A DNA stretch of 64,000 bases from Planctomycetota bacterium (GTDB lineage Bacteria; Planctomycetota; Uabimicrobiia; Uabimicrobiales; JABWCH01), in contig JAGOMP010000001.1 of assembly GCA_017993505.1 (NCBI GenBank), positions 53,059-117,058 on the forward strand, in the 5' to 3' direction. Shown piece after piece: positions 1 to 64,000 of the stretch; positions within the stretch are counted from its first letter, which is position 1; the number at the start of each line of letters is the position of its first letter. Position numbers and translations under genes: made by a program. The notes under the pieces were generated by a model. That model was not told where the DNA came from and ran no database searches. It was given only the letters and a program-made list of their open reading frames with translations.

Positions 1-1178
1 ATGCCTTGTTTTTTTTCTTTTACTATACTATTCATTACATCGACAAGTTCTATTTTATCTGCACCTGATACATTTAATAATTGAATTTTATGAGAAGCCA
101 TAGCACAATTATTACAAATTTGCGTATTAGCATGCATGTGACTTAGACATAAATCTTTTGTACGACATTCTATACATGTAAAAGCATCACGTCCTAGATT
201 TTCTTTCCCACACATAGGACATTGAACTTTCACAAGACAATTTAATGCTGCTTGGATATCTGCTACAACTTCTGCACAATCTTGGTATCGTTCAGCTGGA
301 ACTTTAGCAAGCATCTTTAAAATAATAGCTTCAATTTCTGGTGCCAGATTAGAAACGAATTGAGACGGTGGTATAGGAGTCTCTGTGATATGTTTCTCTA
401 AAATATCAAAAGAATTATCACCAGTAAAAGGGGGATGACCAGTAACTAAAAAATAAAATGATGCACCTAGTGAATAAATATCTGTTCGTGCATCAATATT
501 ACTTCCTACGCATTGCTCTGGAGCCATATATAATGGTGTACCTACAATAAGACTACTAGCATTCCCCTCATTTTGTGAGATTCCTTTTGCTAAACCAAAG
601 TCAGTGATTTTTACAACACCTTCTTCAGTAACCATAATATTAGCAGGCTTAACATCTCTATGAATAATGCCTTTTTGATGTGCTGCATGCAAACCTTCCG
701 CAGTTTGTTGAATAAATCGACAAGCTTCTATGGGGTTTAATCTGCCTTGAGGATGTTTCTTTACCATAGCATCCAGAGATTTACCAGCTACAAATTGCAT
801 TACAATAAAATATGTATCTAAATCTTTATCATATTTTAAATCATAGACTTGAATAATATTAGGATGCTCAAGTTGTGCAATAGATTGTGCTTCTCGTAAA
901 AACCAATCTACTGCCTTATTGCCTCTATTAGCTTTATTTTTAGCATCATATTTGGATGCTGTCAAAATTTTAACGGCAACTTCTCGGTTGAGGGATTGAT
1001 GCAATGCTTTATAAACACGCCCCATACCACCTCGTCCTACTAAAGCACGTATTTCGCATCCACCAATTACAGAACCAATAAGTTGTAAATCTAAAGCGGC
1101 AGCTTGATCTTTGCTAGAGTTATTTGCTGTAACGTCGTTTGCTTGAGCAGCTGTGTTTTTTAAATTTAATGTACCCAT
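1..1178 (-). CDS. Ser/Thr protein kinase (Hanks-type) with C-terminal Cys-rich zinc-ribbon; 3' end runs off the window
   Basis: Reverse-strand translation starts MGTLNLKN at 1178 and has a Gly-rich loop IGGCEIRALVGRGGMGRVYKA, VAVK, HRDVKPANIM, DFGLAK, GTPLYMAPE, then CPMCG...C..C. Not in the ORF track because it has no stop inside the window. Confidence 0.8.
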   Translation of the reverse strand, partial: MGTLNLKNTAAQANDVTANNSSKDQAAALDLQLIGSVIGGCEIRALVGRGGMGRVYKALHQSLNREVAVKILTASKYDAKNKANRGNKAVDWFLREAQSIAQLEHPNIIQVYDLKYDKDLDTYFIVMQFVAGKSLDAMVKKHPQGRLNPIEACRFIQQTAEGLHAAHQKGIIHRDVKPANIMVTEEGVVKITDFGLAKGISQNEGNASSLIVGTPLYMAPEQCVGSNIDARTDIYSLGASFYFLVTGHPPFTGDNSFDILEKHITETPIPPSQFVSNLAPEIEAIILKMLAKVPAERYQDCAEVVADIQAALNCLVKVQCPMCGKENLGRDAFTCIECRTKDLCLSHMHANTQICNNCAMASHKIQLLNVSGADKIELVDVMNSIVKEKKQG

Positions 1179-1211
1179 ACGTTTCCCAACCTGAAAAGAA
1201 AGAAATCACCA

Positions 1212-1703
1212 TTATAGTGCTATATAGCGTTCTTTGATTATCTTTCGTAAATCTCGTATTTTACGATAATAAAAAAATGGATCTAATTTATCAATTTTTT
1301 TTAAATATTGTTCTGCTTCTTTTGGGTTATTTTCAGCTATTAAAAGAGTTGCCATACTATAATAAATTTGGGGTGATTGAGCATTCTGACTGATAGATGC
1401 TTGTAATAATTTTTTGGCTTCTTTGAACTTGCCTAATTCTAGATAGATGCAACCTTGATAACCTTGAACTTCAGAAGATAAAAAAGTATCTTTTAAAATA
1501 AGTTCTTTTCGTTTTTCAAATGCCTGTTCTGCTTTGCAATATTCTTTTGCAAAAAAATAAGCCTCACCTAAGTAAGCATATAATTCAGCATTTTTCGGTT
1601 CCACTTCTATTGCCTTTTCAAGAAAGGAAACTGCTTCAGTATATTTCCCTTCTTCTATAGCTTTATATCCTTTATTTAACAGTGTCTCTATCCGAATACT
1701 CAT
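1212..1703 (-). CDS. TPR-repeat protein
   Basis: 163 aa ORF with repeated AxxYxxLGxAY-like TPR motifs. Confidence 0.6.
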   Translation of the reverse strand: MSIRIETLLNKGYKAIEEGKYTEAVSFLEKAIEVEPKNAELYAYLGEAYFFAKEYCKAEQAFEKRKELILKDTFLSSEVQGYQGCIYLELGKFKEAKKLLQASISQNAQSPQIYYSMATLLIAENNPKEAEQYLKKIDKLDPFFYYRKIRDLRKIIKERYIAL

Positions 1704-2217
1704 GAGTGTCCTTTTTTTCGTTTTCTATTTTTATTTTTTTGTTTACAACTATTGTTAAAGCCATTAATAAACGAATTTGAAAATCTTGGCTTTCAAATAT
1801 TCCCTTTTGTTCAAGGATCTTTTCAAACTCTTGAAAATTTTCTTCTTGTAAGTAGCAAAGTGCAATATAATTTTGTATTAGAAGATTTGAGAAATCATAT
1901 TCTGCAGCCTGTAGAAATGTTTCTTTTGCCTGATCATATAATTTTTTTTCGTATAAAAGAATACCTTTCCACATAATATAAACAGAATTTTTTGGTTCAA
2001 GTTCTAAAGCAGTTAATATATATGTAAAAGATTTATCGATTTCGTTTTTCTGTAAATAATAACGTGCAAGATATAAATAAGAAAACGAGTATTTTGGTGC
2101 TTTTTGAACATTTTTTTCTAACAGTCCAATTGCCTCGTTTTCTTTTCCTTGATTATATTTACGTTGTGCAGTACGCAATCGACAAAAAGCATAAAAATTT
2201 GTCAGCATATAGGACAC
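1672..2217 (-). CDS. TPR-repeat protein (possibly the N-terminal part of one gene with 1212..1703, see findings)
   Basis: 181 aa ORF with TPR motifs. It overlaps the downstream TPR ORF by 32 nt around an A7 tract. Confidence 0.55.
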   Translation of the reverse strand: MSYMLTNFYAFCRLRTAQRKYNQGKENEAIGLLEKNVQKAPKYSFSYLYLARYYLQKNEIDKSFTYILTALELEPKNSVYIMWKGILLYEKKLYDQAKETFLQAAEYDFSNLLIQNYIALCYLQEENFQEFEKILEQKGIFESQDFQIRLLMALTIVVNKKIKIENEKKDTHEYSDRDTVK

Positions 2218-2243
2218 CTACTAGCTAAAAGTTTAAAAATTAT

Positions 2244-2996
2244 CTAGCGTCCATAACGTAAACGTTCGCCAAGAATTTCTGGTAATCCAGCACTAAAAAT
2301 TTTGCTAATCGTTAATTCAATATCATATTCTACCCGATGAATCCATATTTTTTCTGCTTCTTCATCATAAATAGCACAGCAAGCAAGTGGATTTTCATCA
2401 CGTGGTTGTCCCACACTACCAACATTGACTAATGTTTTTATATCTTTGTCTACAGAAATTTCTTCAATCGTCGTTTCAAAACCAACTGTTGGCCCAGAAA
2501 CAAATGCAACTGGTATATGAGAATGTCCTAAAAAACAAACAGGAGTGTTTAATAATTCTAAGGAGAGGTGTGCATCAAAAAGCGTGACAATATAGTCAAA
2601 CATTTCTGGAAAATTCAATGTTCCATGCACTATAGTAAGCACATTTTCTATTTTTTGAACTAAATCTAAATTTGCCAAAAATTGACGTTCTTTTTCACTA
2701 AGATGGTCTCTCGTCCAAAGGACAGCTTCTTTTGCATATTGGTTAAAAAAATCAATTTTCAATTTTCCAGCAACAGCATAATCATGATTTCCTGCTACAA
2801 TCATACTGTCATAATCTCGAACCAATTGAATACATTCGCTGGGATTTGCTCCATAACCAACTATATCACCTAAACATAGGTATTGGTCAACTTTTTCTTT
2901 TTCTAAAACCTTGAGCACAGATTGCAAGGCTTCAAGGTTTCCATGAATATCACTATAGATTCCGTATCTCAACGTAATTCTCCTTGCCCCAAACAT
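2244..2996 (-). CDS. metallophosphoesterase (YfcE-like phosphodiesterase)
   Basis: Motifs SDIHGN, GDIVGYG and GNHD; 250 aa. Confidence 0.75.
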   Translation of the reverse strand: MFGARRITLRYGIYSDIHGNLEALQSVLKVLEKEKVDQYLCLGDIVGYGANPSECIQLVRDYDSMIVAGNHDYAVAGKLKIDFFNQYAKEAVLWTRDHLSEKERQFLANLDLVQKIENVLTIVHGTLNFPEMFDYIVTLFDAHLSLELLNTPVCFLGHSHIPVAFVSGPTVGFETTIEEISVDKDIKTLVNVGSVGQPRDENPLACCAIYDEEAEKIWIHRVEYDIELTISKIFSAGLPEILGERLRYGR

Positions 2997-3282
2997 AATT
3001 CGTTGACAACGACGTTTATTTTTTTAAGGTTTTCAAATAATTTCTACCTAAAAATTTGTAAGTATGTTCATGAATTATAGTCTATTTAAGAAGAATGTCA
3101 ACGAAAAATTTAGATAGAAACATTTCATGATGCTAAAAAAATTCAAATAATAAACTCCGTATTTTGAGGGAGAAAAAGTGTTAAATAAATTTACAAAGAG
3201 TATAAAATATGCATAAAATATAAAATTCAAAATATACATAAAATATAAAATTCTCTCTATATAGGCATTTCCACTTTAGCAT

Positions 3283-3320
3283 AAAAACATTGATGGATAA
3301 ATTATCCATCAATGTTTTTT
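3283..3320 (-). terminator. intrinsic terminator hairpin downstream of the lolE-lolD fusion gene
   Basis: Perfect 18-bp inverted repeat aaaaacattgatggataa/ttatccatcaatgttttt flanked by A and T runs, immediately 3' of the stop at 3323. Confidence 0.6.
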
Positions 3321-3322
3321 TC

Positions 3323-5932
3323 TTATCGATTCTTAGAGTCCATTGTCTGAACATTTAATTTTCCATGTTCAAGACGTAGCACACGATGCCCTTCTCTAGC
3401 AATGAATTCTTCATGGGTAACGATCACGAAAGTTTGTTGTAAATTTCGATTTAAATCCCAAATCAATTTTTGAATAGATCGTGATGTGTCTTCGTCTAAA
3501 TTACCAGTAGGTTCATCGCAAAATACAATGTCTGGTTGCAACATAAGAGCACGAGCCACTGCAACTCGTTGGCGTTCTCCCCCTGAAAGTTCATCGGGAC
3601 GATGCGTCATTCGTTCCGCTAATCCAACTGTTGTAAGTAAATCGATCGCTTGTTTTTGAAGTGCATTTTTTCGTTTATACCATTTCCAAAATGGAAAACG
3701 AATCATGGCTGCAAGCATAACATTTTCTAGTGCAGTCAATTCTGGTAACAAATGGTATAGTTGAAAAATAAAGCCCATATCTCGATTTCGTATTTTTGCT
3801 TTTTGACGTGGAGAATAACTATTTAGATTAATCCCTTTATGAAAAATGCAACCAGAATCAGGAGTGTCTAATAGCCCCATTAAATGTAACAATGTACTTT
3901 TTCCTACTCCTGATGCTCCCAAAATAACAAGAATTTCTCCTTGTTTTATTTCTAAGTCTAAATCTTTAATCACGTGTAATTCTTGGTGACCCATTTTATA
4001 TTTTCGAGACAAAGATTTAATAGAATAAAAACCAGGTTTCACACGTTCTAGATCTACTTTATCCATAGGTGCACATTTTCTGCGACGACGTAAAAATCTT
4101 GAAGAAGGAGATTCTGAGTTTAATGCTTCCACAACGTCTAGACGAGCTGCTTTAAAAGCTGGAATTGCACAAAAGAGCAAGGTCAAAACTAAAGTGGAGC
4201 AAGCAATAATCATAATATTTTCTATATCCACAAGGCATGGAATTTTATCTAAATAGTACACATCTTTTGGAAACAAGCGAAATCCCGTGTACTGAAAAAT
4301 AAAATCTGCAATGGTATTAATTTCAACACTGAACCAATACCCAAGAAGACTTCCCACAATAGTTCCTGTTAAACTAATAAATAAACCATTGAAGACAAAA
4401 ATAGACATAATGCCTTGGTCATTTGCTCCCACTGCTTTTAATATGCCGATATCTTTTGTTTTTTCTGTTACCATAAGAATTAAAATAATCATAATAGAGA
4501 CAACAGCTAGAACAACAATCAAAGACACAATAATTGTCATCACTAATTTTTCTAATCGAATAGCAGATAGGAGCGATTGGCGACGTTCTTCCCATTTTTG
4601 GACAGGATACAGTTGACCATAGATACTTTCACGACCATTCAACTTCATATCAATCATGGCTTTTGCTTCATCTGCATTTGCATAATCATCTAAAACAACA
4701 GCAATTTCACTCACATCATTTGTGATATCTAAAAATCCTAGTAAATCCTGTCGTGTTGTATAGACGAGATGAGCGTCAATTTCTTGCCATCCTGATTTAA
4801 AAGCACCTACAACAGTAAATTTTCTACTAAATGCTTTTAAATCACCAGATTGTGGATCTCGTTTGCCAGTCATTAAAGTAATTTCATCGCCTGTTTTTAT
4901 TTCTAGTTGACGCATAAGTTCATAACCAATAAGAACAGGACGCACATCATCAATAATTTCATCAGGATCTTCCGATGTAATTTCGAACGGTTTCTCTGGA
5001 TTTAAACTTCCCGAGCTACATTGCAATGATTTAGAATAATGTGCTAAATATCTATCAAGATTACGTTTATTTAAGGATTTTGACATATGATTAAATTTAT
5101 TCTGCCACTTTTCTCTTTGTTCAGGACTTAAAGGAGGTCGCTTTTTCCAAATCTCTAAAGGCAATTTTTTTTCCATAAAAATAATCTTATCATTTTCATC
5201 TATAGTATAAGCAATATATTCTTTACGAATGGAAAATTTATTTTCCACTTTTTTTGTACGTTCTACATAACGAAAGATTTTTTCTGTTAAAACTCGTGTA
5301 CCAGCAGGAAAAATCCCATCTGCTTCCACCTCTTGGACAGATCCAACAACCCATTCTACTTCTAAACGATACGATAGCAAAATATTATTTTCTAGCAACT
5401 GTTCTCCCCAGATTTTTTTTTCTTGGTATGCAGTCACTAAATAATCTTTTAATTTTCCAACTTCAAATTCTTTTTCCACATCAATGCCAAGTACCATGCC
5501 CCCCACATAATATTTATTCGTACCAATTAAAATCATACCACGAATATGAGGTGCACAAGCCTTCACATGAGGAACTTCTTGGATTTTCTTTTCCAAACTA
5601 GCGTAATTTTGTTCAGAAGTGCGAACATTCACAATGAGATGGGATAAAATTCCTTGCAAACGTTGCATAAATTCAACACGAAATCCATCCATCACAGATA
5701 AAACAATAATCAAAACCATCACACCTAAGGCAACTCCTAAAATAGAAAACCAAGTAATCGTCCGTCGCCTAATGTATCTCAAACTAATAAAATAAGTAAA
5801 AACTTTACCTTCTGAACACCATATTAACCAAATCAAACTCAATCCTATTAAAACTAGGAATACTAACCAAATCATAAGAACTCCTGTACATAACAATAAC
5901 TGATGCATGCTATTCTTGAGTAAAAAAATCAT
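3323..5932 (-). CDS. Lipoprotein-release type ABC transporter, fused FtsX/LolE-like permease (N-terminal) and LolD/MacB-like ATPase (C-terminal)
   Basis: N-terminus ISLRYIRRRTITWFSILGVALGVMVLIIVLSVMDGF matches the LolC/E start. An FtsX-type TM bundle (ILKAVGAN...) follows, then Walker A GASGVGKST, LSGGERQRVAVARAL and a Walker B DEPTGNLD in one 869-aa ORF. The true start may lie downstream of the first Met. Confidence 0.75.
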   Translation of the reverse strand: MIFLLKNSMHQLLLCTGVLMIWLVFLVLIGLSLIWLIWCSEGKVFTYFISLRYIRRRTITWFSILGVALGVMVLIIVLSVMDGFRVEFMQRLQGILSHLIVNVRTSEQNYASLEKKIQEVPHVKACAPHIRGMILIGTNKYYVGGMVLGIDVEKEFEVGKLKDYLVTAYQEKKIWGEQLLENNILLSYRLEVEWVVGSVQEVEADGIFPAGTRVLTEKIFRYVERTKKVENKFSIRKEYIAYTIDENDKIIFMEKKLPLEIWKKRPPLSPEQREKWQNKFNHMSKSLNKRNLDRYLAHYSKSLQCSSGSLNPEKPFEITSEDPDEIIDDVRPVLIGYELMRQLEIKTGDEITLMTGKRDPQSGDLKAFSRKFTVVGAFKSGWQEIDAHLVYTTRQDLLGFLDITNDVSEIAVVLDDYANADEAKAMIDMKLNGRESIYGQLYPVQKWEERRQSLLSAIRLEKLVMTIIVSLIVVLAVVSIMIILILMVTEKTKDIGILKAVGANDQGIMSIFVFNGLFISLTGTIVGSLLGYWFSVEINTIADFIFQYTGFRLFPKDVYYLDKIPCLVDIENIMIIACSTLVLTLLFCAIPAFKAARLDVVEALNSESPSSRFLRRRRKCAPMDKVDLERVKPGFYSIKSLSRKYKMGHQELHVIKDLDLEIKQGEILVILGASGVGKSTLLHLMGLLDTPDSGCIFHKGINLNSYSPRQKAKIRNRDMGFIFQLYHLLPELTALENVMLAAMIRFPFWKWYKRKNALQKQAIDLLTTVGLAERMTHRPDELSGGERQRVAVARALMLQPDIVFCDEPTGNLDEDTSRSIQKLIWDLNRNLQQTFVIVTHEEFIAREGHRVLRLEHGKLNVQTMDSKNR

Positions 5933-6273
5933 TCTTACTTTATAATCATATCATTATAATCATATCATTATAAAAATTCATGACAACATTGTCAATAATG
6001 GAATGAATTTTAAAAAAAACATATCTATATAAAACCATGATCATAAACCCATATTTTTTTTCTAACATAATATATAACTGTAAGCAAAATACATCAGCAT
6101 GGAATAAGCGTAATAAAACATGTCAAATTATGTAAAAAGATTTGCTCATAAAAGGTATCAGATTTTTATAAAACAAAAAAGAAAGGCTATCAAGTCTTTC
6201 CATATAGAAATATTTGATAGCCTTGTTTCCCAACAATAGATTAAAAAATGCAAAGCATTTTTTAAAACTCTCA

Positions 6274-7848
6274 TTAATGATTATTAGAATCTTCGCCCAC
6301 TCGTTTTAAAACGGTTCCGCTTTCTGGCTCTAATCCTTCTGTTTTATTTTGATCGTAATATTCTCTATCTTTTGTTTTAAAATCTTCTATTTGAAGTACA
6401 TGTTCATAGCTAAGAGCTTCTTTAAAATTTCGAACTGTCTCAACATTTAAATTTTCCACGCCCATGCTATTTAAAATTCGAAAATAAGCAACAAAATAAT
6501 TTCCTAGTGATAAATCACGTTCAATTTCTGTTTCTACAGTTGCTAAACGCATTAAATCAAGTTCTAATTGTGAAACTTCCCCAGTCCTTTTTGTGCTTGC
6601 TAGGGCTTTTTCTAAATTCTTTTTATGCGTATTATTTACACGAGTATCAATTTCTAATCGTTCTTTCATAGCTAGAAAATTAGCATGAGCAATGCGTACT
6701 TGTGCAATAATTGCAATAGCTTGTGCATAGGCACGTTCTTCTTCTGCATCAACTTGTTTAGAATATGCTTTATATCGTGAAATATGTTGTGGAAGTTTTA
6801 ATAAATTATATGCTGCACGAACACCAACTTCCCACCACGTTGTATGGTATTGAAAATTACTATTATTTGTATTAAAATCAGCAAATATACGAACATTAGG
6901 GAACATCATCAATATAGATTTATGGCATTCCAAGTGATTAATATGTTTTTGTATATCAATTTCAAAAAGTTCAGGTCGTCGCATGAGAGCGATTTGTTCC
7001 ATTAAATCCATATTTGGAAAATAAAAATCTGGTACTTGAGCTAGCATACTATGATCTACTTGAATTTTTGTATTTGCATACAGACCTAAAAGAGCACAAA
7101 GTTCTACACGAGAATTTTCGTAACTACGAAAATAATTGGTCAAGCGTTTTTCCATTTCAATAAGTCGTCGAGTTTCATCAAACGCTCGAAAAGGTGTAAT
7201 CACACCACGATCTCCCATTTTTTCAATAGATTCAGAATGAGAGCGACAATCTTTTAGAAGTTGTTGTGTCATAGAAATAGCACGTTGAGCAACAGCTACT
7301 TGAAAGTATACACGAGCAACATCTAATACTAGATTTTGCTCAGCTCTTCGAACACGTTGTCTTCTTAAAAAAATACGATCTTTTGCTTGTTGGCTATTAA
7401 AAAATGCAAGACCAAAATCAAGAACACTCAATGCTAAATCTACATTAAAAAAATTATTTTGTTTATCTTGGCTTTGAGAATAAGTAAATGTACCACCTGC
7501 ATATCCAAAAATATTTTTACTACTAGAGCCTGGAGTATTATTACGTTCTGTGTAATTATTGGATAGTGTTATATCTGGTAACATTCCTAGCAATTCACTT
7601 GTATGCATTTCTTCAGCCACTTGTTCTTCAAGCCCTAATACTTTTAAATCAATATTGTTGCGAATGGCCATTCGGATACATTCTTTTAATGTAAAAATTT
7701 GAGTTTCATCTACATTACTTTTTCGGGCACGTTCAAAATGTTGTACTGCATATGCTACACGATCTTGTTGATAATCATCATATGTTTTACAACTTGTAAA
7801 TAATATTAGGGAAGCAATACACAATATAAATATAAGATACCTTTTCAT
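6274..7848 (-). CDS. TolC-family outer-membrane efflux lipoprotein
   Basis: Signal peptide plus lipobox LILFTSC, 520+ aa, and a coiled-coil/beta-barrel repeat pattern typical of OEP/TolC. Start moved to the internal Met (MKRYLIF) with a GAGGGG RBS; the longer ORF reaches 7896. Confidence 0.65.
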   Translation of the reverse strand: MKRYLIFILCIASLILFTSCKTYDDYQQDRVAYAVQHFERARKSNVDETQIFTLKECIRMAIRNNIDLKVLGLEEQVAEEMHTSELLGMLPDITLSNNYTERNNTPGSSSKNIFGYAGGTFTYSQSQDKQNNFFNVDLALSVLDFGLAFFNSQQAKDRIFLRRQRVRRAEQNLVLDVARVYFQVAVAQRAISMTQQLLKDCRSHSESIEKMGDRGVITPFRAFDETRRLIEMEKRLTNYFRSYENSRVELCALLGLYANTKIQVDHSMLAQVPDFYFPNMDLMEQIALMRRPELFEIDIQKHINHLECHKSILMMFPNVRIFADFNTNNSNFQYHTTWWEVGVRAAYNLLKLPQHISRYKAYSKQVDAEEERAYAQAIAIIAQVRIAHANFLAMKERLEIDTRVNNTHKKNLEKALASTKRTGEVSQLELDLMRLATVETEIERDLSLGNYFVAYFRILNSMGVENLNVETVRNFKEALSYEHVLQIEDFKTKDREYYDQNKTEGLEPESGTVLKRVGEDSNNH

Positions 7849-8504
7849 ACACCCCTCTTGAAAAATATAGTGAGCAAAAAAAAATTTTTCATTCATTCGT
7901 CAATTTCAAAAATACTCTTTTATTCATTGGTTAATCAATGAATAATTAATAAATAATTATTAAAAATAAAACATATTAAAAAAACTTTTAATAAAAAAAT
8001 CTTTTAAATTTTAAGATTTTTCAATTATTTATGATTGTATTTTTTTTCATGTTTCAGAATGATTTAGAATATTGTAAACAAAAAAAAATTTTTGTCAATC
8101 ATTTATTTAAACAAAAGATACAAGAGGATATTGTAAAAGGCAAGATAGTATTGAAAAAAGGCAAGAAATTATGGAAAGACAAAAAAAATGCAATAATTCA
8201 TTCGTTCAGAATTATTACTCTATTTATAGAAACCGTGCACCTTACATCGAACTCTCATTAGAAGGCATCTACATATATTTGACTAATGTTCAGCACTCCC
8301 TCACACATAAGCGAGGTTCCTACAGTTGCTCGGTTCCCCGCCTGGCTGGGTTTGGAAGCTTCTTATTGTAAAGGACCAAACACTTCAAGCACCAAATATA
8401 TAAGAAAATCCTAAAAACGAAAAGATCTTCTTAAAGCTTCAACCCCACTATAGCGAGTTGTGGGTTACAAGACACCGCTACTGCCCCGTTTAGCACGGTA
8501 TTAT

Positions 8505-8591
8505 CGGAGAGAGAGGGATTCGAACCCTCGAGACGATTACTCGCCTACGCGCTTTCCAAGCGCGCGCCCTCAGCCTCTAGGCGATCTCTCC
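8505..8591 (-). tRNA. tRNA-Ser (anticodon GGA), long variable arm, CCA not encoded
   Basis: Reverse complement folds as acceptor GGAGAGA/TCTCTCC, anticodon stem CGCGC/GCGCG, loop TTGGAAA (U33, GGA, A37), an 18-nt variable arm and T-arm GAGGG-TTCGAAT-CCCTC. Confidence 0.85.
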
Positions 8592-8693
8592 TTTTGAAAT
8601 AATGTTTATATTATAGCAAATTATTTTAATAATTGCAAGGATTTTTTTAATTTTTTTTTAGTATTTTAAAAAAATGTTATTCTAGATAGATCA

Positions 8694-10094
8694 TTAACTA
8701 GGAAGTAGAAGTTTATAACTTCTAGAAATTCCAATATGTTTAAACTGTTCTTTATCAGGTTTTTTATCTACATGAAGACCACCACGATTAAAATTTCCTA
8801 CGCAAATATGTAATTTTTGGTTATTCTCTCTAATAGTATCCATTGTTCTTGTATATCCCGTATACATCATTCCCTCAGCTGTTTGTGCCTTAGGATCAAG
8901 AAGCCAACCAATAATTTCTTCACAAGTACGAGCCGGACGAAATTCAATTTGTTTTTCCTTACTATATCGTAATAGAGCACGTTTTTGTTCTTGGTATGTA
9001 AGTTGTGTTGCAAATGGCTTCCCAAAACCTAAAATAACTCCTGGAGTTAAAGGCATTTGTGCAAATTCTTGTGCATGAAACCAAATATCTGGTCGAAACC
9101 GTTTTAATGTTTTGCGAAGTAAATTCAAAGTAAGAACTCCTGGTAAGATAGCAATATATGCTTTTTCATCCTTTAATTCTTGTATAGTATATCTTTTTTG
9201 TCTTACTTTTTGAAAAAGTTCATCTGCAATTTGGATTTGTAATTGATGCAATTGTTCTTTTTCCTGGGGAGAAAAATTCATTTGAAACGTTTTTTCTGTA
9301 GCTTCAATGTCAAATATAGGAATTCCATAATTGCGAAAATGAGAAATCGCTGTGTTTCTTTGAGTTAAAATAGAGTATGCAATATTTGCCTTAGAAGAAG
9401 TGAATGCTTCTTCTTGTACATTTTGTATAGGTAGAGTTAATCTTTTTTCAACTTGTTTTGTAATGGTAGCTTGTTTTTGCACAACTTGTTTTTGTGGTTG
9501 TGCAGTCTGAACTTCCGCTTGTGGTTGTGCAGTCTGAACTTCCGCTTGTCGTTGTGCTGTCTGAACTTCCGCTTGTCGTTGTGCTGTCTGAACTTCCGCT
9601 TGTCGTTGTGCTGTCTGAACTTCCACTTGTGGTTGTGCTGTCGTTTGTGTTGAACGTGCTTGCCTTGTTAAAATGCGAGTTTGTTGGAGAGGCGAATATG
9701 TTTCTTGTGTATTTCGTATCATTCTCACATTAAAATAAATTCTCTGTTTACTTGTAAAGGCTTTTAATACACGTAAATATGCTTCTGGAGTAATATATTT
9801 TTCATATATCATTTGAATGACTAACGCACGTTGCAATAACATACGTTTTGCTAAGGGAGTAGATGTTGGAATGATAATAGGATACGAAGCATGTTTTTCT
9901 AGGAGAAGTTCAGTCGTTGTGCAGATTTCTTTTCCTTCTAAAATAGATTTCAGAACAATTGCATAGTCTTCTGGGTCTTGTTCTTGTTTTTCTAAAATAT
10001 TTTTGTCAATTTCAAGTTGTTCTCGTATAATTTTTTCATAAGTCGAAGATTCGCTCATATTAGTACCCGGAACTAAATAATTTTTCAATAACAC
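8694..10094 (-). CDS. hypothetical protein with 5x QRQAEVQTA tandem repeat and a conserved C-terminal domain (GNFNRGGLHVD motif)
   Basis: 466 aa ORF. An internal 27-bp in-frame tandem repeat encodes the 9-aa repeats. An alternative start at 10058 (MSESST) would abut the mlaE stop. Confidence 0.6.
   Translation of the reverse strand: MLLKNYLVPGTNMSESSTYEKIIREQLEIDKNILEKQEQDPEDYAIVLKSILEGKEICTTTELLLEKHASYPIIIPTSTPLAKRMLLQRALVIQMIYEKYITPEAYLRVLKAFTSKQRIYFNVRMIRNTQETYSPLQQTRILTRQARSTQTTAQPQVEVQTAQRQAEVQTAQRQAEVQTAQRQAEVQTAQPQAEVQTAQPQKQVVQKQATITKQVEKRLTLPIQNVQEEAFTSSKANIAYSILTQRNTAISHFRNYGIPIFDIEATEKTFQMNFSPQEKEQLHQLQIQIADELFQKVRQKRYTIQELKDEKAYIAILPGVLTLNLLRKTLKRFRPDIWFHAQEFAQMPLTPGVILGFGKPFATQLTYQEQKRALLRYSKEKQIEFRPARTCEEIIGWLLDPKAQTAEGMMYTGYTRTMDTIRENNQKLHICVGNFNRGGLHVDKKPDKEQFKHIGISRSYKLLLPS
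9492..9641. repeat. 27-bp tandem repeat, about 5.5 copies (ctgaacttccgcttgtSgttgtgcWgt), in-frame within the CDS
   Basis: Copies at 9507, 9534, 9561, 9588 and 9615 with 1-3 substitutions each. Confidence 0.9.
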
Positions 10095-10860
10095 TAGACA
10101 TGTAATAATTGAAAATAAGAATTAAGAGAAATGCTTGTACAACTGTTTTTCGAGTGGCAATCCCTACGCCTTCTGCACCATTTGTAGCACGCAATCCGCA
10201 AGCACATCCTACTGTTGCAATGACAATGCCAAAAATGATACCTTTAAATAAACCGCCATAAATCAATGTCAAATCTGTGACACTCATATAATTTATTACA
10301 TTTCTAAAATAAACGGAATAATCCACACCTACTTGATATTGAGAAACAACAGCACCACCTATAACTCCAACAAAATTAGAATATGCTATCAATATAGGAG
10401 AAATTAATGCCATAGCTGTAATTCTAGGTAGGACTAAATAATCAATAGGATCAATGGACATAACTTCAAGAGCATCCACTTCTTCAGATACTTTCATTGT
10501 TCCAAGTTCAGCAGCCATAGCAGAACCAATTCTACCTGCAAGAAGGAATGCAGTCATAAATGGTCCAATTTCTTTACACATAGAAACAAGTACTACGAGA
10601 CCAAGATAATCTTCTAAGTGATACTCTTTGAAAATAATACCTACTTGAAAAGAAAGGATCATTCCAGTAAAAATTCCTACAACTAAAGTAACTGGCAAAC
10701 TTTGTACACCACAAATATAGCATTGTTCTAAAATAGCTCGGAATCTATGTGGTATTCTATGAAGCTTGCACATTGTTTTTAAAAACATGTTGACAGTATA
10801 ACCTGCACTATATGCCACTTCTAAAGTTTTATCAATAATTTTTTTTATAATATTTGCCAT
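10060..10860 (-). CDS. mlaE: MlaE/YrbE-family ABC permease (phospholipid transport)
   Basis: 266 aa with a 5-6 TM MlaE-like profile (GPFMTAFLLAGRIGSAMAAELGTMKVSEEVDALEVM). Confidence 0.75.
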   Translation of the reverse strand: MANIIKKIIDKTLEVAYSAGYTVNMFLKTMCKLHRIPHRFRAILEQCYICGVQSLPVTLVVGIFTGMILSFQVGIIFKEYHLEDYLGLVVLVSMCKEIGPFMTAFLLAGRIGSAMAAELGTMKVSEEVDALEVMSIDPIDYLVLPRITAMALISPILIAYSNFVGVIGGAVVSQYQVGVDYSVYFRNVINYMSVTDLTLIYGGLFKGIIFGIVIATVGCACGLRATNGAEGVGIATRKTVVQAFLLILIFNYYMSSVIEKLFSSGY

Positions 10861-10977
10861 ATGTTTTATTTTTCCATATTTTATGTATAGAGTATATAAT
10901 TTTTTTTATTATTATACGTTTGCTTTTAAAAAATGAAATATAAAATTTTTTTTATTCTATTGTTTCTTTGAAAAATA

Positions 10978-12525
10978 TTATTGATGATGAGTGGCATTGC
11001 GTCGTTGTCTTCGTAAGATAGCGTATTGTCTCATTTTATCTTTTGCATTGTTATTTCTATCAATAGTATATTGATCAATGGAATGATCTGTACTTCCTTG
11101 GTGTCGAACTACATCATAGATTGGTTCCCAAATTCTAGCAATGAAATAATTTTCGCTCAATTTCAAAACCATTTCATAATCTTCACCATAATTGGCAGAA
11201 TATGGATCATCATTTTGAGAAAAATAACCATGTTTTTTCAATGTAGCAATATGATAGGCACGTGGTGCACCTGCACCATTGATTCTAAGAAGATTATTTC
11301 TACCGTTTTCTATAGTCCATTCTTCATGTTTCACAACAGGAATATCTTCTCGACGAAGAATTTTTCCTTGTGATGTTTTTTCCCATACTTCGTATGAACC
11401 AATTACCATAGCTGCATGGGGATTTTGTTGAAATGTATCTAACACTTTTTGTACTGCATTTGGTTTCAGTCTATCATCAGAATCAAGTTGCAAATAATAA
11501 TCACCTTTGGAAGCCTCCAAACCTAAATTAAGAGATAAACCAATATTATTAATATCTGTGATAAGAAGATGGACAGGTGGTTTATTCTGGTCATATTTAT
11601 CACCATTGGGTTGGTATCGTTTCACTTCAGAAATGGTGGGATCTTCTTCTCCACCATTTACAATCACAATTACTTCCATAGGGGCAGTTGTATTTTGATT
11701 TATTGCACTTTCAATCGCAAGACCAATAAATTCTGGACGACGATACACAGGAATTAAAATGCTAACCATACTGTTTTCTTTGAATTGTGGTTGCTCTTCT
11801 GTTGTATATTGATGGGGTGGTAAATATGCATTGATTCGTTGTAAGTGCTTTGTCAAAATTTGTTCCATTTCTTGTTGTACAGAACGATCGTCTTGCAAGT
11901 AAGCAAATACATTGTACGATTCAATAATATGTTCAATACAGTAGAGAGACCCATCAAAACGATTGCTAATATGACGGACATTATGTTTTTCAGAAATTTT
12001 TAAACGCAAATCATATAAAAATCCGAATTTCCAAGGCTCTAAGGAAATACTTTGTAATGTTTGTTTTGTAGTTGCAAAAACTTTGCCTAAATCTTGACTA
12101 TCTCGAACACGCCCTATATGATATTCTAGTAAGTGGTTTTCCGTGACTCCATCTGAAGAAATCGAAGAATAATCTGCATATACAAGTCCAATATTGTCAT
12201 TCCGTTGTAATGTTTTTGAAAACGCATAAGCAGCAGATTTTTTTAAATAAATTGGTTCTTTTGTTGTATCTAAAATTAAAATATAATCATTGGCATGTGG
12301 TAAAATTTGCAAAAATCCAGTAGCATAATTGGCAACTTGTACAACTTGTACTTTAGGATTTGTTTGCGGCTTTATGATTGGTGTTTCTGATGTAACTTCT
12401 AAGCAATAAATATGTTGCATATCTACATATTCTTGCTCCATTAACAGTTGTAAAATTTGTTGTTGTTTTTTTTGAGAATATGTAGAAGTAGATGATTGTA
12501 AAACAATAGCAGTAATTTTATTCAT
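10978..12525 (-). CDS. family 2 glycosyltransferase (two-domain, 515 aa)
   Basis: VSILIPVYRRPEFIGLAIESAINQ (GT2 start) and a DSDD acidic motif. Confidence 0.7.
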   Translation of the reverse strand: MNKITAIVLQSSTSTYSQKKQQQILQLLMEQEYVDMQHIYCLEVTSETPIIKPQTNPKVQVVQVANYATGFLQILPHANDYILILDTTKEPIYLKKSAAYAFSKTLQRNDNIGLVYADYSSISSDGVTENHLLEYHIGRVRDSQDLGKVFATTKQTLQSISLEPWKFGFLYDLRLKISEKHNVRHISNRFDGSLYCIEHIIESYNVFAYLQDDRSVQQEMEQILTKHLQRINAYLPPHQYTTEEQPQFKENSMVSILIPVYRRPEFIGLAIESAINQNTTAPMEVIVIVNGGEEDPTISEVKRYQPNGDKYDQNKPPVHLLITDINNIGLSLNLGLEASKGDYYLQLDSDDRLKPNAVQKVLDTFQQNPHAAMVIGSYEVWEKTSQGKILRREDIPVVKHEEWTIENGRNNLLRINGAGAPRAYHIATLKKHGYFSQNDDPYSANYGEDYEMVLKLSENYFIARIWEPIYDVVRHQGSTDHSIDQYTIDRNNNAKDKMRQYAILRRQRRNATHHQ

Positions 12526-12564
12526 TCTATTCTTTCTTAAAATAATTTATTTGTATTTGTAAAA

Positions 12565-12598
12565 TATAGACTCCATTGGATCGTTCATGGAGTCTATA
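12565..12598 (-). terminator. hairpin downstream of the solute-binding-protein gene
   Basis: 12-bp inverted repeat tatagactccat/atggagtctata with a 10-nt loop just 3' of the stop at 12628. The U-tract is weak. Confidence 0.35.
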
Positions 12599-12627
12599 AC
12601 TTATTTTAAATTTTTATTCTTAGTATA

Positions 12628-14379
12628 TTATTTTTCACTCAGTTGCCAATCTTCCATATTAGAGAATAGGAAGTTATCATCAGTGTATAGTTTCTGAATG
12701 CGGTCTTGGTTATATACTGTAAATTTTGTAGGCGATACAATGAAAACACCTGGATACTCGTCTCGCAAAATTTTTTGAATTTCTGTTAAACATTGTACTC
12801 TATGTCCTGGATCTTGGGTTTTATGAAATTCATCATAATTTTTTTCTACATCTATGGAGTGGTATCCAACGTAATTTTCAGAAGCTCTTGGATAAATAAA
12901 ATCAGCAATGTCATAATCTTGCCCATAATCAAAATAAGACACAACAAAATCAAATAGTTGATTTGTCATTCGATAATTCCATTGACTTAAACTGCGAACT
13001 CCATGTACCTCAATTTGATTTGGTAAAATGCCTAAAAGTTGCAAACGAACTGCTAAACCATCTGCAATGTCTTTTAATTCTGTGCTAAATTTAGAAAAAT
13101 CTTGGTATAATATTGTCCATTTTTTTTGTGCAAAATGATTTCGTAGAATAGGATGTGCCATCAACCCTTCATTGCCTTCTTCATTTTTCATACAATCTCT
13201 AGCAACATGTTTTTGTTGTTCTTCAATTTCTGCTGTTCTTTCAAATTCTGCTTCTTCATTCTCAAATGTATCATAAAGTTCTACTGGTGAAGAACTATCA
13301 AATGGTCCTTCTAAAACTTCTGCATCTTTATTAAAGTTATTATCACGAATTGCATATTTTGTAGCTTGATCCACACCTTCATAAGCACGTTTCAATATTG
13401 TAAACCAATTTAAATTTGTAATGGCTTGCAATTCTTCTTTTTTTAGAAGTTCGTCCATATCTTGTGCAGCTTTATTTTTATTAAAACCAATATAATAAAA
13501 GGAAGAGGCAGGAGAATATAGAATTTGAAATTGAGTTTGTAGGTCTGTTCGAAATAAATCCATAGCTCCCACTTCAGCTACTAAATCTACTTCCCCAGCA
13601 ATCAATTTTTGTAAACGGTCAGAAAGTTCTTTAATGACAATTTTTTGAGGTGCTAATGAATTAGGTTCTGCCCAATGAAAAGAAAGAGGATTCCGTTCTA
13701 AAATAATTTCTTTTCGGGCACGATTAAAATTCGTAAAAACAAATGGTCCTCCTCCTTGTGGATTTTTTAAACGAGGAGTAGGAATTACGTGAAATGTACT
13801 AAAAAAAGAACGAGTGGTCCATTCATCACGTTTAGGGAATTGATCACCTTTTTTTTCAGAATTCATACGAATGCGAAGGATATTTTTCTCTGCTCCTTCT
13901 GTATGAATTTCAATATTATTAGAAAAAAAAGTTCCTAAAGCTCGCTCTCTATTTTTTTCACCTGCTTTTCGCAAATAATCAATGGTATATAATAAATCTT
14001 GGTGAATGATTTTATTATTAGGGTCAGATTTAGGTAACCGCCAATATACATCTGGTCGAATTTCAAGATGAATAAAAAGTTTATTGGAATCTTCAGCATC
14101 GATTTTTATACTCACATCGCACAAGGAAGATTGGGGAACATTATCACCTCGTCCTACGTAGCGAGAAAATGTAGTGATAGTGGCATAAAGTAAATTTAAA
14201 AGACGTTTTTCTTCGCTAGTCACAGCTTTTAAAGCTCCTGATGGTGTAGGTGGAACAATTTGATCTTGGACTTCTCTATAAGGCAATCGTAATTCAGCGT
14301 AGCGAAGTGTAGGAACTTCTTGATCTTGAGCATAAAGAAACCCTGCCAACAAGATCCATAATAATAAAAACTTTTTCAT
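12628..14379 (-). CDS. extracellular solute-binding protein, family 5 (Opp/Dpp-like)
   Basis: Signal peptide MKKFLLLWILLAGFLYAQ, about 580 aa, and a GPFVFTNFNRARKEIILERNPLSFHW motif resembling the SBP_bac_5 'GPY..vew..g..ivLerNp.Yw' signature. Confidence 0.5.
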   Translation of the reverse strand: MKKFLLLWILLAGFLYAQDQEVPTLRYAELRLPYREVQDQIVPPTPSGALKAVTSEEKRLLNLLYATITTFSRYVGRGDNVPQSSLCDVSIKIDAEDSNKLFIHLEIRPDVYWRLPKSDPNNKIIHQDLLYTIDYLRKAGEKNRERALGTFFSNNIEIHTEGAEKNILRIRMNSEKKGDQFPKRDEWTTRSFFSTFHVIPTPRLKNPQGGGPFVFTNFNRARKEIILERNPLSFHWAEPNSLAPQKIVIKELSDRLQKLIAGEVDLVAEVGAMDLFRTDLQTQFQILYSPASSFYYIGFNKNKAAQDMDELLKKEELQAITNLNWFTILKRAYEGVDQATKYAIRDNNFNKDAEVLEGPFDSSSPVELYDTFENEEAEFERTAEIEEQQKHVARDCMKNEEGNEGLMAHPILRNHFAQKKWTILYQDFSKFSTELKDIADGLAVRLQLLGILPNQIEVHGVRSLSQWNYRMTNQLFDFVVSYFDYGQDYDIADFIYPRASENYVGYHSIDVEKNYDEFHKTQDPGHRVQCLTEIQKILRDEYPGVFIVSPTKFTVYNQDRIQKLYTDDNFLFSNMEDWQLSEK

Positions 14380-14382
14380 TCT

Positions 14383-17300
14383 CTATTCCTTCTTTTGATT
14401 GATTTCATTTAAAATATCATTTTGATTTAAAATTTTAATTCCAAGTTGTCTTGCTTTCTCTGCTTTACTTCCTGGATTGTCACCCACAAGCACATAATCT
14501 GTCTTCTTGCTAACACTTTCCACAATTTGTACACCTAGTTTACGCAACACTTCATACATTTGTAAACGAGTAAAATTTGGCAAAGTACCAGTTACAACAA
14601 CTTTTTTATTCATTAAAAATGTATTTGTTTGTGGTGTAGAATATTCTTTACTTTGCATACAAAGTCCAACGTCTTGCAATGATTCAATAATTTTGATACC
14701 ATAATCACTATGAAAAAATTGATAAATATTTTTAGCAAGTTGACCTTGATTAGATATAATATAGCTTAATTCTTCTACATCTGCTTGCTGTAATGCCTCT
14801 ATGTTATCATAGTATGTTAAGACTTTTTGTAATAAAGAATCTAATTCTGATGTTTCTTTAGAATAAAAATCTTGTATAATCATACTGTGCAATTTTTCTT
14901 TATCTTGTTCTTTCGGTATTTGAAAATTTTCATTATGAAAATAATTGAATATTTTTTGTGCTTTCTCACGTGTTACTTTAGAAATGGCCACTTTTTTTAC
15001 AGATTCTGTCATTTCTTGCATCAGCTCTTTTATTGTTGCATTTTTTAAATTTTCTATATTTTTAAATCTATTTGCTAATTTTAATGCATATTCTTTTCCA
15101 ATATTTGGAATAGAAAGAGCACATAGTACATGGTGAAATTCTCGATTTTTACTTTTTTCAATAGATTCCAACAATTTATTGGCTTTTTTTTCTGCAAAGA
15201 ATTCTAATTGTAGTAAATCTTGCTTTTGCAACTTATAAATATCAGCAAACGTTTTGACAAAGTTCTTTGCAATCAATTGTTCAATCACACTTTTGCCCAT
15301 ATTTTCAATATTCATAGCTTGTCGAGAAACAAAATATTCTAATTTTGCTTGAAAACTACCTAAACATTCAGGATTTGGACAATATAATCTTTCTTTTTCC
15401 AATATTTCTAATATTTCTGTAACAATCAAAGCACCACACATCGGACAATTGGTAGGTGGCTGCACCATGACTGCATTTTTAGGACGCTTTTGTAGTTGGA
15501 CTTGAATAACTTGTGGAATGATATCTCCTGCTTTAATCACAGTCACTGTATCGCCAATACAAACACCTTCTGGGAACTTGTTCTTATCTTTTAAATACGA
15601 ATAATTATGCAATGTTGCTCGTTTCACAGTAGTGTCATCTAAAAAAACTGGTTCTAAATTTGCAACAGGAGTAAGTGTTCCCAATTTTCCTACTTGTACA
15701 GACACGCTTTGTAAAATAGTATCTGCTTGTTCTGGTTGAAATTTATAGGCTTTAACCCATTTTGGTGCATGTGAAGTAGCTCCCATTTGTATTTGTAACT
15801 GAAGTTGATTCAATTTAAATACAAGCCCATCAATAGGAAAAGGTGCGTAATGTTTTTTCTGAAGTCTTGTTGCTGAACGTTTTTCCTCTTCCTGTATACC
15901 GATTTTGTACATATCTTCTGCAGTTTTTACTATCCATCTATTTTTATTCACTGGCAAAGACCATTCTTCAAATATTTTCAACATTTCATCATGTGTAGAG
16001 GTAAAAGAAGAAAACCCAATAGAATGTACTAAAAATCCCAATGCAAGAGAAGGAGTAGGAACGCATTCTTGTTGTAAATGCTCTGCAAGATCTTGTTCTT
16101 CCAAAAACAACTCTTTTTCCATTTGTTGTTCTATATAGACATCTCCAATAACTTCTAAAATCGAAGGAACGTTTTTTTTGTTCAATTTTTTAGGAATACT
16201 TATAATTTTTTCTAAATGTGAAAATAAATGAGTAGAATCTTGTTTATTATCTGAATTAAAAAAAGCCTTTGTGAACACTCCATGTTCATAGATAATTTTT
16301 ACAGAACAACCTTTAATTTTTGGAATTATACAAAAATCTAAAAATTTTTCTGCATGTATAGTAGCAGGAACTTGATTGGAAATTTCCTGTTTTCTCTTGT
16401 CTAAAAATTCATTCAAATTTGATTCTGTAATTTCAGAACGATATAAAACATAAGGAGTACGCCATTCATCATTTTCATAAACAAAATCAAATGCATTTTT
16501 TTTATCTTCTTTTTTTGTTTTCCATTGAAAATGATTCCATTGGATGCGAATTCCTTCTAGTACAAACGGAAAATTTTCTTCATTCCAATGTTTCCAAATA
16601 TTTAAGATATCGCTACTAGAAGTAGCATATTCTATAGTAGATTTAGAAACAATTCCCCACAAATGCAATTTATTCCATATTTCTTCATAGGAAACAGCAA
16701 AACAAGAAAAGCCAATAGAATGAGCAAAATACGATAAATTACGATATCGAACTACTTCCAAGTCTAAAAGTTTTAACGTTCCTGTTGCTGTATTTCTAGG
16801 ATTGGCAAATAGTTTTTCATTTTTTTCTTCTAATTCTTTATTCAATGCATCAAATGTTTCATATGTCATATATACTTCGCCACGAATTTCCAAAATCGGA
16901 GGAATATTCTTACCCTGCAATTGTAAAGGCAAACTTTGAATCATCTTTACTTGTTCTGTGATCACTTCCCCAATTTGCCCATTGCCTCGAGTCACAGCCT
17001 TATGATATTTTCCATGAATATACCAAACACTTACTGCTGAACCATCAATTTTTTGTTCTACTACAAAATCAATATTTTCTTCTTGTGCCTTTTCTATAAT
17101 ATCAGATTCAAACTTTTTCAAATCTGTCAAAGTATGTTGCAATGGTGCTGGTTGACCAAAATCAGAAAAAATATTCTCAATAGACAACATGGGTACAAAA
17201 TGCTTTTGTTTTTTCAAATTTGATGTAGGTTGCGGTGCAACACGATTTGTAGGCGAATCATCCTTTTTATATTGTGGATACTTACTTTCTAAATTCTCCA

Positions 17301-17664
17301 ATCGTTTATATAATGTATCGTACTCAAAATCAGAAATTTCACTCACAGCTTCATTATAATACTTATCTTGATAATAAAGAATTTTTTGATAGAGCTGTTC
17401 CATTTCTTCTTCAGGTGACAACTCTTCTTCTGAAATATCCAACTGTTCCATTTCTTCTTCAAGTATTAACTCTTCTTGTCCAAATTGTTCTATTTCCTCT
17501 TCTGGCACAGAATTTTCTTGTACAAGCTGGTTTTCTTTAGATGCCAACTCTGTTTCTTGTACAAGCTGGTTTTCTTCTGGAATATCAAGACCATCCAAAA
17601 GAGAATCACTGTTTTTTAATGAAGATTTTTTTTTCTTATTCTGTTTTTTTTCTTTTTGCGACAT
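14383..17664 (-). CDS. ligA: NAD-dependent DNA ligase LigA, unusually long (1093 aa), with an acidic N-terminal extension and a large internal insertion
   Basis: Ia domain (YY..DKYYN...ISDFEYD), KxDG (VVEQKIDGSAV), HFVPMLSIEN, motif V-like DGLVFK...APKWVKAYKF, OB fold, Zn finger CPMCG...CPNPEC, HhH and a C-terminal BRCT (KKVVVTGTL...VLVGDNPGSK). Confidence 0.9.
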   Translation of the reverse strand: MSQKEKKQNKKKKSSLKNSDSLLDGLDIPEENQLVQETELASKENQLVQENSVPEEEIEQFGQEELILEEEMEQLDISEEELSPEEEMEQLYQKILYYQDKYYNEAVSEISDFEYDTLYKRLENLESKYPQYKKDDSPTNRVAPQPTSNLKKQKHFVPMLSIENIFSDFGQPAPLQHTLTDLKKFESDIIEKAQEENIDFVVEQKIDGSAVSVWYIHGKYHKAVTRGNGQIGEVITEQVKMIQSLPLQLQGKNIPPILEIRGEVYMTYETFDALNKELEEKNEKLFANPRNTATGTLKLLDLEVVRYRNLSYFAHSIGFSCFAVSYEEIWNKLHLWGIVSKSTIEYATSSSDILNIWKHWNEENFPFVLEGIRIQWNHFQWKTKKEDKKNAFDFVYENDEWRTPYVLYRSEITESNLNEFLDKRKQEISNQVPATIHAEKFLDFCIIPKIKGCSVKIIYEHGVFTKAFFNSDNKQDSTHLFSHLEKIISIPKKLNKKNVPSILEVIGDVYIEQQMEKELFLEEQDLAEHLQQECVPTPSLALGFLVHSIGFSSFTSTHDEMLKIFEEWSLPVNKNRWIVKTAEDMYKIGIQEEEKRSATRLQKKHYAPFPIDGLVFKLNQLQLQIQMGATSHAPKWVKAYKFQPEQADTILQSVSVQVGKLGTLTPVANLEPVFLDDTTVKRATLHNYSYLKDKNKFPEGVCIGDTVTVIKAGDIIPQVIQVQLQKRPKNAVMVQPPTNCPMCGALIVTEILEILEKERLYCPNPECLGSFQAKLEYFVSRQAMNIENMGKSVIEQLIAKNFVKTFADIYKLQKQDLLQLEFFAEKKANKLLESIEKSKNREFHHVLCALSIPNIGKEYALKLANRFKNIENLKNATIKELMQEMTESVKKVAISKVTREKAQKIFNYFHNENFQIPKEQDKEKLHSMIIQDFYSKETSELDSLLQKVLTYYDNIEALQQADVEELSYIISNQGQLAKNIYQFFHSDYGIKIIESLQDVGLCMQSKEYSTPQTNTFLMNKKVVVTGTLPNFTRLQMYEVLRKLGVQIVESVSKKTDYVLVGDNPGSKAEKARQLGIKILNQNDILNEINQKKE

Positions 17665-18049
17665 CTCTATACTTTTGCATATAAAATGACTATGGATACA
17701 CTATTCTAGACAATAAAATTCTTTAATATCATCTATAACATTTTTTTTCCATCATGTATTTATTCGTAAATTTTATCTACATAACAGTATTCTCTATAAC
17801 ATTGTATCTATATTATATTTTCAATCTATTGTAAAAAAATATCATAGCATAACAAATAAAATTTGTCAAAAAATAAAATATTCTCACAAAAGCTTTTTTA
17901 GTATCCATAAAAAACTTTTTTTAGTTTTATAAGATAGAAATACATACATATTCAAAAAATACTAAAAGCCTTTTTTATGGTAAGGTAAAAAATCATGAAA
18001 ATTTTGTCATTACTAATAATCAAAAAAGCTTTCCTCTAAATATTATTAT

Positions 18050-18079
18050 TTGACAAAAGCAAGTTTCTTTTTTATTATA
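18050..18079 (+). promoter_or_regulatory. candidate sigma70 promoter for rnfEAB (TTGACA-N18-TATTAT), followed by three tattcaca repeats at 18102-18138
   Basis: Consensus -35 at 18050-18055, -10-like tattat at 18074-18079, about 115 bp upstream of rnfE. Confidence 0.3.
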
Positions 18080-18195
18080 GTAGAATGTATACATTTATTT
18101 TATATTCACATTATATTTATATATTCACAATATTCACATTTATTTTATAAACCGTAAGATCATTTTTAATTTTCTGTGTAAAGAAAGAAGATTTT

Positions 18196-18837
18196 TTGAT
18201 GAGTGCAAAATATGAATTTACTAAGGGACTTTGGAAAGAAAATCCTACTTTAGTGATGTTGCTAGGAATTTGTCCTACGTTGGCAACAACGAACAGTCTT
18301 ATGAATGCTTTTTTTATGGGAATTGCAGCAACCTTTGTGTTGTTGGGTTCTAATGTGATTATTTCTCTTTTTCGTAATTTTATTCCAAGGGAAATTCGTA
18401 TCCCTTGTTATATTGTAATTATTGCTAGCTTTGGAACTATTGTTGATCTATGTATGCATGCGTATTCTCCTTCTGCAGTTTATGAAGCTTTAGGAATTTT
18501 TATTCCTCTAATTACAGTAAATTGCATTATCTTAGGTCGAGCCGAGGCATTTGCTTCTAAAAATTCATTAGGTTTATCTATACTAGACGCTTTAGGAATG
18601 GGTTTAGGTTTTACTTTAGCGTTGTCCATGATTGCATTTGCTAGAGAATTATTGGGCAGTGGTACAATTTTAAATTATCAAATCATTCCTTGGTTTACTA
18701 GCAAAGCCAATAATCCAAATGCATGGATTGAACCAATTGCTGTTTTGAGTCAACCAACTGGTGCTTTTTTAGTACTTGCTGCATACCTTGGTGTTATTAA
18801 GTATATAAGCATTCGTCAAACAAAATCTACAAAGTAA
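18196..18837 (+). CDS. rnfE: Rnf electron-transport complex subunit E
   Basis: GLWKENPTLVMLLGICPTLA, LGIFIPLITVNCIILGRAEAFA; 213 aa polytopic. Confidence 0.85.
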   Translation: MMSAKYEFTKGLWKENPTLVMLLGICPTLATTNSLMNAFFMGIAATFVLLGSNVIISLFRNFIPREIRIPCYIVIIASFGTIVDLCMHAYSPSAVYEALGIFIPLITVNCIILGRAEAFASKNSLGLSILDALGMGLGFTLALSMIAFARELLGSGTILNYQIIPWFTSKANNPNAWIEPIAVLSQPTGAFLVLAAYLGVIKYISIRQTKSTK

Positions 18838-18877
18838 GTTATAAGTAGTTCAACAACTAGCAAAAAGGTAATAAAGT

Positions 18878-19504
18878 ATGGAATTTTCAATTATTTTTAA
18901 GATTATAATCGGCGTAGCTTTAATTAATAACTACGTTCTTTCTAGATTTTTAGGATTATGTGCTTTTATCGGTGTATCAAGAAAAACTGATGCAGCATTT
19001 GGTATGGGGATGGCAGTTGTCTTTGTGATGACACTTACATCAGCTGTAACTTGGGTGATCTATGTATATCTTTTGAAAGATGGCAATATTTTTGGTGTGC
19101 CTGATCTTTCTCCTGTAATGAAAACATCATGTTATATTTTAGTGATTGCTTCCTTGGTGCAATTTTTGGAAATGTTTTTAAGGAAAATAGTACCAGCACT
19201 ATATCGATCTTTAGGTATTTATCTTCCTTTAATTACAGTAAATTGTGCAATTTTAGGAGTTGCTTTGCTCAATACAACAGATGCACCAGCAGCTACTAAA
19301 ATTACTCAAACAAATTTTTTTGCTGCTGTTTTACAAGGTTTTTCAGGTGGATTCGGGTTTTTACTTGTACTATTGTTAATGTCTGGTATTCGAGAACGCT
19401 TAGATATGTTTCCTATTCCTAAAAGTTTGGAAGGAGTCCCTATTGCTTTTATTTGTGCTGGTCTGATGGCTTTTGCTTTCCAAGGTTTCCTTGGATTAAT
19501 TTAA
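18878..19504 (+). CDS. rnfA: Rnf electron-transport complex subunit A
   Basis: LINNYVLSRFLGLCAFIGVS, LGIYLPLITVNCAILGVALLN; 208 aa. Confidence 0.85.
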   Translation: MEFSIIFKIIIGVALINNYVLSRFLGLCAFIGVSRKTDAAFGMGMAVVFVMTLTSAVTWVIYVYLLKDGNIFGVPDLSPVMKTSCYILVIASLVQFLEMFLRKIVPALYRSLGIYLPLITVNCAILGVALLNTTDAPAATKITQTNFFAAVLQGFSGGFGFLLVLLLMSGIRERLDMFPIPKSLEGVPIAFICAGLMAFAFQGFLGLI

Positions 19505-19520
19505 TAATTAGGATGCAATC

Positions 19521-20345
19521 ATGACAAATTTTACTATTTTTATTTGCGTAGTTTCTTTAATAATTTTAGGAGCATTTTTTGGTTTAATTCTTGGTTGGGC
19601 CTCAAAATTTTTTGAAATAAAACAAAAAGTAAATCCTAAAATTGCTGAAATTGATGAAATATTGCCACAGCTTCAATGCGGAACATGCGGACAAGCAGGT
19701 TGTTTTGGTTTTGCCGAAGCTGTTGTAAGGGGAGACGCTTCTCCCGATGATTGTCGTCCTGGTGGTGATAATGTCGCTCGAAAAATTGGAATTATTCTTG
19801 GTATCGAAGTAGAAAGTTCCATATCTAGGGTAGCTACTGTATTATGCACACGAAATAATAATGTTCAAAAAATAAAAAATTACCAAGGCATTCAAGATTG
19901 TCGTGCTGCTCGAACGCTAGGCACGAATATTTATGCATGCTCCTCAGCTTGTCTAGGACTAGGAACTTGTGTTTCTGTTTGTCCTTGTAATGGCATTTTT
20001 CTTAATGAAAATCAAATGCCTGTCGTGAGAGAAGACGTTTGTACTGGCTGTGGGAAATGTGTTTCTGAATGTCCAGTCCAAGTTCTTCGCCTCACTCCAA
20101 AATATAATAATGTGCATGTTTTATGTGTTTCGAATGATCTTGGAAAAAATAAAATCAAAGCTCATCGTTCAGGAGCATGTATTGCTTGTGGAAAATGTGT
20201 ACAAGCATGTCCTAATCAAGCAATTTCAATTGAAAATAATGTTGCTTCTATAGATTATTATAAATGTACAAATTGCGAAGAATGTATTGCAGTTTGTCCT
20301 ACAAAAGCAATTTCAAACATTCGTCCTATTACAGAAAAGGTTTAA
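19521..20345 (+). CDS. rnfB: Rnf complex subunit B (polyferredoxin)
   Basis: N-terminal TM, CGTCGQAGC, and several CxxCxxCxxxCP 4Fe-4S motifs. Confidence 0.85.
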   Translation: MTNFTIFICVVSLIILGAFFGLILGWASKFFEIKQKVNPKIAEIDEILPQLQCGTCGQAGCFGFAEAVVRGDASPDDCRPGGDNVARKIGIILGIEVESSISRVATVLCTRNNNVQKIKNYQGIQDCRAARTLGTNIYACSSACLGLGTCVSVCPCNGIFLNENQMPVVREDVCTGCGKCVSECPVQVLRLTPKYNNVHVLCVSNDLGKNKIKAHRSGACIACGKCVQACPNQAISIENNVASIDYYKCTNCEECIAVCPTKAISNIRPITEKV

Positions 20346-20347
20346 CA

Positions 20348-21520
20348 ATGAGACTCAAAAACATATATATTTGTTTTTTATTGTTTGTGCTGATGTCAAC
20401 ATCATCTATTTTTGCTCAAACAAAATATCATTCTCGCCGCTGGCGTTTGAAATTTGAATGCTCTAATCCTGATTCTTGTAATGTTGTTTTCCCAGATGGA
20501 ACACAAAAAAAATATTGGTATGTAATGTATAAAGTTCGAAATGAAATGGATCGTGATATTCCTTGGTTTATTAATATTCGTTTCATTATTGATAAGACAA
20601 AAAAAGGAATTCCAGAATCTAAAGTTCCAGAATTATTTTATAAAGGCATTATTCCTGAAAATGTAGATAAAGCAAAATATATAGATTCCCTCCGTTCTTA
20701 TTCTGATATTGACCTCCCTTTAGTAAGACGTCAAATTTTAAAAAATTTAAAAATTACACCTAAATTACATCCTATTCAAGAAAAATTATTGGATGTTTTA
20801 ACAGAACACGGACCATCAACCATTGATAAATTAATACAAAAAACAAAACTTTCTTACCAAGAAATCGAAGAACACATTACCAAATTAGTTATTAATAATT
20901 TAGCTATTTCTCAAGAAACTTTTGGTAGTTGTTCTTTTATGTATGGCAAAGGAGATGTAGGTTACTTCTTAGTTCATAATCAAGAACGTCCTGTTAAAAT
21001 TGGTGAAAAATTGAATGATTGGGAACTTGTTTCTGTTACTAACAATCGTGCTCTGGTAAGACAAGGTAAAAATGAAAAAGTATTGTCTCAAGGTATGGGG
21101 CTTGCCTATATTTATTCTGCAACTGGTAAATTTATTTTTCCAGGAAATTTTCAACAAAACAGTGGGATGTCCACAAAAGGAATTTTCAAAGGACGCCACC
21201 GAAAAGGTGATAGAAAATATAATTTTGAAAAACGCATCATTGCCAAAAATAGTACAGTAGAAGGATTAGCTATTTTTAGTGATGTGTCTCCTGAAATGGA
21301 TTATTGTGCTGTAGTAGTATCGGGATTAGTTGATCCTATTGTACGCCGAAATAAAAAATTATATGCAGAACGAGAACTTTTTATCAGTGCTTATGAACAG
21401 CCTGGCGATGCATTTCATAGCAATCTTGTTCCCATTAAACCATTATATAAAAAATGGGTGATTGTCAGCACAAAAGAAATTAATGTCCCCAAAATACAAA
21501 AAATGGAAAACGATGAATAA
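20348..21520 (+). CDS. secreted hypothetical protein
   Basis: The ORF-track start overlaps rnfB. The internal Met gives MRLKNIYICFLLFVLMSTSSIFAQ (signal peptide) 2 nt after the rnfB stop. Confidence 0.6.
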   Translation: MRLKNIYICFLLFVLMSTSSIFAQTKYHSRRWRLKFECSNPDSCNVVFPDGTQKKYWYVMYKVRNEMDRDIPWFINIRFIIDKTKKGIPESKVPELFYKGIIPENVDKAKYIDSLRSYSDIDLPLVRRQILKNLKITPKLHPIQEKLLDVLTEHGPSTIDKLIQKTKLSYQEIEEHITKLVINNLAISQETFGSCSFMYGKGDVGYFLVHNQERPVKIGEKLNDWELVSVTNNRALVRQGKNEKVLSQGMGLAYIYSATGKFIFPGNFQQNSGMSTKGIFKGRHRKGDRKYNFEKRIIAKNSTVEGLAIFSDVSPEMDYCAVVVSGLVDPIVRRNKKLYAERELFISAYEQPGDAFHSNLVPIKPLYKKWVIVSTKEINVPKIQKMENDE

Positions 21521-21523
21521 ATT

Positions 21524-21550
21524 AAACGCCCTATTTAAAAAAGGGCGTTT
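21524..21550 (+). terminator. hairpin terminator after the 20348..21520 gene
   Basis: aaacgccct-atttaaaaa-agggcgttt, 9-bp GC-containing stem. Confidence 0.5.
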
Positions 21551-21621
21551 CCCATATTTCCTTAATTTTAATTTTATATACTTTTCAGGTTTCCTTATTA
21601 TATTTTTGTAGGTGGTAAGCT

Positions 21622-23625
21622 ATGCCCACAAGTTCAAATATGGGATTTGAAAATATCTCTTTTAGTTCTGACTCACAATATAGAGTAGTTCAAGAACTAG
21701 CAAGAGGAGGTATGGGAATTATTTTTCTTGCTGAAAAATATACTAGTGGAATTGCTGACTCTGTAGTTTTAAAAACATTACGCTCGATTAATGATGAAGA
21801 AGAACAGAAATTTAAAGAAGAAGCAGAAATTGCAACGTTTTTACGACATGAAAATATAGTAAAAACATATGGAATGGAACAAGTCGTCTATTCGGAACTT
21901 CCGGTTTATTTCCAAAATTTAATCTGTGAAAATACTAACGATTTTCCTTTGAATATCCAATCACATTCTTTGGATAACAAAAAAAAAGAGAACGAAAATA
22001 AATCTTTACTCATATTAGTTATGGATTATGTCAAAGGCACTGATCTATTCGCATTATTTACAGAGCATGTAAGTAAAAATTTATTAATTCCGATTCCTTT
22101 AATTGCATTTATTATTTCTAGAATTGCTACAGCTTTAGCGTATGCTCATACATATATTGTTCATCGTGATATTTCTCCAGAAAATATTTTAATTAGTGAA
22201 CAGGGAGTTTGTAAATTAACAGATTTTGGAATTTCTGTAGTTGCCAACAAACAGCCAAATTATTGGGCTGGAAAGTTATCTTATATGTCTCCTGAGCAAC
22301 TTAAAAACAAAAAAATTGATGAGCGTGCAGATATTTATTCATTAGGTGTCGTTGCATTTCAAATGTTAACTGGTATTCCCCTTTTGTTTGCTTCTTCTAA
22401 ATTATCTTTTGAAGAACAAGTATCCATCATTGAAAAACAAATGGATAGTAGCGTTGTATTACCTCATTTAATCAGAAATGACATTCCTGTTATATTATCT
22501 CGCATTGTAGCTAAAATGCTTTCTCCGATACCAGAATATCGTTACCAAAGAGCTTCAGCAGTAGCTAATGATTTAGAAAAAGAATATTTATATGCTCATG
22601 GTTTTGGTCCTTCCAATAGCAGTTTATCTGCTTATATCGATCTTTTCCAATCTAATTTTCTAGAATATTCTGAAGAAGATATTGACCAACTTTCTTTTTT
22701 AAAAGATGATCGAAGCATTCTTCAATTACGACGCCCATTAAAGTTAGAAGATTTTTCTAAAATTGGTGAAAGAATGTTAGAGGAACGTAAAGAATGCGTA
22801 TATCTTTCGCAACTTCAAAAATTTCATCGCGTACCATTCATCTCTATTGAACCTACAAGAAAAGCCTTATTAAAAATAAAATACATAAATAATGTCATAG
22901 AAGTTTTTGAACTGAGTAATAAAACAGTAAGGATTGGTCGAGGATTAAAAAATAATATTATATTACAAGAAAAAACTATATCTAAAAATCATGCTGTTGT
23001 TTATCCTGCACAAATGGGTTATTATGTGGAAGATATGAATAGCAAATACGGAACATATTTAAATGGATATAAAATTCATAAATTTTTACTCAAAGAAGGA
23101 GATAAAATTCAAATTGGATCGTATTTAATATATTTTCTTTGGGAACAAAAAAAGACACAAAACCCACCTAATTTTTTATTAGAAAATTTTTCTTGTACAA
23201 AATATACGATTCTAGAAAATTTTACAGTAGAATTTTACCCCAAGGAGAAAAATTTAGAAAAAATCAGTAGTATTACAGATATATTTCTAGAAAACACACC
23301 CTTAGGTAATATGAAAAAATCTATTATAGGACAGGCAATTAATGAATCCTTGAGTTTCTTTTATAGCAATTGCGAAGAAGATACAAGAATAACATTTTTG
23401 TATTTCAAAAGTTCAAAATATATGTACGTTAAATTTCAAATTCCTGAAGTTGACTCAAGATATGAACGATTTCTCTATTTTATCCAAAATCGCAATATAG
23501 AAATTGAACAAAAGAATTTCACTCTTAATGTAGATCAATTAGCTATTTCACTTATTTTAAAGGTTTTTGATAGAATTGAAATATTTCATACTACAAAAGA
23601 AATTGAATTGAGAATTTTTTTCTAG
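21622..23625 (+). CDS. Ser/Thr protein kinase with C-terminal FHA domain
   Basis: GGMGIIFLAEK, VHRDISPENILI, DFGIS and SPEQ kinase motifs; FHA-like RIGRG...NHAVV...YYVEDMNSKYGTYLNG near residue 440-500. Confidence 0.8.
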   Translation: MPTSSNMGFENISFSSDSQYRVVQELARGGMGIIFLAEKYTSGIADSVVLKTLRSINDEEEQKFKEEAEIATFLRHENIVKTYGMEQVVYSELPVYFQNLICENTNDFPLNIQSHSLDNKKKENENKSLLILVMDYVKGTDLFALFTEHVSKNLLIPIPLIAFIISRIATALAYAHTYIVHRDISPENILISEQGVCKLTDFGISVVANKQPNYWAGKLSYMSPEQLKNKKIDERADIYSLGVVAFQMLTGIPLLFASSKLSFEEQVSIIEKQMDSSVVLPHLIRNDIPVILSRIVAKMLSPIPEYRYQRASAVANDLEKEYLYAHGFGPSNSSLSAYIDLFQSNFLEYSEEDIDQLSFLKDDRSILQLRRPLKLEDFSKIGERMLEERKECVYLSQLQKFHRVPFISIEPTRKALLKIKYINNVIEVFELSNKTVRIGRGLKNNIILQEKTISKNHAVVYPAQMGYYVEDMNSKYGTYLNGYKIHKFLLKEGDKIQIGSYLIYFLWEQKKTQNPPNFLLENFSCTKYTILENFTVEFYPKEKNLEKISSITDIFLENTPLGNMKKSIIGQAINESLSFFYSNCEEDTRITFLYFKSSKYMYVKFQIPEVDSRYERFLYFIQNRNIEIEQKNFTLNVDQLAISLILKVFDRIEIFHTTKEIELRIFF

Positions 23626-23666
23626 TTGAAATATTTTGATTTTCATATTTTAGGTAGCTATATATT

Positions 23667-24401
23667 ATGAAATTGCATTTTTTACAAAAATTAGTTCCTC
23701 CTCTCATAGAAACTTGGATGCATCTCATTGGAAAGACAATGAAACTGCAATTCGATGGTGTGGAAGCATATCCTACTAGAGACATGTTAGAAAAATATAA
23801 TAATGCCAAAACTCTTTTTGCAATATATCACAGTAGATTAGTGTATTTAATTTATTTTGGTCGCAATTGGAACGTTACTGCTATGATTAGCAAAAGCAGA
23901 GATGGCGATATGATTGCAGATACTGCAAGCCGATTACGATTATATGCCATGCGTGGTTCTAGTTCTAAAAATGGAAAACTTGCTATGAATCAAGTTGTTG
24001 ATGTATTGAACAACAATTATAAAGTTGCCATTACCATAGATGGTCCAAGAGGTCCTGTAGGCCAAGTCAAGCCTGGCGTTATTCGTATTGCACAACTTTC
24101 AGGTGCCCCTATTATCCCAGTAGGTTTTAGTTGTACAAAAGGAATGTTCTTTCCATCTTGGGATCGTTTTTTAGTACCGTATCCTAATAGCAAAGGAAAT
24201 TTTCGTTGCGGTGAACCGTTATTTATTCCACCCAATATAAGCGAGGAAGAATTCGAATCTTATAGACTTCAATTAGAGAATACATTAAAAGAACTTAATA
24301 AAAAATCTGATGAAATATGCCAACGAAATCCAGAAAAAGAAGTTTGTAATTTTTTTAAAAAGAAAAAAAAACAAAAAAAAATAATTTGTGCTATTTACTA
24401 A
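23667..24401 (+). CDS. DUF374-family lysophospholipid-acyltransferase-like protein (lipid A/Kdo-associated)
   Basis: Overall similarity to the DUF374 family (AIYHSRLV..., ITIDGPRGP) as I recall it; 244 aa. Confidence 0.5.
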   Translation: MKLHFLQKLVPPLIETWMHLIGKTMKLQFDGVEAYPTRDMLEKYNNAKTLFAIYHSRLVYLIYFGRNWNVTAMISKSRDGDMIADTASRLRLYAMRGSSSKNGKLAMNQVVDVLNNNYKVAITIDGPRGPVGQVKPGVIRIAQLSGAPIIPVGFSCTKGMFFPSWDRFLVPYPNSKGNFRCGEPLFIPPNISEEEFESYRLQLENTLKELNKKSDEICQRNPEKEVCNFFKKKKKQKKIICAIY

Positions 24402-24447
24402 CATCAATTCAAAAGAAGGAGGGGGCATATTTATAGCCTAAAAACTC

Positions 24448-26256
24448 ATGAAATATATTCATTTCATTTATATCCTTTTCTTTCTATGTATTTTTACAAA
24501 TACAATGATACATAGTCAGGAAACGATGACAGATGCTGTTTTAAAATCATGGAAAACTATTCCAAAACATTCCGGATTACATGACTCGATAGCAGTAGAT
24601 ACAGCTAATATTTGGCTGGCTGTACTCAATTCAAATAATACTGTAGATATATATCTTCAAAACACAGGAGAAATTTGGAAACAAATTTCTATTCCAGCAT
24701 CTTCTACATTACAAATGTCTTGTGTTTGTTTTTCTCTAGATGGCAAATATATTTTAACTGGAACTTACACTGGAGAAATTTTAGTTTGGTCTTTACCAGA
24801 ATTACAACTTTTCAAAAAATTGGAAGGTCATACAAAAGTCATTCAATCCCTCCAATTCAGTCTTTCTGGTAAAATAATGGCAAGTGCTGGAGCAGATGCT
24901 AATATCATACTATGGACACTGCCAGATTTTACATTATTTCGCAAATTAGTTGGACATCATGACGAAGTAAAATATATTGAATTTTCAAAAAATGGGAAAC
25001 TCCTTTATAGTATTAGCAATGATAATACTATAAAATTTTGGCAAATAAACGAAAATGAAATATTTAATCGTCCTGTGTTAAAAGAAAAAGTCACAGAAAA
25101 ACCAACAGATATCCTTTATAAAGAAGCACGCCTAGCAAGAGTACAAGGTCAATTACAAAATGCTATGGCATTGTGTAAAGAAGTTTTACAAAGAGATCCT
25201 CTACATGCCGATACATTATATTTAATGGCAACTATTTATTATATGCAAAGTGAATCTGAGCCAAATAAAGATGAACAATATAAATTAGTCACTCTTACAT
25301 TAGAACATTTAAATAAATCATTTGAAAATGGTTTTACAGAATGGGCTAAATTTCAATTAGACCCAACATTCATAAAATTGCAAAAAGATATTCGCTTCCA
25401 AGATATTTTATCTCGGTACAAAGATAAATTTCCAGAAAAAGAGACAGAAGCTGTGGTACATGTACCACAAGAATTGGCATACTCTGAAGATTCTATCATT
25501 GCTCAACAAGAGAGTACAGGAGCTTCTAAGCCCATTTCATTTATCATTCAAGAAGAAAATGGTCTCTTAGAGGCAACAGCTATTGAAATTATGGTCAATG
25601 GGAAAGTGATTGAAATTAACGATAAATTTTTCCCTGGTTACAATTATGATATGATTATCAAATTCAAAGATTATGCTACAGTAAAGAAGAAAGTATACTT
25701 ACAAAATACAGGTGCAGAAACATTTACAATCCAAGCAAAATTTGATAAATTAAAAATATGCGAGTTTTTCACAAGAGATAAAGAAACCAATCTAGATGGT
25801 CTTATATATCCTTATAAATTTTATGTTGATGATATAGAAATTGAGGATCATTTAATTGAATATTATAAAAAAGGAGTGTTTTACTATTACACAATTCGAG
25901 TACCTTTAGACGCTAGTAAGTTTCGCGTATTGTCAGGTTATCTATATGAAGATCGCTATTTAGGTGAATTAAAAGACGGAATCACACGCTTAGAACGTCT
26001 AAGTGTTCCTTTACTCATGAAACATTTAGAACTATTAGCAAAAACAAGCAACTCAGGGTATAGAGTTTCTATTGTTGCCCTAGAAAAACTTGTAAAAAGT
26101 CGATATTGGAGCAACAAATTAAAATATGCACCTACTCAAGAAATTGGTGATTTTCTCATGCAACTAGAAACTTGGAATGTTATAAACGAACAAGATATTG
26201 AACGAGTTCGAATGATCGTTGATGCCATTGAAAGTCTAGTGGGTGGGTATTACTAA
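24448..26256 (+). CDS. secreted WD40-repeat plus TPR-like protein
   Basis: Signal peptide; WD40 units (LTGTYTGEILVWSL, ASAGADANIILWTL, SISNDNTIKFWQI) followed by TPR-like helices. Confidence 0.65.
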   Translation: MKYIHFIYILFFLCIFTNTMIHSQETMTDAVLKSWKTIPKHSGLHDSIAVDTANIWLAVLNSNNTVDIYLQNTGEIWKQISIPASSTLQMSCVCFSLDGKYILTGTYTGEILVWSLPELQLFKKLEGHTKVIQSLQFSLSGKIMASAGADANIILWTLPDFTLFRKLVGHHDEVKYIEFSKNGKLLYSISNDNTIKFWQINENEIFNRPVLKEKVTEKPTDILYKEARLARVQGQLQNAMALCKEVLQRDPLHADTLYLMATIYYMQSESEPNKDEQYKLVTLTLEHLNKSFENGFTEWAKFQLDPTFIKLQKDIRFQDILSRYKDKFPEKETEAVVHVPQELAYSEDSIIAQQESTGASKPISFIIQEENGLLEATAIEIMVNGKVIEINDKFFPGYNYDMIIKFKDYATVKKKVYLQNTGAETFTIQAKFDKLKICEFFTRDKETNLDGLIYPYKFYVDDIEIEDHLIEYYKKGVFYYYTIRVPLDASKFRVLSGYLYEDRYLGELKDGITRLERLSVPLLMKHLELLAKTSNSGYRVSIVALEKLVKSRYWSNKLKYAPTQEIGDFLMQLETWNVINEQDIERVRMIVDAIESLVGGYY

Positions 26257-26322
26257 AACTCCTATAAAAACAAAGTCCTGTTAATCAAAAATAAAATTTA
26301 GTTAATCGAAAGGTTTTTAGGA

Positions 26323-26853
26323 ATGGCTCAAAAATGCACATTATGCAAAAAAACAGTGAATAAAGTTTATTTAGAGATTTGCTATAATTGTGAAAAAAAA
26401 ATGTGCCGTGATTGTTTAAAAACTTGTGTAGTTTGCAATAATACATTTTGCAAAAATTGTATCGATTATTGTGAAGTATGCAAAGAACCTGTTTGTCCTG
26501 ATTGTGAAATTGTAATAGAAGACGATACTTGCTCTATCACTTTATGTGAAGAATGTCACGAAGACTCTAAAGACCAAGACTTCAATAAATCAAAACCATC
26601 TTCCCAAAAAACAAAAAACCATCAAGAAGATGAAGATGACGATCTTCATTACAACAGGAATGATGACGACGATAATAATGATGAAGATGACAATAATATA
26701 GATTACAATAACGAAGAAGATGTCGAAGAAGATGAAGATGACGATTATGATGATGACTACGACAACGATGACGATTATGATGATCAGTATAATCATCATT
26801 ATGACGATGACGACTATGATAATTATGGATATGGTCACCGAGATGATGATTGA
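26323..26853 (+). CDS. Cys-rich (8x CxxC, zinc-ribbon-like) protein with a poly-acidic D/N/E/Y-rich C-terminal tail
   Basis: CTLC, CYNC, CRDC, CVVC, CKNC, CEVC, CPDC, CEEC, then about 90 residues of D/N/E/Y low complexity. Confidence 0.55.
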   Translation: MAQKCTLCKKTVNKVYLEICYNCEKKMCRDCLKTCVVCNNTFCKNCIDYCEVCKEPVCPDCEIVIEDDTCSITLCEECHEDSKDQDFNKSKPSSQKTKNHQEDEDDDLHYNRNDDDDNNDEDDNNIDYNNEEDVEEDEDDDYDDDYDNDDDYDDQYNHHYDDDDYDNYGYGHRDDD

Positions 26854-26949
26854 ATCATACAGTCCAGTTTTGTCTTTATCTTTGCCATACTTGTTTTTTT
26901 AAATACAAATTGTACATCCTTACAACAAAAAAATCAAAGGCTTTCGACT

Positions 26950-27339
26950 ATGTCTGAAAGCCTTTTACACCTAATTAATCAATGGCGTCAAAGTCAAAAT
27001 AAACCTATTTTATATTCGAACTCTCAGTTACAACGTCTTGCACTTCGTTATAGCAAAGATATGTATGAACGAAATTTTTTTTCACACATAGATCCCGATC
27101 AACGAAGTGTACAAGAACGCCTTTGGTGTGCAGGAATGGATCCTCCAATATGGGGAGAAAATTTAGCAAAAACATATGACTTCCAAGATAATCCACAATA
27201 TATTTTAGACGCTTGGTTGAATAGCCTTTCTCATCGAACAGTACTAGAAAAAGAAGAATATATATTCACAGGAATTGGCTGTTATACAACTCACCAAGGA
27301 ATATGTTATATTACCATGATTCTCACTGGAAAATTTTAA
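26950..27339 (+). CDS. CAP/SCP (PR-1-like) domain protein
   Basis: FFSHID...GENLAK...WLNSLSHRTVLEKEEYIFTGIGCY are typical CAP-domain motifs. Confidence 0.65.
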   Translation: MSESLLHLINQWRQSQNKPILYSNSQLQRLALRYSKDMYERNFFSHIDPDQRSVQERLWCAGMDPPIWGENLAKTYDFQDNPQYILDAWLNSLSHRTVLEKEEYIFTGIGCYTTHQGICYITMILTGKF

Positions 27340-27349
27340 GGGAAAAAAC

Positions 27350-28531
27350 ATGAATCTTGCCGATATCACTCGTTATATAGCAGAAGAAAATCTAGATGGT
27401 TGGCTATTTTATAATTTTCAAAATAGGGACTCTTGTGCGAATGAAATTCTAGAAATGCCACCAGAACGACTTTTAACAAGAAGATGGTTCTATTTAATTC
27501 CCACACAAGGAGAACCTATCAAATTGGTTCATAAAATCGAAAGTGCTGCTTTAGATCATCTACCAGGAATAAAAAAAACGTATGCAGGTTGGAAAGAACT
27601 TCAAAAAAATTTAGAAGAAACTTTACAAGGTAAAAAAAATATCTGCATGCAATACTCGCCCAATAATTCCATTCCTTACGTTTCTTATGTAGATGCCGGG
27701 ACTGTGGAATGTATTCGAAATTTAGGTGTGCAAGTCCATTCTTCTGCAAATCTGCTTCAGAGATTCAATGCACTTTGGGATGAAAATGCATTGCAATCTC
27801 ATTTAGAAGTAGCAGATCTTCTCCGAGAAATCGTACTTCATGCCTTCCGTCTTGTAGGCGAACATATTCAAGAAAATAAACAAATTACTGAACATGATGT
27901 ACAACAATTCATTTTACAACAATTTGAAAATAACAATCTTTTTACAGATCACTTGCCCATTGTTGCAGCCAATCAACATAGTGGCGATCCACATTATGAA
28001 ACCTTAGCTCAAGGTTCTACAATTTTAAAACCCAATGACTTTCTTTTAATTGATTTATGGGCAAAACAAAAAACAAAAAATGCAGTGTATGCAGACATCA
28101 CTTGGGTTGCTTCTATTTCTCAAGAAATTCAACCAATTCACCAAAAAATTTTCAATATTGTAAAAGAAGCACGAGATGCTGCAGTAGAATTTGTACAAAC
28201 ATCATTTGCCCAACAAACAGCAATTCAAGGCTATCAAGTAGATGACATTTGTCGCAATTACATTACAGACAAAGGATATGGAGACTATTTTATTCACCGT
28301 ACAGGACACAATATCGAACGAGAACTTCATGGACGAGGAGTTCACATGGATAACTATGAAACAAGAGATGAACGATATATTTTAAATAACATGGGATTTT
28401 CCATCGAACCTGGAATTTATCTTCCAGAATTTGGAGTTCGCTTGGAACTCAATATGTACACAAAAGACAATCAAGCTTATGTTTCTGGGATGCCCGTACA
28501 AGATCAAATAATTGCAATTATGAAAAAATAA
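27350..28531 (+). CDS. M24-family metallopeptidase (Xaa-Pro aminopeptidase/creatinase-like)
   Basis: HRTGHNIERELHG and SIEPGIY pita-bread metal-ligand motifs. Confidence 0.7.
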   Translation: MNLADITRYIAEENLDGWLFYNFQNRDSCANEILEMPPERLLTRRWFYLIPTQGEPIKLVHKIESAALDHLPGIKKTYAGWKELQKNLEETLQGKKNICMQYSPNNSIPYVSYVDAGTVECIRNLGVQVHSSANLLQRFNALWDENALQSHLEVADLLREIVLHAFRLVGEHIQENKQITEHDVQQFILQQFENNNLFTDHLPIVAANQHSGDPHYETLAQGSTILKPNDFLLIDLWAKQKTKNAVYADITWVASISQEIQPIHQKIFNIVKEARDAAVEFVQTSFAQQTAIQGYQVDDICRNYITDKGYGDYFIHRTGHNIERELHGRGVHMDNYETRDERYILNNMGFSIEPGIYLPEFGVRLELNMYTKDNQAYVSGMPVQDQIIAIMKK

Positions 28532-28593
28532 AAAAAATTGCAAACACTTTGAATTTTTTCACGTAAAAAGTAATATGATATAAAGTTAATCTT

Positions 28594-29169
28594 ATGAAAA
28601 ACTTGAACGACGATGATTTAATTCGATTTTCTCAATTGGGCGACATGAATGCTTTTCAAACTTTAGTAGAAAAATACCAAAATCGTGCCATTTGGATTGC
28701 AGAAAAAATTTTAGGCAACTATGAGGAGGCACGAGATATTTCTCAAGAAGCTTTTATTCGTGTTTATCGTGCTCTCGATACTTATAAATTAGGTAGCAAT
28801 TTCTATAAATGGCTATATAGAATAATTAGCAATTTATGTATTGATTTTTTACGGAAACAAAAAAGACAAAAAAAAACGATCAATGTCGAAGAAACCGACG
28901 AATTGCAGGCTTCTGATATCTCAGTCCAAGAATATTTTGAAAAAAAAGAACTAGAAGAAGAACTTCAAATGGTTTTACAAAAAATTCCCGATACATATAG
29001 AATGATTCTTGTGCTTCGTGATTTAGAAGGTTTTTCTTGTAAAGAAATTGAAGAAATTCTAGATTGTAATTACAATACAGTTCGATGGCGGCTTTTTCGA
29101 GCAAGACAAATTTTTAAAGATTTATGGGAAAAAAAACAGATGAAAAAAAATTCTAACTTGAATGAATAA
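28594..29169 (+). CDS. ECF-family RNA polymerase sigma factor
   Basis: Region 2 (FQTLVEKYQNRAIWIAEKILGNYEEARDISQEAFIRVYRAL) and region 4 (LVLRDLEGFSCKEIEEIL). Confidence 0.8.
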   Translation: MKNLNDDDLIRFSQLGDMNAFQTLVEKYQNRAIWIAEKILGNYEEARDISQEAFIRVYRALDTYKLGSNFYKWLYRIISNLCIDFLRKQKRQKKTINVEETDELQASDISVQEYFEKKELEEELQMVLQKIPDTYRMILVLRDLEGFSCKEIEEILDCNYNTVRWRLFRARQIFKDLWEKKQMKKNSNLNE

Positions 29170-29349
29170 TTCAGTTAGAACATAAATCATATAATTAGCA
29201 TTCACTAATCCATTGCTTGTTATAAAATAAGCATTCACCATTTGATAAATCAAATGGGAAAATTTCACAAACTGCTTTTGTACAACGACAACCGTCAAAA
29301 TACATGTACCAATTTGTGAAGAAGTTCATTAGCAGTTAAGGATAATAAA

Positions 29350-29940
29350 ATGAAATGTTGGATAATACAAAAACTCATACCAATGTACATCGATGAACAC
29401 CATGATATCTTGCATAATGCCATGGAACATCATTGCAAACATTGTATCAAATGCCAGCAAATATACTCAAAATATAAAAATATACAAAATATACTACATT
29501 CATTCCAAACAAAAGAAGTGCCTCAACATGTTACCAACAATTATTGGAATGATTTAGCAATAAAAATCAACCAACTTCCCAAACCAGAACAACAAACTAT
29601 ACCATCCTATAGCTTATTTTGGCAACCAATATTAGGGTTTGCAATCATACTATTCGTATTCTTTATAGGATATTTAGTAGAAGCAAGAGTATCTCTAAAG
29701 ACAAATACACTACAACCTATTCAAACTATTAAACAAAATAATATCTCGAACAATTCTAAACCATATGTCCAAAAAAAGACATATAATCTTCATAGTATTC
29801 CAGTTGCTCATCATATACTAGATACAGAAAAAGATAATGATCACAATAATATTAGAAAATTTAATCAACGAATTATAGAAACAATAGATTGTCAATTAGA
29901 CCAAGTAGAATTAGTTCAAATAGAGCATGCTTCATTTTAA
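29350..29940 (+). CDS. ZAS-type (HxxxCxxC) transmembrane anti-sigma factor
   Basis: HHCKHCIKC near the N-terminus, a single TM (ILGFAIILFVFFIGYLV), and genomic coupling to the ECF sigma. Confidence 0.55.
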   Translation: MKCWIIQKLIPMYIDEHHDILHNAMEHHCKHCIKCQQIYSKYKNIQNILHSFQTKEVPQHVTNNYWNDLAIKINQLPKPEQQTIPSYSLFWQPILGFAIILFVFFIGYLVEARVSLKTNTLQPIQTIKQNNISNNSKPYVQKKTYNLHSIPVAHHILDTEKDNDHNNIRKFNQRIIETIDCQLDQVELVQIEHASF

Positions 29941-29950
29941 AGGAATTTTA

Positions 29951-31057
29951 ATGGTCGAAATAAAAAAAATAGTTATCCTATTCTTCTATTGTAGCATTGT
30001 TTCTGTTATTGAGTCACAATTTCTACAACAACTTGAGAATGATATTATAAATATTATTGCCAATATCCAACACAATGTTGTAAAACTAGAATTATTTTAT
30101 CCTCATACAAATACAAGAATTAGTTCTGGAATTATTTTAGATAACCAAGGTCATATTGTCACACTTGCCACTGCCGTAGAAAAAACAAATAAAATAAAAG
30201 TTCATTTACAATCAGATAAAACAACAGAAGCCGATATTATAGGTACGGATACTTGGACTAATGTAGCAGTTCTTAAAATGAAGGAACACATAGAACCTAT
30301 ACCAAAAGGAGATTCAGATAAGCTTCAAATTGGTTCTATTTTAATAGTCATAGGGAATCCATATGGATTAAATAAATCTGTTTCTTTAGGAATTGTGAGT
30401 GGATTGCATCGTTGCGTCTGGCTTAGAGGATCCTTAACACCTTTAATTGGTCTTATTCAAACTACAGCTCCCATTAATCCAGGAGATGATGGAGGACTTG
30501 TTGTAAATTCTCAAGGAGAATTTATCGGCATGTCATTTTCCACAATACAAAGAGAATTATTTGTAGGCACACAAAAAAAACTTTTTTTTAAAATGTATAA
30601 ACTTCTTAAGTCATATCAAGAACAAACAGATTTTGACCCACAACTTGCATTACAATTTGATACTCTTATTCAAGAAATGCAACCTGGTATAAACTCTTCC
30701 AATATAGTTTCTCAAGGCATTAATTTTATATTGCCTAGCAATCGCATTTACTGGGTATCTGAATCTATTATACGATATGGTACAGTGAACCGAGGATGGC
30801 TCGGAATTACAGTTGTAAATATGGAGCAACCTGGAGTTCTTGTTTCGAAAGTCAACCTCAACAGTCCTGCTTACAACATATTACAAGAAGGCGATCAAAT
30901 CATTACATTAAATGACACTTTGATTATGAATTCTGCACACATTTATGAAATAATATCCTACTGTTATGCAGACGTTCCCATTACCATTACCTATCAAAGA
31001 AACAATCAACTTCATAAAGTAACACTACGATTAGCATTACATCCTTCTAGAAATTAG
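29951..31057 (+). CDS. HtrA/DegP-like trypsin-fold protein with PDZ domain; catalytic Ser apparently replaced (GDDGG in place of GNSGG)
   Basis: Trypsin-like fold motifs (GHIVTLATAV, TDTWTNVAVLKM, IGNPYGLNKSVSLGIVSGL) and PDZ (GWLGITVVNMEQPGVLVSKV...GDQIITLND). Confidence 0.65.
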   Translation: MVEIKKIVILFFYCSIVSVIESQFLQQLENDIINIIANIQHNVVKLELFYPHTNTRISSGIILDNQGHIVTLATAVEKTNKIKVHLQSDKTTEADIIGTDTWTNVAVLKMKEHIEPIPKGDSDKLQIGSILIVIGNPYGLNKSVSLGIVSGLHRCVWLRGSLTPLIGLIQTTAPINPGDDGGLVVNSQGEFIGMSFSTIQRELFVGTQKKLFFKMYKLLKSYQEQTDFDPQLALQFDTLIQEMQPGINSSNIVSQGINFILPSNRIYWVSESIIRYGTVNRGWLGITVVNMEQPGVLVSKVNLNSPAYNILQEGDQIITLNDTLIMNSAHIYEIISYCYADVPITITYQRNNQLHKVTLRLALHPSRN

Positions 31058-31256
31058 TATTTTAGAATCTTTCCATTGGACGAACTCTCGTCCAATATTT
31101 TTAACAACTTACAAATATCGTTGCTAACTCGCAAATTTACAAACCTATGAATCATTAAAAAAATACAATGCATCATGCAAAAAAAAATAGAAAAAGCAAG
31201 TTGATTTTTTAAAAATGTGTGTTATATTCAAATATAAGAAATTTTAATTAACAAGG

Positions 31257-32696
31257 ATGTTGTATAAAAAAAGCATAAAAAATAAATATTTAAAGGTAAT
31301 TAAAATGTTTTTTGGACAACTTATGCTGTTGGAATGGATCGAATATTTTATCGTTTCCTTCATAATCTTATTTGTATTAATTGTAATTTGGTTTTATAAA
31401 CGTAGCAGTTTAGACAAAGCATTGATTCGTACAGGCTTTGGAAGCGTAAAAGTCTGTACAGAAGGTGGTATGATTGTTTTCCCTCTTTTACATAAACTCT
31501 ACCAAATTTCTTTAAAGCCATTTCCACTTTCTTTGGAAATCACTCCAGAACAAAATATCAGAACAATTGATCAGCAGAGAGTTGTTCTTGCCTTAAATAT
31601 GTTTTTAAAAATTTCTAATATTAAAAACAATTTAAAAAAAATTGCACCTTATATTCAAGATAGTCCTGATGAATGGGATTATTTAAAAAAAATGATTTCT
31701 TACAAATTAGAAGAATCTTTAAAATATTGCATAGCTATCAAACGCAGTGAGGATTTACTCACACAACAAAATATTCTATTGGCAGATATTAAAAATTTAT
31801 TTGCTAAGAAAATTTTTGATTTAGGTATTAGCATAGAAGAAATTTCATTTCTTTCCTTTAAAATATTACCTGAAAAATCTTTTTGGGATGAACCCATTGC
31901 ACTCATTCAATCAAAACTTGATTCTTTTATGGAAGAATGTAAAAAAAATTACTTTTTCTTGCATGACAGAATAGACAAGCAAGGTAAACATCATGATGAA
32001 CGATTTTACACTTTAAAAGCAGAATGTAAAGAGACGATGCAACAGCAATGCTATCATTCAGAACAACAAATAAAATCACTTCAAATAGAATATAAAAAAA
32101 TCATAGAACAACAATCTCTGGATATAGAAAAACAAATCAAAACATTACGTCAAGAATGTCAAGAAATGATTTCTAAACAGATAAAAGATACAGAAGAACA
32201 ACTTCAATTTTTTACTTTAGAATCTCAAACACATATCGAACAGCAATGTCAACAAATTCAAGAAGAAAATAAAATTCTATATAAACAAAATGCAAATTTC
32301 ATAGAAGAACACTATAAAACCATACAACAAAAATACCAAGCATTACAAGAAGAATGGAATATAGCAAATCAACAATCTACCCTACTACAAAAACAACTTC
32401 TTACACAGCAACAAGAATTTTCAATAGCATATCAAAATAAAATTGAAGAACATATCAAAAATATGCAAGGAAATTTAGAATCATATAAAACACATTTACA
32501 CAATCACGTTAAACAACTCAATGAAATTCAAATAGAAAAAATTGCAGGCATTGTTAAAGATATACAGAATCAAAATCAAGAATTAGTTCAAGAAGTAACA
32601 GCACAAATGCAATCTAGAAATAAAGCAACATATCCAGTGCCAGAAATTCATTTAAACGATATTTTAAAATTTACAGGTTTTCAAAAAAATCCGTAA
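31257..32696 (+). CDS. flotillin-like SPFH-domain membrane protein with a long Q/E/K-rich coiled coil
   Basis: N-terminal TM then LIRTGFGSVKVCTEGGMIVFPLLHKLYQISL (flotillin/YqiK-like), followed by about 280 aa of heptad-rich sequence. Start possibly at 31305. Confidence 0.55.
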   Translation: MLYKKSIKNKYLKVIKMFFGQLMLLEWIEYFIVSFIILFVLIVIWFYKRSSLDKALIRTGFGSVKVCTEGGMIVFPLLHKLYQISLKPFPLSLEITPEQNIRTIDQQRVVLALNMFLKISNIKNNLKKIAPYIQDSPDEWDYLKKMISYKLEESLKYCIAIKRSEDLLTQQNILLADIKNLFAKKIFDLGISIEEISFLSFKILPEKSFWDEPIALIQSKLDSFMEECKKNYFFLHDRIDKQGKHHDERFYTLKAECKETMQQQCYHSEQQIKSLQIEYKKIIEQQSLDIEKQIKTLRQECQEMISKQIKDTEEQLQFFTLESQTHIEQQCQQIQEENKILYKQNANFIEEHYKTIQQKYQALQEEWNIANQQSTLLQKQLLTQQQEFSIAYQNKIEEHIKNMQGNLESYKTHLHNHVKQLNEIQIEKIAGIVKDIQNQNQELVQEVTAQMQSRNKATYPVPEIHLNDILKFTGFQKNP

Positions 32697-32798
32697 AAAA
32701 AAGAAAATATAATAAAACATAATTGTATATTATATTATATTTGTATATTATATTTTTGAATGTATTAAAATATCATTAATTTTAAAAAGGAAGTATTT

Positions 32799-33365
32799 AT
32801 GTATAGAAAAAAAGGTTTTACAACTGGTGACGTTGCAGAATTGTGTCATGTAACAATTCCAACTGTCATTAAGTGGATTGAATCTGAAGAATTAGAAGGA
32901 TTTAAAATTCCTGGTTCAAAAAATAGAAGAATCACGCGAGAAAGTCTTCTTAAATTTATGAAAAAATATAAAATACCTACCAACGCTCTTGAAAAAACAA
33001 AATTCAAAGTTCTCATCGTAGATACAGAACCAGAGCATCTTGATGAAATTCTGGACAAAGAGAAATATGAGACTCGAATTGTTACACGTGGTTTTGAAGC
33101 TGGTCTTGCAAAAGAATTTAAACCAGATCTCGTTCTTCTCAATCTTGATTTACCAGATATTGATGGTCTTCAAGTATATCATTTCTTACGCAATATTGAT
33201 GAAATTAAAAATTGCTTTATTATTGGTCTCACAAAAGAAGAACCAGAAGAAAATCTTTTCAAGCAAGGTTTTGATGATCATATTAAAATTCCTTTCTCAG
33301 ATGAAAGTCTTCTTGAAAAAATCAGAAAACACCTTACAAAAACTAACCGTCGAAAGAAAAAATAA
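32799..33365 (+). CDS. response regulator with N-terminal excisionase-type HTH and C-terminal receiver domain
   Basis: GDVAELCHVTIPTVIKWIE (HTH_17/MerR-like). REC features: VLIVDTEPE, LNLDLPDIDG (phospho-Asp), GLTKEE and KIPF. Confidence 0.65.
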   Translation: MYRKKGFTTGDVAELCHVTIPTVIKWIESEELEGFKIPGSKNRRITRESLLKFMKKYKIPTNALEKTKFKVLIVDTEPEHLDEILDKEKYETRIVTRGFEAGLAKEFKPDLVLLNLDLPDIDGLQVYHFLRNIDEIKNCFIIGLTKEEPEENLFKQGFDDHIKIPFSDESLLEKIRKHLTKTNRRKKK

Positions 33366-33536
33366 TCTTTAGATAGTAATTTTTCAGGTTAGCATCAAAA
33401 ATTATTTTTGACGTATAGATATATTAAAAAAAGTGTTATAATAAAATAACACTTTTTTTTTATGCTAATCTTAAAAGCTTTCTTGAAAAATTTTTCTTGA
33501 AAACAAAAAAAAATATGATATATAAAATAGAGAATG

Positions 33537-33600
33537 ACTTGATAAAAATACCACTCCTCATAAAACTTAAAGAGTAACTTGATAGAAATACCACCCCACA
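33537..33600. promoter_or_regulatory. direct repeat acttgataRaaataccacYcc(t)ca x2 upstream of the PPi-PFK gene
   Basis: Copies at 33537-33560 and 33577-33600, 100 bp upstream of pfp. Confidence 0.3.
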
Positions 33601-33700
33601 AAATTTAAAAAAATAAATAGAATTCAAGCATATCATTAAAAAAAATTTTAATCATTTTGGGAAACCAACAACAATAAAAACAATAGGAAATAAAAAACAA

Positions 33701-34984
33701 ATGGAAGAAAAAAAAGGTAATATAGGAATATTAGTTGGTGGTGGTCCATCTCCAGCTATTAATGGAGTGATTTCTGCAGTAACAATTGCTGCAAAACGCG
33801 AAGGATTTACAGTATATGGTTTTTATGACGGTTTTAAATGGCTTGTCAAGGGAAACGAAGAAGAAGTTGCAAAACATGTAATAGAATTACAAATCGAAGA
33901 TGTTACTAGAATTCACTTTAAAGGCGGTTCTATTTTACGAACATCACGAACCAATCCTACTAGAGTTGAAGACGGTATCACAAATGCTGTAAAAAATTTA
34001 GACAGATACAATATCCAATATATGGTAACTATCGGTGGTGATGACACTGCTTATGGTGCAAGCCAGATCGCAGATGCTACGGAAGGTCGTATTAAATTTG
34101 CCCATGTGCCCAAAACTATTGACAATGATTTACCCTTGCCAGATATGATCCCTACTTTTGGCTACCAAACAGCTCGTGAATTAGGAGCTAAACTTGTTAA
34201 AAACTTAATGGAAGATGCCCAAACAACTGATCGATGGTATACAGCTGTTACCATGGGGCGTTCTGCTGGACACTTGGCACTTGGAATTGCCAAAGCAGCT
34301 GGGGCAACATTAGCCATTATTCCTGAAGAATTTGGGATTGAAAAAAACAATAAAATTTCTTTATGCCATGTTTGCGACATTTATGAAACAGCTATTATTA
34401 AACGAAGAGCCATGGGCTATAACTCAGGAGTTTTAGTCATTGCAGAAGGCATTGCAGAATTCTTAAAAAAAGAAGATTTACAAAAAATTATGAACAGTTC
34501 TTCCCAAGAATGCGATTTTGGTCATATTCAGCTTGCCGATGTTGAACTTGGAAAAATCATTAAACAAGAAGTAGAAAAACGATTTCACAAACGTGGCGAA
34601 AAATTTAGAATTATAACAATGGATATTGGTTATGTATTACGTTGTACAGATCCGAATCCTTTTGACCAAGAATATACTCGAGATCTTGGCTATTCAGCAT
34701 TTGAATATCTTATGAATGAAAAAGAAACAGAAAATGCTATGATTTGTGTCAATGATGGAGAATTACAACCTCTTTATTTCAAAGACATCATGGATCCAGA
34801 AACACACAAAACAAAAGTTCGTCGAGTAGATATTAAAGGCAGACTCTATAAAATTGCATGTAATTACATGATTCGTTTAGAAAAAAAAGATTTACAAAAC
34901 AAAGATTTAATAACAAAAATGGCTACCATAGCTAAAATGACACCTGAAGAATTCATAGATCGCTATGGATATATTGTTTCATAG
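33701..34984 (+). CDS. pfp: pyrophosphate-dependent 6-phosphofructokinase
   Basis: GGGPSPAINGV and IGGDDT (Asp instead of Gly) and PKTIDND (Lys instead of Gly) are the PPi-specificity residues of the PFK family. Confidence 0.8.
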   Translation: MEEKKGNIGILVGGGPSPAINGVISAVTIAAKREGFTVYGFYDGFKWLVKGNEEEVAKHVIELQIEDVTRIHFKGGSILRTSRTNPTRVEDGITNAVKNLDRYNIQYMVTIGGDDTAYGASQIADATEGRIKFAHVPKTIDNDLPLPDMIPTFGYQTARELGAKLVKNLMEDAQTTDRWYTAVTMGRSAGHLALGIAKAAGATLAIIPEEFGIEKNNKISLCHVCDIYETAIIKRRAMGYNSGVLVIAEGIAEFLKKEDLQKIMNSSSQECDFGHIQLADVELGKIIKQEVEKRFHKRGEKFRIITMDIGYVLRCTDPNPFDQEYTRDLGYSAFEYLMNEKETENAMICVNDGELQPLYFKDIMDPETHKTKVRRVDIKGRLYKIACNYMIRLEKKDLQNKDLITKMATIAKMTPEEFIDRYGYIVS

Positions 34985-35189
34985 CTCCATTTTATAAAAC
35001 AATCTACAATCTTATAAATAAAATTATTTTATTTTTTGTAGGTAATGAGTAATTGACAATGAATACATCATAGGTGTAAAACACTACAAAATTCATTGTT
35101 ATTGCAAAAATAATAAATCATTCCATAATGGTGTCCATGCCATTATGGAATGATTTATTATAACATAGCTATTTTCTTCTAAAAATAGC

Positions 35190-35297
35190 ATATTATTTAT
35201 AAATAATACATAATATTATCTAAAAATATAACATAATATTATCTAAAAGAAAAAATTTTTATATTATTTATAAATAATACATAATATTATCTAAAAG
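35190..35297. repeat. about 36-bp direct repeat (atattatttataaataatacataatattatctaaaa) x2 plus a partial third copy, immediately upstream of the GT2 gene
   Basis: Copies at 35190-35225 and 35261-35297; partial copy at 35231-35248. Confidence 0.8.
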
Positions 35298-35308
35298 AAA
35301 GAATTTTT

Positions 35309-36424
35309 ATGCCAAAAATTTCCATCATCATCCCAGTTTATAATGCTGAGCCATATTTATCAAAAAGTATTCATTCATGTATGGCACAAACATTCAAAGA
35401 TATTGAAATTATTTGTGTAAATGACGGTTCAAAAGATAATTCACAAAAAATTATAGAAGAATTTGCTTCTAAAGATAATAGAATTCATTTCATAGTACAA
35501 AAAAATAGTGGTGCCTTAATCGCAAGAAAAAAAGGGATTGAACAAGCTACCAGTGAGTATTGCATGTTTTTAGATGCTGACGATTATTATGAACTCAATG
35601 CCTGTGAAAAAGCATACGAAGCTATTACAAAACATAATGTAGATATTGTACAATTTTCATCTTATAGAAGAAATTTAGAGGATGAAATTATAAAAAAACC
35701 TTTTAAACAAGGGAATCTAAAAAAAATGACAGGCCAAGAGGCATTGTATTATTTTTTAATGGATTATCAAAAATATGGTTTATTTTTATGGGATAAAATT
35801 TATCGTACAGAACTTTGCCAAGAAACTTTGTCCAAAATTCAAGACATGTCTCTAATTCGTTCTAATGATGTCTATCATATATCCATTCTTTGTATGAATG
35901 CCCAATCATATATTGGAATTCCTGATATTTTATATAATCATATTCCATCTGTAGGCTTTACTAATAATTTTAATATTACAAAGTTTGCACAGGCCAATCA
36001 AAGTATAAAAACTGTCTTATCTCTATTGCAAGATCTCTTTAAACAACACAATGTGTCAGAAAAATTTCTAGAACCTTGTAAAAAATTAGAATTCTTAGAA
36101 ACGAACTATATGATAGATTGCTATACATTATTAGATCCTTCACATCGACAACAAGGGTTAAATATTTTAATAGATATATGGTTACCTAGAAACCTCATTC
36201 TCATTATGGGGTACAAATTATACGTTATAACTAGAAACTTTGAAACCATAAATAAACAATTCACAGACATCAGGGATAAATGGCGATACAAAATATTTTT
36301 TTTGATTCCTAATCGAATTTGCTTGTTTTTTACTTACTGGCGTCTATATGGCATCAAGATCACTCTCCAAAAAACAATTGCCTTTTTTCGCAAAAAAATT
36401 TCAAATATTAAAATTTCAAAATAA
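35309..36424 (+). CDS. family 2 glycosyltransferase
   Basis: ISIIIPVYNAEPYLSKSIHSCMAQTFKDIEIICVNDGS and a DADD motif. Confidence 0.8.
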   Translation: MPKISIIIPVYNAEPYLSKSIHSCMAQTFKDIEIICVNDGSKDNSQKIIEEFASKDNRIHFIVQKNSGALIARKKGIEQATSEYCMFLDADDYYELNACEKAYEAITKHNVDIVQFSSYRRNLEDEIIKKPFKQGNLKKMTGQEALYYFLMDYQKYGLFLWDKIYRTELCQETLSKIQDMSLIRSNDVYHISILCMNAQSYIGIPDILYNHIPSVGFTNNFNITKFAQANQSIKTVLSLLQDLFKQHNVSEKFLEPCKKLEFLETNYMIDCYTLLDPSHRQQGLNILIDIWLPRNLILIMGYKLYVITRNFETINKQFTDIRDKWRYKIFFLIPNRICLFFTYWRLYGIKITLQKTIAFFRKKISNIKISK

Positions 36425-36548
36425 AAAAGCCATACATCAAATATGGTTTTTTTTATTTTTCTAAAAAATCAACTAGCTTTTAAAAGAAAATCATTATATA
36501 ATTTTCTATACTCAATGAATTAAAATAATATAGATTATAGGAAAATTT

Positions 36549-38006
36549 ATGAAATCTAAACAAGAATGCACTACCTATAAAGCATTGTCTAAAATTATTG
36601 AAGAAAATACAAAAAATAAACAAAATAAATGGCACCTAAATCCTTCCGAACGAGCAGTTATTTTATTTATAGGAGATGTTTTATTTCTTTTACTATCCAT
36701 TCTCATTTCTGTTTTTTTATGGAAACTATATCATGAATGGACAATCAAAAACAACGATATCACGATTAGAATTGGCTTACAACAATTATGGCTATTATTC
36801 CCTTGGCTAATTATTTCTTTAATCATTGATACATATAGTTTTCGTAATATGCAAAATATGATGACTGCAATCATTCAGCCTGCGAAAACTGCATTATTAG
36901 TCAGTATATTTTATCTAATATTATACTTTTTTGCACCGATTGGCAGTATTCCTCGTCTCATGTTTTTATTTTTTGGTCTACTTTCTTGTTGTTTCTTAAT
37001 TTTTTGGCGTCTCTGTTACTTTTGTATTTTTTCACACAAAAAATTTCAAGAACATTTATTGTTAATTGGTCATAGTGCCTTATTTGATCAAGTTCTTCAA
37101 ATTATCCAAGAAAATAATCTATATTACAAAGTAATAGGAACCCTTCCTAATTGTAGCATGCATGGGAAGGTAATACCAGAATGTGAAAACTGTACAATAC
37201 TAGACAATATCTTAAACAATACTGAATCCATTGATAAAATTGTATTTTCTATTGATAATCCTATATCACAAGATTTTTTAAACTTTATTTTAACATTTTG
37301 TGAAAAAGGCATTCCTATTATTCCTATGCCTTTATTTTATGAACAAGTATTGCAAAGGACTCCTGTTCAAAATATGCAAGGTTGGTATTTAAATTATTTG
37401 CCATTAAATGAAATTCCAAGTGGATTTATTTACCATGCATTGAAAAGAATTCTAGATATAATATTTTCAATCATTGGTTTATTTTTATTCGGTCTTATTT
37501 TTCTTCCGCTTGCCCTCCTTGTTAAAATCTCGTCTCCTGGTCCCCTTTTCTTTTCTCAAATGCGTGTAGGAAAATATGGTCGTCCTTTTAGACTATGGAA
37601 ATTACGCACCATGTACATAAATTCAGATAAACATGATATGTGGACTTTAGATAATGATACAAGAATTACAAAATTAGGACGCATTTTACGAAAACTCCAT
37701 CTTGATGAATTACCACAATTATGGAATGTTTTAAAAGGTGACCTTTCCATAGTAGGAATCCGTCCTCTTTCAGTAGAACAATGCGATACATTTGATGATT
37801 TGATTCCTTTCCATAATGTTCGTCACGTTGCTAAACCAGGAATCACAGGATGGGCAATTGTAAATTATAAACATGTAAATGATTTAGAAGGTGCTAAAAT
37901 TCGTTTAGAATATGATATCTACTACATAAAATATCGTTCATTTTTATTAGATTGTTGGATTATTCTTCGAACAATTTGGATTATTATTACATTAAAAGGA
38001 TTATAA
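36549..38006 (+). CDS. polyprenyl-phosphate sugar phosphotransferase (EPS/O-antigen priming enzyme, WbaP/EpsL-like)
   Basis: N-terminal TM helices. The C-terminal bacterial sugar-transferase domain has KRILDIIFSIIGL..., SPGPLFFSQMRVGKYGRPFRLWKLRTM and PGITGWA. Confidence 0.8.
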   Translation: MKSKQECTTYKALSKIIEENTKNKQNKWHLNPSERAVILFIGDVLFLLLSILISVFLWKLYHEWTIKNNDITIRIGLQQLWLLFPWLIISLIIDTYSFRNMQNMMTAIIQPAKTALLVSIFYLILYFFAPIGSIPRLMFLFFGLLSCCFLIFWRLCYFCIFSHKKFQEHLLLIGHSALFDQVLQIIQENNLYYKVIGTLPNCSMHGKVIPECENCTILDNILNNTESIDKIVFSIDNPISQDFLNFILTFCEKGIPIIPMPLFYEQVLQRTPVQNMQGWYLNYLPLNEIPSGFIYHALKRILDIIFSIIGLFLFGLIFLPLALLVKISSPGPLFFSQMRVGKYGRPFRLWKLRTMYINSDKHDMWTLDNDTRITKLGRILRKLHLDELPQLWNVLKGDLSIVGIRPLSVEQCDTFDDLIPFHNVRHVAKPGITGWAIVNYKHVNDLEGAKIRLEYDIYYIKYRSFLLDCWIILRTIWIIITLKGL

Positions 38007-38029
38007 AATTATTATAAAAAGGAAAGACC

Positions 38030-38146
38030 ATGAAATATATTATTATTTTCATGCTTGTTTGCATTTGTACTTTAACATCTTGTTGTAATTGTTTTGGTAG
38101 TAATTCAGAAGAAGCAAAAAAACAAACTATCGAGCAACAAGAATAG
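38030..38146 (+). CDS. small putative lipoprotein (38 aa)
   Basis: MKYIIIFMLVCICTLTSC has a lipobox. RBS is GGAAAG. Not in the ORF track (<60 aa). Confidence 0.35.
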   Translation: MKYIIIFMLVCICTLTSCCNCFGSNSEEAKKQTIEQQE

Positions 38147-38297
38147 TTGTTGTTATTGAAAACATAATAGACTATTATTTTTGCTAAATAGATATATAAT
38201 CTCTCGATCGTTTTTCTTATTGCACACTTTTTAAAAGTTGTTATAATATTCGCACTATTAAAATTATTTGATAATTCGCAATGCAAGGAGTTGTATT

Positions 38298-38441
38298 ATG
38301 AGAAATTTTATAAAAATCGCTTTAATAACTATAGTATTAGTTGTCATGGTTGGATGTAGAAGTCAAGTGGTATATGATGAGTATAATGATTCTTTTCGTT
38401 ATAAACCAGAAAGTGAATGGGATTATATCAACGACTTATAA
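38298..38441 (+). CDS. small putative lipoprotein (47 aa)
   Basis: MRNFIKIALITIVLVVMVGC has a lipobox. A strong AAGGAG RBS lies 8 nt upstream. Confidence 0.45.
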   Translation: MRNFIKIALITIVLVVMVGCRSQVVYDEYNDSFRYKPESEWDYINDL

Positions 38442-38551
38442 AATATTTTCTATCAAAGAAAGTTGTTTCTATATATACGACTTTCTGATCTCTTTTTTTC
38501 AATCCCAGCCTTTCTTACTTTACATTATATTTAAGAAAGCTTTATTTTTAT

Positions 38552-39853
38552 ATGAAAAAAAGTATTGAATTGCATAATAAAATCATAGAAAGAGCAATTT
38601 TAGTTGGTGTGAATACAGATGGGAATCGTATCCAAACACAAGAACCCCTCGCTGAATTAGAACGATTAGCAGAAACTGCTGGAGTAGAAATTGTTGGAAA
38701 AATTTTACAAAATCTTCCATATATTAATGCCAAAACATATGTTGGGTCTGGCAAAGTACAACAAATTAAACATTTAGCTGAAGAACTGGATGCTAATTTA
38801 ATTTTATTTGATGATGACTTAACTCCAGCACAGGCTCGCAATCTAGAAAATGAACTGAAAATCCGTACTCTGGATAGAACAGAATTAATTCTACATATTT
38901 TTGCTTCTCATGCAAAAACAAATGAATCTAAATTGCAAGTAGAATTAGCTCAATTAGAATATTTTTTACCACGTTTAAAGCGTTTATGGGAACATTTAGA
39001 TCGAGAAGGTGGAGCTGGCCTAATTGGAACAAAAGGTCCTGGTGAAAAGCAATTAGAAATTGATAAACGATTAATTAGAAAACGTATCCAAGATTTGAAT
39101 CGTGAAATCAAAAAAATTCAAGAACGAAAAGTGCGTGAAGTGGAAACGAGAAACTCTCAATTTTTCACTATTGGAATTGTGGGCTATACAAATGCTGGCA
39201 AATCTACATTGATGAACCGCTTAACAGACGCAGATGTATTGGTAGAAGACAAATTATTTGCCACATTAGATACACGAACACGACTTTGGGAAATTGATTC
39301 TGGCTTTAAAGCCATGATTTCCGACACAGTCGGTTTCATTGAAAAATTACCTCATCATCTAATTGCTTCATTTAAAGCAACATTAGAAGAAGCAGCACAA
39401 GCTGATATTTTACTTCATGTAGTAGATGTTTCAGATATTGATCTAGATCATCATATTCAAGTCGTAGAACAAGTATTAGAAGATCTGAATTTACAAAATA
39501 AACCAATATTACTTGTATTCAATAAAATTGATTTACAAACAGATGTCATCGAATTAGCAAGAATCAAAGAACGTTATCCCAATCATGTCTTAATTTCTGC
39601 ACAACAAGGATGGCACATTTCTGAATTAAAAGAACAATTAATACAAATTTGGGAAAAAGATGTGGTAGAAATGGATTTTATCCTTACACCAAAAGATGGA
39701 AGATGGATCTCTTGGTTTGAAGATCACACGCGAGTTTTAAGCAAAGTTTGGCAAGATGAAAACCTTCACTATAATGTACAATTAAGCCAAGAAAAAGCAA
39801 ACTGGATCTCAGTACGATTAAGCTATCCGCCAAAAGAAAAAAACGAATCGTAA
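38552..39853 (+). CDS. hflX: GTPase HflX
   Basis: N-terminal HflX domain. G domain has GYTNAGKSTLMNRLT, DTVGF and NKID. Confidence 0.9.
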   Translation: MKKSIELHNKIIERAILVGVNTDGNRIQTQEPLAELERLAETAGVEIVGKILQNLPYINAKTYVGSGKVQQIKHLAEELDANLILFDDDLTPAQARNLENELKIRTLDRTELILHIFASHAKTNESKLQVELAQLEYFLPRLKRLWEHLDREGGAGLIGTKGPGEKQLEIDKRLIRKRIQDLNREIKKIQERKVREVETRNSQFFTIGIVGYTNAGKSTLMNRLTDADVLVEDKLFATLDTRTRLWEIDSGFKAMISDTVGFIEKLPHHLIASFKATLEEAAQADILLHVVDVSDIDLDHHIQVVEQVLEDLNLQNKPILLVFNKIDLQTDVIELARIKERYPNHVLISAQQGWHISELKEQLIQIWEKDVVEMDFILTPKDGRWISWFEDHTRVLSKVWQDENLHYNVQLSQEKANWISVRLSYPPKEKNES

Positions 39854-39934
39854 ATAACTTATAAACATTATTTTTTTAAAAATTTCAAAATATAAAATAA
39901 CTTTCAAATTATTTTTTTAAAAATTTTCAAAAAA

Positions 39935-39987
39935 TTGATAGAGATTTCATATCTGTTATTTTATAAATAGATATGAAATCCTATCAA
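39935..39987 (+). terminator. hairpin plus T-run downstream of hflX
   Basis: ttgatagagatttcatatct / agatatgaaatcctatcaa inverted repeat followed by ttttttttatt. Confidence 0.45.
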
Positions 39988-40044
39988 TTTTTTTTATTGC
40001 ACATTTTATTAAAAATTGTTATAATATTTTCCTAATCTAATCGT

Positions 40045-41763
40045 GTGAAAAAAATTATTTTCAAAGAGAAAGATATGAAAAATAATACGAATGAATTTAG
40101 CCTATTTTTTAATTTGCAATGTCGATTGATAAAAAATAGCATTCGCACATGGCACAATCATTCTCGCCTTAAAATAGCAGTTATTAGTTTTTTTGTTACT
40201 CTATTTTTTAGTGCAATTTTTTTCATTTTTTATCGAAGTTTACAATTCCTTCGTTTTTATATTCCTAGCGACTTTTTTTCTTTGATGATTGAATATATTT
40301 TTGCTATTTTTTTCTTTTCTCTATTTTTAATGCTCATATTTTCTTCATTGGTCATTGCTCTATCCGCCTTTTTCCACACGCCAGAAACAAAATTTTTAAT
40401 GACTTCCCCCCTTTCATTTGCAGGAATTTTTTTTTATAAATTTAGCGAAACATTTCTATTTGCCTCATGGTCTATTTTCTTTTTAGGTATTCCTATATGT
40501 TTTGTATACGGAATCCAAGAAGGGGCACCTTGGTTCTTTTATCCTGCAACTATTCTTTTATTTATTCCCTTTACCATATTATCTGCTCTTATTGGCACCT
40601 TAATGGCATATTTTTTAGTATATTATTTATTGCGATTTAAAAAAATTCTCAGTGCCATACTCTTGATTATTCTAGGCGGATCTATTTTTTTTGTTATCAT
40701 GTCATGGATTTCTGTTCGACAGAGACCATTTTTACCAACCTTTGAAACAGAGTGGTTTTTCAATTTACTAAGTTATTTAAAATCCTTTCAAAATCCATTT
40801 TTACCTTCTGTTTGGATTAGCAAAGCTTTAATGTCTTTAACACAAAATAATTTTTCCAATTATTTATTTTTTCTATGTCTTTTAGTTGTCAATTCTTTAT
40901 TTTTAGGTGCTATTCTTTATTTATATACAAGCACTACATATGGAAAGGCATTTTCTAAAATTCATAGTTACAAAGGGAAACAGCATATTTGGCGTTTTCA
41001 ATGGACTTCTATGGTGCAAAAAATATTCTTTTTCTTACGACCACAAGATAGATTATTCTTAGAAAAAGACATTAAAATTTTTCTAAGAGATCCTATCCAA
41101 TGGAGTCAATTTGCTATTCTTCTTTGTCTATTGTTATTTTATATTTTAAATCTACGAACTTTAAAATATGATGAACAATTATTATTTTGGAAACATCTTA
41201 TAGCGACATTAAACTTAGTAGCAACTTCTTTAATTAATTGCACATTTGCAAGTCGCTTTATATTTCCTATGCTATCATTAGAAGGAAAACGTTTTTGGAT
41301 GTTGGGCGTAATGCCATTGGAGAAAACAGGAATACTTATAGCAAAATTCATCTTTGCTCTAGTTACTCTTAGCATCACTAGTGAATTTCTCATTTTACTA
41401 TCTTGCTACATGCTACGATTACCTTGGACATTGACTTTATTATATGGAATCATAACCTTATTTCTTAGTCTTGGGTCTGCTGGGTTATCTGTTGGACTTG
41501 GTGCATTATATCCTAATTTTAAAGAAGATAGCCCTTCAAAAATAGTTTCTGGATTTGGCGGTACATTAAATTTAATTTTAAATCTCGCATTTGTACTATC
41601 CATTGTATTTTTTGCATCTGTACCATCGTATTGGATTTTACGAAATCGACTTTCTGCCTATACGTCTGGTATTTGGATTTTTTTAAGTGTCGCAACGACA
41701 TTTACTGCTACTTTTCTACCATTATATTTAGGCATACGTGCGTTAAAAAAATTAGAATTTTAA
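40045..41763 (+). CDS. polytopic membrane protein, unknown function (about 14 predicted TM helices)
   Basis: 572 aa, highly hydrophobic with Phe/Leu-rich helices throughout. No recognisable catalytic motif. Confidence 0.6.
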   Translation: MKKIIFKEKDMKNNTNEFSLFFNLQCRLIKNSIRTWHNHSRLKIAVISFFVTLFFSAIFFIFYRSLQFLRFYIPSDFFSLMIEYIFAIFFFSLFLMLIFSSLVIALSAFFHTPETKFLMTSPLSFAGIFFYKFSETFLFASWSIFFLGIPICFVYGIQEGAPWFFYPATILLFIPFTILSALIGTLMAYFLVYYLLRFKKILSAILLIILGGSIFFVIMSWISVRQRPFLPTFETEWFFNLLSYLKSFQNPFLPSVWISKALMSLTQNNFSNYLFFLCLLVVNSLFLGAILYLYTSTTYGKAFSKIHSYKGKQHIWRFQWTSMVQKIFFFLRPQDRLFLEKDIKIFLRDPIQWSQFAILLCLLLFYILNLRTLKYDEQLLFWKHLIATLNLVATSLINCTFASRFIFPMLSLEGKRFWMLGVMPLEKTGILIAKFIFALVTLSITSEFLILLSCYMLRLPWTLTLLYGIITLFLSLGSAGLSVGLGALYPNFKEDSPSKIVSGFGGTLNLILNLAFVLSIVFFASVPSYWILRNRLSAYTSGIWIFLSVATTFTATFLPLYLGIRALKKLEF

Positions 41764-41782
41764 AAGAATTTCATGAAAGGAC

Positions 41783-42607
41783 GTGTTTTTAATGGAACAA
41801 ACTTTTCATAAACAGGCATTTATTTTACTAGCACATAAACAAAAAGAATACCTTGCACAAATCAAAGATGAAATTATGAAACGAGAACAAATTTTAGCTG
41901 TTGATTTGGAAGATTTTAATCCAATTTATTTTTTCATTCCTTGTCATATTTCTATGTATTCTATACGCTTGCCACAGATACATCCCGTGTATCCCTATGC
42001 TGTATTATTTAAATGCCCCAACGCTGCGACTTTGATTGCCGATATTATGGAAGAAGTCTCAGACATCATTGCAAATTCAAGAGAAGAAGGTATCATCTGT
42101 ATCATCCCTGAAAATTTCATTACGCAATTACAAGAAGCATATGTCCCAACAAAGTTAAAAAAATTAAATAATCTCCTAGATGAAAATAATATACTTTTTG
42201 AAAATGAAATTAACGATAAGTGGGATTTATTGGACAAAATTGTACAAATTGCAGATGAAAATCACCTCTTAAATGATGCCCAAGTCTTCCGCCATTCTCT
42301 GATTAAACGAGAGAGAATTCAATCTACAGGCATTGGCGACGGTCTTGCTTTTCCGCACGTACGTTGCGATAGTGTCATAAAACCATTTATGATAATAATT
42401 ATTCACAAACAAGGACTACCTTTTGATGCCCTTGACAATGATAAAGTCCGACTCATTATATCTCTAGGTTTCTCAAAATCTTGCGATTCTTATCTCCCTA
42501 TTTTATCAGAATTAAATCGTATTCTTATGTCAGAAAAAAACAGACAAGACCTCTTAGCTTGCACAACCCCCTCTGATGTCATACGATTCTTTCAAAAGGA
42601 ATTTTAA
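41783..42607 (+). CDS. PTS EIIA(Ntr)/fructose-type (EIIA-2) domain protein with an about 130-aa N-terminal extension of unknown function
   Basis: C-terminal half has ...RERIQSTGIGDGLAFPHVRC...DNDKVRLIISL (GxGxAxPH signature). Confidence 0.6.
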   Translation: MFLMEQTFHKQAFILLAHKQKEYLAQIKDEIMKREQILAVDLEDFNPIYFFIPCHISMYSIRLPQIHPVYPYAVLFKCPNAATLIADIMEEVSDIIANSREEGIICIIPENFITQLQEAYVPTKLKKLNNLLDENNILFENEINDKWDLLDKIVQIADENHLLNDAQVFRHSLIKRERIQSTGIGDGLAFPHVRCDSVIKPFMIIIIHKQGLPFDALDNDKVRLIISLGFSKSCDSYLPILSELNRILMSEKNRQDLLACTTPSDVIRFFQKEF

Positions 42608-42610
42608 TAT

Positions 42611-43885
42611 ATGGAACACGCACGTTTATTACTTGAAATAGGCGTTATAGTTATAGCAATCAAATTCGTTTTCATATTTTGCAATAAATATAAAATTTCC
42701 CCTGTTTTTGGAATGGTATTATTGGGAATACTCATTGGACCAGCCGTTCTAGGTATCATACATAGAAGCGACACAATGAAATTTCTCGGCGATATAGGAG
42801 TATTACTACTCCTCTTTTTAGCAGGCTTAGAAACAGATACTGCTATGATGAAAAAAACAGGGAAAATCGGATTTTTCTGTGCATTAGCTGGTGTTTTCAT
42901 CCCATTTATTCTTGGAATTGGACTTGGTAAAGCATATCATTTTAGCAACCAAACAGCTTTTTATACTGGTTGTATTCTCACAGCAACAAGCGTTAGCATC
43001 ACAGCAATGACGTTATGGGATATGGGAAAACTACAAACATTCATTGGTACAAGCATTCTAAATTCTGCTATCATTGATGATATCATGGGCATTTTTTTAT
43101 TAGTTATTGTAATGAGTTTTTTTCAAACAGATACAAGCTTAGTAGTAGGTCTTGGAAAACTATTTGGATATCTTCTCATAGCAAGTTTAGTTGGTATTTA
43201 TATTATTCCCTATGTTTTCAAAAAAATTTCAAACTCAAAAACGCCATATTTAGCACTTTCACTTTCATTTGCTACAATGTTTATTTATTCAGGTGCAGCA
43301 GAATATTGTGAGATAGCTCCCATTACAGGTGCATATATGGCAGGACTTTTCCTTGGTTTTATTCCTGATAAAGATGAGATCATCAAAGATACAGAAGTGT
43401 TAGCACAATCCTTATTCACTCCTCTATTTTTTGCAAGTCTTGGTCTTTCTGCTAACTTCCATGGTATGGGAGATAATATCACATACTTTATTCTTTTTAT
43501 TACTGTTGCTTGTGCCGGAAAAATCGTTGGTTGCGGTCTTATAGCAAAAGCCATTGGCACCACATGGATAGATAGCTTACGAATGGGAATTGGCATGATG
43601 CCAAGAGGTGAAGTTGCTCTTGCTATTGCTTCTTTAGGATTATCCGCAGGTATGATCACCATGCTGGAATTCAATAGCACAGTTCTTTTAGTAATGTTTT
43701 CTAGTGCGTTGACACCACTATTACTAAAACTTACATTTCCTTCTGAAAAACATCATACTGAGGAACAACATACTGAAAAAGTAACATTTCATCCTGAACC
43801 AGTAACTCTTAATCCTGAAAAAGTATCTTTTCATACAGAACAAGTACCTATGAATACAGAACAAGTACCTATTATACAAGAATAA
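42611..43885 (+). CDS. cation:proton antiporter (Na+/H+ exchanger, CPA family) with a repeat-containing C-terminal tail
   Basis: About 12 TM helices with a GxxxG-rich Na_H_exchanger profile. The tail has HTEEQHTEKVTFHPEPVTLNPEKVSFHTEQVPMNTEQVP repeats. Confidence 0.65.
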   Translation: MEHARLLLEIGVIVIAIKFVFIFCNKYKISPVFGMVLLGILIGPAVLGIIHRSDTMKFLGDIGVLLLLFLAGLETDTAMMKKTGKIGFFCALAGVFIPFILGIGLGKAYHFSNQTAFYTGCILTATSVSITAMTLWDMGKLQTFIGTSILNSAIIDDIMGIFLLVIVMSFFQTDTSLVVGLGKLFGYLLIASLVGIYIIPYVFKKISNSKTPYLALSLSFATMFIYSGAAEYCEIAPITGAYMAGLFLGFIPDKDEIIKDTEVLAQSLFTPLFFASLGLSANFHGMGDNITYFILFITVACAGKIVGCGLIAKAIGTTWIDSLRMGIGMMPRGEVALAIASLGLSAGMITMLEFNSTVLLVMFSSALTPLLLKLTFPSEKHHTEEQHTEKVTFHPEPVTLNPEKVSFHTEQVPMNTEQVPIIQE

Positions 43886-43893
43886 AAAGGAAA

Positions 43894-44463
43894 ATGAATA
43901 TGCTTACATGGTGTTTTATATTTGTCATAATTCTATTTACAGGTTGTTCTTATACACAACCTGCAATTACAGAACCACATGGAATTGTACAAGCCTTAGG
44001 AGAATTACGTATTCTCAAAATTAATGATGAACGCGTTATAAATTTAGGAACTACGTATGTTTTTCGAGTTGCACCTGGACAACATACATTTTTACTAGAA
44101 CGAGGACACAATAAACATGTACCTGCTAAGGGTACAAATTCACCATATGCCACATTTCCTTTAGAAATCAAAGAAGGAATGCACTATTATTTAGACGTTG
44201 GCTTAGAATTTGACTCTAATGAATTATTGTTTGGAATTGATTTAAAAAATGTTAAATCATGGTATCCCATTCTAAAAAAAGAAATTAGTGCTGAAGAAGT
44301 CAAAGAGATCAAATCTCAAAAATATAGAAAACTTCCTACACCAAAACTAAGAAATAAAACAATTGAGGAACAACAAAAAAAAATTGAGGAACAACAACGC
44401 ATCATCGATGAACAACTCAAAAAAATTGAAGAACAACAACGATTATTAGATCAACAAAAATAA
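43894..44463 (+). CDS. lipoprotein, unknown function, with a C-terminal EEQQ(K/R)I repeat
   Basis: Signal peptide plus lipobox FTGCSY. The C-terminus has IEEQQKKIEEQQRIIDEQLKKIEEQQRLLDQQK. Confidence 0.6.
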   Translation: MNMLTWCFIFVIILFTGCSYTQPAITEPHGIVQALGELRILKINDERVINLGTTYVFRVAPGQHTFLLERGHNKHVPAKGTNSPYATFPLEIKEGMHYYLDVGLEFDSNELLFGIDLKNVKSWYPILKKEISAEEVKEIKSQKYRKLPTPKLRNKTIEEQQKKIEEQQRIIDEQLKKIEEQQRLLDQQK

Positions 44464-44621
44464 GTAATAAACACTATATGAAAAATAATAAAGAATAAAA
44501 ATTTCATTAATTTCATTGACTTTTTCATATAATGCAATACAATTATTATACATGTAAACACAAAGTATTTATTTATGAATATCAAGGAATACGAATATAA
44601 ACTTGAATTCAAGGAGTTAAT

Positions 44622-44978
44622 ATGAATTTCTTTTTACAAGTAGCACCTCAAGCTGCCCCACAAGTTGAAAATCTTAGCACTGGACTCATGAGCATGCTTC
44701 CTATGCTTGCCATATTTTTCTTTTTTATGTGGTTCATAGTTATCCGACCACAAAAAAAACAAGAGAAAAAACACCAAGAAATGCTCAATGCCATAAAAAA
44801 AGGTGATAAAATTGTCACTATTGGTGGAATTATTGGAAAAGTAACAAAAGCTACAGAAGATAAAATTGAAATCCAAGTAGATGATACCACAAAAACAAAA
44901 ATTACATTTCAACGACGTGCTGTCCACAATGTATTAAACAAAAATGAAGATGCAGAAACAGAAGATAAAAAAGCATAA
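44622..44978 (+). CDS. yajC: preprotein translocase subunit YajC
   Basis: Single TM followed by RPQKKQEKKHQEMLNAIKKGDKIVTIGGIIGKV (YajC signature). AAGGAG RBS. Confidence 0.85.
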   Translation: MNFFLQVAPQAAPQVENLSTGLMSMLPMLAIFFFFMWFIVIRPQKKQEKKHQEMLNAIKKGDKIVTIGGIIGKVTKATEDKIEIQVDDTTKTKITFQRRAVHNVLNKNEDAETEDKKA

Positions 44979-45176
44979 AATACAAACATATAAAGCATAA
45001 AATATGAACATATAATCGATTGAACATAAAAAAACTCTAATTGAACCTAAAATGGTTCCATGGAAAAATCCATATAAAAAAATAACTCAAAAACTCTAAA
45101 TTAGAGAAATTTTTTAGTCACAATTTACTATTATATGTCATGATTTTAATAATATCAGAAAGGATTGTAACTTATT

Positions 45177-48100
45177 ATGAGAGCGGAACGTCACTATTCT
45201 CGACTCGGGCTCTTTATATTTATAATATTGTTAGTTGTATTTGGACTTTTACTTTCCTGTCCTCCTGAGCAACGACCTATTTTCAAAGAAGCCTTAAAAA
45301 ATTACAAAGTACACTACGGCCTAGATCTACAAGGCGGTTCTGAACTATTATATCAAATAGATCCGAATGAAATCGATGCCACACGTTCTATAAGTGATGT
45401 CATTGATGAAACTATTGGTGTGATTAGTCAACGTATTTTTGAATCTAACATTGTAAAAGATCCTAGAATTCAAAAAGAAGGTGAAAATCACATTATTGTC
45501 CAACTTCCTGGTTTAAATCAAGTTGAAACAAACAATATCAAAAAAGAAATTGAAACTTTAGGTAACCTAGAGTTCCGTCTTGTTGCCTCTAAAAACATGG
45601 GCGAAGAAATCGAAGAAGAAGTAGAACGTACAAAGTACGAACAAGCCCTTGGATCTGGTAGCACTCGCCTTAGTTACTATCAAAAACGTTTATTAGACAA
45701 AGGCTACAAATGGTTTCCATCTCGTGATGAAAAAGAACCTGCCCATTTATTATGGATAAAAGATGGATATGATTTCACTGGTAAAAAATTCCGTAATTTT
45801 TATCCTACATACCATGATGCTCGAAGAGCTATTGGTTTTGAACTTAAAGAAGAATACAAAACATATTTTGGCGATTTCACTGGGAAATATAAAAACGAAA
45901 GACTCGCCATTTTATTCAATAACAAAGTTGTTGCAGCTCCTAATATCAGCTCCCGAATTGAAGGCGTTGGTGTTATGGTTGGCTTCAATCCTAATGAACT
46001 CAATGATCTCATGAGAGTATTACGTTCTGGTTCTTTAGAAATTCAACCAGAACTTGTCAATGAAAATACAATTGGCCCAAGTTTAGGGCAAGATGCTATT
46101 AATTTAGGCATTCAAGCTGGTCTACTTGGTCTATTATTTGTTGTTATTTTCATGGCTGGATTTTATCATGGTGCTGGTGTTGTTGCTGTCATGGGAATGA
46201 TTCTCAACGTTATCATAGTTGGTAGCATCCTAGTAATTTGGGGCGAAACACTTACACTTCCTGGTATTGCTGGTTTCATCTTAACAGTCGGTATGTCTGT
46301 TGATGCCAATATTCTTATTTTTGAACGAATTCGAGATGAAAAATATAAATACATTACAGAAAATGGAAAACCTTATAAATTCACAAAACCAGAATTATAT
46401 GACATCGTCAACAATGGCTATAAACATGCATTTACAAGTATTTTTGATTCTAACGTAACTACTGTTTTAACAGCCATTATTCTTTATACATTTGGTTCTA
46501 GTGCTATCCAAGGATTTGCATTTACACTTGGTTGGGGTATTATAGCTAGTTTCTTTACAGCAATTGTAGTAACTCACTTAATTTTCGATCTTTCTATTCA
46601 GATTGGACTATTCCGTTCTTTCAGTATGATGAGATTGATTAAGGATCCAAAAATCAATTTCGTCAAATGGATGAGACCTATTATGATTCTTACTTGGTCT
46701 GTTATCATTCTCAGTATGGGTTGGTTCATCTATCGTGGCGAAAATAACTATGGTCTTGAATTAAAAGGTGGTATCTTAGCTCAAATGAGTTTAGAAAAAC
46801 CTCTTCAAAGTGAAGAAGTTCGTGAACGCCTAACAGAAGATTTCCAAGTGGAAGTTCAACACATAGTAGGCGATCGTGGAAGTGACGAAGAAGGCTGGTA
46901 TGAATTTTCTGTTCGTCTACCTAATCTGAACCAAGAAAAAATTGATGCTATCAACCAAGAAATTGAACAGATTGCAAATCAATTACGAACAAAAAATACA
47001 GCTCTTAAAGATAGAACTAGTACCTTAGTCAGAACAGAAGAAAACGAAAAACGTGAGAGACGTACCCTTCGAAGTCTCAAAGCAAAAGGTGCTTCTGCAG
47101 AAGAACAACAAGCCATTCAAGATACATTAGACAGATACTTACAAATCAAAAATGAAAACAAAGAAATAGTTACAAAACTTGGTAAAGAAATCGAAGAACT
47201 CACAGATAAACGTAGTGATTTAATGAGACAGAAAAATCATCTTTCTGGTATTGAAGAACTACGAAAAACTATTGAGAAAAAATTCAAAGATGAATTATCT
47301 CCTGAACCTTTTGGTGAAATAACAAGAGGCACAGGTAGATTTACAACTAGCCACATTGTTCCTGTTCGTTTCCGTACTCCTATGTCTAGTGAATTTGCTC
47401 AAACTACACTGGAAAAACACAAAGAACTTTTTAGCATTGTAGAAATTGGAAGTGAAAAATTCCGAGTTACTATTAAAGAAAAAGAAGACTCCCAAAAAAC
47501 AGCTGAAGAAATGCAAGAACTCGTAAAAAGACAACTTGATATTGCATCTCGTCTCGAAGCTTCTAATATAGACATCAAAACAGCTGACAATAAAACAACT
47601 CTTACTCTAACATTTGCAGACATAGTACCAACTTCTGCTGTGAAAAGAGCTATGGAACGTTGTAACTGGGAAAACTTCAATGTGCAAGCATTGGACGGTG
47701 AAAACACAGAACTTAAAAACTTTGCTTTTGTTGTTACATTATCAACAGAAAAATCTGGTCTTGAATTAGAAGCACAAGCTCAACTCATTCAAGAAAGAGT
47801 ACGCACAGCTTTTGCTGATGCTACTTACAATAAAGAAAAAGTTTTCTTTTCAGATCCATTCCCTAGATTTACACAAATTTCTGGCCTTGTTGCTAAAGAA
47901 CAAAAAACAAAAGCATACCAAGCAATTATTCTATCACTCATCGTTTTACTCATTTATATTGCAGTCCGATTCCCCAATGGCTGGATTTATGGTGTAGGCG
48001 CTATTGCAGCACTTACACACGACGTACTCATTAGTTTAGGCTGCATCGCTGTATTTGGATATTTAGGTTGGGTCAGCCTAGAAATTAACTTAACGACCAT

Positions 48101-48455
48101 TGCAGCATTGCTAACATTAGTAGGGTACTCTCTCAATGATACGATTGTTATCTATGATAGAATCAGAGAGAACAAAAAAAATTATGATGCAGAAATTTGG
48201 GCCAGAATGGATATTAAACATGTAGAAGCAGAATTCAACAAAGCTCTGAACCAAACACTTTCTAGAACATTGCTCACCTCTGTTACAACTATGATCGTGC
48301 TTGCATGCATCTTTTTCCTAAATTATGGAAAAGGTAGTGTAATGGAAGGATTCTCTTTTATTTTAATGATAGGTATTATTGCTGGTACGTACTCTTCTAT
48401 TTTCGTAGCAACTGCCATTGTGCTTGGTCTTGAAAAAAGAAATCGTGAACAATAA
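45177..48455 (+). CDS. secDF: fused protein-export membrane protein SecD-SecF with a long charged coiled-coil insertion
   Basis: SecD TM bundle (aa about 300-480), SecF TM bundle (aa about 900-1080), and periplasmic head motifs. Sits in the yajC-secDF operon. Confidence 0.85.
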   Translation: MRAERHYSRLGLFIFIILLVVFGLLLSCPPEQRPIFKEALKNYKVHYGLDLQGGSELLYQIDPNEIDATRSISDVIDETIGVISQRIFESNIVKDPRIQKEGENHIIVQLPGLNQVETNNIKKEIETLGNLEFRLVASKNMGEEIEEEVERTKYEQALGSGSTRLSYYQKRLLDKGYKWFPSRDEKEPAHLLWIKDGYDFTGKKFRNFYPTYHDARRAIGFELKEEYKTYFGDFTGKYKNERLAILFNNKVVAAPNISSRIEGVGVMVGFNPNELNDLMRVLRSGSLEIQPELVNENTIGPSLGQDAINLGIQAGLLGLLFVVIFMAGFYHGAGVVAVMGMILNVIIVGSILVIWGETLTLPGIAGFILTVGMSVDANILIFERIRDEKYKYITENGKPYKFTKPELYDIVNNGYKHAFTSIFDSNVTTVLTAIILYTFGSSAIQGFAFTLGWGIIASFFTAIVVTHLIFDLSIQIGLFRSFSMMRLIKDPKINFVKWMRPIMILTWSVIILSMGWFIYRGENNYGLELKGGILAQMSLEKPLQSEEVRERLTEDFQVEVQHIVGDRGSDEEGWYEFSVRLPNLNQEKIDAINQEIEQIANQLRTKNTALKDRTSTLVRTEENEKRERRTLRSLKAKGASAEEQQAIQDTLDRYLQIKNENKEIVTKLGKEIEELTDKRSDLMRQKNHLSGIEELRKTIEKKFKDELSPEPFGEITRGTGRFTTSHIVPVRFRTPMSSEFAQTTLEKHKELFSIVEIGSEKFRVTIKEKEDSQKTAEEMQELVKRQLDIASRLEASNIDIKTADNKTTLTLTFADIVPTSAVKRAMERCNWENFNVQALDGENTELKNFAFVVTLSTEKSGLELEAQAQLIQERVRTAFADATYNKEKVFFSDPFPRFTQISGLVAKEQKTKAYQAIILSLIVLLIYIAVRFPNGWIYGVGAIAALTHDVLISLGCIAVFGYLGWVSLEINLTTIAALLTLVGYSLNDTIVIYDRIRENKKNYDAEIWARMDIKHVEAEFNKALNQTLSRTLLTSVTTMIVLACIFFLNYGKGSVMEGFSFILMIGIIAGTYSSIFVATAIVLGLEKRNREQ

Positions 48456-48473
48456 TATCGCCTAAAATGCAAA

Positions 48474-48515
48474 CAATCAACCCACGCCTACCAAAATTTG
48501 GTACGTGGGTTGATT
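48474..48515 (+). terminator. hairpin after secDF
   Basis: caatcaacccacg ... cgtgggttgattt, 12-13 bp stem. Confidence 0.45.
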
Positions 48516-48541
48516 TATAATTATTCTGCTGGGAGACAATA

Positions 48542-49090
48542 ATGGATAAAAAAAAGATAGCGCTTCTTTCTTTATTACTATTGTCCATTTTTATTTTACA
48601 AATACAATTTCGTGCAAAAAAACAACAAAAAACAAATATAGAAAACATAGAAACAACTACACAAACAGAACCCCAACAAGTACAACAAAACAACACTCCA
48701 CAAATCAATGAAATTCCACCTCCTCTTTCCTTTCCTTTGCCCGACACAGCAAACAATAAAACAGAACAAAAAACAACACAAACAAATCAAGAAAAAACTC
48801 TACAAGTTTCTGAACAAACAAATCAAGAAAAAACTCTACAAGTTTCTGAACAATCAAATCAAGAAAAAACCAATATACCACCAGAAACGTCCAAAACTTT
48901 TTCTTATAAAGTACAATCAGGCGATAGCCTGTGGAAAATTGCAAGAATACAGTATAAACTTTCTAATAATAGCGAAATCAATCATGTTGTTCAATACATA
49001 GAAAAACAAGGCAAATTTAAAATATTACGCATTGGCGAAACAATACAATTACCCTCAAAAACAGAAATCGAAAACATCCTTAAAAAATAG
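48542..49090 (+). CDS. secreted LysM-domain protein with a Q/T/N-rich repetitive linker
   Basis: Signal peptide, repeats TNQEKTLQVSEQ, and a C-terminal LysM (YKVQSGDSLWKIARIQY...). Confidence 0.7.
   Translation: MDKKKIALLSLLLLSIFILQIQFRAKKQQKTNIENIETTTQTEPQQVQQNNTPQINEIPPPLSFPLPDTANNKTEQKTTQTNQEKTLQVSEQTNQEKTLQVSEQSNQEKTNIPPETSKTFSYKVQSGDSLWKIARIQYKLSNNSEINHVVQYIEKQGKFKILRIGETIQLPSKTEIENILKK
48782..48875. repeat. 36-bp in-frame tandem repeat x about 2.5 in the LysM gene
   Basis: acaaatcaagaaaaaactctacaagtttctgaacaa is repeated. Confidence 0.85.
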
Positions 49091-49105
49091 GAGAAAAAAT
49101 AAATC

Positions 49106-49738
49106 ATGAGCGAACCCAATATTGAAATTCGTACATTTACATACATTGATGTATTACAACCACAACTTGCAGCATTTATTGCCACCATTTGTCAAGGATA
49201 TTTACCATTAGAATCCCAAGCTGCACTCATCGTAGAGGTTGCACCTGGAATTGCCATTAACAGAATTACAGATATTGCTATGAAACGTGCCCAAGTCTAT
49301 CCAGGAATGCAAATTGTCGAACGTTCCTATGGAATGTTAGAACTCCATACCTTTGACCAAGGAGCTATGCGTGCAGCTGGAGAAGCTATTCTAGAATATG
49401 TACATGGTGATGAAGAAAGTAGAATCAAACCAAAAATTTATTCTTCTGAAATCATTACAGGAATAGAAGGTCACCAAGCTATGATCATCAATAGAATGCG
49501 CCATGGTCAATTTCTATTACAAGGAGAAACTTTATACATCCTAGAAGTACAGCCAGCAGGCTATGCTGCAATAGCAGCTAATGAAGCAGAAAAAGCAGCA
49601 AATATCAATTTACTAGAAATGCGTGCGTTCGGTGCTTTTGGACGATTATATTTAGGTGGGAAAGAAGCTGAAATTCAAGAAGCTGTCAAAGCCATCGAAT
49701 CTAGTTTAAATAACATGAGCGGTCGTCCCAATCCATAA
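49106..49738 (+). CDS. tandem BMC-domain protein (BMC-T-like microcompartment shell protein) with an about 60-aa N-terminal extension
   Basis: Two non-permuted BMC-like blocks: LIVEVAPGIAINRITDIAMKRAQV...GAMRAAGEAI and YILEVQPAGYAAIAANEAEKAANINLLEMR...GGKEAEIQEAVKAIESS. Compare the PduA block [22 protein letters not shown]...GDVGAVKAATDAG. Confidence 0.6.
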   Translation: MSEPNIEIRTFTYIDVLQPQLAAFIATICQGYLPLESQAALIVEVAPGIAINRITDIAMKRAQVYPGMQIVERSYGMLELHTFDQGAMRAAGEAILEYVHGDEESRIKPKIYSSEIITGIEGHQAMIINRMRHGQFLLQGETLYILEVQPAGYAAIAANEAEKAANINLLEMRAFGAFGRLYLGGKEAEIQEAVKAIESSLNNMSGRPNP

Positions 49739-49772
49739 TTACATAAACACAATAAAGTAGAAAGGCGTATTT

Positions 49773-51254
49773 GTGGACAAAGATTTAGAATCCATTCAAC
49801 TCACAAGAGAATTAATCGCAAAAGCAAAAACAGCACAACAAAAGCTAGAACGCTACACACAAGACCAAGTGGATCACATTGTTGGACTTTTAGCTCAACA
49901 TGGGTATAGAGCTGCACAACAACTTGCAGAATTAGCATACCAAGAAACAGGTATGGGGCGTGTGGAAAGTAAATTGGAAAAAAATATCTTTGCCACACGG
50001 ACACTTTATTACCATATCAAAGATATACAAACAGTAGGTATCTTAACTCAGGATCTTCATCACCAAATTTATGAAGTGGCTACTCCTATGGGAATTGTTG
50101 CTGGCATCATTCCTGTCACAAACCCAACTTCCACATCTCTGTTCAAAATTATCTCTGCTTTAAAAGCACGATGTTGTATTATTTTATCTCCTCATCCTAA
50201 AGCCAAAAATTGTATTCAAAAAACAGTCAACATTATGCAAAACGCATTACAGTCTATTGGTGAACCAGAAGAATTTATCGGTTGTTTACCCATTCCTACC
50301 ATGGAAGCAACACACACTCTCATGCAACATCCTGACATTGCGGTAATTCTTGCTACTGGTGGTGGAGGACTTGTCAAAGCTGCATATTCTTCTGGCAAAC
50401 CAGCGATAGGAGTAGGTCCAGGAAACTGCCCAGCATATATTGAAGCTAGTGCAGACATTCCTCATGCAATTCGTTGTCTCATTATTAGCCAAAGCTTTGA
50501 TTGGGGGACTATTTGTGCTTCAGAGCAATCGGTTATTATTGAAAATAGCATATTAGAACAGTGCTTACAAGAATTTCAACGACAAGAAGGACATATTTGT
50601 ACACCAGAAGAAATAAAAAAATTAGAAGATCTCATGCCAAACGATGGTTCTATACCTCCAGCTTTAGTAGGGAAATCACCTTTTCACATTGCTAAAATTG
50701 CAGGATTTACAGTACCAGAAACTACCAAAGTTTTAATTGCACAACAAACAGGTGTAGGAAATGAATATCCTCTTTCTAGAGAAAAACTTTCTCCTATTTT
50801 AGCTATGTACATTGTGAAAAATCCAGAAGAAGCATATCAACTCTGTCATCAACTCCTAGTATACGGTGGAATTGGACATTCTGTAGCCATACATTCCAAA
50901 AATCAAAAAATCATTCAAAACTTTGCATTACAAAACAAAGCGTCAAGAATTTTAGTCAATGTTCCTTCCTCACAAGGTGGGGTAGGATATGCAACTACAT
51001 TATCCCCCTCATTAACCTTAGGTTGTGGTTCACCAGGTGGTAATATTACTTCTGATAATATCACTTGTAAACATTTACTTAATATTAAACGTATTGCTTT
51101 TGCACACAATGACTTTTTCCCAGATGTACCTGCACCTAAAATTAATATGTTCAATATAAGCAAGCAAGAAAAAAAATATCGCCGAGATCCTTTTGAAGAT
51201 CTCCCTACACCGAATCGAGCTTTTTATGTTGGACCACATAACAATGTAAAATAA
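49773..51254 (+). CDS. CoA-acylating aldehyde dehydrogenase (EutE/PduP family); GTG start
   Basis: [20 protein letters not shown], catalytic Cys in [10 protein letters not shown], and a GGGG NAD loop. An about 40-aa C-terminal extension is present. Confidence 0.8.
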
Positions 51255-51665
51255 AAAAATAAGGAGAAAAAATAATGGCTAGACAACAAACAGTCTTTGA
51301 AGACTCTCCTCCAAAAAATAAATCAACTTCTGAAGCGTTAGAGATAAAAGAAGAACTTTCTCAAAAAACACAGAGCAAAACAAAAAAAAATTACAGAAGA
51401 ATCACCTAAAAAAATAAAAATTAATCAAGAAAAAAATTTAAAAAATAAAACATTTAAAAAAAATCATAAAGAAGATAAAAAAGGGGGAGTAGGATATTCA
51501 GCAGAAAAATATAATAAAATAAATTCTAAAACAAATAATAAAGAAATAAAAGATAAAAATAATAATAGCAAAAAAGAATACCAAAAAGCAATTTCCAAAA
51601 CAACTCCCCAACAAGAAATAAAAGGAAAATATAGAGAGAAAAAACAAGAATCTATAGCTTACGAA

Positions 51666-52688
51666 ATGCCAAAACAGATTTTTAAACAACAAGGACAATA
51701 TAAACATTCCTCATATAAACACAAACAAGATAATGTTGAAAAACGCCCTTATTCAAAAAACAAACAAGGAGGTTTCAACGAAAACCTTAAACCCACCGTC
51801 AAAAATCATTCTCAAAAAAAATTGGATAACAATCGAGTACCTAAACAAAGGAAAAAACAGCCTCGTAAAAGAAAACGCCAATCTGAAGAAGCAATCGAAA
51901 AATTTAAATTAAGTCATTCTATACCAGTACAAGAACTTGCCAAACAACATAATATTCACTGTTTGATTGCAGCCAAACTATATAAAAATGAAATTACATT
52001 AGAGCAAGCATTACAAGCAGAACAAGAACGCCTTAATTTATTCGCCAAAGTTCAAAAATTAATTGCTCAATATCCAGAAATTAATGTATCCTTGGGTTAT
52101 CATATTGTTCGTCAATTTTCCACTATGGAAGAATATTGGGCCCATAAAAAAGAAGTGGAAAAAAGAAAAGAAGAAAAAGATTTATTGAAAAAAATAAAAA
52201 TGCAAAAGGATGCAATGCAGAATAAAGCATTTTTATGGCTTGAAGAATGTATTAAATCTAAGGAACAAATTCAACTTGCATTATATGGTAAAAAAGAATT
52301 TCTATATGGAGTTTTACAAGATTTCACACCTTATGTATTTAAATTAGTAGTCCCAAAAGGAATTCAAAAAATTCATCGTCTTTCTATGAAATACTTTTAC
52401 TTTAAAAAAGATGAAGAATTTATCAAAAAATGGATTTTAATTGATAAAACTATTAAAGCTAAAAAACTCCATGCAGAACGAGATAAAAATAAACGTTTCC
52501 AATTTCCAGAAAATATATTAGTAGAAGGAAACGAAATTATGTTAGGACTTCACGGAGGAGAAATGATCCGTGGAAAAGTTCTATGGTTCACACCTTATGA
52601 TATATTATTGCAAACTAGCAAAACCATAATATGGATTTTCCGACATGCAATAATTGAATGTGCTATTATTCGTAAAGCGAAAAAATGA
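51666..52688 (+). CDS. hypothetical basic (Lys-rich) protein; probably the C-terminal part of a longer gene interrupted at an A9 tract (see findings)
   Basis: 340 aa ORF. Its frame is open upstream to 51348 and overlaps a Met-initiated ORF at 51275..51409 in another frame. Confidence 0.55.
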   Translation: MPKQIFKQQGQYKHSSYKHKQDNVEKRPYSKNKQGGFNENLKPTVKNHSQKKLDNNRVPKQRKKQPRKRKRQSEEAIEKFKLSHSIPVQELAKQHNIHCLIAAKLYKNEITLEQALQAEQERLNLFAKVQKLIAQYPEINVSLGYHIVRQFSTMEEYWAHKKEVEKRKEEKDLLKKIKMQKDAMQNKAFLWLEECIKSKEQIQLALYGKKEFLYGVLQDFTPYVFKLVVPKGIQKIHRLSMKYFYFKKDEEFIKKWILIDKTIKAKKLHAERDKNKRFQFPENILVEGNEIMLGLHGGEMIRGKVLWFTPYDILLQTSKTIIWIFRHAIIECAIIRKAKK

Positions 52689-54424
52689 ACAAAAAATACC
52701 GTTGGCTCGTAAAAGCAACAAATTATGAAGCAATTCAACAATTACAAAAAGACTTCCTATTTACCGAAGAATTTTGCAAAATCCTAGCTTCACGAGGACT
52801 CATCCATAAAGAAGAAGTCCATAGTTTTTTAAATCCCAGTTGGGATAACATACACCATTATAATAAATTCAATCAAATGGAACAAGCAGTGGCTCGTATA
52901 GCAACTGCTATTCAAAATAAAGAAAAAATTGTAATCTATGGTGATTATGACGCCGATGGAATTACAGCTACCGCTCTTTTATACCAGTGTTTCTGCTTAT
53001 TTGATGCTAATATCTATTACTATATTCCAGAACGAAATGAAGGATATGGAGTAAATAAAACAGCTATAAAAAAAATACACCAAAAAGGAATTACATTGAT
53101 TATCACTGTAGATTGTGGGATCAGTAATTACGTAGAAGTAGAATATGCTAAAACACTAGGTATAGATATGATTATTACAGACCACCATGAATTGGGAGAA
53201 ATTATTCCCAAAGCTGTTGCTGTGATTAATCCTAAGGATAAAAATAGTGGCTATCCTTTTAAGGGAATTGCAGGTGTAGGAGTTGCTTTTAAACTAGCTT
53301 GGGCTATTTGTCAAAGATTTTCGCCAAATACAAAATATGTACGCCCTCATTTAAAAGATTTTTTGATGAATGCCTTGGGATTAGTTGCTTTAGGAAGTGT
53401 AGCAGACGTTGCTCCTCTCCATGATGAAAATAGAATTCTTATAAAATATGGTCTAAAAGTACTTGAACAAAGTAAAAATATAGGTATTAAAGCATTAAAA
53501 GACATATCGCGACTTTCTAATACTTCAGAACTTTCCACTGAAGACATTGGTTTTCGCATAGGTCCTAGAATCAATGCAGTAGGAAGAATTTCATCTGCAA
53601 AACAATGCGTAGAACTTCTGACTACCAATAATATAACAAAAGCCCAAGAACTAGCAAAATCACTAGAATACACCAATCAAAAAAGAAGAAGTATACAAAC
53701 AAAAATCCAACAACAAGCCCAAGAAATCATTCAAAAAAAAGAACTCTACAAAAAAAAAGTACTTGTTGTAGGATATGATAATTGGTCGGTAGGAGTAATT
53801 GGCATTGTGGCAGGTCGACTATTGAATGAATACTATCGACCTGTTTTCGTGATTTCTTTTGAAGATAATATAGGAAAAGGCTCTGCACGATCTATCAAAG
53901 GATTTCATTTATTTCATGCATTGCAACAATCAGAACAATATTTACATAGCTATGGCGGTCATGAACTTGCAGCAGGATTTCAAATCGAAAAAAACAAACT
54001 CGAAGACTTTGATAAATATTTAAACAAACTTGCAGATCAACTGCTAAAACCAGAAGACTTTCAACCAAGTTTAGAAATTGACACCATTATACCATTGTAT
54101 GCTATAACCTGGAATCTCATACATCAAATAGAAAAAATGAAACCTTTTGGTGAAGGTAATCCTGAACCTATTTTACTAACAGATAATGTAGAGATCATAA
54201 AAAATCCACCGCCACAAAGATATGGAAATAAAGGTGAACATCTATCGTTTCGAGTCCGCCAAGAAAATTCTGTTTTCCCTTGCATTTATTTTCAAAATGG
54301 CGATCTATGCGACTATACAAAAAAGGCACGTACATGTAGCATTGTTTATAGTCTTAAAAAAAATGAATGGAGAGATCAACTTTCCATACAACTTGACATA
54401 AAAGATATACAATTTCATTTATAA
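52685..54424 (+). CDS. recJ: single-stranded-DNA-specific exonuclease RecJ
   Basis: DHH motifs IVIYGDYDADGITA, DCGIS and ITDHHE; DHHA1 region GGHELAAGF. Confidence 0.9.
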   Translation: MNKKYRWLVKATNYEAIQQLQKDFLFTEEFCKILASRGLIHKEEVHSFLNPSWDNIHHYNKFNQMEQAVARIATAIQNKEKIVIYGDYDADGITATALLYQCFCLFDANIYYYIPERNEGYGVNKTAIKKIHQKGITLIITVDCGISNYVEVEYAKTLGIDMIITDHHELGEIIPKAVAVINPKDKNSGYPFKGIAGVGVAFKLAWAICQRFSPNTKYVRPHLKDFLMNALGLVALGSVADVAPLHDENRILIKYGLKVLEQSKNIGIKALKDISRLSNTSELSTEDIGFRIGPRINAVGRISSAKQCVELLTTNNITKAQELAKSLEYTNQKRRSIQTKIQQQAQEIIQKKELYKKKVLVVGYDNWSVGVIGIVAGRLLNEYYRPVFVISFEDNIGKGSARSIKGFHLFHALQQSEQYLHSYGGHELAAGFQIEKNKLEDFDKYLNKLADQLLKPEDFQPSLEIDTIIPLYAITWNLIHQIEKMKPFGEGNPEPILLTDNVEIIKNPPPQRYGNKGEHLSFRVRQENSVFPCIYFQNGDLCDYTKKARTCSIVYSLKKNEWRDQLSIQLDIKDIQFHL

Positions 54425-54578
54425 AATATATATAATACTCACACAATACAGTATATTTTCATAAAATATAAGGAATAGAAACTTACTCTTATTCCTTATA
54501 TATTTTTATAATAACCACTTACTCTTATTCCTTATAAACATATGCACATAAAAAATTTTGTTGTCCAAGGGGGATTAT

Positions 54579-55160
54579 ATGAATCAAAAAATTTTACTTA
54601 TTGCACTCCTATTCCTTGCGATCACAGTGCAATCTCAAGAAACATGGAAATTACAAATCAATAGTTGCATTGTCAACACTCTCAATCCAAGAGGTAAAAA
54701 ATGGGATAAAGATTTAAAAGGTGGCAAACCAGATCTACAAATTATTATTACCATTACAAATGAAAATGGTCAATCTAAACCTTTTAAAAGCAAAAAATTT
54801 CCCAATCAATATGAAATTAGAGAACTCATTACCACAGACTTAGTTGTCAAAGAAGGAGATACAATTTTTATTAAAATCATTGATGTAGATGTAATCGCCT
54901 ATGACATCATTGGAGCAGTCACGTATGTTGCACAGCCAGAAGATTTTTATATTGGAAATTTAAAAAAATTACAATTCAATTCAGTACAACAACTTGAATT
55001 CTACTTTTCTCCTTCTAATAACATTTATGAAGAACTCGCCATTCTTCGAGAAGCATACAATAAGCTCCTTAAAGAAAAAGAAAAACTAGAAAAAGAAGTA
55101 CAAAAAAAGCATACATTTAAAGAACTAGATAATATCAAGGATTATAATAAAGACAATTAA
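54579..55160 (+). CDS. secreted protein with a C2-like (Ca2+/lipid-binding beta-sandwich) domain; paralog of the next gene
   Basis: Signal peptide, then KLQINSCIV...DLKGGKPDLQIIITI...IKIIDVDVIAYDIIGAVTYV, a pattern resembling the C2 'KSDPYVKV ... DxDxxxxDDxIG' signature. Confidence 0.55.
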   Translation: MNQKILLIALLFLAITVQSQETWKLQINSCIVNTLNPRGKKWDKDLKGGKPDLQIIITITNENGQSKPFKSKKFPNQYEIRELITTDLVVKEGDTIFIKIIDVDVIAYDIIGAVTYVAQPEDFYIGNLKKLQFNSVQQLEFYFSPSNNIYEELAILREAYNKLLKEKEKLEKEVQKKHTFKELDNIKDYNKDN

Positions 55161-55184
55161 AACAAAACATTTGAAAGGATTTAT

Positions 55185-56987
55185 ATGAAGCCATTCCTTT
55201 TCATCATTTTATTTTTCAGTTTAATTTCCTCAGTACATAGTCAGTGGACTCTCAAAATTACAAACTGTATAGTCAAAGAAAAAAAGGCAAACAATAAAAA
55301 TTGGGACAATGACTTAAAAGGTGGAAAACCAGATATCAGGATCACCATTACAAAAATAGAAAATGGAAAAACCATTGCTACCTTTAGAACTAAGAAATAC
55401 GCAGATACTTTTGAAATCAAAGAACTTATCAATACTACTATCCAAGTACGAGAAAATGATAAAATATCTTTTAAAGTCGAAGATATGGACGCCATGGGAC
55501 GTCATGATTTGATTGGAACTACTACGTATTTAATCACATCCGACAACTTAACCATAGGAAATTTACAGAACATTGCATTTCATTCTGTAGACGTATTACA
55601 ATTTTATTTTACTCCCTTTGACACAATCCAAAAAGAATTCATAGCATTACAAGAACTTTACGAAAAAATAAATCAAAGCAAAACCTCCATACAAAAAGAA
55701 AAAGAAAAATTTATTGAAGATAAGAAGCACTTTCAAAACAAAGTAAATCAATGGATAACAGAACGAACAGATGAAGAAAATCGACTCCATAAAGATAAAG
55801 AAATTTGGGAACAAGAAAAAAAACGAATACAAAAAGAAAAACAAAGGTTATTAGAAGTTGCAGATCAATTAGCTCAACAACAACAAATATTAGAAGAAGA
55901 TCAAAAACAATTTCTTGAAATCCAAGAAAAAGCAAAACTAGAAAAATCTGAAGATACAGACAATGACTTTGATGACGATATTATAGATGACTTTGACGAC
56001 GAAGATGCAATAGATGAAAATGCTCTACAAAAAGAACAAGCTCAACTCAAACAAGAACAAGATCAACTTAAACAAGAACAAGCTCAATTTAAACAAGAAC
56101 AAGCTAGATTCCAAAGAGAAATAGAAAATAGCCAAAGAAACATAAAATACGAACAAGAACGACTTCAAAGAGAAAAAACTAACCAAATGAAATTATTGGA
56201 AGTACAAAAAGAAAACTTACAAAAAGAAAAAGATAGACTCCAAGCAGATAAAGAAAAATATAACAAAGAACGGTTAGAATTCATCAAACAAAAAGGGGAA
56301 TGGAACGTAGAACGCATTCAAAAAGAAAGTGAACTACGGATCGCAAGTAGCCAAACAAAACTATTTGAAGTACAAAAAGAAAATTTTAACAAAGAAAAAG
56401 AAAGATTCCAAGAAGATAGAGAAAGATTCAACAAAGAACGGTTAGAATTCATCAAACAAAAAGGGGAATGGACTTCTGAACGCATAAAAAAAGAAAGTGA
56501 ACTTAACATTCAAAAATCAAAATACGAAAACGAATATAGACAAAAGCAAAGAGAAATCGAACGACTTCAAAAGTCTATAGAAGTACAACAATCTCAAAAA
56601 AATACGCAAGAATCATTAAATAAACTACAAGAAGAAAACTCATGCTTACAAATGAGACTACAAGAAGCGAACCAAAAAATTAAAGAACTTTCTGAGTCTA
56701 TAGAGTCTCAACAAAGCACAAATATAGAAAAAGAAGTAATTGATGAAGAAGCAGACGATGAAAACGCAGATGATGAAAACGCAGACGATGAAAACGCAGT
56801 CGATGATGTAAAAGAAGAAACAGTGGAAGCAACAGAAGCAAAAATTCAAATACAAAAAAATATACAAGAAACACAAAAAAATATACAGAAAACTGTTACC
56901 AATGTACGTTCTTCTTTATATTCAACTCTAAAAGAAGTTCCAGGAATCGGAGGTGCTATCGAAGTATACCAAAAGCTTGTTCATTAG
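55185..56987 (+). CDS. secreted C2-like-domain protein with a long repetitive coiled coil and acidic repeats; paralog of 54579..55160
   Basis: N-terminal 150 aa align to the upstream gene (DLKGGKPDIRITIT, VEDMDAMGRHDLIG). Then about 400 aa of K/E/Q-rich heptads with a 56-aa internal duplication and DDENA x3. Confidence 0.6.
   Translation: MKPFLFIILFFSLISSVHSQWTLKITNCIVKEKKANNKNWDNDLKGGKPDIRITITKIENGKTIATFRTKKYADTFEIKELINTTIQVRENDKISFKVEDMDAMGRHDLIGTTTYLITSDNLTIGNLQNIAFHSVDVLQFYFTPFDTIQKEFIALQELYEKINQSKTSIQKEKEKFIEDKKHFQNKVNQWITERTDEENRLHKDKEIWEQEKKRIQKEKQRLLEVADQLAQQQQILEEDQKQFLEIQEKAKLEKSEDTDNDFDDDIIDDFDDEDAIDENALQKEQAQLKQEQDQLKQEQAQFKQEQARFQREIENSQRNIKYEQERLQREKTNQMKLLEVQKENLQKEKDRLQADKEKYNKERLEFIKQKGEWNVERIQKESELRIASSQTKLFEVQKENFNKEKERFQEDRERFNKERLEFIKQKGEWTSERIKKESELNIQKSKYENEYRQKQREIERLQKSIEVQQSQKNTQESLNKLQEENSCLQMRLQEANQKIKELSESIESQQSTNIEKEVIDEEADDENADDENADDENAVDDVKEETVEATEAKIQIQKNIQETQKNIQKTVTNVRSSLYSTLKEVPGIGGAIEVYQKLVH
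56262..56471. repeat. 168-bp-period internal direct repeat in the coiled-coil gene (aacaaagaacggttagaattcatcaaacaaaaaggggaatgg at 56262 and 56430)
   Basis: An identical 42-bp core is repeated 168 bp apart and encodes KERLEFIKQKGEW twice. Confidence 0.8.
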
Positions 56988-57012
56988 AAATATTCAGATA
57001 GAAATTTTAAAA

Positions 57013-57060
57013 AATAGTTAAAAAATAATGGATGTTAAGTCCATTATTTTTTTAACTATT
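57013..57060. terminator. bidirectional intrinsic terminator between convergent genes
   Basis: 20-bp near-perfect inverted repeat aatagttaaaaaataatgga / tccattatttttttaactatt with an 8-nt loop, flanked by A and T runs on both sides. Confidence 0.7.
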
Positions 57061-57063
57061 TTT

Positions 57064-59712
57064 TTATGATTTTAAAGTTTTTCCAATGCTAACTGTAAAA
57101 GATTGCGAATGATGCAAATATTTTTGAGCTACCTCTTGAATATCTTGGGTAGTGATGGCATCAATGATGTTGGGAAATTGGTACATATAATCAAATCCTA
57201 AGTTATATTTTTCTACCATTATAAGATAAGAGGCAAGAGATTGATTTGTTTGTGAAGAGTATAGAATATTAGCTTTAAGATAATTTTTTGCACTTTGTAG
57301 TTCTTCTTCTGTAATACCATGTTGTTGTAGTATATGAATTTCATTTTGCAAGGCATCTAGCACAAGTTGTTTATTTCTAGAAGAAGTAGCAATTTTAGCG
57401 AGCATAATTCCAGGTTCTAAATCTGCATTACTTGTAAGGCAAAAAGAAATGTCATAACAAAGCCCCAATTCTTCTCGTATTTTTTTCGTGAGTCGATCAG
57501 TCAATCCTGCACTATTGCCTAAAATTCTTTCTAAGATGAGAAGTTTATAATAATCAGGATTTGTGCGTCGTATCCCCATATAACCGTAATATATTAAGAG
57601 TTGAGATATTTGGCGTGGTATATGTTTTTCAACTGGTTTTTTAAGAGAATAAAGTTTGGGAAGTTTTTGAATTTCTAATGTAGATCCTGACCAATGTTTT
57701 GTCTTTTGTTGCAATTGTTCATAAATTTTTTCAGGATTCATATCTCCGCTAATCGCAAACATAATTTGACTAGGTGTAAAATATTGTGAATGAAAGTCAT
57801 ATAAATCTTGTGTTGTTATATTCTGCCAATCTTCCACATGATCCATAAAAAAACTCCCTAGCGGATGTTTTTTATATAATATGCGTCGAACTTCATTGAG
57901 ACCATGAAATTCTGGTATATCTTGCATTCTCAATAAATAACTATGCATTAAGACACGTTCTCTATCTAAATGTTTTTGTTCAAATAAAGGATCTGTAAAT
58001 GTATGATATATCATATCTATCATTTGTGGTAAGTCTACAGATAATGAATTGGTGCTTAAATGCAGAGTTCCACGCAAATATTCTGCTCCTAGATAATCTA
58101 CGATTTCTGAAATTTTCTCTTGTGGATACTTTTTACTTGCACCTATCAATTTCCCAAATAAATAACCAAGTCCTCTTTTCCCTTTTTTATCCATAGGATA
58201 ATGGTAAGGAGCAATATCTACTTCAATAGATGTCCAAGGAATTGTTTTATTTGGTAAAAGGAATAATTGGATTCCATTATCTAGTATATATTTGAACATT
58301 TGAAATTTAGATTGATTTTTTTTAGAGATATTAGGAGTGTATATAATAGGTCGATCAGGGGCTTTTAATTTTGTTTTTTTTTGCGGAATAAGCTTGACTT
58401 TCGAATGTTTTATTTGTTTTTTTGTGTTAGTTTTTGGAAGTAACCAACCAATTAAGACAGTCTCTTTTGCTAAATATTTTTTAGCAAGATTCTGTACATC
58501 TTGCTCTGTGATAGAATGAATAGTTTGCCAAATATTGGCAATATTTTTATATCCATAATATAGTTCTTCATCCGCAATATTTTCAGCATAAGAAAAATTT
58601 GTTTCTTGATCAGAAATACATTCACTTAAATAAATATTTTTAGCTTTTTGAAGTTCATAAGGTGTGATAAGTTTTTCTTGAAATTTTTGGATTTGTTGTA
58701 AAATATTTTTTTTAATTTTATTTGTAGAAATACTTGGCAACATGCTTCCATAAATGGAAAATTTCCCCAAATATTGAAAAAGGCTTGAAATAGCACCTAC
58801 ATTTTGTAACCATGAATTTTGAAGCATCATTTTGCGATATAGCCGTGAAGATTTCCCTTGCCCTAATATAATCGCCAATAAATTCATAATAAGGTCTTCT
58901 TGAGAAGTAAAATTTGGTAACAACCAAGAAAACTGAAAGTAAACCATGTTAATATCTTTATATAAAAGGAGTTCTTTTGTTTGTGTAGGTGGAATATACT
59001 CGGGAATATTCAGTATTGGTTGGGGCACAGAAGGAATATCGCCAAAATATTGTTGTGCTAGCATCATAGCTTGTTTTGCTTCCACATCTCCTACAATAAC
59101 TAAAATGGCATTATTAGGAGCGTATTGTGTTATATAAAATTCTTGGACATCTTGTAATGTAATATTTTTTAATTGATTAGGAAATCCAAGAATTGGGTAA
59201 GCATAGGATGTTTCCTTAAATAAAAGTACGTCTAATTCTTGATCTAAGTATTCAAAATGGTTATCTTGATAACCACTCCATTCTTCTTGCACGATTTTTT
59301 TTTCTTTTTCAATGATTCTTTTTGTCCATTGACATTCGCACATTTGTTCTCGTAAGAATTCTAATGATTTATGCCAATATTCTGTGGTAAATGTATAATA
59401 AAAAGATGTAGAATCAGGGCAAGTATATGCATTATTAAATCCACCTAAATATTGAGTGATTTTATCGATTTCCCCTTGTGCATAATGTTTTGATTTTTGA
59501 AAAAGCAAATGTTCAGTGAGATGAGCAATTCCCGTTTTCCCATGAATCGTATGAATCCCACCGACTTTATATACCATCATGCTAGAGACAATAGAAAGTT
59601 CTCGTTTTTCTAAGACAAGAATTTTTAAGCCGTTCTTTAAATTTGTTTCATAAATAGATGTATTTTCATCTTTTTCTATATGGGGGAATTGAATCTGTTC
59701 GCACGAACTCAT
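57064..59712 (-). CDS. M16-family (pitrilysin/insulinase-like) zinc peptidase, tandem two-module form
   Basis: Inverted zinc motif HLTEHLLF (HxxEH) in the N-terminal module, and a second M16-like half in about 880 aa. Confidence 0.75.
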   Translation of the reverse strand: MSSCEQIQFPHIEKDENTSIYETNLKNGLKILVLEKRELSIVSSMMVYKVGGIHTIHGKTGIAHLTEHLLFQKSKHYAQGEIDKITQYLGGFNNAYTCPDSTSFYYTFTTEYWHKSLEFLREQMCECQWTKRIIEKEKKIVQEEWSGYQDNHFEYLDQELDVLLFKETSYAYPILGFPNQLKNITLQDVQEFYITQYAPNNAILVIVGDVEAKQAMMLAQQYFGDIPSVPQPILNIPEYIPPTQTKELLLYKDINMVYFQFSWLLPNFTSQEDLIMNLLAIILGQGKSSRLYRKMMLQNSWLQNVGAISSLFQYLGKFSIYGSMLPSISTNKIKKNILQQIQKFQEKLITPYELQKAKNIYLSECISDQETNFSYAENIADEELYYGYKNIANIWQTIHSITEQDVQNLAKKYLAKETVLIGWLLPKTNTKKQIKHSKVKLIPQKKTKLKAPDRPIIYTPNISKKNQSKFQMFKYILDNGIQLFLLPNKTIPWTSIEVDIAPYHYPMDKKGKRGLGYLFGKLIGASKKYPQEKISEIVDYLGAEYLRGTLHLSTNSLSVDLPQMIDMIYHTFTDPLFEQKHLDRERVLMHSYLLRMQDIPEFHGLNEVRRILYKKHPLGSFFMDHVEDWQNITTQDLYDFHSQYFTPSQIMFAISGDMNPEKIYEQLQQKTKHWSGSTLEIQKLPKLYSLKKPVEKHIPRQISQLLIYYGYMGIRRTNPDYYKLLILERILGNSAGLTDRLTKKIREELGLCYDISFCLTSNADLEPGIMLAKIATSSRNKQLVLDALQNEIHILQQHGITEEELQSAKNYLKANILYSSQTNQSLASYLIMVEKYNLGFDYMYQFPNIIDAITTQDIQEVAQKYLHHSQSFTVSIGKTLKS

Positions 59713-59715
59713 TGT

Positions 59716-60576
59716 CTAAGGTTTCCTGTTTGTTTTTTTCTGATATTTTCGTTTTGCTTTTGTATTGGGTGCTGGAAATGTTCTTGATTCTACGATTTTT
59801 TTAAGTGGGATTTTTATATCTTTTTTTTCTAGATCACTTTTGCTAGCAATGCGTTTTACTTTTGGTTTTGGCGTTGCTTTGAGACAATTTTCCCAATCTT
59901 GATTTTCAAGTAAACGATATTGACCTGGTTTTAAATCGCCCACTTCAAATTGTCCAAATTTGATACGAATAAGGCGAGATACAGGATACCCGATTTTCGC
60001 AAGCATTCGGCGAATAACTCTATTTTTCCCTTCTCTAAGATGGACTTCTATAACAGAGGAAACCTCACTGGTCTTGACAATTTTTACATGATCAGGGGCA
60101 ACTTTCCCTTCGCTTAACCAAACACCTTGCATAAGTTCTTCTAGTTTTGTTCGTGTAAATTTTTTACGAACTGTAACTCGATATACTTTTGAAATTTGAT
60201 ATTTAGGATGGGCAAGTTTTTGTGCTAGGTCTCCGTCATTTGTCACTAAAATTAAGCCTTCTGAGTCTTTATCCAATCGACCAATCGTAAATAATCGATA
60301 TGAAACAGATTGAAAATAATCAATAACACGTTCGCCTTGATGGGGTGCATTTGTGCATACGCAATTTTGTGGTTTATAAAATAAATAGCAACGTTTTTTT
60401 TCAATGCGTAAAGGTTCTTGATCGCAACGAATGTCTTGTGTTTCAATGTCTACTTTAACCCCTTGTTCTGTCACAACTTTTCCATCTACCGTGACTCGTC
60501 CTTGTTCGATCAAGGTTTCGCATTCTCTTCTAGATCCTAAACCAGCTGTAGCTAAAACTTTTTGTAATCTTTCCAT
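59716..60576 (-). CDS. rluB: RsuA/RluB-family 23S rRNA pseudouridine synthase with S4 domain and K-rich C-terminal tail
   Basis: S4 (LQKVLATAGLGSRRECETLIEQGRVTVDGKVV) and catalytic IGRLDKDSEGLILVTNDG. Start set at the internal Met with a GGAG RBS; the longer ORF reaches 60654. Confidence 0.75.
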   Translation of the reverse strand: MERLQKVLATAGLGSRRECETLIEQGRVTVDGKVVTEQGVKVDIETQDIRCDQEPLRIEKKRCYLFYKPQNCVCTNAPHQGERVIDYFQSVSYRLFTIGRLDKDSEGLILVTNDGDLAQKLAHPKYQISKVYRVTVRKKFTRTKLEELMQGVWLSEGKVAPDHVKIVKTSEVSSVIEVHLREGKNRVIRRMLAKIGYPVSRLIRIKFGQFEVGDLKPGQYRLLENQDWENCLKATPKPKVKRIASKSDLEKKDIKIPLKKIVESRTFPAPNTKAKRKYQKKTNRKP

Positions 60577-60853
60577 GTATTTTACTCCATGGTTTGTTTT
60601 TATATGGGATATATACATTTTTTTGTATATATCATGATGGATAAACTTATTCAAAATTTTTATAAAAATTCTTATAAGATTATAAATAAAATTTTCTAAA
60701 ATTGCTAGTTAAAAGTATATCATTCCAAAGTATTCTACTGAAAATAAATAATAATTTGAAAACAATTAATATAAATTTTTGATTGACATATATTGCATAA
60801 GCATATAAAATAGGTTATGAAAATATCATAAGTTACCTTTTGGGAAAAATGTT

Positions 60854-61723
60854 ATGAGTAATTTTGTTTTTCGTTGTATTTTTTGTATATTTTTCATTTG
60901 TATTGCAATAGATAATCAAGAAATAGAAAAATCAAACAAAAAAATAGGCGTACCAGCAGCATCGTTTGCAGATGAAATCATTACAAAAGAAGAATTATAT
61001 GATTTGATGTTAAAACGATTTCCCAATCAAGTGCAAGCTGTATTAAGTGAAATCGCACTACATCGAATGATTGAATTAGAATGTAAAGAAAAGAATATTG
61101 ATATACCTCGTTCTATGATTATAACGGAAGCAAAAGAAGAATTAACAAAATTAAAAGCTGAAATCCAAGAGAAATTGGGCTTAGAATGGAAATCATATTT
61201 ATCACACAACAAGATACGTGAAAGAGATGTACAAAAAGATCTTTGGCTAAAAGCAAAATATAGTTTAGCAATCTATGCCTTAGTTCGATTACAAGAAAGT
61301 GAAATGGATTTAATTGATGCACGCCACATCTTAGTAAGTAGCCGTGAAAAAGCAGAGTCCATTCGCCAAAAGCTGTTAAATCATGCTGATTTTGGGACTT
61401 TAGCTAAGCAAGAGTCTATTTCACATACTGGACAGAATGGTGGGAAAATTTCCAAAATTGCTCGTGGTGATTTAAAAGATGAAAATTTAGAATTAGCTGT
61501 TTTTTCTTTACCAGTGCATGAAATTAGTAATGTAATAGAATCAAAATACGGGTTTCATATCTGGCAAGTATTGAAAATATATCCAGCTCGTGACAAAGTG
61601 AGTTGGAAAGTTATTTCTAAAGATATTTGGAAACTTTGGAAAAAAAATCCTGTTCTTGAACGAGATTTTCAATTGTGGTTTCAAAAAGTGGAAAAAAAAT
61701 ATCCTCTTCAGAGGATATATTAA
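60854..61723 (+). CDS. PpiC-type (parvulin) peptidyl-prolyl isomerase, SurA/PrsA-like periplasmic chaperone
   Basis: Signal/TM N-terminus; parvulin domain ARHILVSS...FGTLAKQESISHTGQNGGKI...GFHIWQVLK. Confidence 0.75.
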   Translation: MSNFVFRCIFCIFFICIAIDNQEIEKSNKKIGVPAASFADEIITKEELYDLMLKRFPNQVQAVLSEIALHRMIELECKEKNIDIPRSMIITEAKEELTKLKAEIQEKLGLEWKSYLSHNKIRERDVQKDLWLKAKYSLAIYALVRLQESEMDLIDARHILVSSREKAESIRQKLLNHADFGTLAKQESISHTGQNGGKISKIARGDLKDENLELAVFSLPVHEISNVIESKYGFHIWQVLKIYPARDKVSWKVISKDIWKLWKKNPVLERDFQLWFQKVEKKYPLQRIY

Positions 61724-61779
61724 TACTGAATCTAGAGGATATATTAATATTTGATCTGTAAATCTAAATATATCTTGTT

Positions 61780-63165
61780 TTGGAGAAAGGATTTAAGAAA
61801 GGATTTATGAGAAAATTGAAATCGTTTTCTGGTGGCAATCATCCACCAGAATGTAAAAAGCTTACATTAGATAAAGCTTTAATTTCTTTTCCTATACCTA
61901 AAAAATTGTATTGCCTTTTATCACAACATATTGGTGTACCTGCTCGTGCTATTGTGAAAAAAGGAGACTATGTAAAACGTGGGCAAATGATTGCAGAAGC
62001 AACTGAGTTTGTATCCTGTCCAGTCCATGCACCAACATCAGGCACTGTTTTAGGCATTGAACCTACACCACATCCATCAGGGAAAATGTGTGATGCCATT
62101 GTGATTGAGTCGGATGGAAAAGACGTCTGTCAAGCGGGATATGGAGATCGTCGTGCAAAAATTCAAGAACTTTCCAGCGAGGAAATATTGAAAATTATCC
62201 AAGATTCTGGCATTGTAGGTATGGGAGGTGCTGCTTTTCCTACACATGTAAAATTTTCTCCTCCTAAAGAGAAAAAAATAGATACATTTATTATAAATGC
62301 ATCTGAATGTGAACCTTATTTAACTTGCGACCATCGTCTTATATTACAATATGCGCGAGAAATTTTAAAGGGTGCAAAATTATTACAAAAAGTTTTAGAC
62401 GTACCAGATATTCATATTGGTATTGAAGCTAATAAATATGATGCTTATGATCTGATTCAAAAAGAAATTGGCAGTAAAAAGAACATTCATACACATTTAT
62501 TAAAAGTTAAATATCCACAAGGGGCAGAAAAACAACTCATCAAGGCAGTTTTAAATCGCACTGTTCCTGCTGGTGGTCTTCCTATGGATGTGGGTGTAAT
62601 TGTTCAAAATGTTGCATCTGTATATGCTACATATCGTGCTGTTTACCAACAAGAACCTCTTACTGAAAGATATGTTACAGTTACAGGTTCTGGCATTGAG
62701 CATCCGCAAGATTTTCTTGTACGACTTGGCACACCTATTCGCAATCTTTTAGAACACGTTGGTCTAAAAGATTCAGCAACAAAAATTATCCTCGGCGGTC
62801 CTATGATGGGTCTTGCACAATATTCACTAGATGTTCCAGTCACTAAAGGAACAAATGGCATAGTAGTTTTAACAGAACCTGTTAATAGTGAATTTGAACA
62901 TTGCATTCGTTGTGGTGACTGTGTGCGTCATTGTCCTATGTTTTTATTACCCTATAAATTATCGATTGCTATGGAAAAAGGACGGCTAGATTTAGCAGAA
63001 AAATTAGATATTAAAGATTGCATGGAATGTGGCGTTTGCTCTTATGTTTGTCCAGCAAATCGTCCTATCGTTCACTTCATTAGAATGGGAAAAGCAGAAA
63101 TCCTCAAAAAGAACGCAGAAATCCTCAAAAAGAAACAAGCTAGAAATAAACAGGCTAACGAATAA
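61780..63165 (+). CDS. rnfC: Rnf complex subunit C
   Basis: FSGGNHPP, GMGGAAFPTHVK and two CxxCxxCxxxCP ferredoxin motifs. An alternative start lies at 61807. Confidence 0.85.
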   Translation: MEKGFKKGFMRKLKSFSGGNHPPECKKLTLDKALISFPIPKKLYCLLSQHIGVPARAIVKKGDYVKRGQMIAEATEFVSCPVHAPTSGTVLGIEPTPHPSGKMCDAIVIESDGKDVCQAGYGDRRAKIQELSSEEILKIIQDSGIVGMGGAAFPTHVKFSPPKEKKIDTFIINASECEPYLTCDHRLILQYAREILKGAKLLQKVLDVPDIHIGIEANKYDAYDLIQKEIGSKKNIHTHLLKVKYPQGAEKQLIKAVLNRTVPAGGLPMDVGVIVQNVASVYATYRAVYQQEPLTERYVTVTGSGIEHPQDFLVRLGTPIRNLLEHVGLKDSATKIILGGPMMGLAQYSLDVPVTKGTNGIVVLTEPVNSEFEHCIRCGDCVRHCPMFLLPYKLSIAMEKGRLDLAEKLDIKDCMECGVCSYVCPANRPIVHFIRMGKAEILKKNAEILKKKQARNKQANE

Positions 63166-63175
63166 GGTGGAACAA

Positions 63176-64000
63176 TGGCAGAAAATCAAAATACAAAAGC
63201 AGAAAAGCTGTATACTGTAACTTCATCGCCTCATATTCATAAAAAAATTAATATTCCGATCATTATGTGGACTGTTGTTTTATGTCTTTTACCTGCAGGT
63301 GCGATGGGTGTATATACACAAGGTTGGAAAGCTTTGTGGGTAATTTTAATCAGCGTTGCAACAGCCGTAATAACAGAATTTATATGTCAAAAAATACGTG
63401 GCGTAAAAGTGACTTTATATGATGGAAGTGCTGTTGTTACAGGACTTTTGTTTGCATATGTTATTTCGTGTGAAAGTTATTGGTATGTTGTTATTTTAGG
63501 TTCATTTTTTTCTATTGCAGTGGTAAAACATGCATTTGGTGGTTTAGGATTGAACATATGGAACCCTGCACTTGCAGGTCGTGCTTTTGTCATGGCTTCT
63601 TTTAGTTTAGTCATGACGTCTGTTTGGCCTGTAGTAGAGCCTGCTAGTTGTTCTATAAATAAGCCCAATATAGAAAAAGTAGAAATGCAGACAACAACAA
63701 GTGCAACTCCTCTACGAAGTGTGAAACAAGCAGTCACAGCCTCTCGTGAAACACATGACAAGGAAAGTTTAGGAAAAACACCAGAAGAAACATGGAATAA
63801 TATTAAAAAAGCACACGCTGTATCTTACTATGATTTAGCAATTGGAACAGTCAATGGTTGCATCGGAGAAACTAGCTCCTTGCTACTATTGCTTGGTGGA
63901 CTTGTATTAATCATTCGAGGCTACATTAGATGGCAATTGCCTTTAACGATTATATCTACTATTGCATTATGTGCTTGGATATTTCCTGTCAATGTAGGAT
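63176..64000 (+). CDS. rnfD: Rnf complex subunit D (5' partial within window)
   Basis: The first ~275 residues read from 63176 to the window edge form several hydrophobic helices consistent with the NqrB/RnfD family. The FMN-attachment region lies beyond the window. It immediately follows rnfC. Confidence 0.7.

Follow-up and report, generated by a model that had tools for sequence, protein, structure and literature searches.

A triad-less HtrA-family pseudoprotease in a conserved ECF sigma/anti-sigma module of Planctomycetota

ECF sigma/anti-sigma/HtrA systems are textbook examples of trans-envelope stress signalling by regulated proteolysis. A gene set of this kind occurs in a planctomycete within the 64-kb stretch of DNA analysed here (the window), and its HtrA-family member departs from the expected protease signature. 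What can an HtrA-family protein do beside an anti-sigma factor when it has no catalytic residues? An earlier note on this DNA had described a three-gene module consisting of an ECF sigma factor, a ZAS anti-sigma factor and an HtrA-PDZ protein, and three open reading frames on the + strand are confirmed at the positions that it gave.

The sigma factor and its anti-sigma partner

The first gene (28594..29169, + strand) encodes a 191-aa ECF (group 4) sigma factor with Pfam matches to Sigma70_r2 (E=5e-19), Sigma70_r4_2 (E=1e-13) and Sigma70_ECF. Its product has sigma2 and sigma4 domains only and scores 116.7 bits against the NCBIfam model TIGR02937 (cut-off 42.9), which places it in group 4; no equivalog cut-off was reached. 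A sigma70-like TTTACA-N17-TATAAT element lies upstream of the sigma gene in most relatives. No consistent ECF-type promoter (AAC-N15-18-CGT/GTC) was found upstream of the sigma genes or in the sigma/anti-sigma spacers, and alignment of these spacers (50-320 bp) revealed no conservation. A terminator-like hairpin at the operon end (31075..31106, +) has a 9-bp stem with 4 GC pairs, followed by the T-run ATTTTT, and an Rfam scan of the module returned no match.

The second gene (29350..29940, +) encodes a 196-aa single-pass class I (ZAS-type) anti-sigma factor, as indicated by the invariant residues C3/H28/C32/C35, an AF2 model and comparison with relatives. It has a cytoplasmic helical domain (residues ~1-75), one TM helix (~86-117) and a periplasmic tail of ~80 aa; in the AF2 model the N-terminal helices have pLDDT values of 75-95, the TM helix is confident and the periplasmic part falls below 50. 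The zinc-anti-sigma motif that the earlier note had read in HHCKHCIKC is borne out as H28-x3-C32-x2-C35 (29431..29454, +). HxxxCxxC occurs in 12/12 anti-sigma factors tabulated, and all four candidate ligands, including Cys3 (29356-29358, +) as the putative fourth zinc ligand, are invariant in two alignments of relatives. The protein is a ZAS member with predicted zinc binding and sigma inhibition. No Pfam model matched it, zf-HC2 included, and it reached 14 bits (E=0.041) against NCBIfam RsrA, for which the cut-off is 62.5; zf-HC2 (PF13490) is matched by its relatives P0124-P0128. JGI names one orthologue ‘anti-sigma factor RsiW’.

The periplasmic region of the anti-sigma factor has diverged almost wholly among relatives and is modelled as disordered; the terminal Phe and, at a fixed distance upstream of it, a box are nonetheless kept. 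In the window, this C-terminal motif is DCQLDQVELVQIEHASF-COOH (29887..29937, +), in which the conserved box, (E/D)(Y/F)xL(D/E/N)(Q/E)(V/A), lies 10-11 residues before the Phe. The terminal Phe is present at 13/13 distinct family loci and also in P0125-P0127 and P0131. Tails end in -xSF (including -ASF) in the low-GC clade and in -WDEF in the high-GC clade, and the spacing from box to terminus varies by clade (10-11 residues versus ~31). The anti-sigma factor of locus L031 has the same box followed by a -GY end. By analogy, the invariant C-terminal Phe resembles the OMP tails that are bound by the DegS PDZ domain. This conserved aromatic tail had gone unremarked in the first reading of the DNA.

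An HtrA fold without a catalytic triad

The third gene has its longest ORF at 29927..31057 (+, 376 aa) and encodes a triad-less HtrA-family pseudoprotease (pseudo-HtrA) with one PDZ domain. The claimed overlap with the stop codon of the anti-sigma gene holds for this longest ORF and disappears with the probable start at ATG 29951 (29951..31057, +, 368 aa), 11 nt past the stop, which is indicated by homologue N-termini, an AAGGA ribosome-binding site and NCBI gene models. NCBI names these 368-aa models ‘trypsin-like peptidase domain-containing protein’. In the alignment, all family members begin with a hydrophobic stretch of ~14 residues, after which (G/S)Q is conserved, and this N-terminus is a putative export signal. 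Pfam identifies Trypsin_2 (E=3e-20) and PDZ_2 (E=1e-9), and a phmmer search of the PDB finds DegQ (E=1e-31). The AF2 model (pLDDT 91.2, pTM 0.83) has DegQ, DegP and DegS as its best Foldseek matches (~1e-27, TM ~0.65). The defining architecture of the HtrA family, a chymotrypsin-fold protease domain with one or more PDZ domains after it, is thus present. NCBIfam scores fall short of every cut-off within the family, at 175 versus 416 bits for the Do family, 112 versus 720 for DegP, 110 versus 756 for DegQ and 122 versus 423 for DegS; with 121.8 bits where the DegS model requires 422.95, the earlier label ‘DegS-like’ is too specific.

Triad positions were read from residue-level alignments to solved DegQ structures and 56 intact relatives. 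In place of the TNxHV, DxAxL and GNSGG signatures of active HtrAs, the window protein has Thr82, Asn112 and Asp188. Replacement of the nucleophile Ser by Asp had been correctly recognized: INPGDDGG aligns with INPGNSGG of DegQ, which puts Asp188 (30488..30490, +; GDDGG for GNSGG) at the catalytic Ser position. The catalytic His and Asp had been considered retained, and neither is. TLATAV aligns with TN(D/A)HV(I/V), and with TNDHVI in particular, to give Thr82 at the His position (30170..30172, +), with the His of ‘GHIV’ five positions away, and TNVAVL aligns with (S/T)D(L/I)AVL (TNVAVLK with TDLAVLK), to give Asn112 at the Asp position (30260..30262, +). The triad is likewise lost in all 16 close relatives compared. 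Across the 17 family members, the His position is occupied by T/R/S/N/K/G, the Asp position is Asn in 15, and the residue in place of Ser is D (11 members), A (4), V (1) or G (1). [quoted passage not shown]

The earlier note had also suggested an alternative nucleophile. A protein that still cleaves by means of Asp188 or another residue would be consistent with the GDDGG loop and its retained oxyanion-hole glycines. Residue 188, however, is A, V or G in 6/17 orthologues, and this variability rules the option out as far as the Ser position is concerned. Loss of the His and Asp positions also speaks against it, as do the lack of any His among the invariant columns and of any replacement His or Ser column conserved in the family; the invariant S151, S158 and S195 are serines that active HtrAs, too, conserve or usually have. 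Continued protease activity by any such route is very improbable. The invariant columns also contain no conserved His pair, and a MamO-like metal-binding role was rejected on that basis.

The source genome, to which the NCBI proteins MBP7020257.1 and KBC30_00320 belong, is an uncultured MAG and the sequence is known from metagenomes only, which could point to a decaying pseudogene or to an assembly or annotation artefact. Against this stand intact ORFs of the same length in independent NCBI, JGI, ENA and Logan assemblies, together with conserved synteny and 45 invariant alignment columns at ~40% identity. These conservation data effectively refute decay or artefact, and the chance that either explains the locus is negligible. 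The 16 close relatives (~40% identity) come from Planctomycetota/Brocadiia MAGs. Invariant among them are I177-Q-T-T-x-P-I-N-P-G-D-x-G-G-L-V, GNPYGL and R289/G293, with drift at the catalytic positions; the L1 (substrate-cleft) loop and the carboxylate-binding loop of the PDZ domain (30788..31030, +; R289-G-W-L-G293-I, PDZ_2 residues 291-368), in which R289 and G293 do not vary, are invariant in the family. The pattern suggests purifying selection on a protein that is not an enzyme. A further family feature is an insertion of ~55-56 aa in the L2 loop (30545..30712, +), identified from alignments and modelled by AF2 as a hairpin of two helices (residues 210-232 and 238-251). The L2 loop has 3-11 residues in active HtrAs and 54-66 in the family, with P0018/L010 (7-15) as exceptions. 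This helical insertion had also been overlooked previously.

When a neighbour-joining tree was computed with the triad columns left out, the 24 degenerate sequences grouped in a single clade that contains zero intact members. A far wider halo surrounds it, with ~60 degenerate ‘x-N-x’ representatives among the best 150 of a profile search. Triad-less HtrAs make up a whole conserved clade and are not a one-off, a point that the first reading had missed. Public-database labels across this monophyletic planctomycete clade are uniformly ‘serine protease Do’ or ‘trypsin-like peptidase’; for a clade without a catalytic triad, such protease labels are functionally misleading. Loss of all three catalytic residues with retention of the peptide-binding parts means that the protein is probably a non-cutting sensor or guard of the anti-sigma factor.

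Genomic context and the partners of the pseudo-HtrA

The order sigma, anti-sigma, pseudo-HtrA is found at 13/13 distinct family loci, at which the flanking genes differ, compared with such a sigma gene upstream of 2/146 intact-triad HtrA loci from the same scans. This control set includes loci from the metagenome_contigs scan, in which the one new family locus, L087, duplicates L008. The module pattern is far beyond chance and recurs in every orthologous locus examined. Locus L173 shares the purL-accA-sigma-anti-sigma synteny but lacks a downstream HtrA gene, and an aromatic tail is absent from its anti-sigma factor. A 375-aa protein that follows the L173 anti-sigma factor was considered as a cryptic HtrA and rejected (hhalign probability 0.6%).

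These observations bear on the possibility that the pseudo-HtrA is a regulon output that has no direct contact with the anti-sigma factor. It would then be a periplasmic holdase chaperone or peptide sink, dead as a protease, that buffers misfolded envelope proteins, providing negative feedback as MucD does but without degradation, and the terminal Phe would be read by another protein. HtrA genes are outputs or feedback elements in the sigma operons algU-mucABCD and sigE-rseA-htrA-tatB, dual chaperone-protease activity is described for members of the HtrA family (PMC8671199, PMC12826053), and the conserved cleft and PDZ domain of the pseudo-HtrA would suit such a role. A general chaperone, however, would not need strict linkage to one anti-sigma family over ~60% sequence divergence, and the aromatic anti-sigma tail at 13 family loci and its absence at the HtrA-less L173 are left unexplained. 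We consider the output role unlikely.

At three loci of more remote relatives (L174, L175 and L031), an intact HDS HtrA is encoded 0-2 genes past the pseudo-HtrA. The L031 protein is membrane-anchored and DegS-like, with a single PDZ domain; the L174 and L175 neighbours have two. Such pairs raise the prospect that the dead HtrA is an adaptor or activator. It would bind the anti-sigma tail, or else stress peptides, for presentation to an intact HtrA paralogue, or would allosterically switch that paralogue on, so that site-1 cleavage is promoted and not blocked. Mixed oligomers could be the route, by comparison with MamO, which promotes MamE-dependent proteolysis; that processing needs the presence of MamO and not its triad (PMC4794232). 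The tandem pairs fit tandem duplication followed by loss of catalysis, and the conserved PDZ domain and cleft count equally for an adaptor. In the window's clade, however, the cassette has no linked intact HtrA at the family loci scanned, and the two-PDZ architecture of the L174/L175 neighbours makes mixed trimers less obvious. An adaptor and a guard are computationally indistinguishable; we regard the adaptor as doubtful, although a real contender. The L174 and L175 loci also retain the pseudo-HtrA beside anti-sigma factors that have no aromatic terminus, which implies that tail docking is not universal across degenerate HtrAs.

A possible guard of the anti-sigma tail, and its known counterparts

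The reading that we prefer, with a probability of roughly 0.45, is that the dead HtrA would bind the tail of the anti-sigma factor and serve, without catalysis, as its decoy or guard. It agrees with the best supported of the roles offered by the earlier note, a PDZ sensor that acts without proteolysis, in which the binding step itself is presumptive. The sigma factor would be held by its single-pass zinc-type anti-sigma partner, and the dead HtrA, presumably exported, would hold in its PDZ groove the aromatic C-terminus of the latter (-ASF-COOH), which is similar to the YxF ends of OMPs that DegS senses. The conserved LDQV box, 10 residues before the tail end, may occupy the inactive cleft as a pseudo-substrate. 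The guard would in this way keep the tail from the real site-1 protease, presumably an intact HtrA, which is adjacent in the distant relatives and would lie elsewhere in the genome that holds the window. When unassembled envelope proteins with aromatic C-termini accumulate, they would compete for the PDZ domain and free the tail, and regulated proteolysis could then release the sigma factor. Precedents exist for both halves of this scheme: aromatic C-terminal peptides are ligands of the DegS and AlgW PDZ domains (PMC8103513, PMC8545111), and RseB, which occupies the third-gene slot, shields RseA (PMC8103513). The gene identities, the missing triad, the conservation, the synteny and the tail motif are shown by the sequences and alignments; tail binding, its direction (protection or presentation) and the nature of the signal are what we infer.

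Several observations weigh against a guard. The reader of the tail could be some other PDZ protein (for example an intact HtrA, RseP or a protease of the Ctp/Prc type), and no intact HtrA, RseP or Ctp was found among the scanned ORFs of at least 150 aa in the 64-kb window. The pseudo-HtrA of L174/L175 persists without an aromatic anti-sigma end, the unequal tail spacing between clades would have to be accommodated, and the zf-HC2 model fails to match the window anti-sigma factor. A more specific version of the guard reading is a ‘decoy protease’ switch, in which the anti-sigma factor would carry both an OMP-like degron (-ASF) and a P1-Val cleavage box, the dead HtrA would hold both, one in its PDZ groove and the other in its inactive cleft, and stress would be sensed purely by competition, after which an intact HtrA would gain access to the anti-sigma factor. 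This version is tentative and less likely than not. If true, a single pseudoenzyme would combine what RseB does as a guard with what the DegS PDZ domain does as a peptide sensor.

Among known systems, E. coli rpoE-rseA-rseB(-rseC) with DegS likewise has an ECF sigma factor held by a single-pass anti-sigma factor; E. coli RseA has no zinc-type motif, unlike the window anti-sigma factor. The two systems would also share a periplasmic third-gene product that binds the periplasmic part of the anti-sigma factor and an HtrA-family PDZ domain that reads aromatic C-termini, as is established for E. coli (PMC8103513). The third gene here encodes a catalytically dead protein with an HtrA fold in place of an RseB fold, and the aromatic C-terminus is on the anti-sigma factor itself, whereas in E. 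coli it is on OMPs. The pseudo-HtrA matched only Trypsin_2 and PDZ families, with no match to an RseB/MucB fold or family; its similarity to RseB/MucB is positional, and functional by presumption. Mycobacterium tuberculosis sigE / rseA-htrA-tatB has the same order of ECF sigma factor, anti-sigma factor and HtrA-family gene; its RseA is a zinc-type anti-sigma factor that is cytoplasmic and soluble, and we know of no conserved aromatic anti-sigma tail in that system. M. tuberculosis rseA and htrA are in one operon, with the reason for the linkage described as unclear (PMC10027907), and HtrA is an essential serine protease (PMC10027907, PMC6538288). The window module has no tatB.

The Pseudomonas aeruginosa algU-mucA-mucB-mucC-mucD operon, which operates with AlgW, has an HtrA/DegP homologue (MucD) in a sigma/anti-sigma operon. 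The triads of MucD and AlgW are intact and MucB is the guard, whereas a single dead HtrA replaces MucB and MucD in the window module. AlgW uses its PDZ domain to sense C-terminal peptides (PMC8545111). MamO, paired with MamE, is a bacterial HtrA-family protein with a degenerate or dispensable triad that is kept for a non-catalytic role and apparently evolved together with an active paralogue (PMC4794232); the pseudo-HtrAs of L174, L175 and L031 likewise appear to have had an active paralogue at their side. The pseudo-HtrA shares the degenerate triad and belongs to neither the MamO sequence family (39 bits against NCBIfam NF040961, cut-off 800) nor a magnetosome-island context, with no magnetosome genes found within the 64-kb window; MamO binds transition metals via a di-His motif, functions in biomineralization and has no sigma/anti-sigma link. 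In plant DEG7, HtrA protease domains that lost catalysis are kept for protein-protein interaction (PMC3194040). DEG7 differs in being eukaryotic, with dead domains beside active ones in one polypeptide, an oligomerisation role and no signalling partner.

As read from its sequences, the cassette is a conserved, Planctomycetota-specific, three-gene ECF envelope-signalling unit and a variant of known sigma/anti-sigma/HtrA modules. To our knowledge, no case has been described in which the HtrA-family partner in such a system is an obligate pseudoenzyme, and a literature search for such a partner of an ECF/anti-sigma pair found none; HtrA and PDZ are absent from the main text of the ECF re-classification paper. 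If the decoy switch is true, it would be the first case of an HtrA pseudoprotease that acts in signalling. With its invariant aromatic C-terminus, the anti-sigma factor provides a concrete hypothesis for how a pseudoprotease could sense or gate a signal, and the cassette may help to explain the linkage of htrA to anti-sigma genes elsewhere, for example in M. tuberculosis rseA-htrA (PMC10027907).

Genes of the cassette and their surroundings

The window has a G+C content of ~30%, and the three plus-strand ORFs reported in the earlier note were found as stated. The first (28594-29169, +) encodes an ECF sigma factor (Sigma70_r2 E = 5e-19; Sigma70_r4_2 E = 1e-13) that scores 116.7 bits on TIGR02937, for which the cut-off is 42.9; SigW/RpoE models are nearest, with no equivalog cut-off reached. 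A 180-bp spacer separates it from the gene for a 196-aa anti-sigma factor (29350-29940, +) with the motif HHCKHCIKC (H28-x3-C32-x2-C35) plus Cys3, for which a Pfam scan gave no match. AF2 predicts helices at anti-sigma residues 1-75, a membrane helix at 86-117 and a final ~80 residues with pLDDT <50. The third gene (29927-31057, +; 376 aa as the longest ORF) encodes an HtrA-like protein with Trypsin_2 at residues 67-202 (E = 3e-20) and PDZ_2 at residues 291-368 (E = 1e-9). Its true start is probably ATG 29951 because homologues begin there, an AAGGA ribosome binding site lies 7 nt upstream and NCBI models have 368 aa. The proposed overlap with the anti-sigma stop codon is therefore confined to the longest ORF and is lost with this probable start. 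A terminator-like hairpin (31075-31096) lies 3' of the stop codon.

Sigma and anti-sigma genes are 50-320 bp apart, with no translational coupling, in the window (29170-29349) and at L001, L002, L009 and L010, which are loci of relatives. Several spacers have a hairpin just 3' of the sigma stop codon (in the window CCATTTGAT..ATCAAATGG, near 29227-29246), and TTAAGYGAGTAAGA directly precedes the anti-sigma ATG in L004, L005, L009 and L167. Sigma and anti-sigma may thereby be expressed differentially, which has been described for Mtb sigE and rseA. Most relatives (L004, L005, L008, L009, L010, L167 and L171) have a sigma70-like TTTACA-N17-TATAAT 5' of the ECF sigma gene, and the window has a weaker TTGAAT-N16-TAATAT (~28549-28576); a search 5' of the sigma genes and in the spacers gave no obvious ECF-type promoter for autoregulation.

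Directly downstream of the module are genes for an SPFH/Band-7 membrane protein whose long coiled coil is rich in Gln (31257-32696, +) and for a response regulator in which, unusually, an N-terminal HTH_17 domain precedes the receiver domain (32799-33365, +); neither gene is kept beside the module in relatives. Elsewhere in the window are two typical planctomycete signalling genes, for a Ser/Thr kinase fused to an FHA domain (21622-23625, +) and a secreted 602-aa WD40-repeat protein with a large C-terminal region of no known type (24448-26256, +). A 176-aa protein (26323-26853, +) has an N-terminal half packed with CxxC pairs and an extremely acidic, Asp/Asn/Glu-rich low-complexity C-terminal half. 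The LigA (NAD-dependent DNA ligase) ORF (14383-17664, -) has 1093 aa compared to a typical ~670 aa; large insertions are implied by the positions of its adenylation domain, from residue 148 on, and of its OB domain, which begins only at 649. A bacterial large SRP RNA (8233-8498, -; 124.5 bits) adjoins a tRNA gene (8505-8591, -).

Loss of the catalytic triad

Triad residues were read off a residue-by-residue phmmer alignment with PDB chains, in which the match was Legionella DegQ (E ~1e-31). Window INPGDDGG aligns with DegQ INPGNSGG, so the replacement of the nucleophile Ser by Asp (Asp188) that had been noticed earlier is correct. The accompanying claim of a retained His and Asp is wrong: IVTLATAV aligns with DegQ IITNDHVI to give Thr82, DTWTNVAVLK aligns with DSETDLAVLK to give Asn112, and the 'GHIV' His that had been cited precedes the catalytic position by five residues. 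Thr82, Asn112 and Asp188 are also obtained in multiple alignments that include intact relatives. The protein fails the defining HtrA catalytic test and misses every curated NCBIfam cut-off. Its AF2 model, a confident one (mean pLDDT 91.2, pTM 0.83), matches DegQ, DegP, DegS, AlgW, MucD and Mtb HtrA in Foldseek (E ~1e-27 to 1e-23). About 56 extra residues occur at the L2-loop position, where active HtrAs have 3-11; this insertion separates the strand that follows the nucleophile loop from the last barrel strands and is modelled as two helices (210-232 and 238-251). Judged by these comparisons, the window protein is a fold-level relative of HtrA proteases and not a functional member.

A search of 5.8 billion proteins gave 17 relatives at E <=5e-48 that are 33-56% identical (most ~40%), all from metagenomes or MAGs, with source names 'Planctomycetota bacterium', 'Candidatus Brocadiia bacterium' and 'Planctomycetes bacterium'. 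Public labels for one of these sequences, P0001, and its cluster are 'trypsin-like peptidase domain-containing protein', 'S1-C subfamily serine protease' and 'serine protease Do' despite the absent triad. Across the window protein and 16 of the 17 relatives (truncated P0017 was left out), the His position is occupied by S (six), N (five), R (three), T, K and G (one each), the Asp position by Asn (15), Q (one) and Y (one), and the Ser position by D (11), A (four), V (one) and G (one). A conserved alternative nucleophile, the earlier note having raised an alternative nucleophile as an option, is excluded because the residue at the Ser position varies among D, A, V and G and the general base is lost. 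An intact H-D-S triad is present in 56 of 82 aligned sequences, and a neighbour-joining tree calculated after removal of the three triad columns places 24 degenerate sequences in one clade with zero intact members. When the family profile was run with HMMER against all 1.84 billion cluster representatives, nine core representatives scored above 400 bits and a broad halo lay below; among the best 150, ~60 have degenerate triads, typically x-N-x, and ~35 of those have a long L2 insertion (50-107 aa).

The family alignment has 45 invariant columns, including the GNPYGL/GIVSG block, the whole L1-loop region (I177-Q-T-T, I183-N-P-G-D, G189-G-L-V) and R289 and G293 of the PDZ carboxylate-binding loop RGW(L)GI. 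This is the pattern left by purifying selection acting on a binding protein. Such a protein could also be a protease-dead chaperone or peptide sink, as a mere output of the operon, which we consider unlikely.

Operon linkage and the anti-sigma tail

The order ECF sigma, 170-300-aa HxxxCxxC protein, pseudo-HtrA occurs in every relative with enough flanking DNA, which gives 13 distinct loci with variable flanking genes (L001, L002, L004, L005, L006, L008, L009, L010, L167, L169, L171, L172 and the window). As a control, every locus from the two collection scans was scored identically. A family sigma and ZAS-pattern ORF lie directly upstream in 18/18 family-type loci (duplicates included); for intact-triad HtrA loci, such a sigma occurs within 2.5 kb in 2/146 and an HxxxCxxC match, by chance, in 1/146. 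This linkage is thus peculiar to the dead HtrA clade.

Anti-sigma alignments have very few invariant columns: Cys3, His28, Cys32 and Cys35, which form a complete C-x24-H-x3-C-x2-C set of putative zinc ligands, some helix residues and the last residue, Phe196. The stretch between membrane helix and tail motif is essentially unalignable. Terminal Phe occurs in 12/12 tabulated anti-sigmas and in L172, and thus in 13/13 distinct loci. Low-GC clade tails end in -(A/V/T/L/S)SF, with a single -IGF case, and are preceded at a fixed 10-11 residues by the box (E/D)(Y/F)xL(D/E/N)(Q/E)(V/A); the window anti-sigma ends DCQLDQV-ELVQIEH-ASF. High-GC clade tails (L006, L172, P0125-P0128) end in -WDEF. L173 (3190-5805) is a natural negative case that shares purL-accA-sigma-anti-sigma synteny with L006 and L172; its anti-sigma ends ...GYKGLK, and its 375-aa downstream product, considered as an HtrA, is an unrelated protein (hhalign probability 0.6%) with no Pfam match. 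In the -WDEF clade the predicted PDZ alphaB helix has many Arg residues (HPRxLRRAL), and in the -xSF clade it reads (D/N)SxxLLHxIS; this weak lead is compatible with charge matching and is confounded by genomic G+C content.

Dead and intact HtrA pairs and a possible guard role

A ZAS-pattern anti-sigma still lies 5' of more distant degenerate HtrAs (L174, L175 and L031). The upstream ECF sigma is confirmed in L174 and inferred in L175 (an uncharacterised 195-aa ORF); L031 ends before that position. Pseudo-HtrAs with triads G-G-A in L174 (region 4001-7069) and N-K-A in L175 (region 1168-3918) are directly followed by an intact H-D-S HtrA with two PDZ domains; in L031 (region 1262-5891; triad G-N-A) the intact H-D-S HtrA lies two genes downstream and is membrane-anchored with one PDZ domain. 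Between the L031 copies is a gene for a secreted HEAT+PDZ protein (2849-4165), which also occurs 3' of the pseudo-HtrA in L006 (6320-7384), L172 (5841-6899) and L010 (5992-7026); its product (~350-440 aa) combines HEAT-like repeats with a C-terminal PDZ domain. The window is without this gene, and the SPFH protein follows the terminator instead. The L031 anti-sigma has the same upstream box and terminates in -GY; those of L174 and L175 have no aromatic terminus, so the tail characterises the inner clade that holds the window. The dead-plus-intact pattern suggests that the pseudo-HtrA originated by tandem duplication of an operon-encoded HtrA and that the dead and live copies are functional partners. 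The main rival reading is that the dead HtrA would be an adaptor that hands the anti-sigma over to an intact HtrA, in parallel with MamO, a known HtrA pseudoprotease that promotes MamE-dependent proteolysis (PMC4794232); we regard this as rather unlikely.

The literature searched yielded no account of an anti-sigma coupled to a pseudo-HtrA. The algU-mucABCD operon is a known sigma/anti-sigma/HtrA gene cluster. Mtb sigE with rseA-htrA-tatB is another (PMC10027907), and the degenerate domains of plant DEG7 are a further HtrA pseudoprotease case (PMC3194040).

The analysis directly establishes what the three genes encode, that the triad is lost and binding surfaces are retained, that synteny is strict and that the anti-sigma tail is conserved. 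These are all computational results on uncultured organisms, and the prospects for immediate testing are limited as a consequence. PDZ domains of DegS and AlgW bind aromatic C-terminal peptides of unassembled OMPs (PMC8103513, PMC8545111), and the rpoE operon has as its third gene rseB, whose product binds RseA and protects it from DegS (PMC8103513). The pseudo-HtrA is not an RseB/MucB homologue, though it occupies the same operon slot. Our favoured reading, with a probability of roughly 0.45, is that the dead HtrA is a guard or decoy. Its PDZ domain would bind the anti-sigma's own OMP-like tail, its inactive cleft could possibly also hold the upstream Val-containing box, and it would thereby control access of a real protease to the anti-sigma until misfolded envelope proteins compete for binding and relieve the guard.

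What the first reader, a model, noticed from the sequence alone, without database searches (positions are those of the whole stretch)
49106..51254. Orphan two-gene microcompartment-like unit: tandem-BMC-domain protein plus CoA-acylating aldehyde dehydrogenase
The 210-aa ORF at 49106 contains two consecutive blocks matching the BMC-domain pattern, making it a BMC-T-like pseudohexamer candidate with a 60-aa N-terminal extension containing a TICQGY Cys. The second block (AIAANEAEKAANINLL...GGKEAEIQEAVKA) follows the PduA pattern of an alpha helix with AADxxxKAAxV then GDVxAVxxA. Eight nucleotides downstream is an EutE/PduP-type acylating aldehyde dehydrogenase ([12 protein letters not shown], catalytic ICASE) with an extra about 40-aa C-terminal tail that could act as an encapsulation peptide. 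No BMC-H hexamer or BMC-P vertex gene is present in the window. The flanks are housekeeping (secDF/LysM upstream, recJ downstream). A minimal shell-plus-signature-enzyme pair in an AT-rich, apparently host-associated genome is unusual. It could be a satellite locus or a non-canonical use of a BMC-fold protein.
Basis: partly seen in the sequence, partly recalled or inferred. Interest (0 to 1): 0.72.

Follow-up and report, generated by a model that had tools for sequence, protein, structure and literature searches.

The report
Microcompartment shell gene beside aldehyde dehydrogenase
Two adjacent genes in an uncultured planctomycete encode a gated microcompartment shell tile and a CoA-acylating aldehyde dehydrogenase; they most likely are one detached piece of a bacterial microcompartment whose other genes lie elsewhere, an arrangement already catalogued in this phylum.

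Summary
Both ORFs are real. ORF1 (49106-49738) is a full-length, double-stacking-type tandem-BMC shell protein (BMC-Tdp). It is 58-62% identical to the solved Haliangium ochraceum BMC-T3 from end to end, and all gate and pore residues are conserved. There is no 60-aa N-terminal extension. ORF2 (49773-51254) is a "type I" acylating aldehyde dehydrogenase (TIGR02518/AdhE-N-like), not the EutE/PduP type. It has a 47-aa C-terminal tail.

The genome is an uncultured, anaerobic-digester Planctomycetota related to Ca. Uabimicrobium; nothing shows it to be host-associated. The block YajC-SecDF-LysM-Tdp-ALDH-RecJ is syntenic across this lineage, including a closed Uabimicrobium genome.

The nearest outgroup homologues of both genes occur in a single planctomycete MAG. 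There the Tdp stands alone, and the ALDH sits in a distant BMC-H/Tdp/BMC-T cluster. This matches the fragmented "FRAG5-like" organisation in the 2021 BMC catalog.

The best reading is therefore a satellite fragment of a dispersed metabolosome (about 0.65). One feature is unusual: in this lineage the canonical amphipathic encapsulation helix of type I ALDHs is replaced by a conserved, proline-rich, non-helical tail (DPFxDLP...YYVGPHNNPNI).

Whether BMC-H and BMC-P genes exist elsewhere in this genome could not be tested. Interest is moderate to low.

The parts
49106..49738 (+). Gene for a BMC-Tdp shell protein (210 aa), HO-BMC-T3/CcmP-like. It has two permuted BMC domains: residues ~6-100 (nt ~49121-49405) and ~109-203 (nt ~49430-49714).
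   Evidence: PF00936 plus PF27545. CcmP NCBIfam model E 2e-81, below cutoff. PDB 5V76 E 1e-78 over the full length. AF2 pLDDT 93.5; Foldseek TM 0.94/0.96 to 5V76.
49319..49324 (+). Codons for Glu72-Arg73, the pore-gating pair (equivalent to CcmP Glu69/Arg70). R9, R130 and R180 complete the five conserved 'air-lock' pore residues.
   Evidence: These residues are invariant in alignments A3 and A4. Residue roles are taken from PMC13316943. The equivalence was inferred from a constant +48 numbering offset.
49739..49772 (+). 34-nt intergenic spacer with a GAAAGG ribosome-binding site at 49760-49765. No terminator-like site lies in the spacer.
   Evidence: Sequence read directly. The terminator scan found no site in the spacers between genes from yajC to recJ.
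49773..51110 (+). Catalytic core (residues 1-446) of a type I CoA-acylating aldehyde dehydrogenase, GTG start. Cys248 (nt 50514-50516), Glu337 and His369 are invariant.
   Evidence: TIGR02518 584 bits (cutoff 620); AdhE N-domain 555 bits; PRK15398 only 252 bits. PDB 5J78 E 1e-141 and 3K9D E 1e-136. Invariant residues. AF2 core pLDDT mostly above 90.
51111..51254 (+). C-terminal tail (residues 447-493) plus stop codon. It is proline-rich and predicted non-helical, with three conserved blocks: [WF]F.D...P, DPF.DLP, and [RK].Y[YF][VI]GP[HY]NNPNI. It sits where other type I BMC AldDhs carry an amphipathic encapsulation helix.
   Evidence: Alignment of 15 clade tails. Canonical EP helices are seen in outgroups P0253, P0271, P0214 and P0218. 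AF2 predicts coil with block-mean pLDDT about 34-77. No proline-free amphipathic window was found.
48542..49090 (+). Upstream LysM-domain gene, 15 nt from the Tdp start. It is part of the conserved syntenic block and contains a 36-bp tandem repeat at 48758-48870.
   Evidence: PF01476. Synteny in L088, L089 and L090. Repeat found.
44622..48455 (+). yajC and the fused secDF, the upstream housekeeping anchor of the conserved block.
   Evidence: Pfam annotations. The same order occurs in L087 (Ca. Uabimicrobium), L088 and L090.
51276..54424 (+). Downstream Hfq-like-C-terminus gene (470 aa in other assemblies; split in the window by an A9-versus-A8 homopolymer near 51385), followed by recJ.

Best explanation
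The pair is a satellite fragment of a dispersed (FRAG-type) aldehyde-oxidising bacterial microcompartment in a Uabimicrobiia-related planctomycete.

What is shown:
- ORF1 is a canonical BMC-Tdp.
- ORF2 is a catalytically intact type I acylating ALDH.
- The two genes are adjacent, co-directional and inherited together across the lineage.

What is inferred:
- The Tdp forms trimers that stack face to face and tile into a shell built from BMC-H and BMC-P proteins encoded elsewhere.
- Its Glu72/Arg73-gated pore (about 14 A) lets bulky anions or cofactors (sugar phosphates, CoA, NAD) cross the shell.
- Inside the shell the ALDH converts a toxic aldehyde, most likely acetaldehyde, plus CoA and NAD+ into acyl-CoA and NADH.
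- Co-transcription matches the supply of the gated tile to that of the core enzyme.
- The ALDH is recruited through its C-terminal tail. In this lineage the tail is a disordered, proline-rich linear motif rather than the usual amphipathic helix.
For: - Tdp identity is established over its full length, with all gate and pore residues and the AANEAEKAAN edge motif conserved. Its solved homologue HO-3341 (BMC-T3; the Haliangium gene numbers used in the PDB entry names suggest a gene far from the main HO shell-gene locus) is described in the literature as a component of the HO shell (PDB 5V76, 5V74).
- In an NJ tree the window clade nests inside the T3-like group, and every fetched member of that group outside the window clade has no detected shell gene near it. 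The T2-like group sits inside full loci.
- MAG GCA_973473515.1 carries a lone T3-like Tdp (P0024, 67% identical to ours) on one contig. On another contig it carries BMC(193 aa)-ALDH(P0182, 53% identical to ours)-BMC-H-Tdp-BMC-T. A second MAG shows the same ALDH-H-Tdp-T cluster.
- Sutter et al. 2021 (PMC8217296) report that type I AldDh carry C-terminal EPs. They describe FRAG5 (Planctomycetes) as having an AldDh with a C-terminal EP, two CcmP-like Tdp, BMC-H, BMC-Ts and a BMC-P triplet, dispersed in the genome. CcmP-like/HoT3-like Tdp are listed as satellites.
- The pair is adjacent in every relative examined. Gaps are 11-34 nt in four lineages and about 290 nt in L007. Relatives include the closed genome of Ca. 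Uabimicrobium sp. HlEnr_7.
- Tdp is 78% identical between the window organism and Uabimicrobium, while the ALDH is only 52%. This is the strong constraint expected of a tiling shell protein.
Against: - No BMC-H or BMC-P gene was seen in about 84 kb around the pair, nor in the 10 kb either side of it in four relatives.
- The ALDH tail lacks the canonical amphipathic helix that normally mediates encapsulation.
- No other protein carrying the tail motif was found.
- No signature enzyme, PTAC or alcohol dehydrogenase lies in the window.
- The ALDH scores below the TIGR02518 equivalog cutoff.
Confidence: 0.65

Rival explanations
1. Shell-less minimal module. The lineage has lost BMC-H and BMC-P. 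The stacked Tdp hexamer-of-trimers, with its internal chamber and gated pores, works directly with the ALDH, which docks through the new C-terminal motif. Possible roles are a small cofactor or aldehyde-trapping device, or a regulator of the enzyme.
For: - The canonical EP helix is replaced, exactly in the clade where the ALDH became adjacent to a T3-like Tdp, by a conserved non-helical motif.
- No other shell gene appears in about 84 kb here, nor in the 10 kb either side of the pair in four relatives.
- The pair sits in a deeply conserved housekeeping block rather than a mobile BMC locus.
Against: - No BMC-T is known to function without BMC-H.
- The Tdp keeps the edge motifs used for tiling and is more conserved than the enzyme.
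- Lone T3-like Tdp genes are the norm in lineages that do have shells.
- Absence of shell genes in the genome was not tested.
Confidence: 0.15
2. Adjacency without a functional link. The Tdp is a satellite tile for a microcompartment that does not contain this enzyme. The ALDH is an ordinary cytosolic acetaldehyde/acetyl-CoA enzyme of anaerobic fermentation. The two stay together only because the whole yajC-recJ block is syntenic.
For: - The tail has no recognisable encapsulation helix.
- The whole block, not just the pair, is conserved.
- Close solved homologues include non-BMC enzymes (5J78; AdhE).
- The window encodes Rnf subunits, consistent with an anaerobic fermenter.
Against: - The nearest outgroup ALDHs lie inside shell-gene clusters and carry EP-like helices, so the enzyme's ancestry is BMC-associated.
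- The spacing is operon-like, 11-34 nt in four lineages.
- The tail is conserved in three blocks over deep divergence, implying a binding partner.
Confidence: 0.15
3. Decaying remnant. The pair is a relic of a lost microcompartment and has no current shell-related function.
For: No shell partners were seen locally.
Against: - Both ORFs are intact in all assemblies.
- Catalytic and gating residues are invariant.
- Tdp is 77-79% identical across the lineage.
Confidence: 0.03

Closest known systems
Haliangium ochraceum BMC-T3 (HO-3341, PDB 5V76) and cyanobacterial CcmP (PDB 4HT5, 5LSR)
   Same: - Same length and architecture: two permuted BMC domains.
- 58-62% (T3) and 53% (CcmP) identity; TM 0.94-0.97.
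- The Glu-Arg gate and the other pore arginines are present.
- The fetched T3-like homologues are likewise encoded with no other shell gene nearby. That T3 and CcmP are themselves encoded away from their main shell loci comes from the literature and my own knowledge; it was not checked here.
   Different: - Here the gene is fused into an apparent operon with an aldehyde dehydrogenase.
- No partner BMC-H or BMC-P has been demonstrated in the genome.
- A clade-typical Cys29 replaces the Ser/Ala found in those proteins.
FRAG5 / FRAG8 fragmented BMC gene sets of Planctomycetes (Sutter et al. 2021, PMC8217296)
   Same: - Same phylum.
- CcmP-like Tdp encoded in separate pieces.
- AldDh of the C-terminally extended (type I) kind.
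- Pieces embedded among unrelated genes.
   Different: - In FRAG5-like loci seen here (L091, L093) the ALDH sits next to BMC-H, a T2-like Tdp and another BMC-T, and carries an EP-like helix.
- In the window lineage it sits next to the T3-like Tdp alone, and the helix is replaced by a proline-rich motif.
- The SPU signature enzymes and the BMC-P triplet were not found locally.
EUT2-type (type I, IPR013357/TIGR02518) acetaldehyde dehydrogenases, e.g. Listeria Lmo1179 (PDB 3K9D) and Geobacillus ADA (PDB 5J78)
   Same: - About 50% identity over the whole core.
- Same catalytic Cys/Glu/His.
- The extension lies at the C-terminus.
   Different: - It scores below the equivalog cutoff (584 against 620 bits).
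- The tail is not an amphipathic helix.
- The genomic partner is a Tdp rather than a eut operon.
EutE/PduP (type II, IPR012408, PRK15398) BMC aldehyde dehydrogenases
   Same: The same overall reaction class and Pfam family (PF00171).
   Different: - Only 252 bits against a cutoff of 403.
- Those enzymes carry N-terminal EPs.
- Class A full loci carry this type at about 30% identity to ours.

Membership tests
BMC-Tdp (CsoS1D/CcmP/HO-T2,T3 double-stacking trimers) | Two tandem, circularly permuted BMC (PF00936-fold) domains in about 205-215 aa | tested here: met
   PF27545 plus PF00936. End-to-end alignment to 5V76. AF2 pLDDT 93.5 with a repeated beta-alpha-beta-alpha-beta-beta-alpha pattern. 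Foldseek TM 0.94/0.96.
BMC-Tdp (CsoS1D/CcmP/HO-T2,T3 double-stacking trimers) | Conserved Glu-Arg pore gate and accompanying pore arginines | tested here: met
   E72/R73, R9, R130 and R180 are invariant. Residue roles come from PMC13316943. Positional equivalence was inferred from the numbering offset.
BMC-Tdp (CsoS1D/CcmP/HO-T2,T3 double-stacking trimers) | Trimerisation and face-to-face stacking of two trimers | not testable with these tools
   No multimer prediction was available. Inferred only from 58-62% identity to stacked homologues.
BMC-Tdp (CsoS1D/CcmP/HO-T2,T3 double-stacking trimers) | Incorporation into a shell made with BMC-H and BMC-P of the same genome | not testable with these tools
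No BMC-H or BMC-P was found in about 84 kb. A search for a second, T2-like Tdp was inconclusive.
beta-carboxysome CcmP (NCBIfam NF053796 equivalog) | Score at or above the curated cutoff (340 bits) | tested here: not met
   272.5 bits. The organism is a non-photosynthetic planctomycete. The protein is CcmP-like, not CcmP.
Type I BMC aldehyde dehydrogenase (IPR013357/TIGR02518) | Best match to TIGR02518 with the catalytic Cys/Glu/His intact | tested here: inconclusive
   TIGR02518 is the best model, but 584 bits is below the 620 cutoff. C248, E337 and H369 are invariant.
Type I BMC aldehyde dehydrogenase (IPR013357/TIGR02518) | C-terminal amphipathic-helix encapsulation peptide | tested here: not met
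   The tail has 7 Pro in 52 residues examined and no Pro-free amphipathic window. AF2 predicts coil with low pLDDT. Outgroups show the classic helix.
Type II BMC aldehyde dehydrogenase (EutE/PduP, PRK15398) | Score at or above the curated cutoff (403 bits); N-terminal EP | tested here: not met
   252 bits. There is no N-terminal extension: the alignment to solved homologues starts at residue 2.
Satellite locus of a BMC (definition of Sutter et al. 2021) | Contains shell protein(s), with or without enzymes, and lies distal from a main locus in the same genome | tested here: inconclusive
   Shell protein plus enzyme: met. No other shell gene within about 49 kb upstream and about 13 kb downstream, plus 10 kb beyond each window end. 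Existence of a main locus, or of other fragments, was not testable.
FRAG5 fragmented BMC (Planctomycetes) | BMC-P triplet, two BMC-H, BMC-Ts, two CcmP-like Tdp, SPU enzymes (PF01791/PF02502), and AldDh with a C-terminal EP | tested here: inconclusive
   The phylum, one CcmP-like Tdp and a C-terminally extended type I AldDh are present. The others are absent from the window and untestable genome-wide. The outgroup MAG GCA_973473515.1 shows the fragmented pattern.

The most novel reading that the evidence does not exclude
The Uabimicrobiia-like planctomycetes have lost the conventional shell. They use a stacked BMC-Tdp 'nano-chamber' directly with an acylating aldehyde dehydrogenase, which docks through a new proline-rich C-terminal motif (DPFxDLP...YYVGPHNNPNI) that replaced the ancestral encapsulation helix. 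This would be a shell-less, two-component descendant of a microcompartment. A weaker version is that the shell persists but the motif is a previously unrecognised, non-helical cargo-targeting signal that binds the Tdp.
Probability: 0.15. Interest if true: 0.75.

Novelty: new variant of a known kind. Interest (0 to 1): 0.33.

Why it matters
Fragmented (FRAG) microcompartments are the least understood class in the BMC catalog. Their enzymes, substrates and targeting signals are largely unknown.

This lineage offers a handle on them. A gated Tdp tile and the core aldehyde dehydrogenase are held together in one apparent operon across a whole planctomycete class, which includes the cultivable phagocytosis-like predator Ca. 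Uabimicrobium. The enzyme also carries a conserved tail that is not a classical encapsulation peptide. If the tail proves to be a shell-binding motif, it would add a new kind of cargo-targeting signal for BMC engineering. If the genomes lack BMC-H and BMC-P, it would be the first stand-alone use of a BMC-T.

As it stands, both genes are already annotated in public MAGs, and the arrangement fits a known category.

Tried and rejected
- Other shell genes in the window. phmmer and tblastn with PduA, EutM, CcmK2, EutN and CcmL found nothing. Pfam over essentially all window genes gave only housekeeping functions.
- Walking 10 kb beyond each window end found no BMC genes.
- Is the tail a targeting peptide shared with other cargo? 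A regex over all fetched loci hit only the ALDHs. A profile of 15 tails against 1.84 billion representatives returned only two spurious repeat proteins. There is no support for this, but sensitivity for a 60-residue motif is low.
- Looking for a second, in-locus Tdp in the same lineage. The T2-like Tdp of L093 served as the last protein-database query. The top 120 hits were all at least 66% identical planctomycete sequences, with no Uabimicrobium and no matching contig lengths, so the result is inconclusive.
- A BMC-H query or a DNA-pattern scan of metagenomes was considered and dropped. BMC-H is too conserved and abundant for a capped, unfiltered hit list to find one organism.
- A conserved enzyme partner next to lone Tdp genes in other phyla: none is universal. 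Only a subset has thiolase plus 3-hydroxyacyl-CoA dehydrogenase.
- The promoter and terminator scan gave chance-level counts, so operon structure was not resolved.
- The literature holds no statement on BMC genes in Uabimicrobium. A search for 'Hoch_3341' found nothing.
- Horizontal transfer was rejected. GC content is like the flanks and the synteny is deep.
Full report
**Observation**

The two ORFs exist as described: 49106-49738 (+, 210 aa, ATG start) and 49773-51254 (+, 493 aa, GTG start). The spacer is 34 nt, not 8, and carries a GAAAGG ribosome-binding site. The upstream LysM gene ends 15 nt before ORF1, and the next gene starts 21 nt after ORF2. No terminator-like site lies in any spacer between genes from yajC to recJ, but promoter and terminator counts are at chance level, so co-transcription is plausible and unproven.

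**ORF1**

- Pfam sees a BMC domain only in residues 145-201 (E 1e-7).
- The N-terminal half matches the precomputed family PF27545 (CsoS1D_N).
- The NCBIfam CcmP model aligns residues 6-208 (E 2e-81, 272 bits, below the 340-bit equivalog cutoff).
- Against solved structures the best match is Haliangium ochraceum BMC-T HO-3341 (5V76), with query 7-209 aligned to chain 2-204 (E 1e-78). HO-5816, CcmP, CsoS1D and the RMM trimers follow.
- An AF2 model (pLDDT 93.5) has the same strand-helix pattern twice, at residues 7-99 and 110-202. It superposes on 5V76 with TM 0.94/0.96 and rmsd 1.2 A.

The protein is therefore a complete BMC-Tdp. The gating pair (E72/R73, equivalent to CcmP E69/R70) and three further pore arginines (R9, R130, R180) are invariant, as is the AANEAEKAAN edge motif (residue roles from PMC13316943). 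The Cys in TICQGY is common in the clade but not invariant.

**ORF2**

- The best models are TIGR02518, acetylating acetaldehyde dehydrogenase (584 bits, cutoff 620), and the AdhE N-domain (555 bits). The EutE/PduP-like PRK15398 scores only 252 bits.
- Solved relatives are Geobacillus ADA (5J78, E 1e-141), Listeria Lmo1179 (3K9D) and AdhE.
- Cys248, Glu337 and His369 are invariant among 24 homologues.
- In the terms of Sutter et al. 2021 this is a 'type I' AldDh (IPR013357). That is the group whose BMC members carry a C-terminal encapsulation peptide, unlike type II (EutE/PduP), which has an N-terminal one.

The core ends near residue 446, leaving a 47-residue tail.

**The tail**

Outgroup type I enzymes end in textbook amphipathic helices, for example EEELVKKIVKEVLKKIS and EELDIIIDKILEKL. 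The window enzyme and about 20 close homologues instead share a proline-rich tail with three conserved blocks: [WF]F.D...P, DPF.DLP, and [RK].Y[YF][VI]GP[HY]NNPNI. The window ends ...YVGPHNNVK.

AF2 predicts coil with low confidence for residues 443-493. The best hydrophobic-moment window contains three prolines. So the tail occupies the EP position but is not a canonical EP. The motif was found on no other protein, either in the fetched loci or in a profile search of 1.84 billion representatives, which gave two spurious repeat proteins.

**Organism and synteny**

Identical proteins are annotated in several NCBI MAGs as Planctomycetota ('BMC domain-containing protein', 'aldehyde dehydrogenase family protein'). 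They also occur on long contigs from anaerobic-digester metagenomes. GC is about 31% throughout the window.

The order YajC-SecDF-LysM-Tdp-ALDH-(Hfq-like)-RecJ recurs in relatives (L088, L089, L090). YajC-SecDF-x-Tdp-ALDH recurs in the closed 9.3-Mb genome of Ca. Uabimicrobium sp. HlEnr_7. Tdp is 77-79% identical across these relatives, while the ALDH is 52-65%. The pair is thus vertically inherited in a Uabimicrobiia-like lineage. Nothing indicates host association or recent transfer.

**Comparative context**

Eighty loci with Tdp homologues from reference genomes fall into three groups:
- Full loci of the form Tdp-H-P-ALDH(type II, about 30% identity)-H-H-P-P, in Planctomycetota, Verrucomicrobiota, Kiritimatiellia, Anaerolineae and Acidimicrobiia.
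- 47 loci in which no other shell gene was detected in the stretch held (up to 10 kb each side; some contigs were much shorter), in Myxococcota, Bradymonadia, Sericytochromatia and some Planctomycetota.
- The window type, with a type I ALDH adjacent (one of the 80, L007).

In an NJ tree the lone Tdps cluster with HO-T3, and the window clade nests among them. The in-locus Tdps cluster with HO-T2. Absence of neighbouring shell genes is therefore the rule for this subfamily and does not make this locus exceptional.

**Key link**

The closest outgroup ALDHs (P0182 at 53%, P0191 at 50%) lie in clusters of the form ALDH-BMC-H-Tdp(T2-like)-BMC-T, with no BMC-P within 10 kb. They carry EP-like helices after long linkers.

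One of those MAGs (GCA_973473515.1) also carries, on another contig and among housekeeping genes, a lone T3-like Tdp (P0024). P0024 is among the closest non-clade relatives of the window Tdp, at 67% identity. So the nearest outgroups of both window genes belong to one fragmented BMC gene set in a single genome.

This matches the catalog's FRAG5 description: Planctomycetes, AldDh with a C-terminal EP, two CcmP-like Tdp, BMC-H, BMC-Ts and a BMC-P triplet, dispersed in the genome. It also matches the 'ccmPlike-HoT3like' satellite Tdps listed there.

**Interpretation**

Most likely (about 0.65) the pair is a satellite fragment of a dispersed aldehyde-oxidising metabolosome. The Tdp supplies a gated large pore in a shell whose BMC-H and BMC-P genes lie elsewhere. 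The ALDH is the core aldehyde-detoxifying enzyme.

- Shown: protein identities, conservation, adjacency and ancestry.
- Inferred: shell incorporation, encapsulation of the ALDH, the role of the tail, and the substrate (probably acetaldehyde; an SPU-like deoxyribose-phosphate route is a speculation based on the FRAG5 description).

Rivals are a shell-less Tdp-ALDH module (0.15), coincidental adjacency with a cytosolic ALDH (0.15), and a decaying relic (0.03).

**Limits**

I could not test whether BMC-H or BMC-P genes exist elsewhere in this genome or in Uabimicrobium. About 84 kb around the pair has none. The last protein-database search, with a T2-like Tdp, was saturated by closer planctomycete sequences.

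**Verdict**

The locus fits a known category. Two features are noteworthy: the lineage-wide Tdp-ALDH coupling, and the replacement of the encapsulation helix by a conserved non-helical motif. Novelty: new variant of a known kind. Interest: 0.33.

Noticed in passing
window 51276-52688 (homopolymer near 51385): The gene after the ALDH is 470 aa in six other assemblies of the same species. In the window an A9 run (A8 elsewhere) shifts the frame, leaving a 340-aa ORF from 51666. This is probably a homopolymer sequencing error or a strain variant. The C-terminus has weak Hfq-like Pfam hits.
   Followed up: yes
window 48758-48870 (inside the LysM gene 48542-49090): A 36-bp tandem repeat (about 3 copies) encodes TNQEKTLQVSEQ. 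The product is 170, 182 or 194 aa in different assemblies, which implies copy-number variation between strains.
   Followed up: partly
window 14383-17664 (-): The NAD-dependent DNA ligase is unusually long (1093 aa). It has an unassigned stretch of about 265 aa between the adenylation domain (148-383) and the OB domain (649-730).
   Followed up: no
window 18196-20345 and 61780-63165 (continuing beyond the window end): The Rnf complex genes are split into two groups about 41 kb apart: RnfE/A/B-like in one, and RnfC followed by RnfD/G-like genes in the other. This is consistent with an anaerobic, ferredoxin-dependent metabolism.
   Followed up: no
window 54558-55160 and 55185-56987: Two tandem paralogues share a secreted N-terminal domain of about 150 aa with no Pfam match. 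The second continues into a long coiled-coil with a 168-bp repeat (plus 21- and 24-bp repeats) and an acidic 15-bp repeat (DENAD).
   Followed up: no
loci L008-L055 (lone Tdp genes): T3-like Tdp genes with no shell neighbours are concentrated in predatory or biomass-degrading lineages (Myxococcota, Bradymonadia, Uabimicrobiia-like). They also occur in non-photosynthetic Sericytochromatia (L019, L035, L042, L048). In a subset of the high-GC loci, thiolase (8 loci) and 3-hydroxyacyl-CoA dehydrogenase (6 loci) lie immediately downstream.
   Followed up: partly
loci L091 (11933-13594) and L093 (9423-13341): GC-rich planctomycete MAGs carry compact ALDH-BMC-H-Tdp-BMC-T clusters. Their type I ALDHs have C-terminal linkers of 100-170 aa. 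Some end in a small Cys-rich motif (CPIGGCxHGGxCPIGY) after the EP-like helix.
   Followed up: partly
window 21622-26256: A eukaryote-like Ser/Thr kinase with an FHA domain and a WD40 beta-propeller protein lie close together, as is typical of planctomycete genomes.
   Followed up: no
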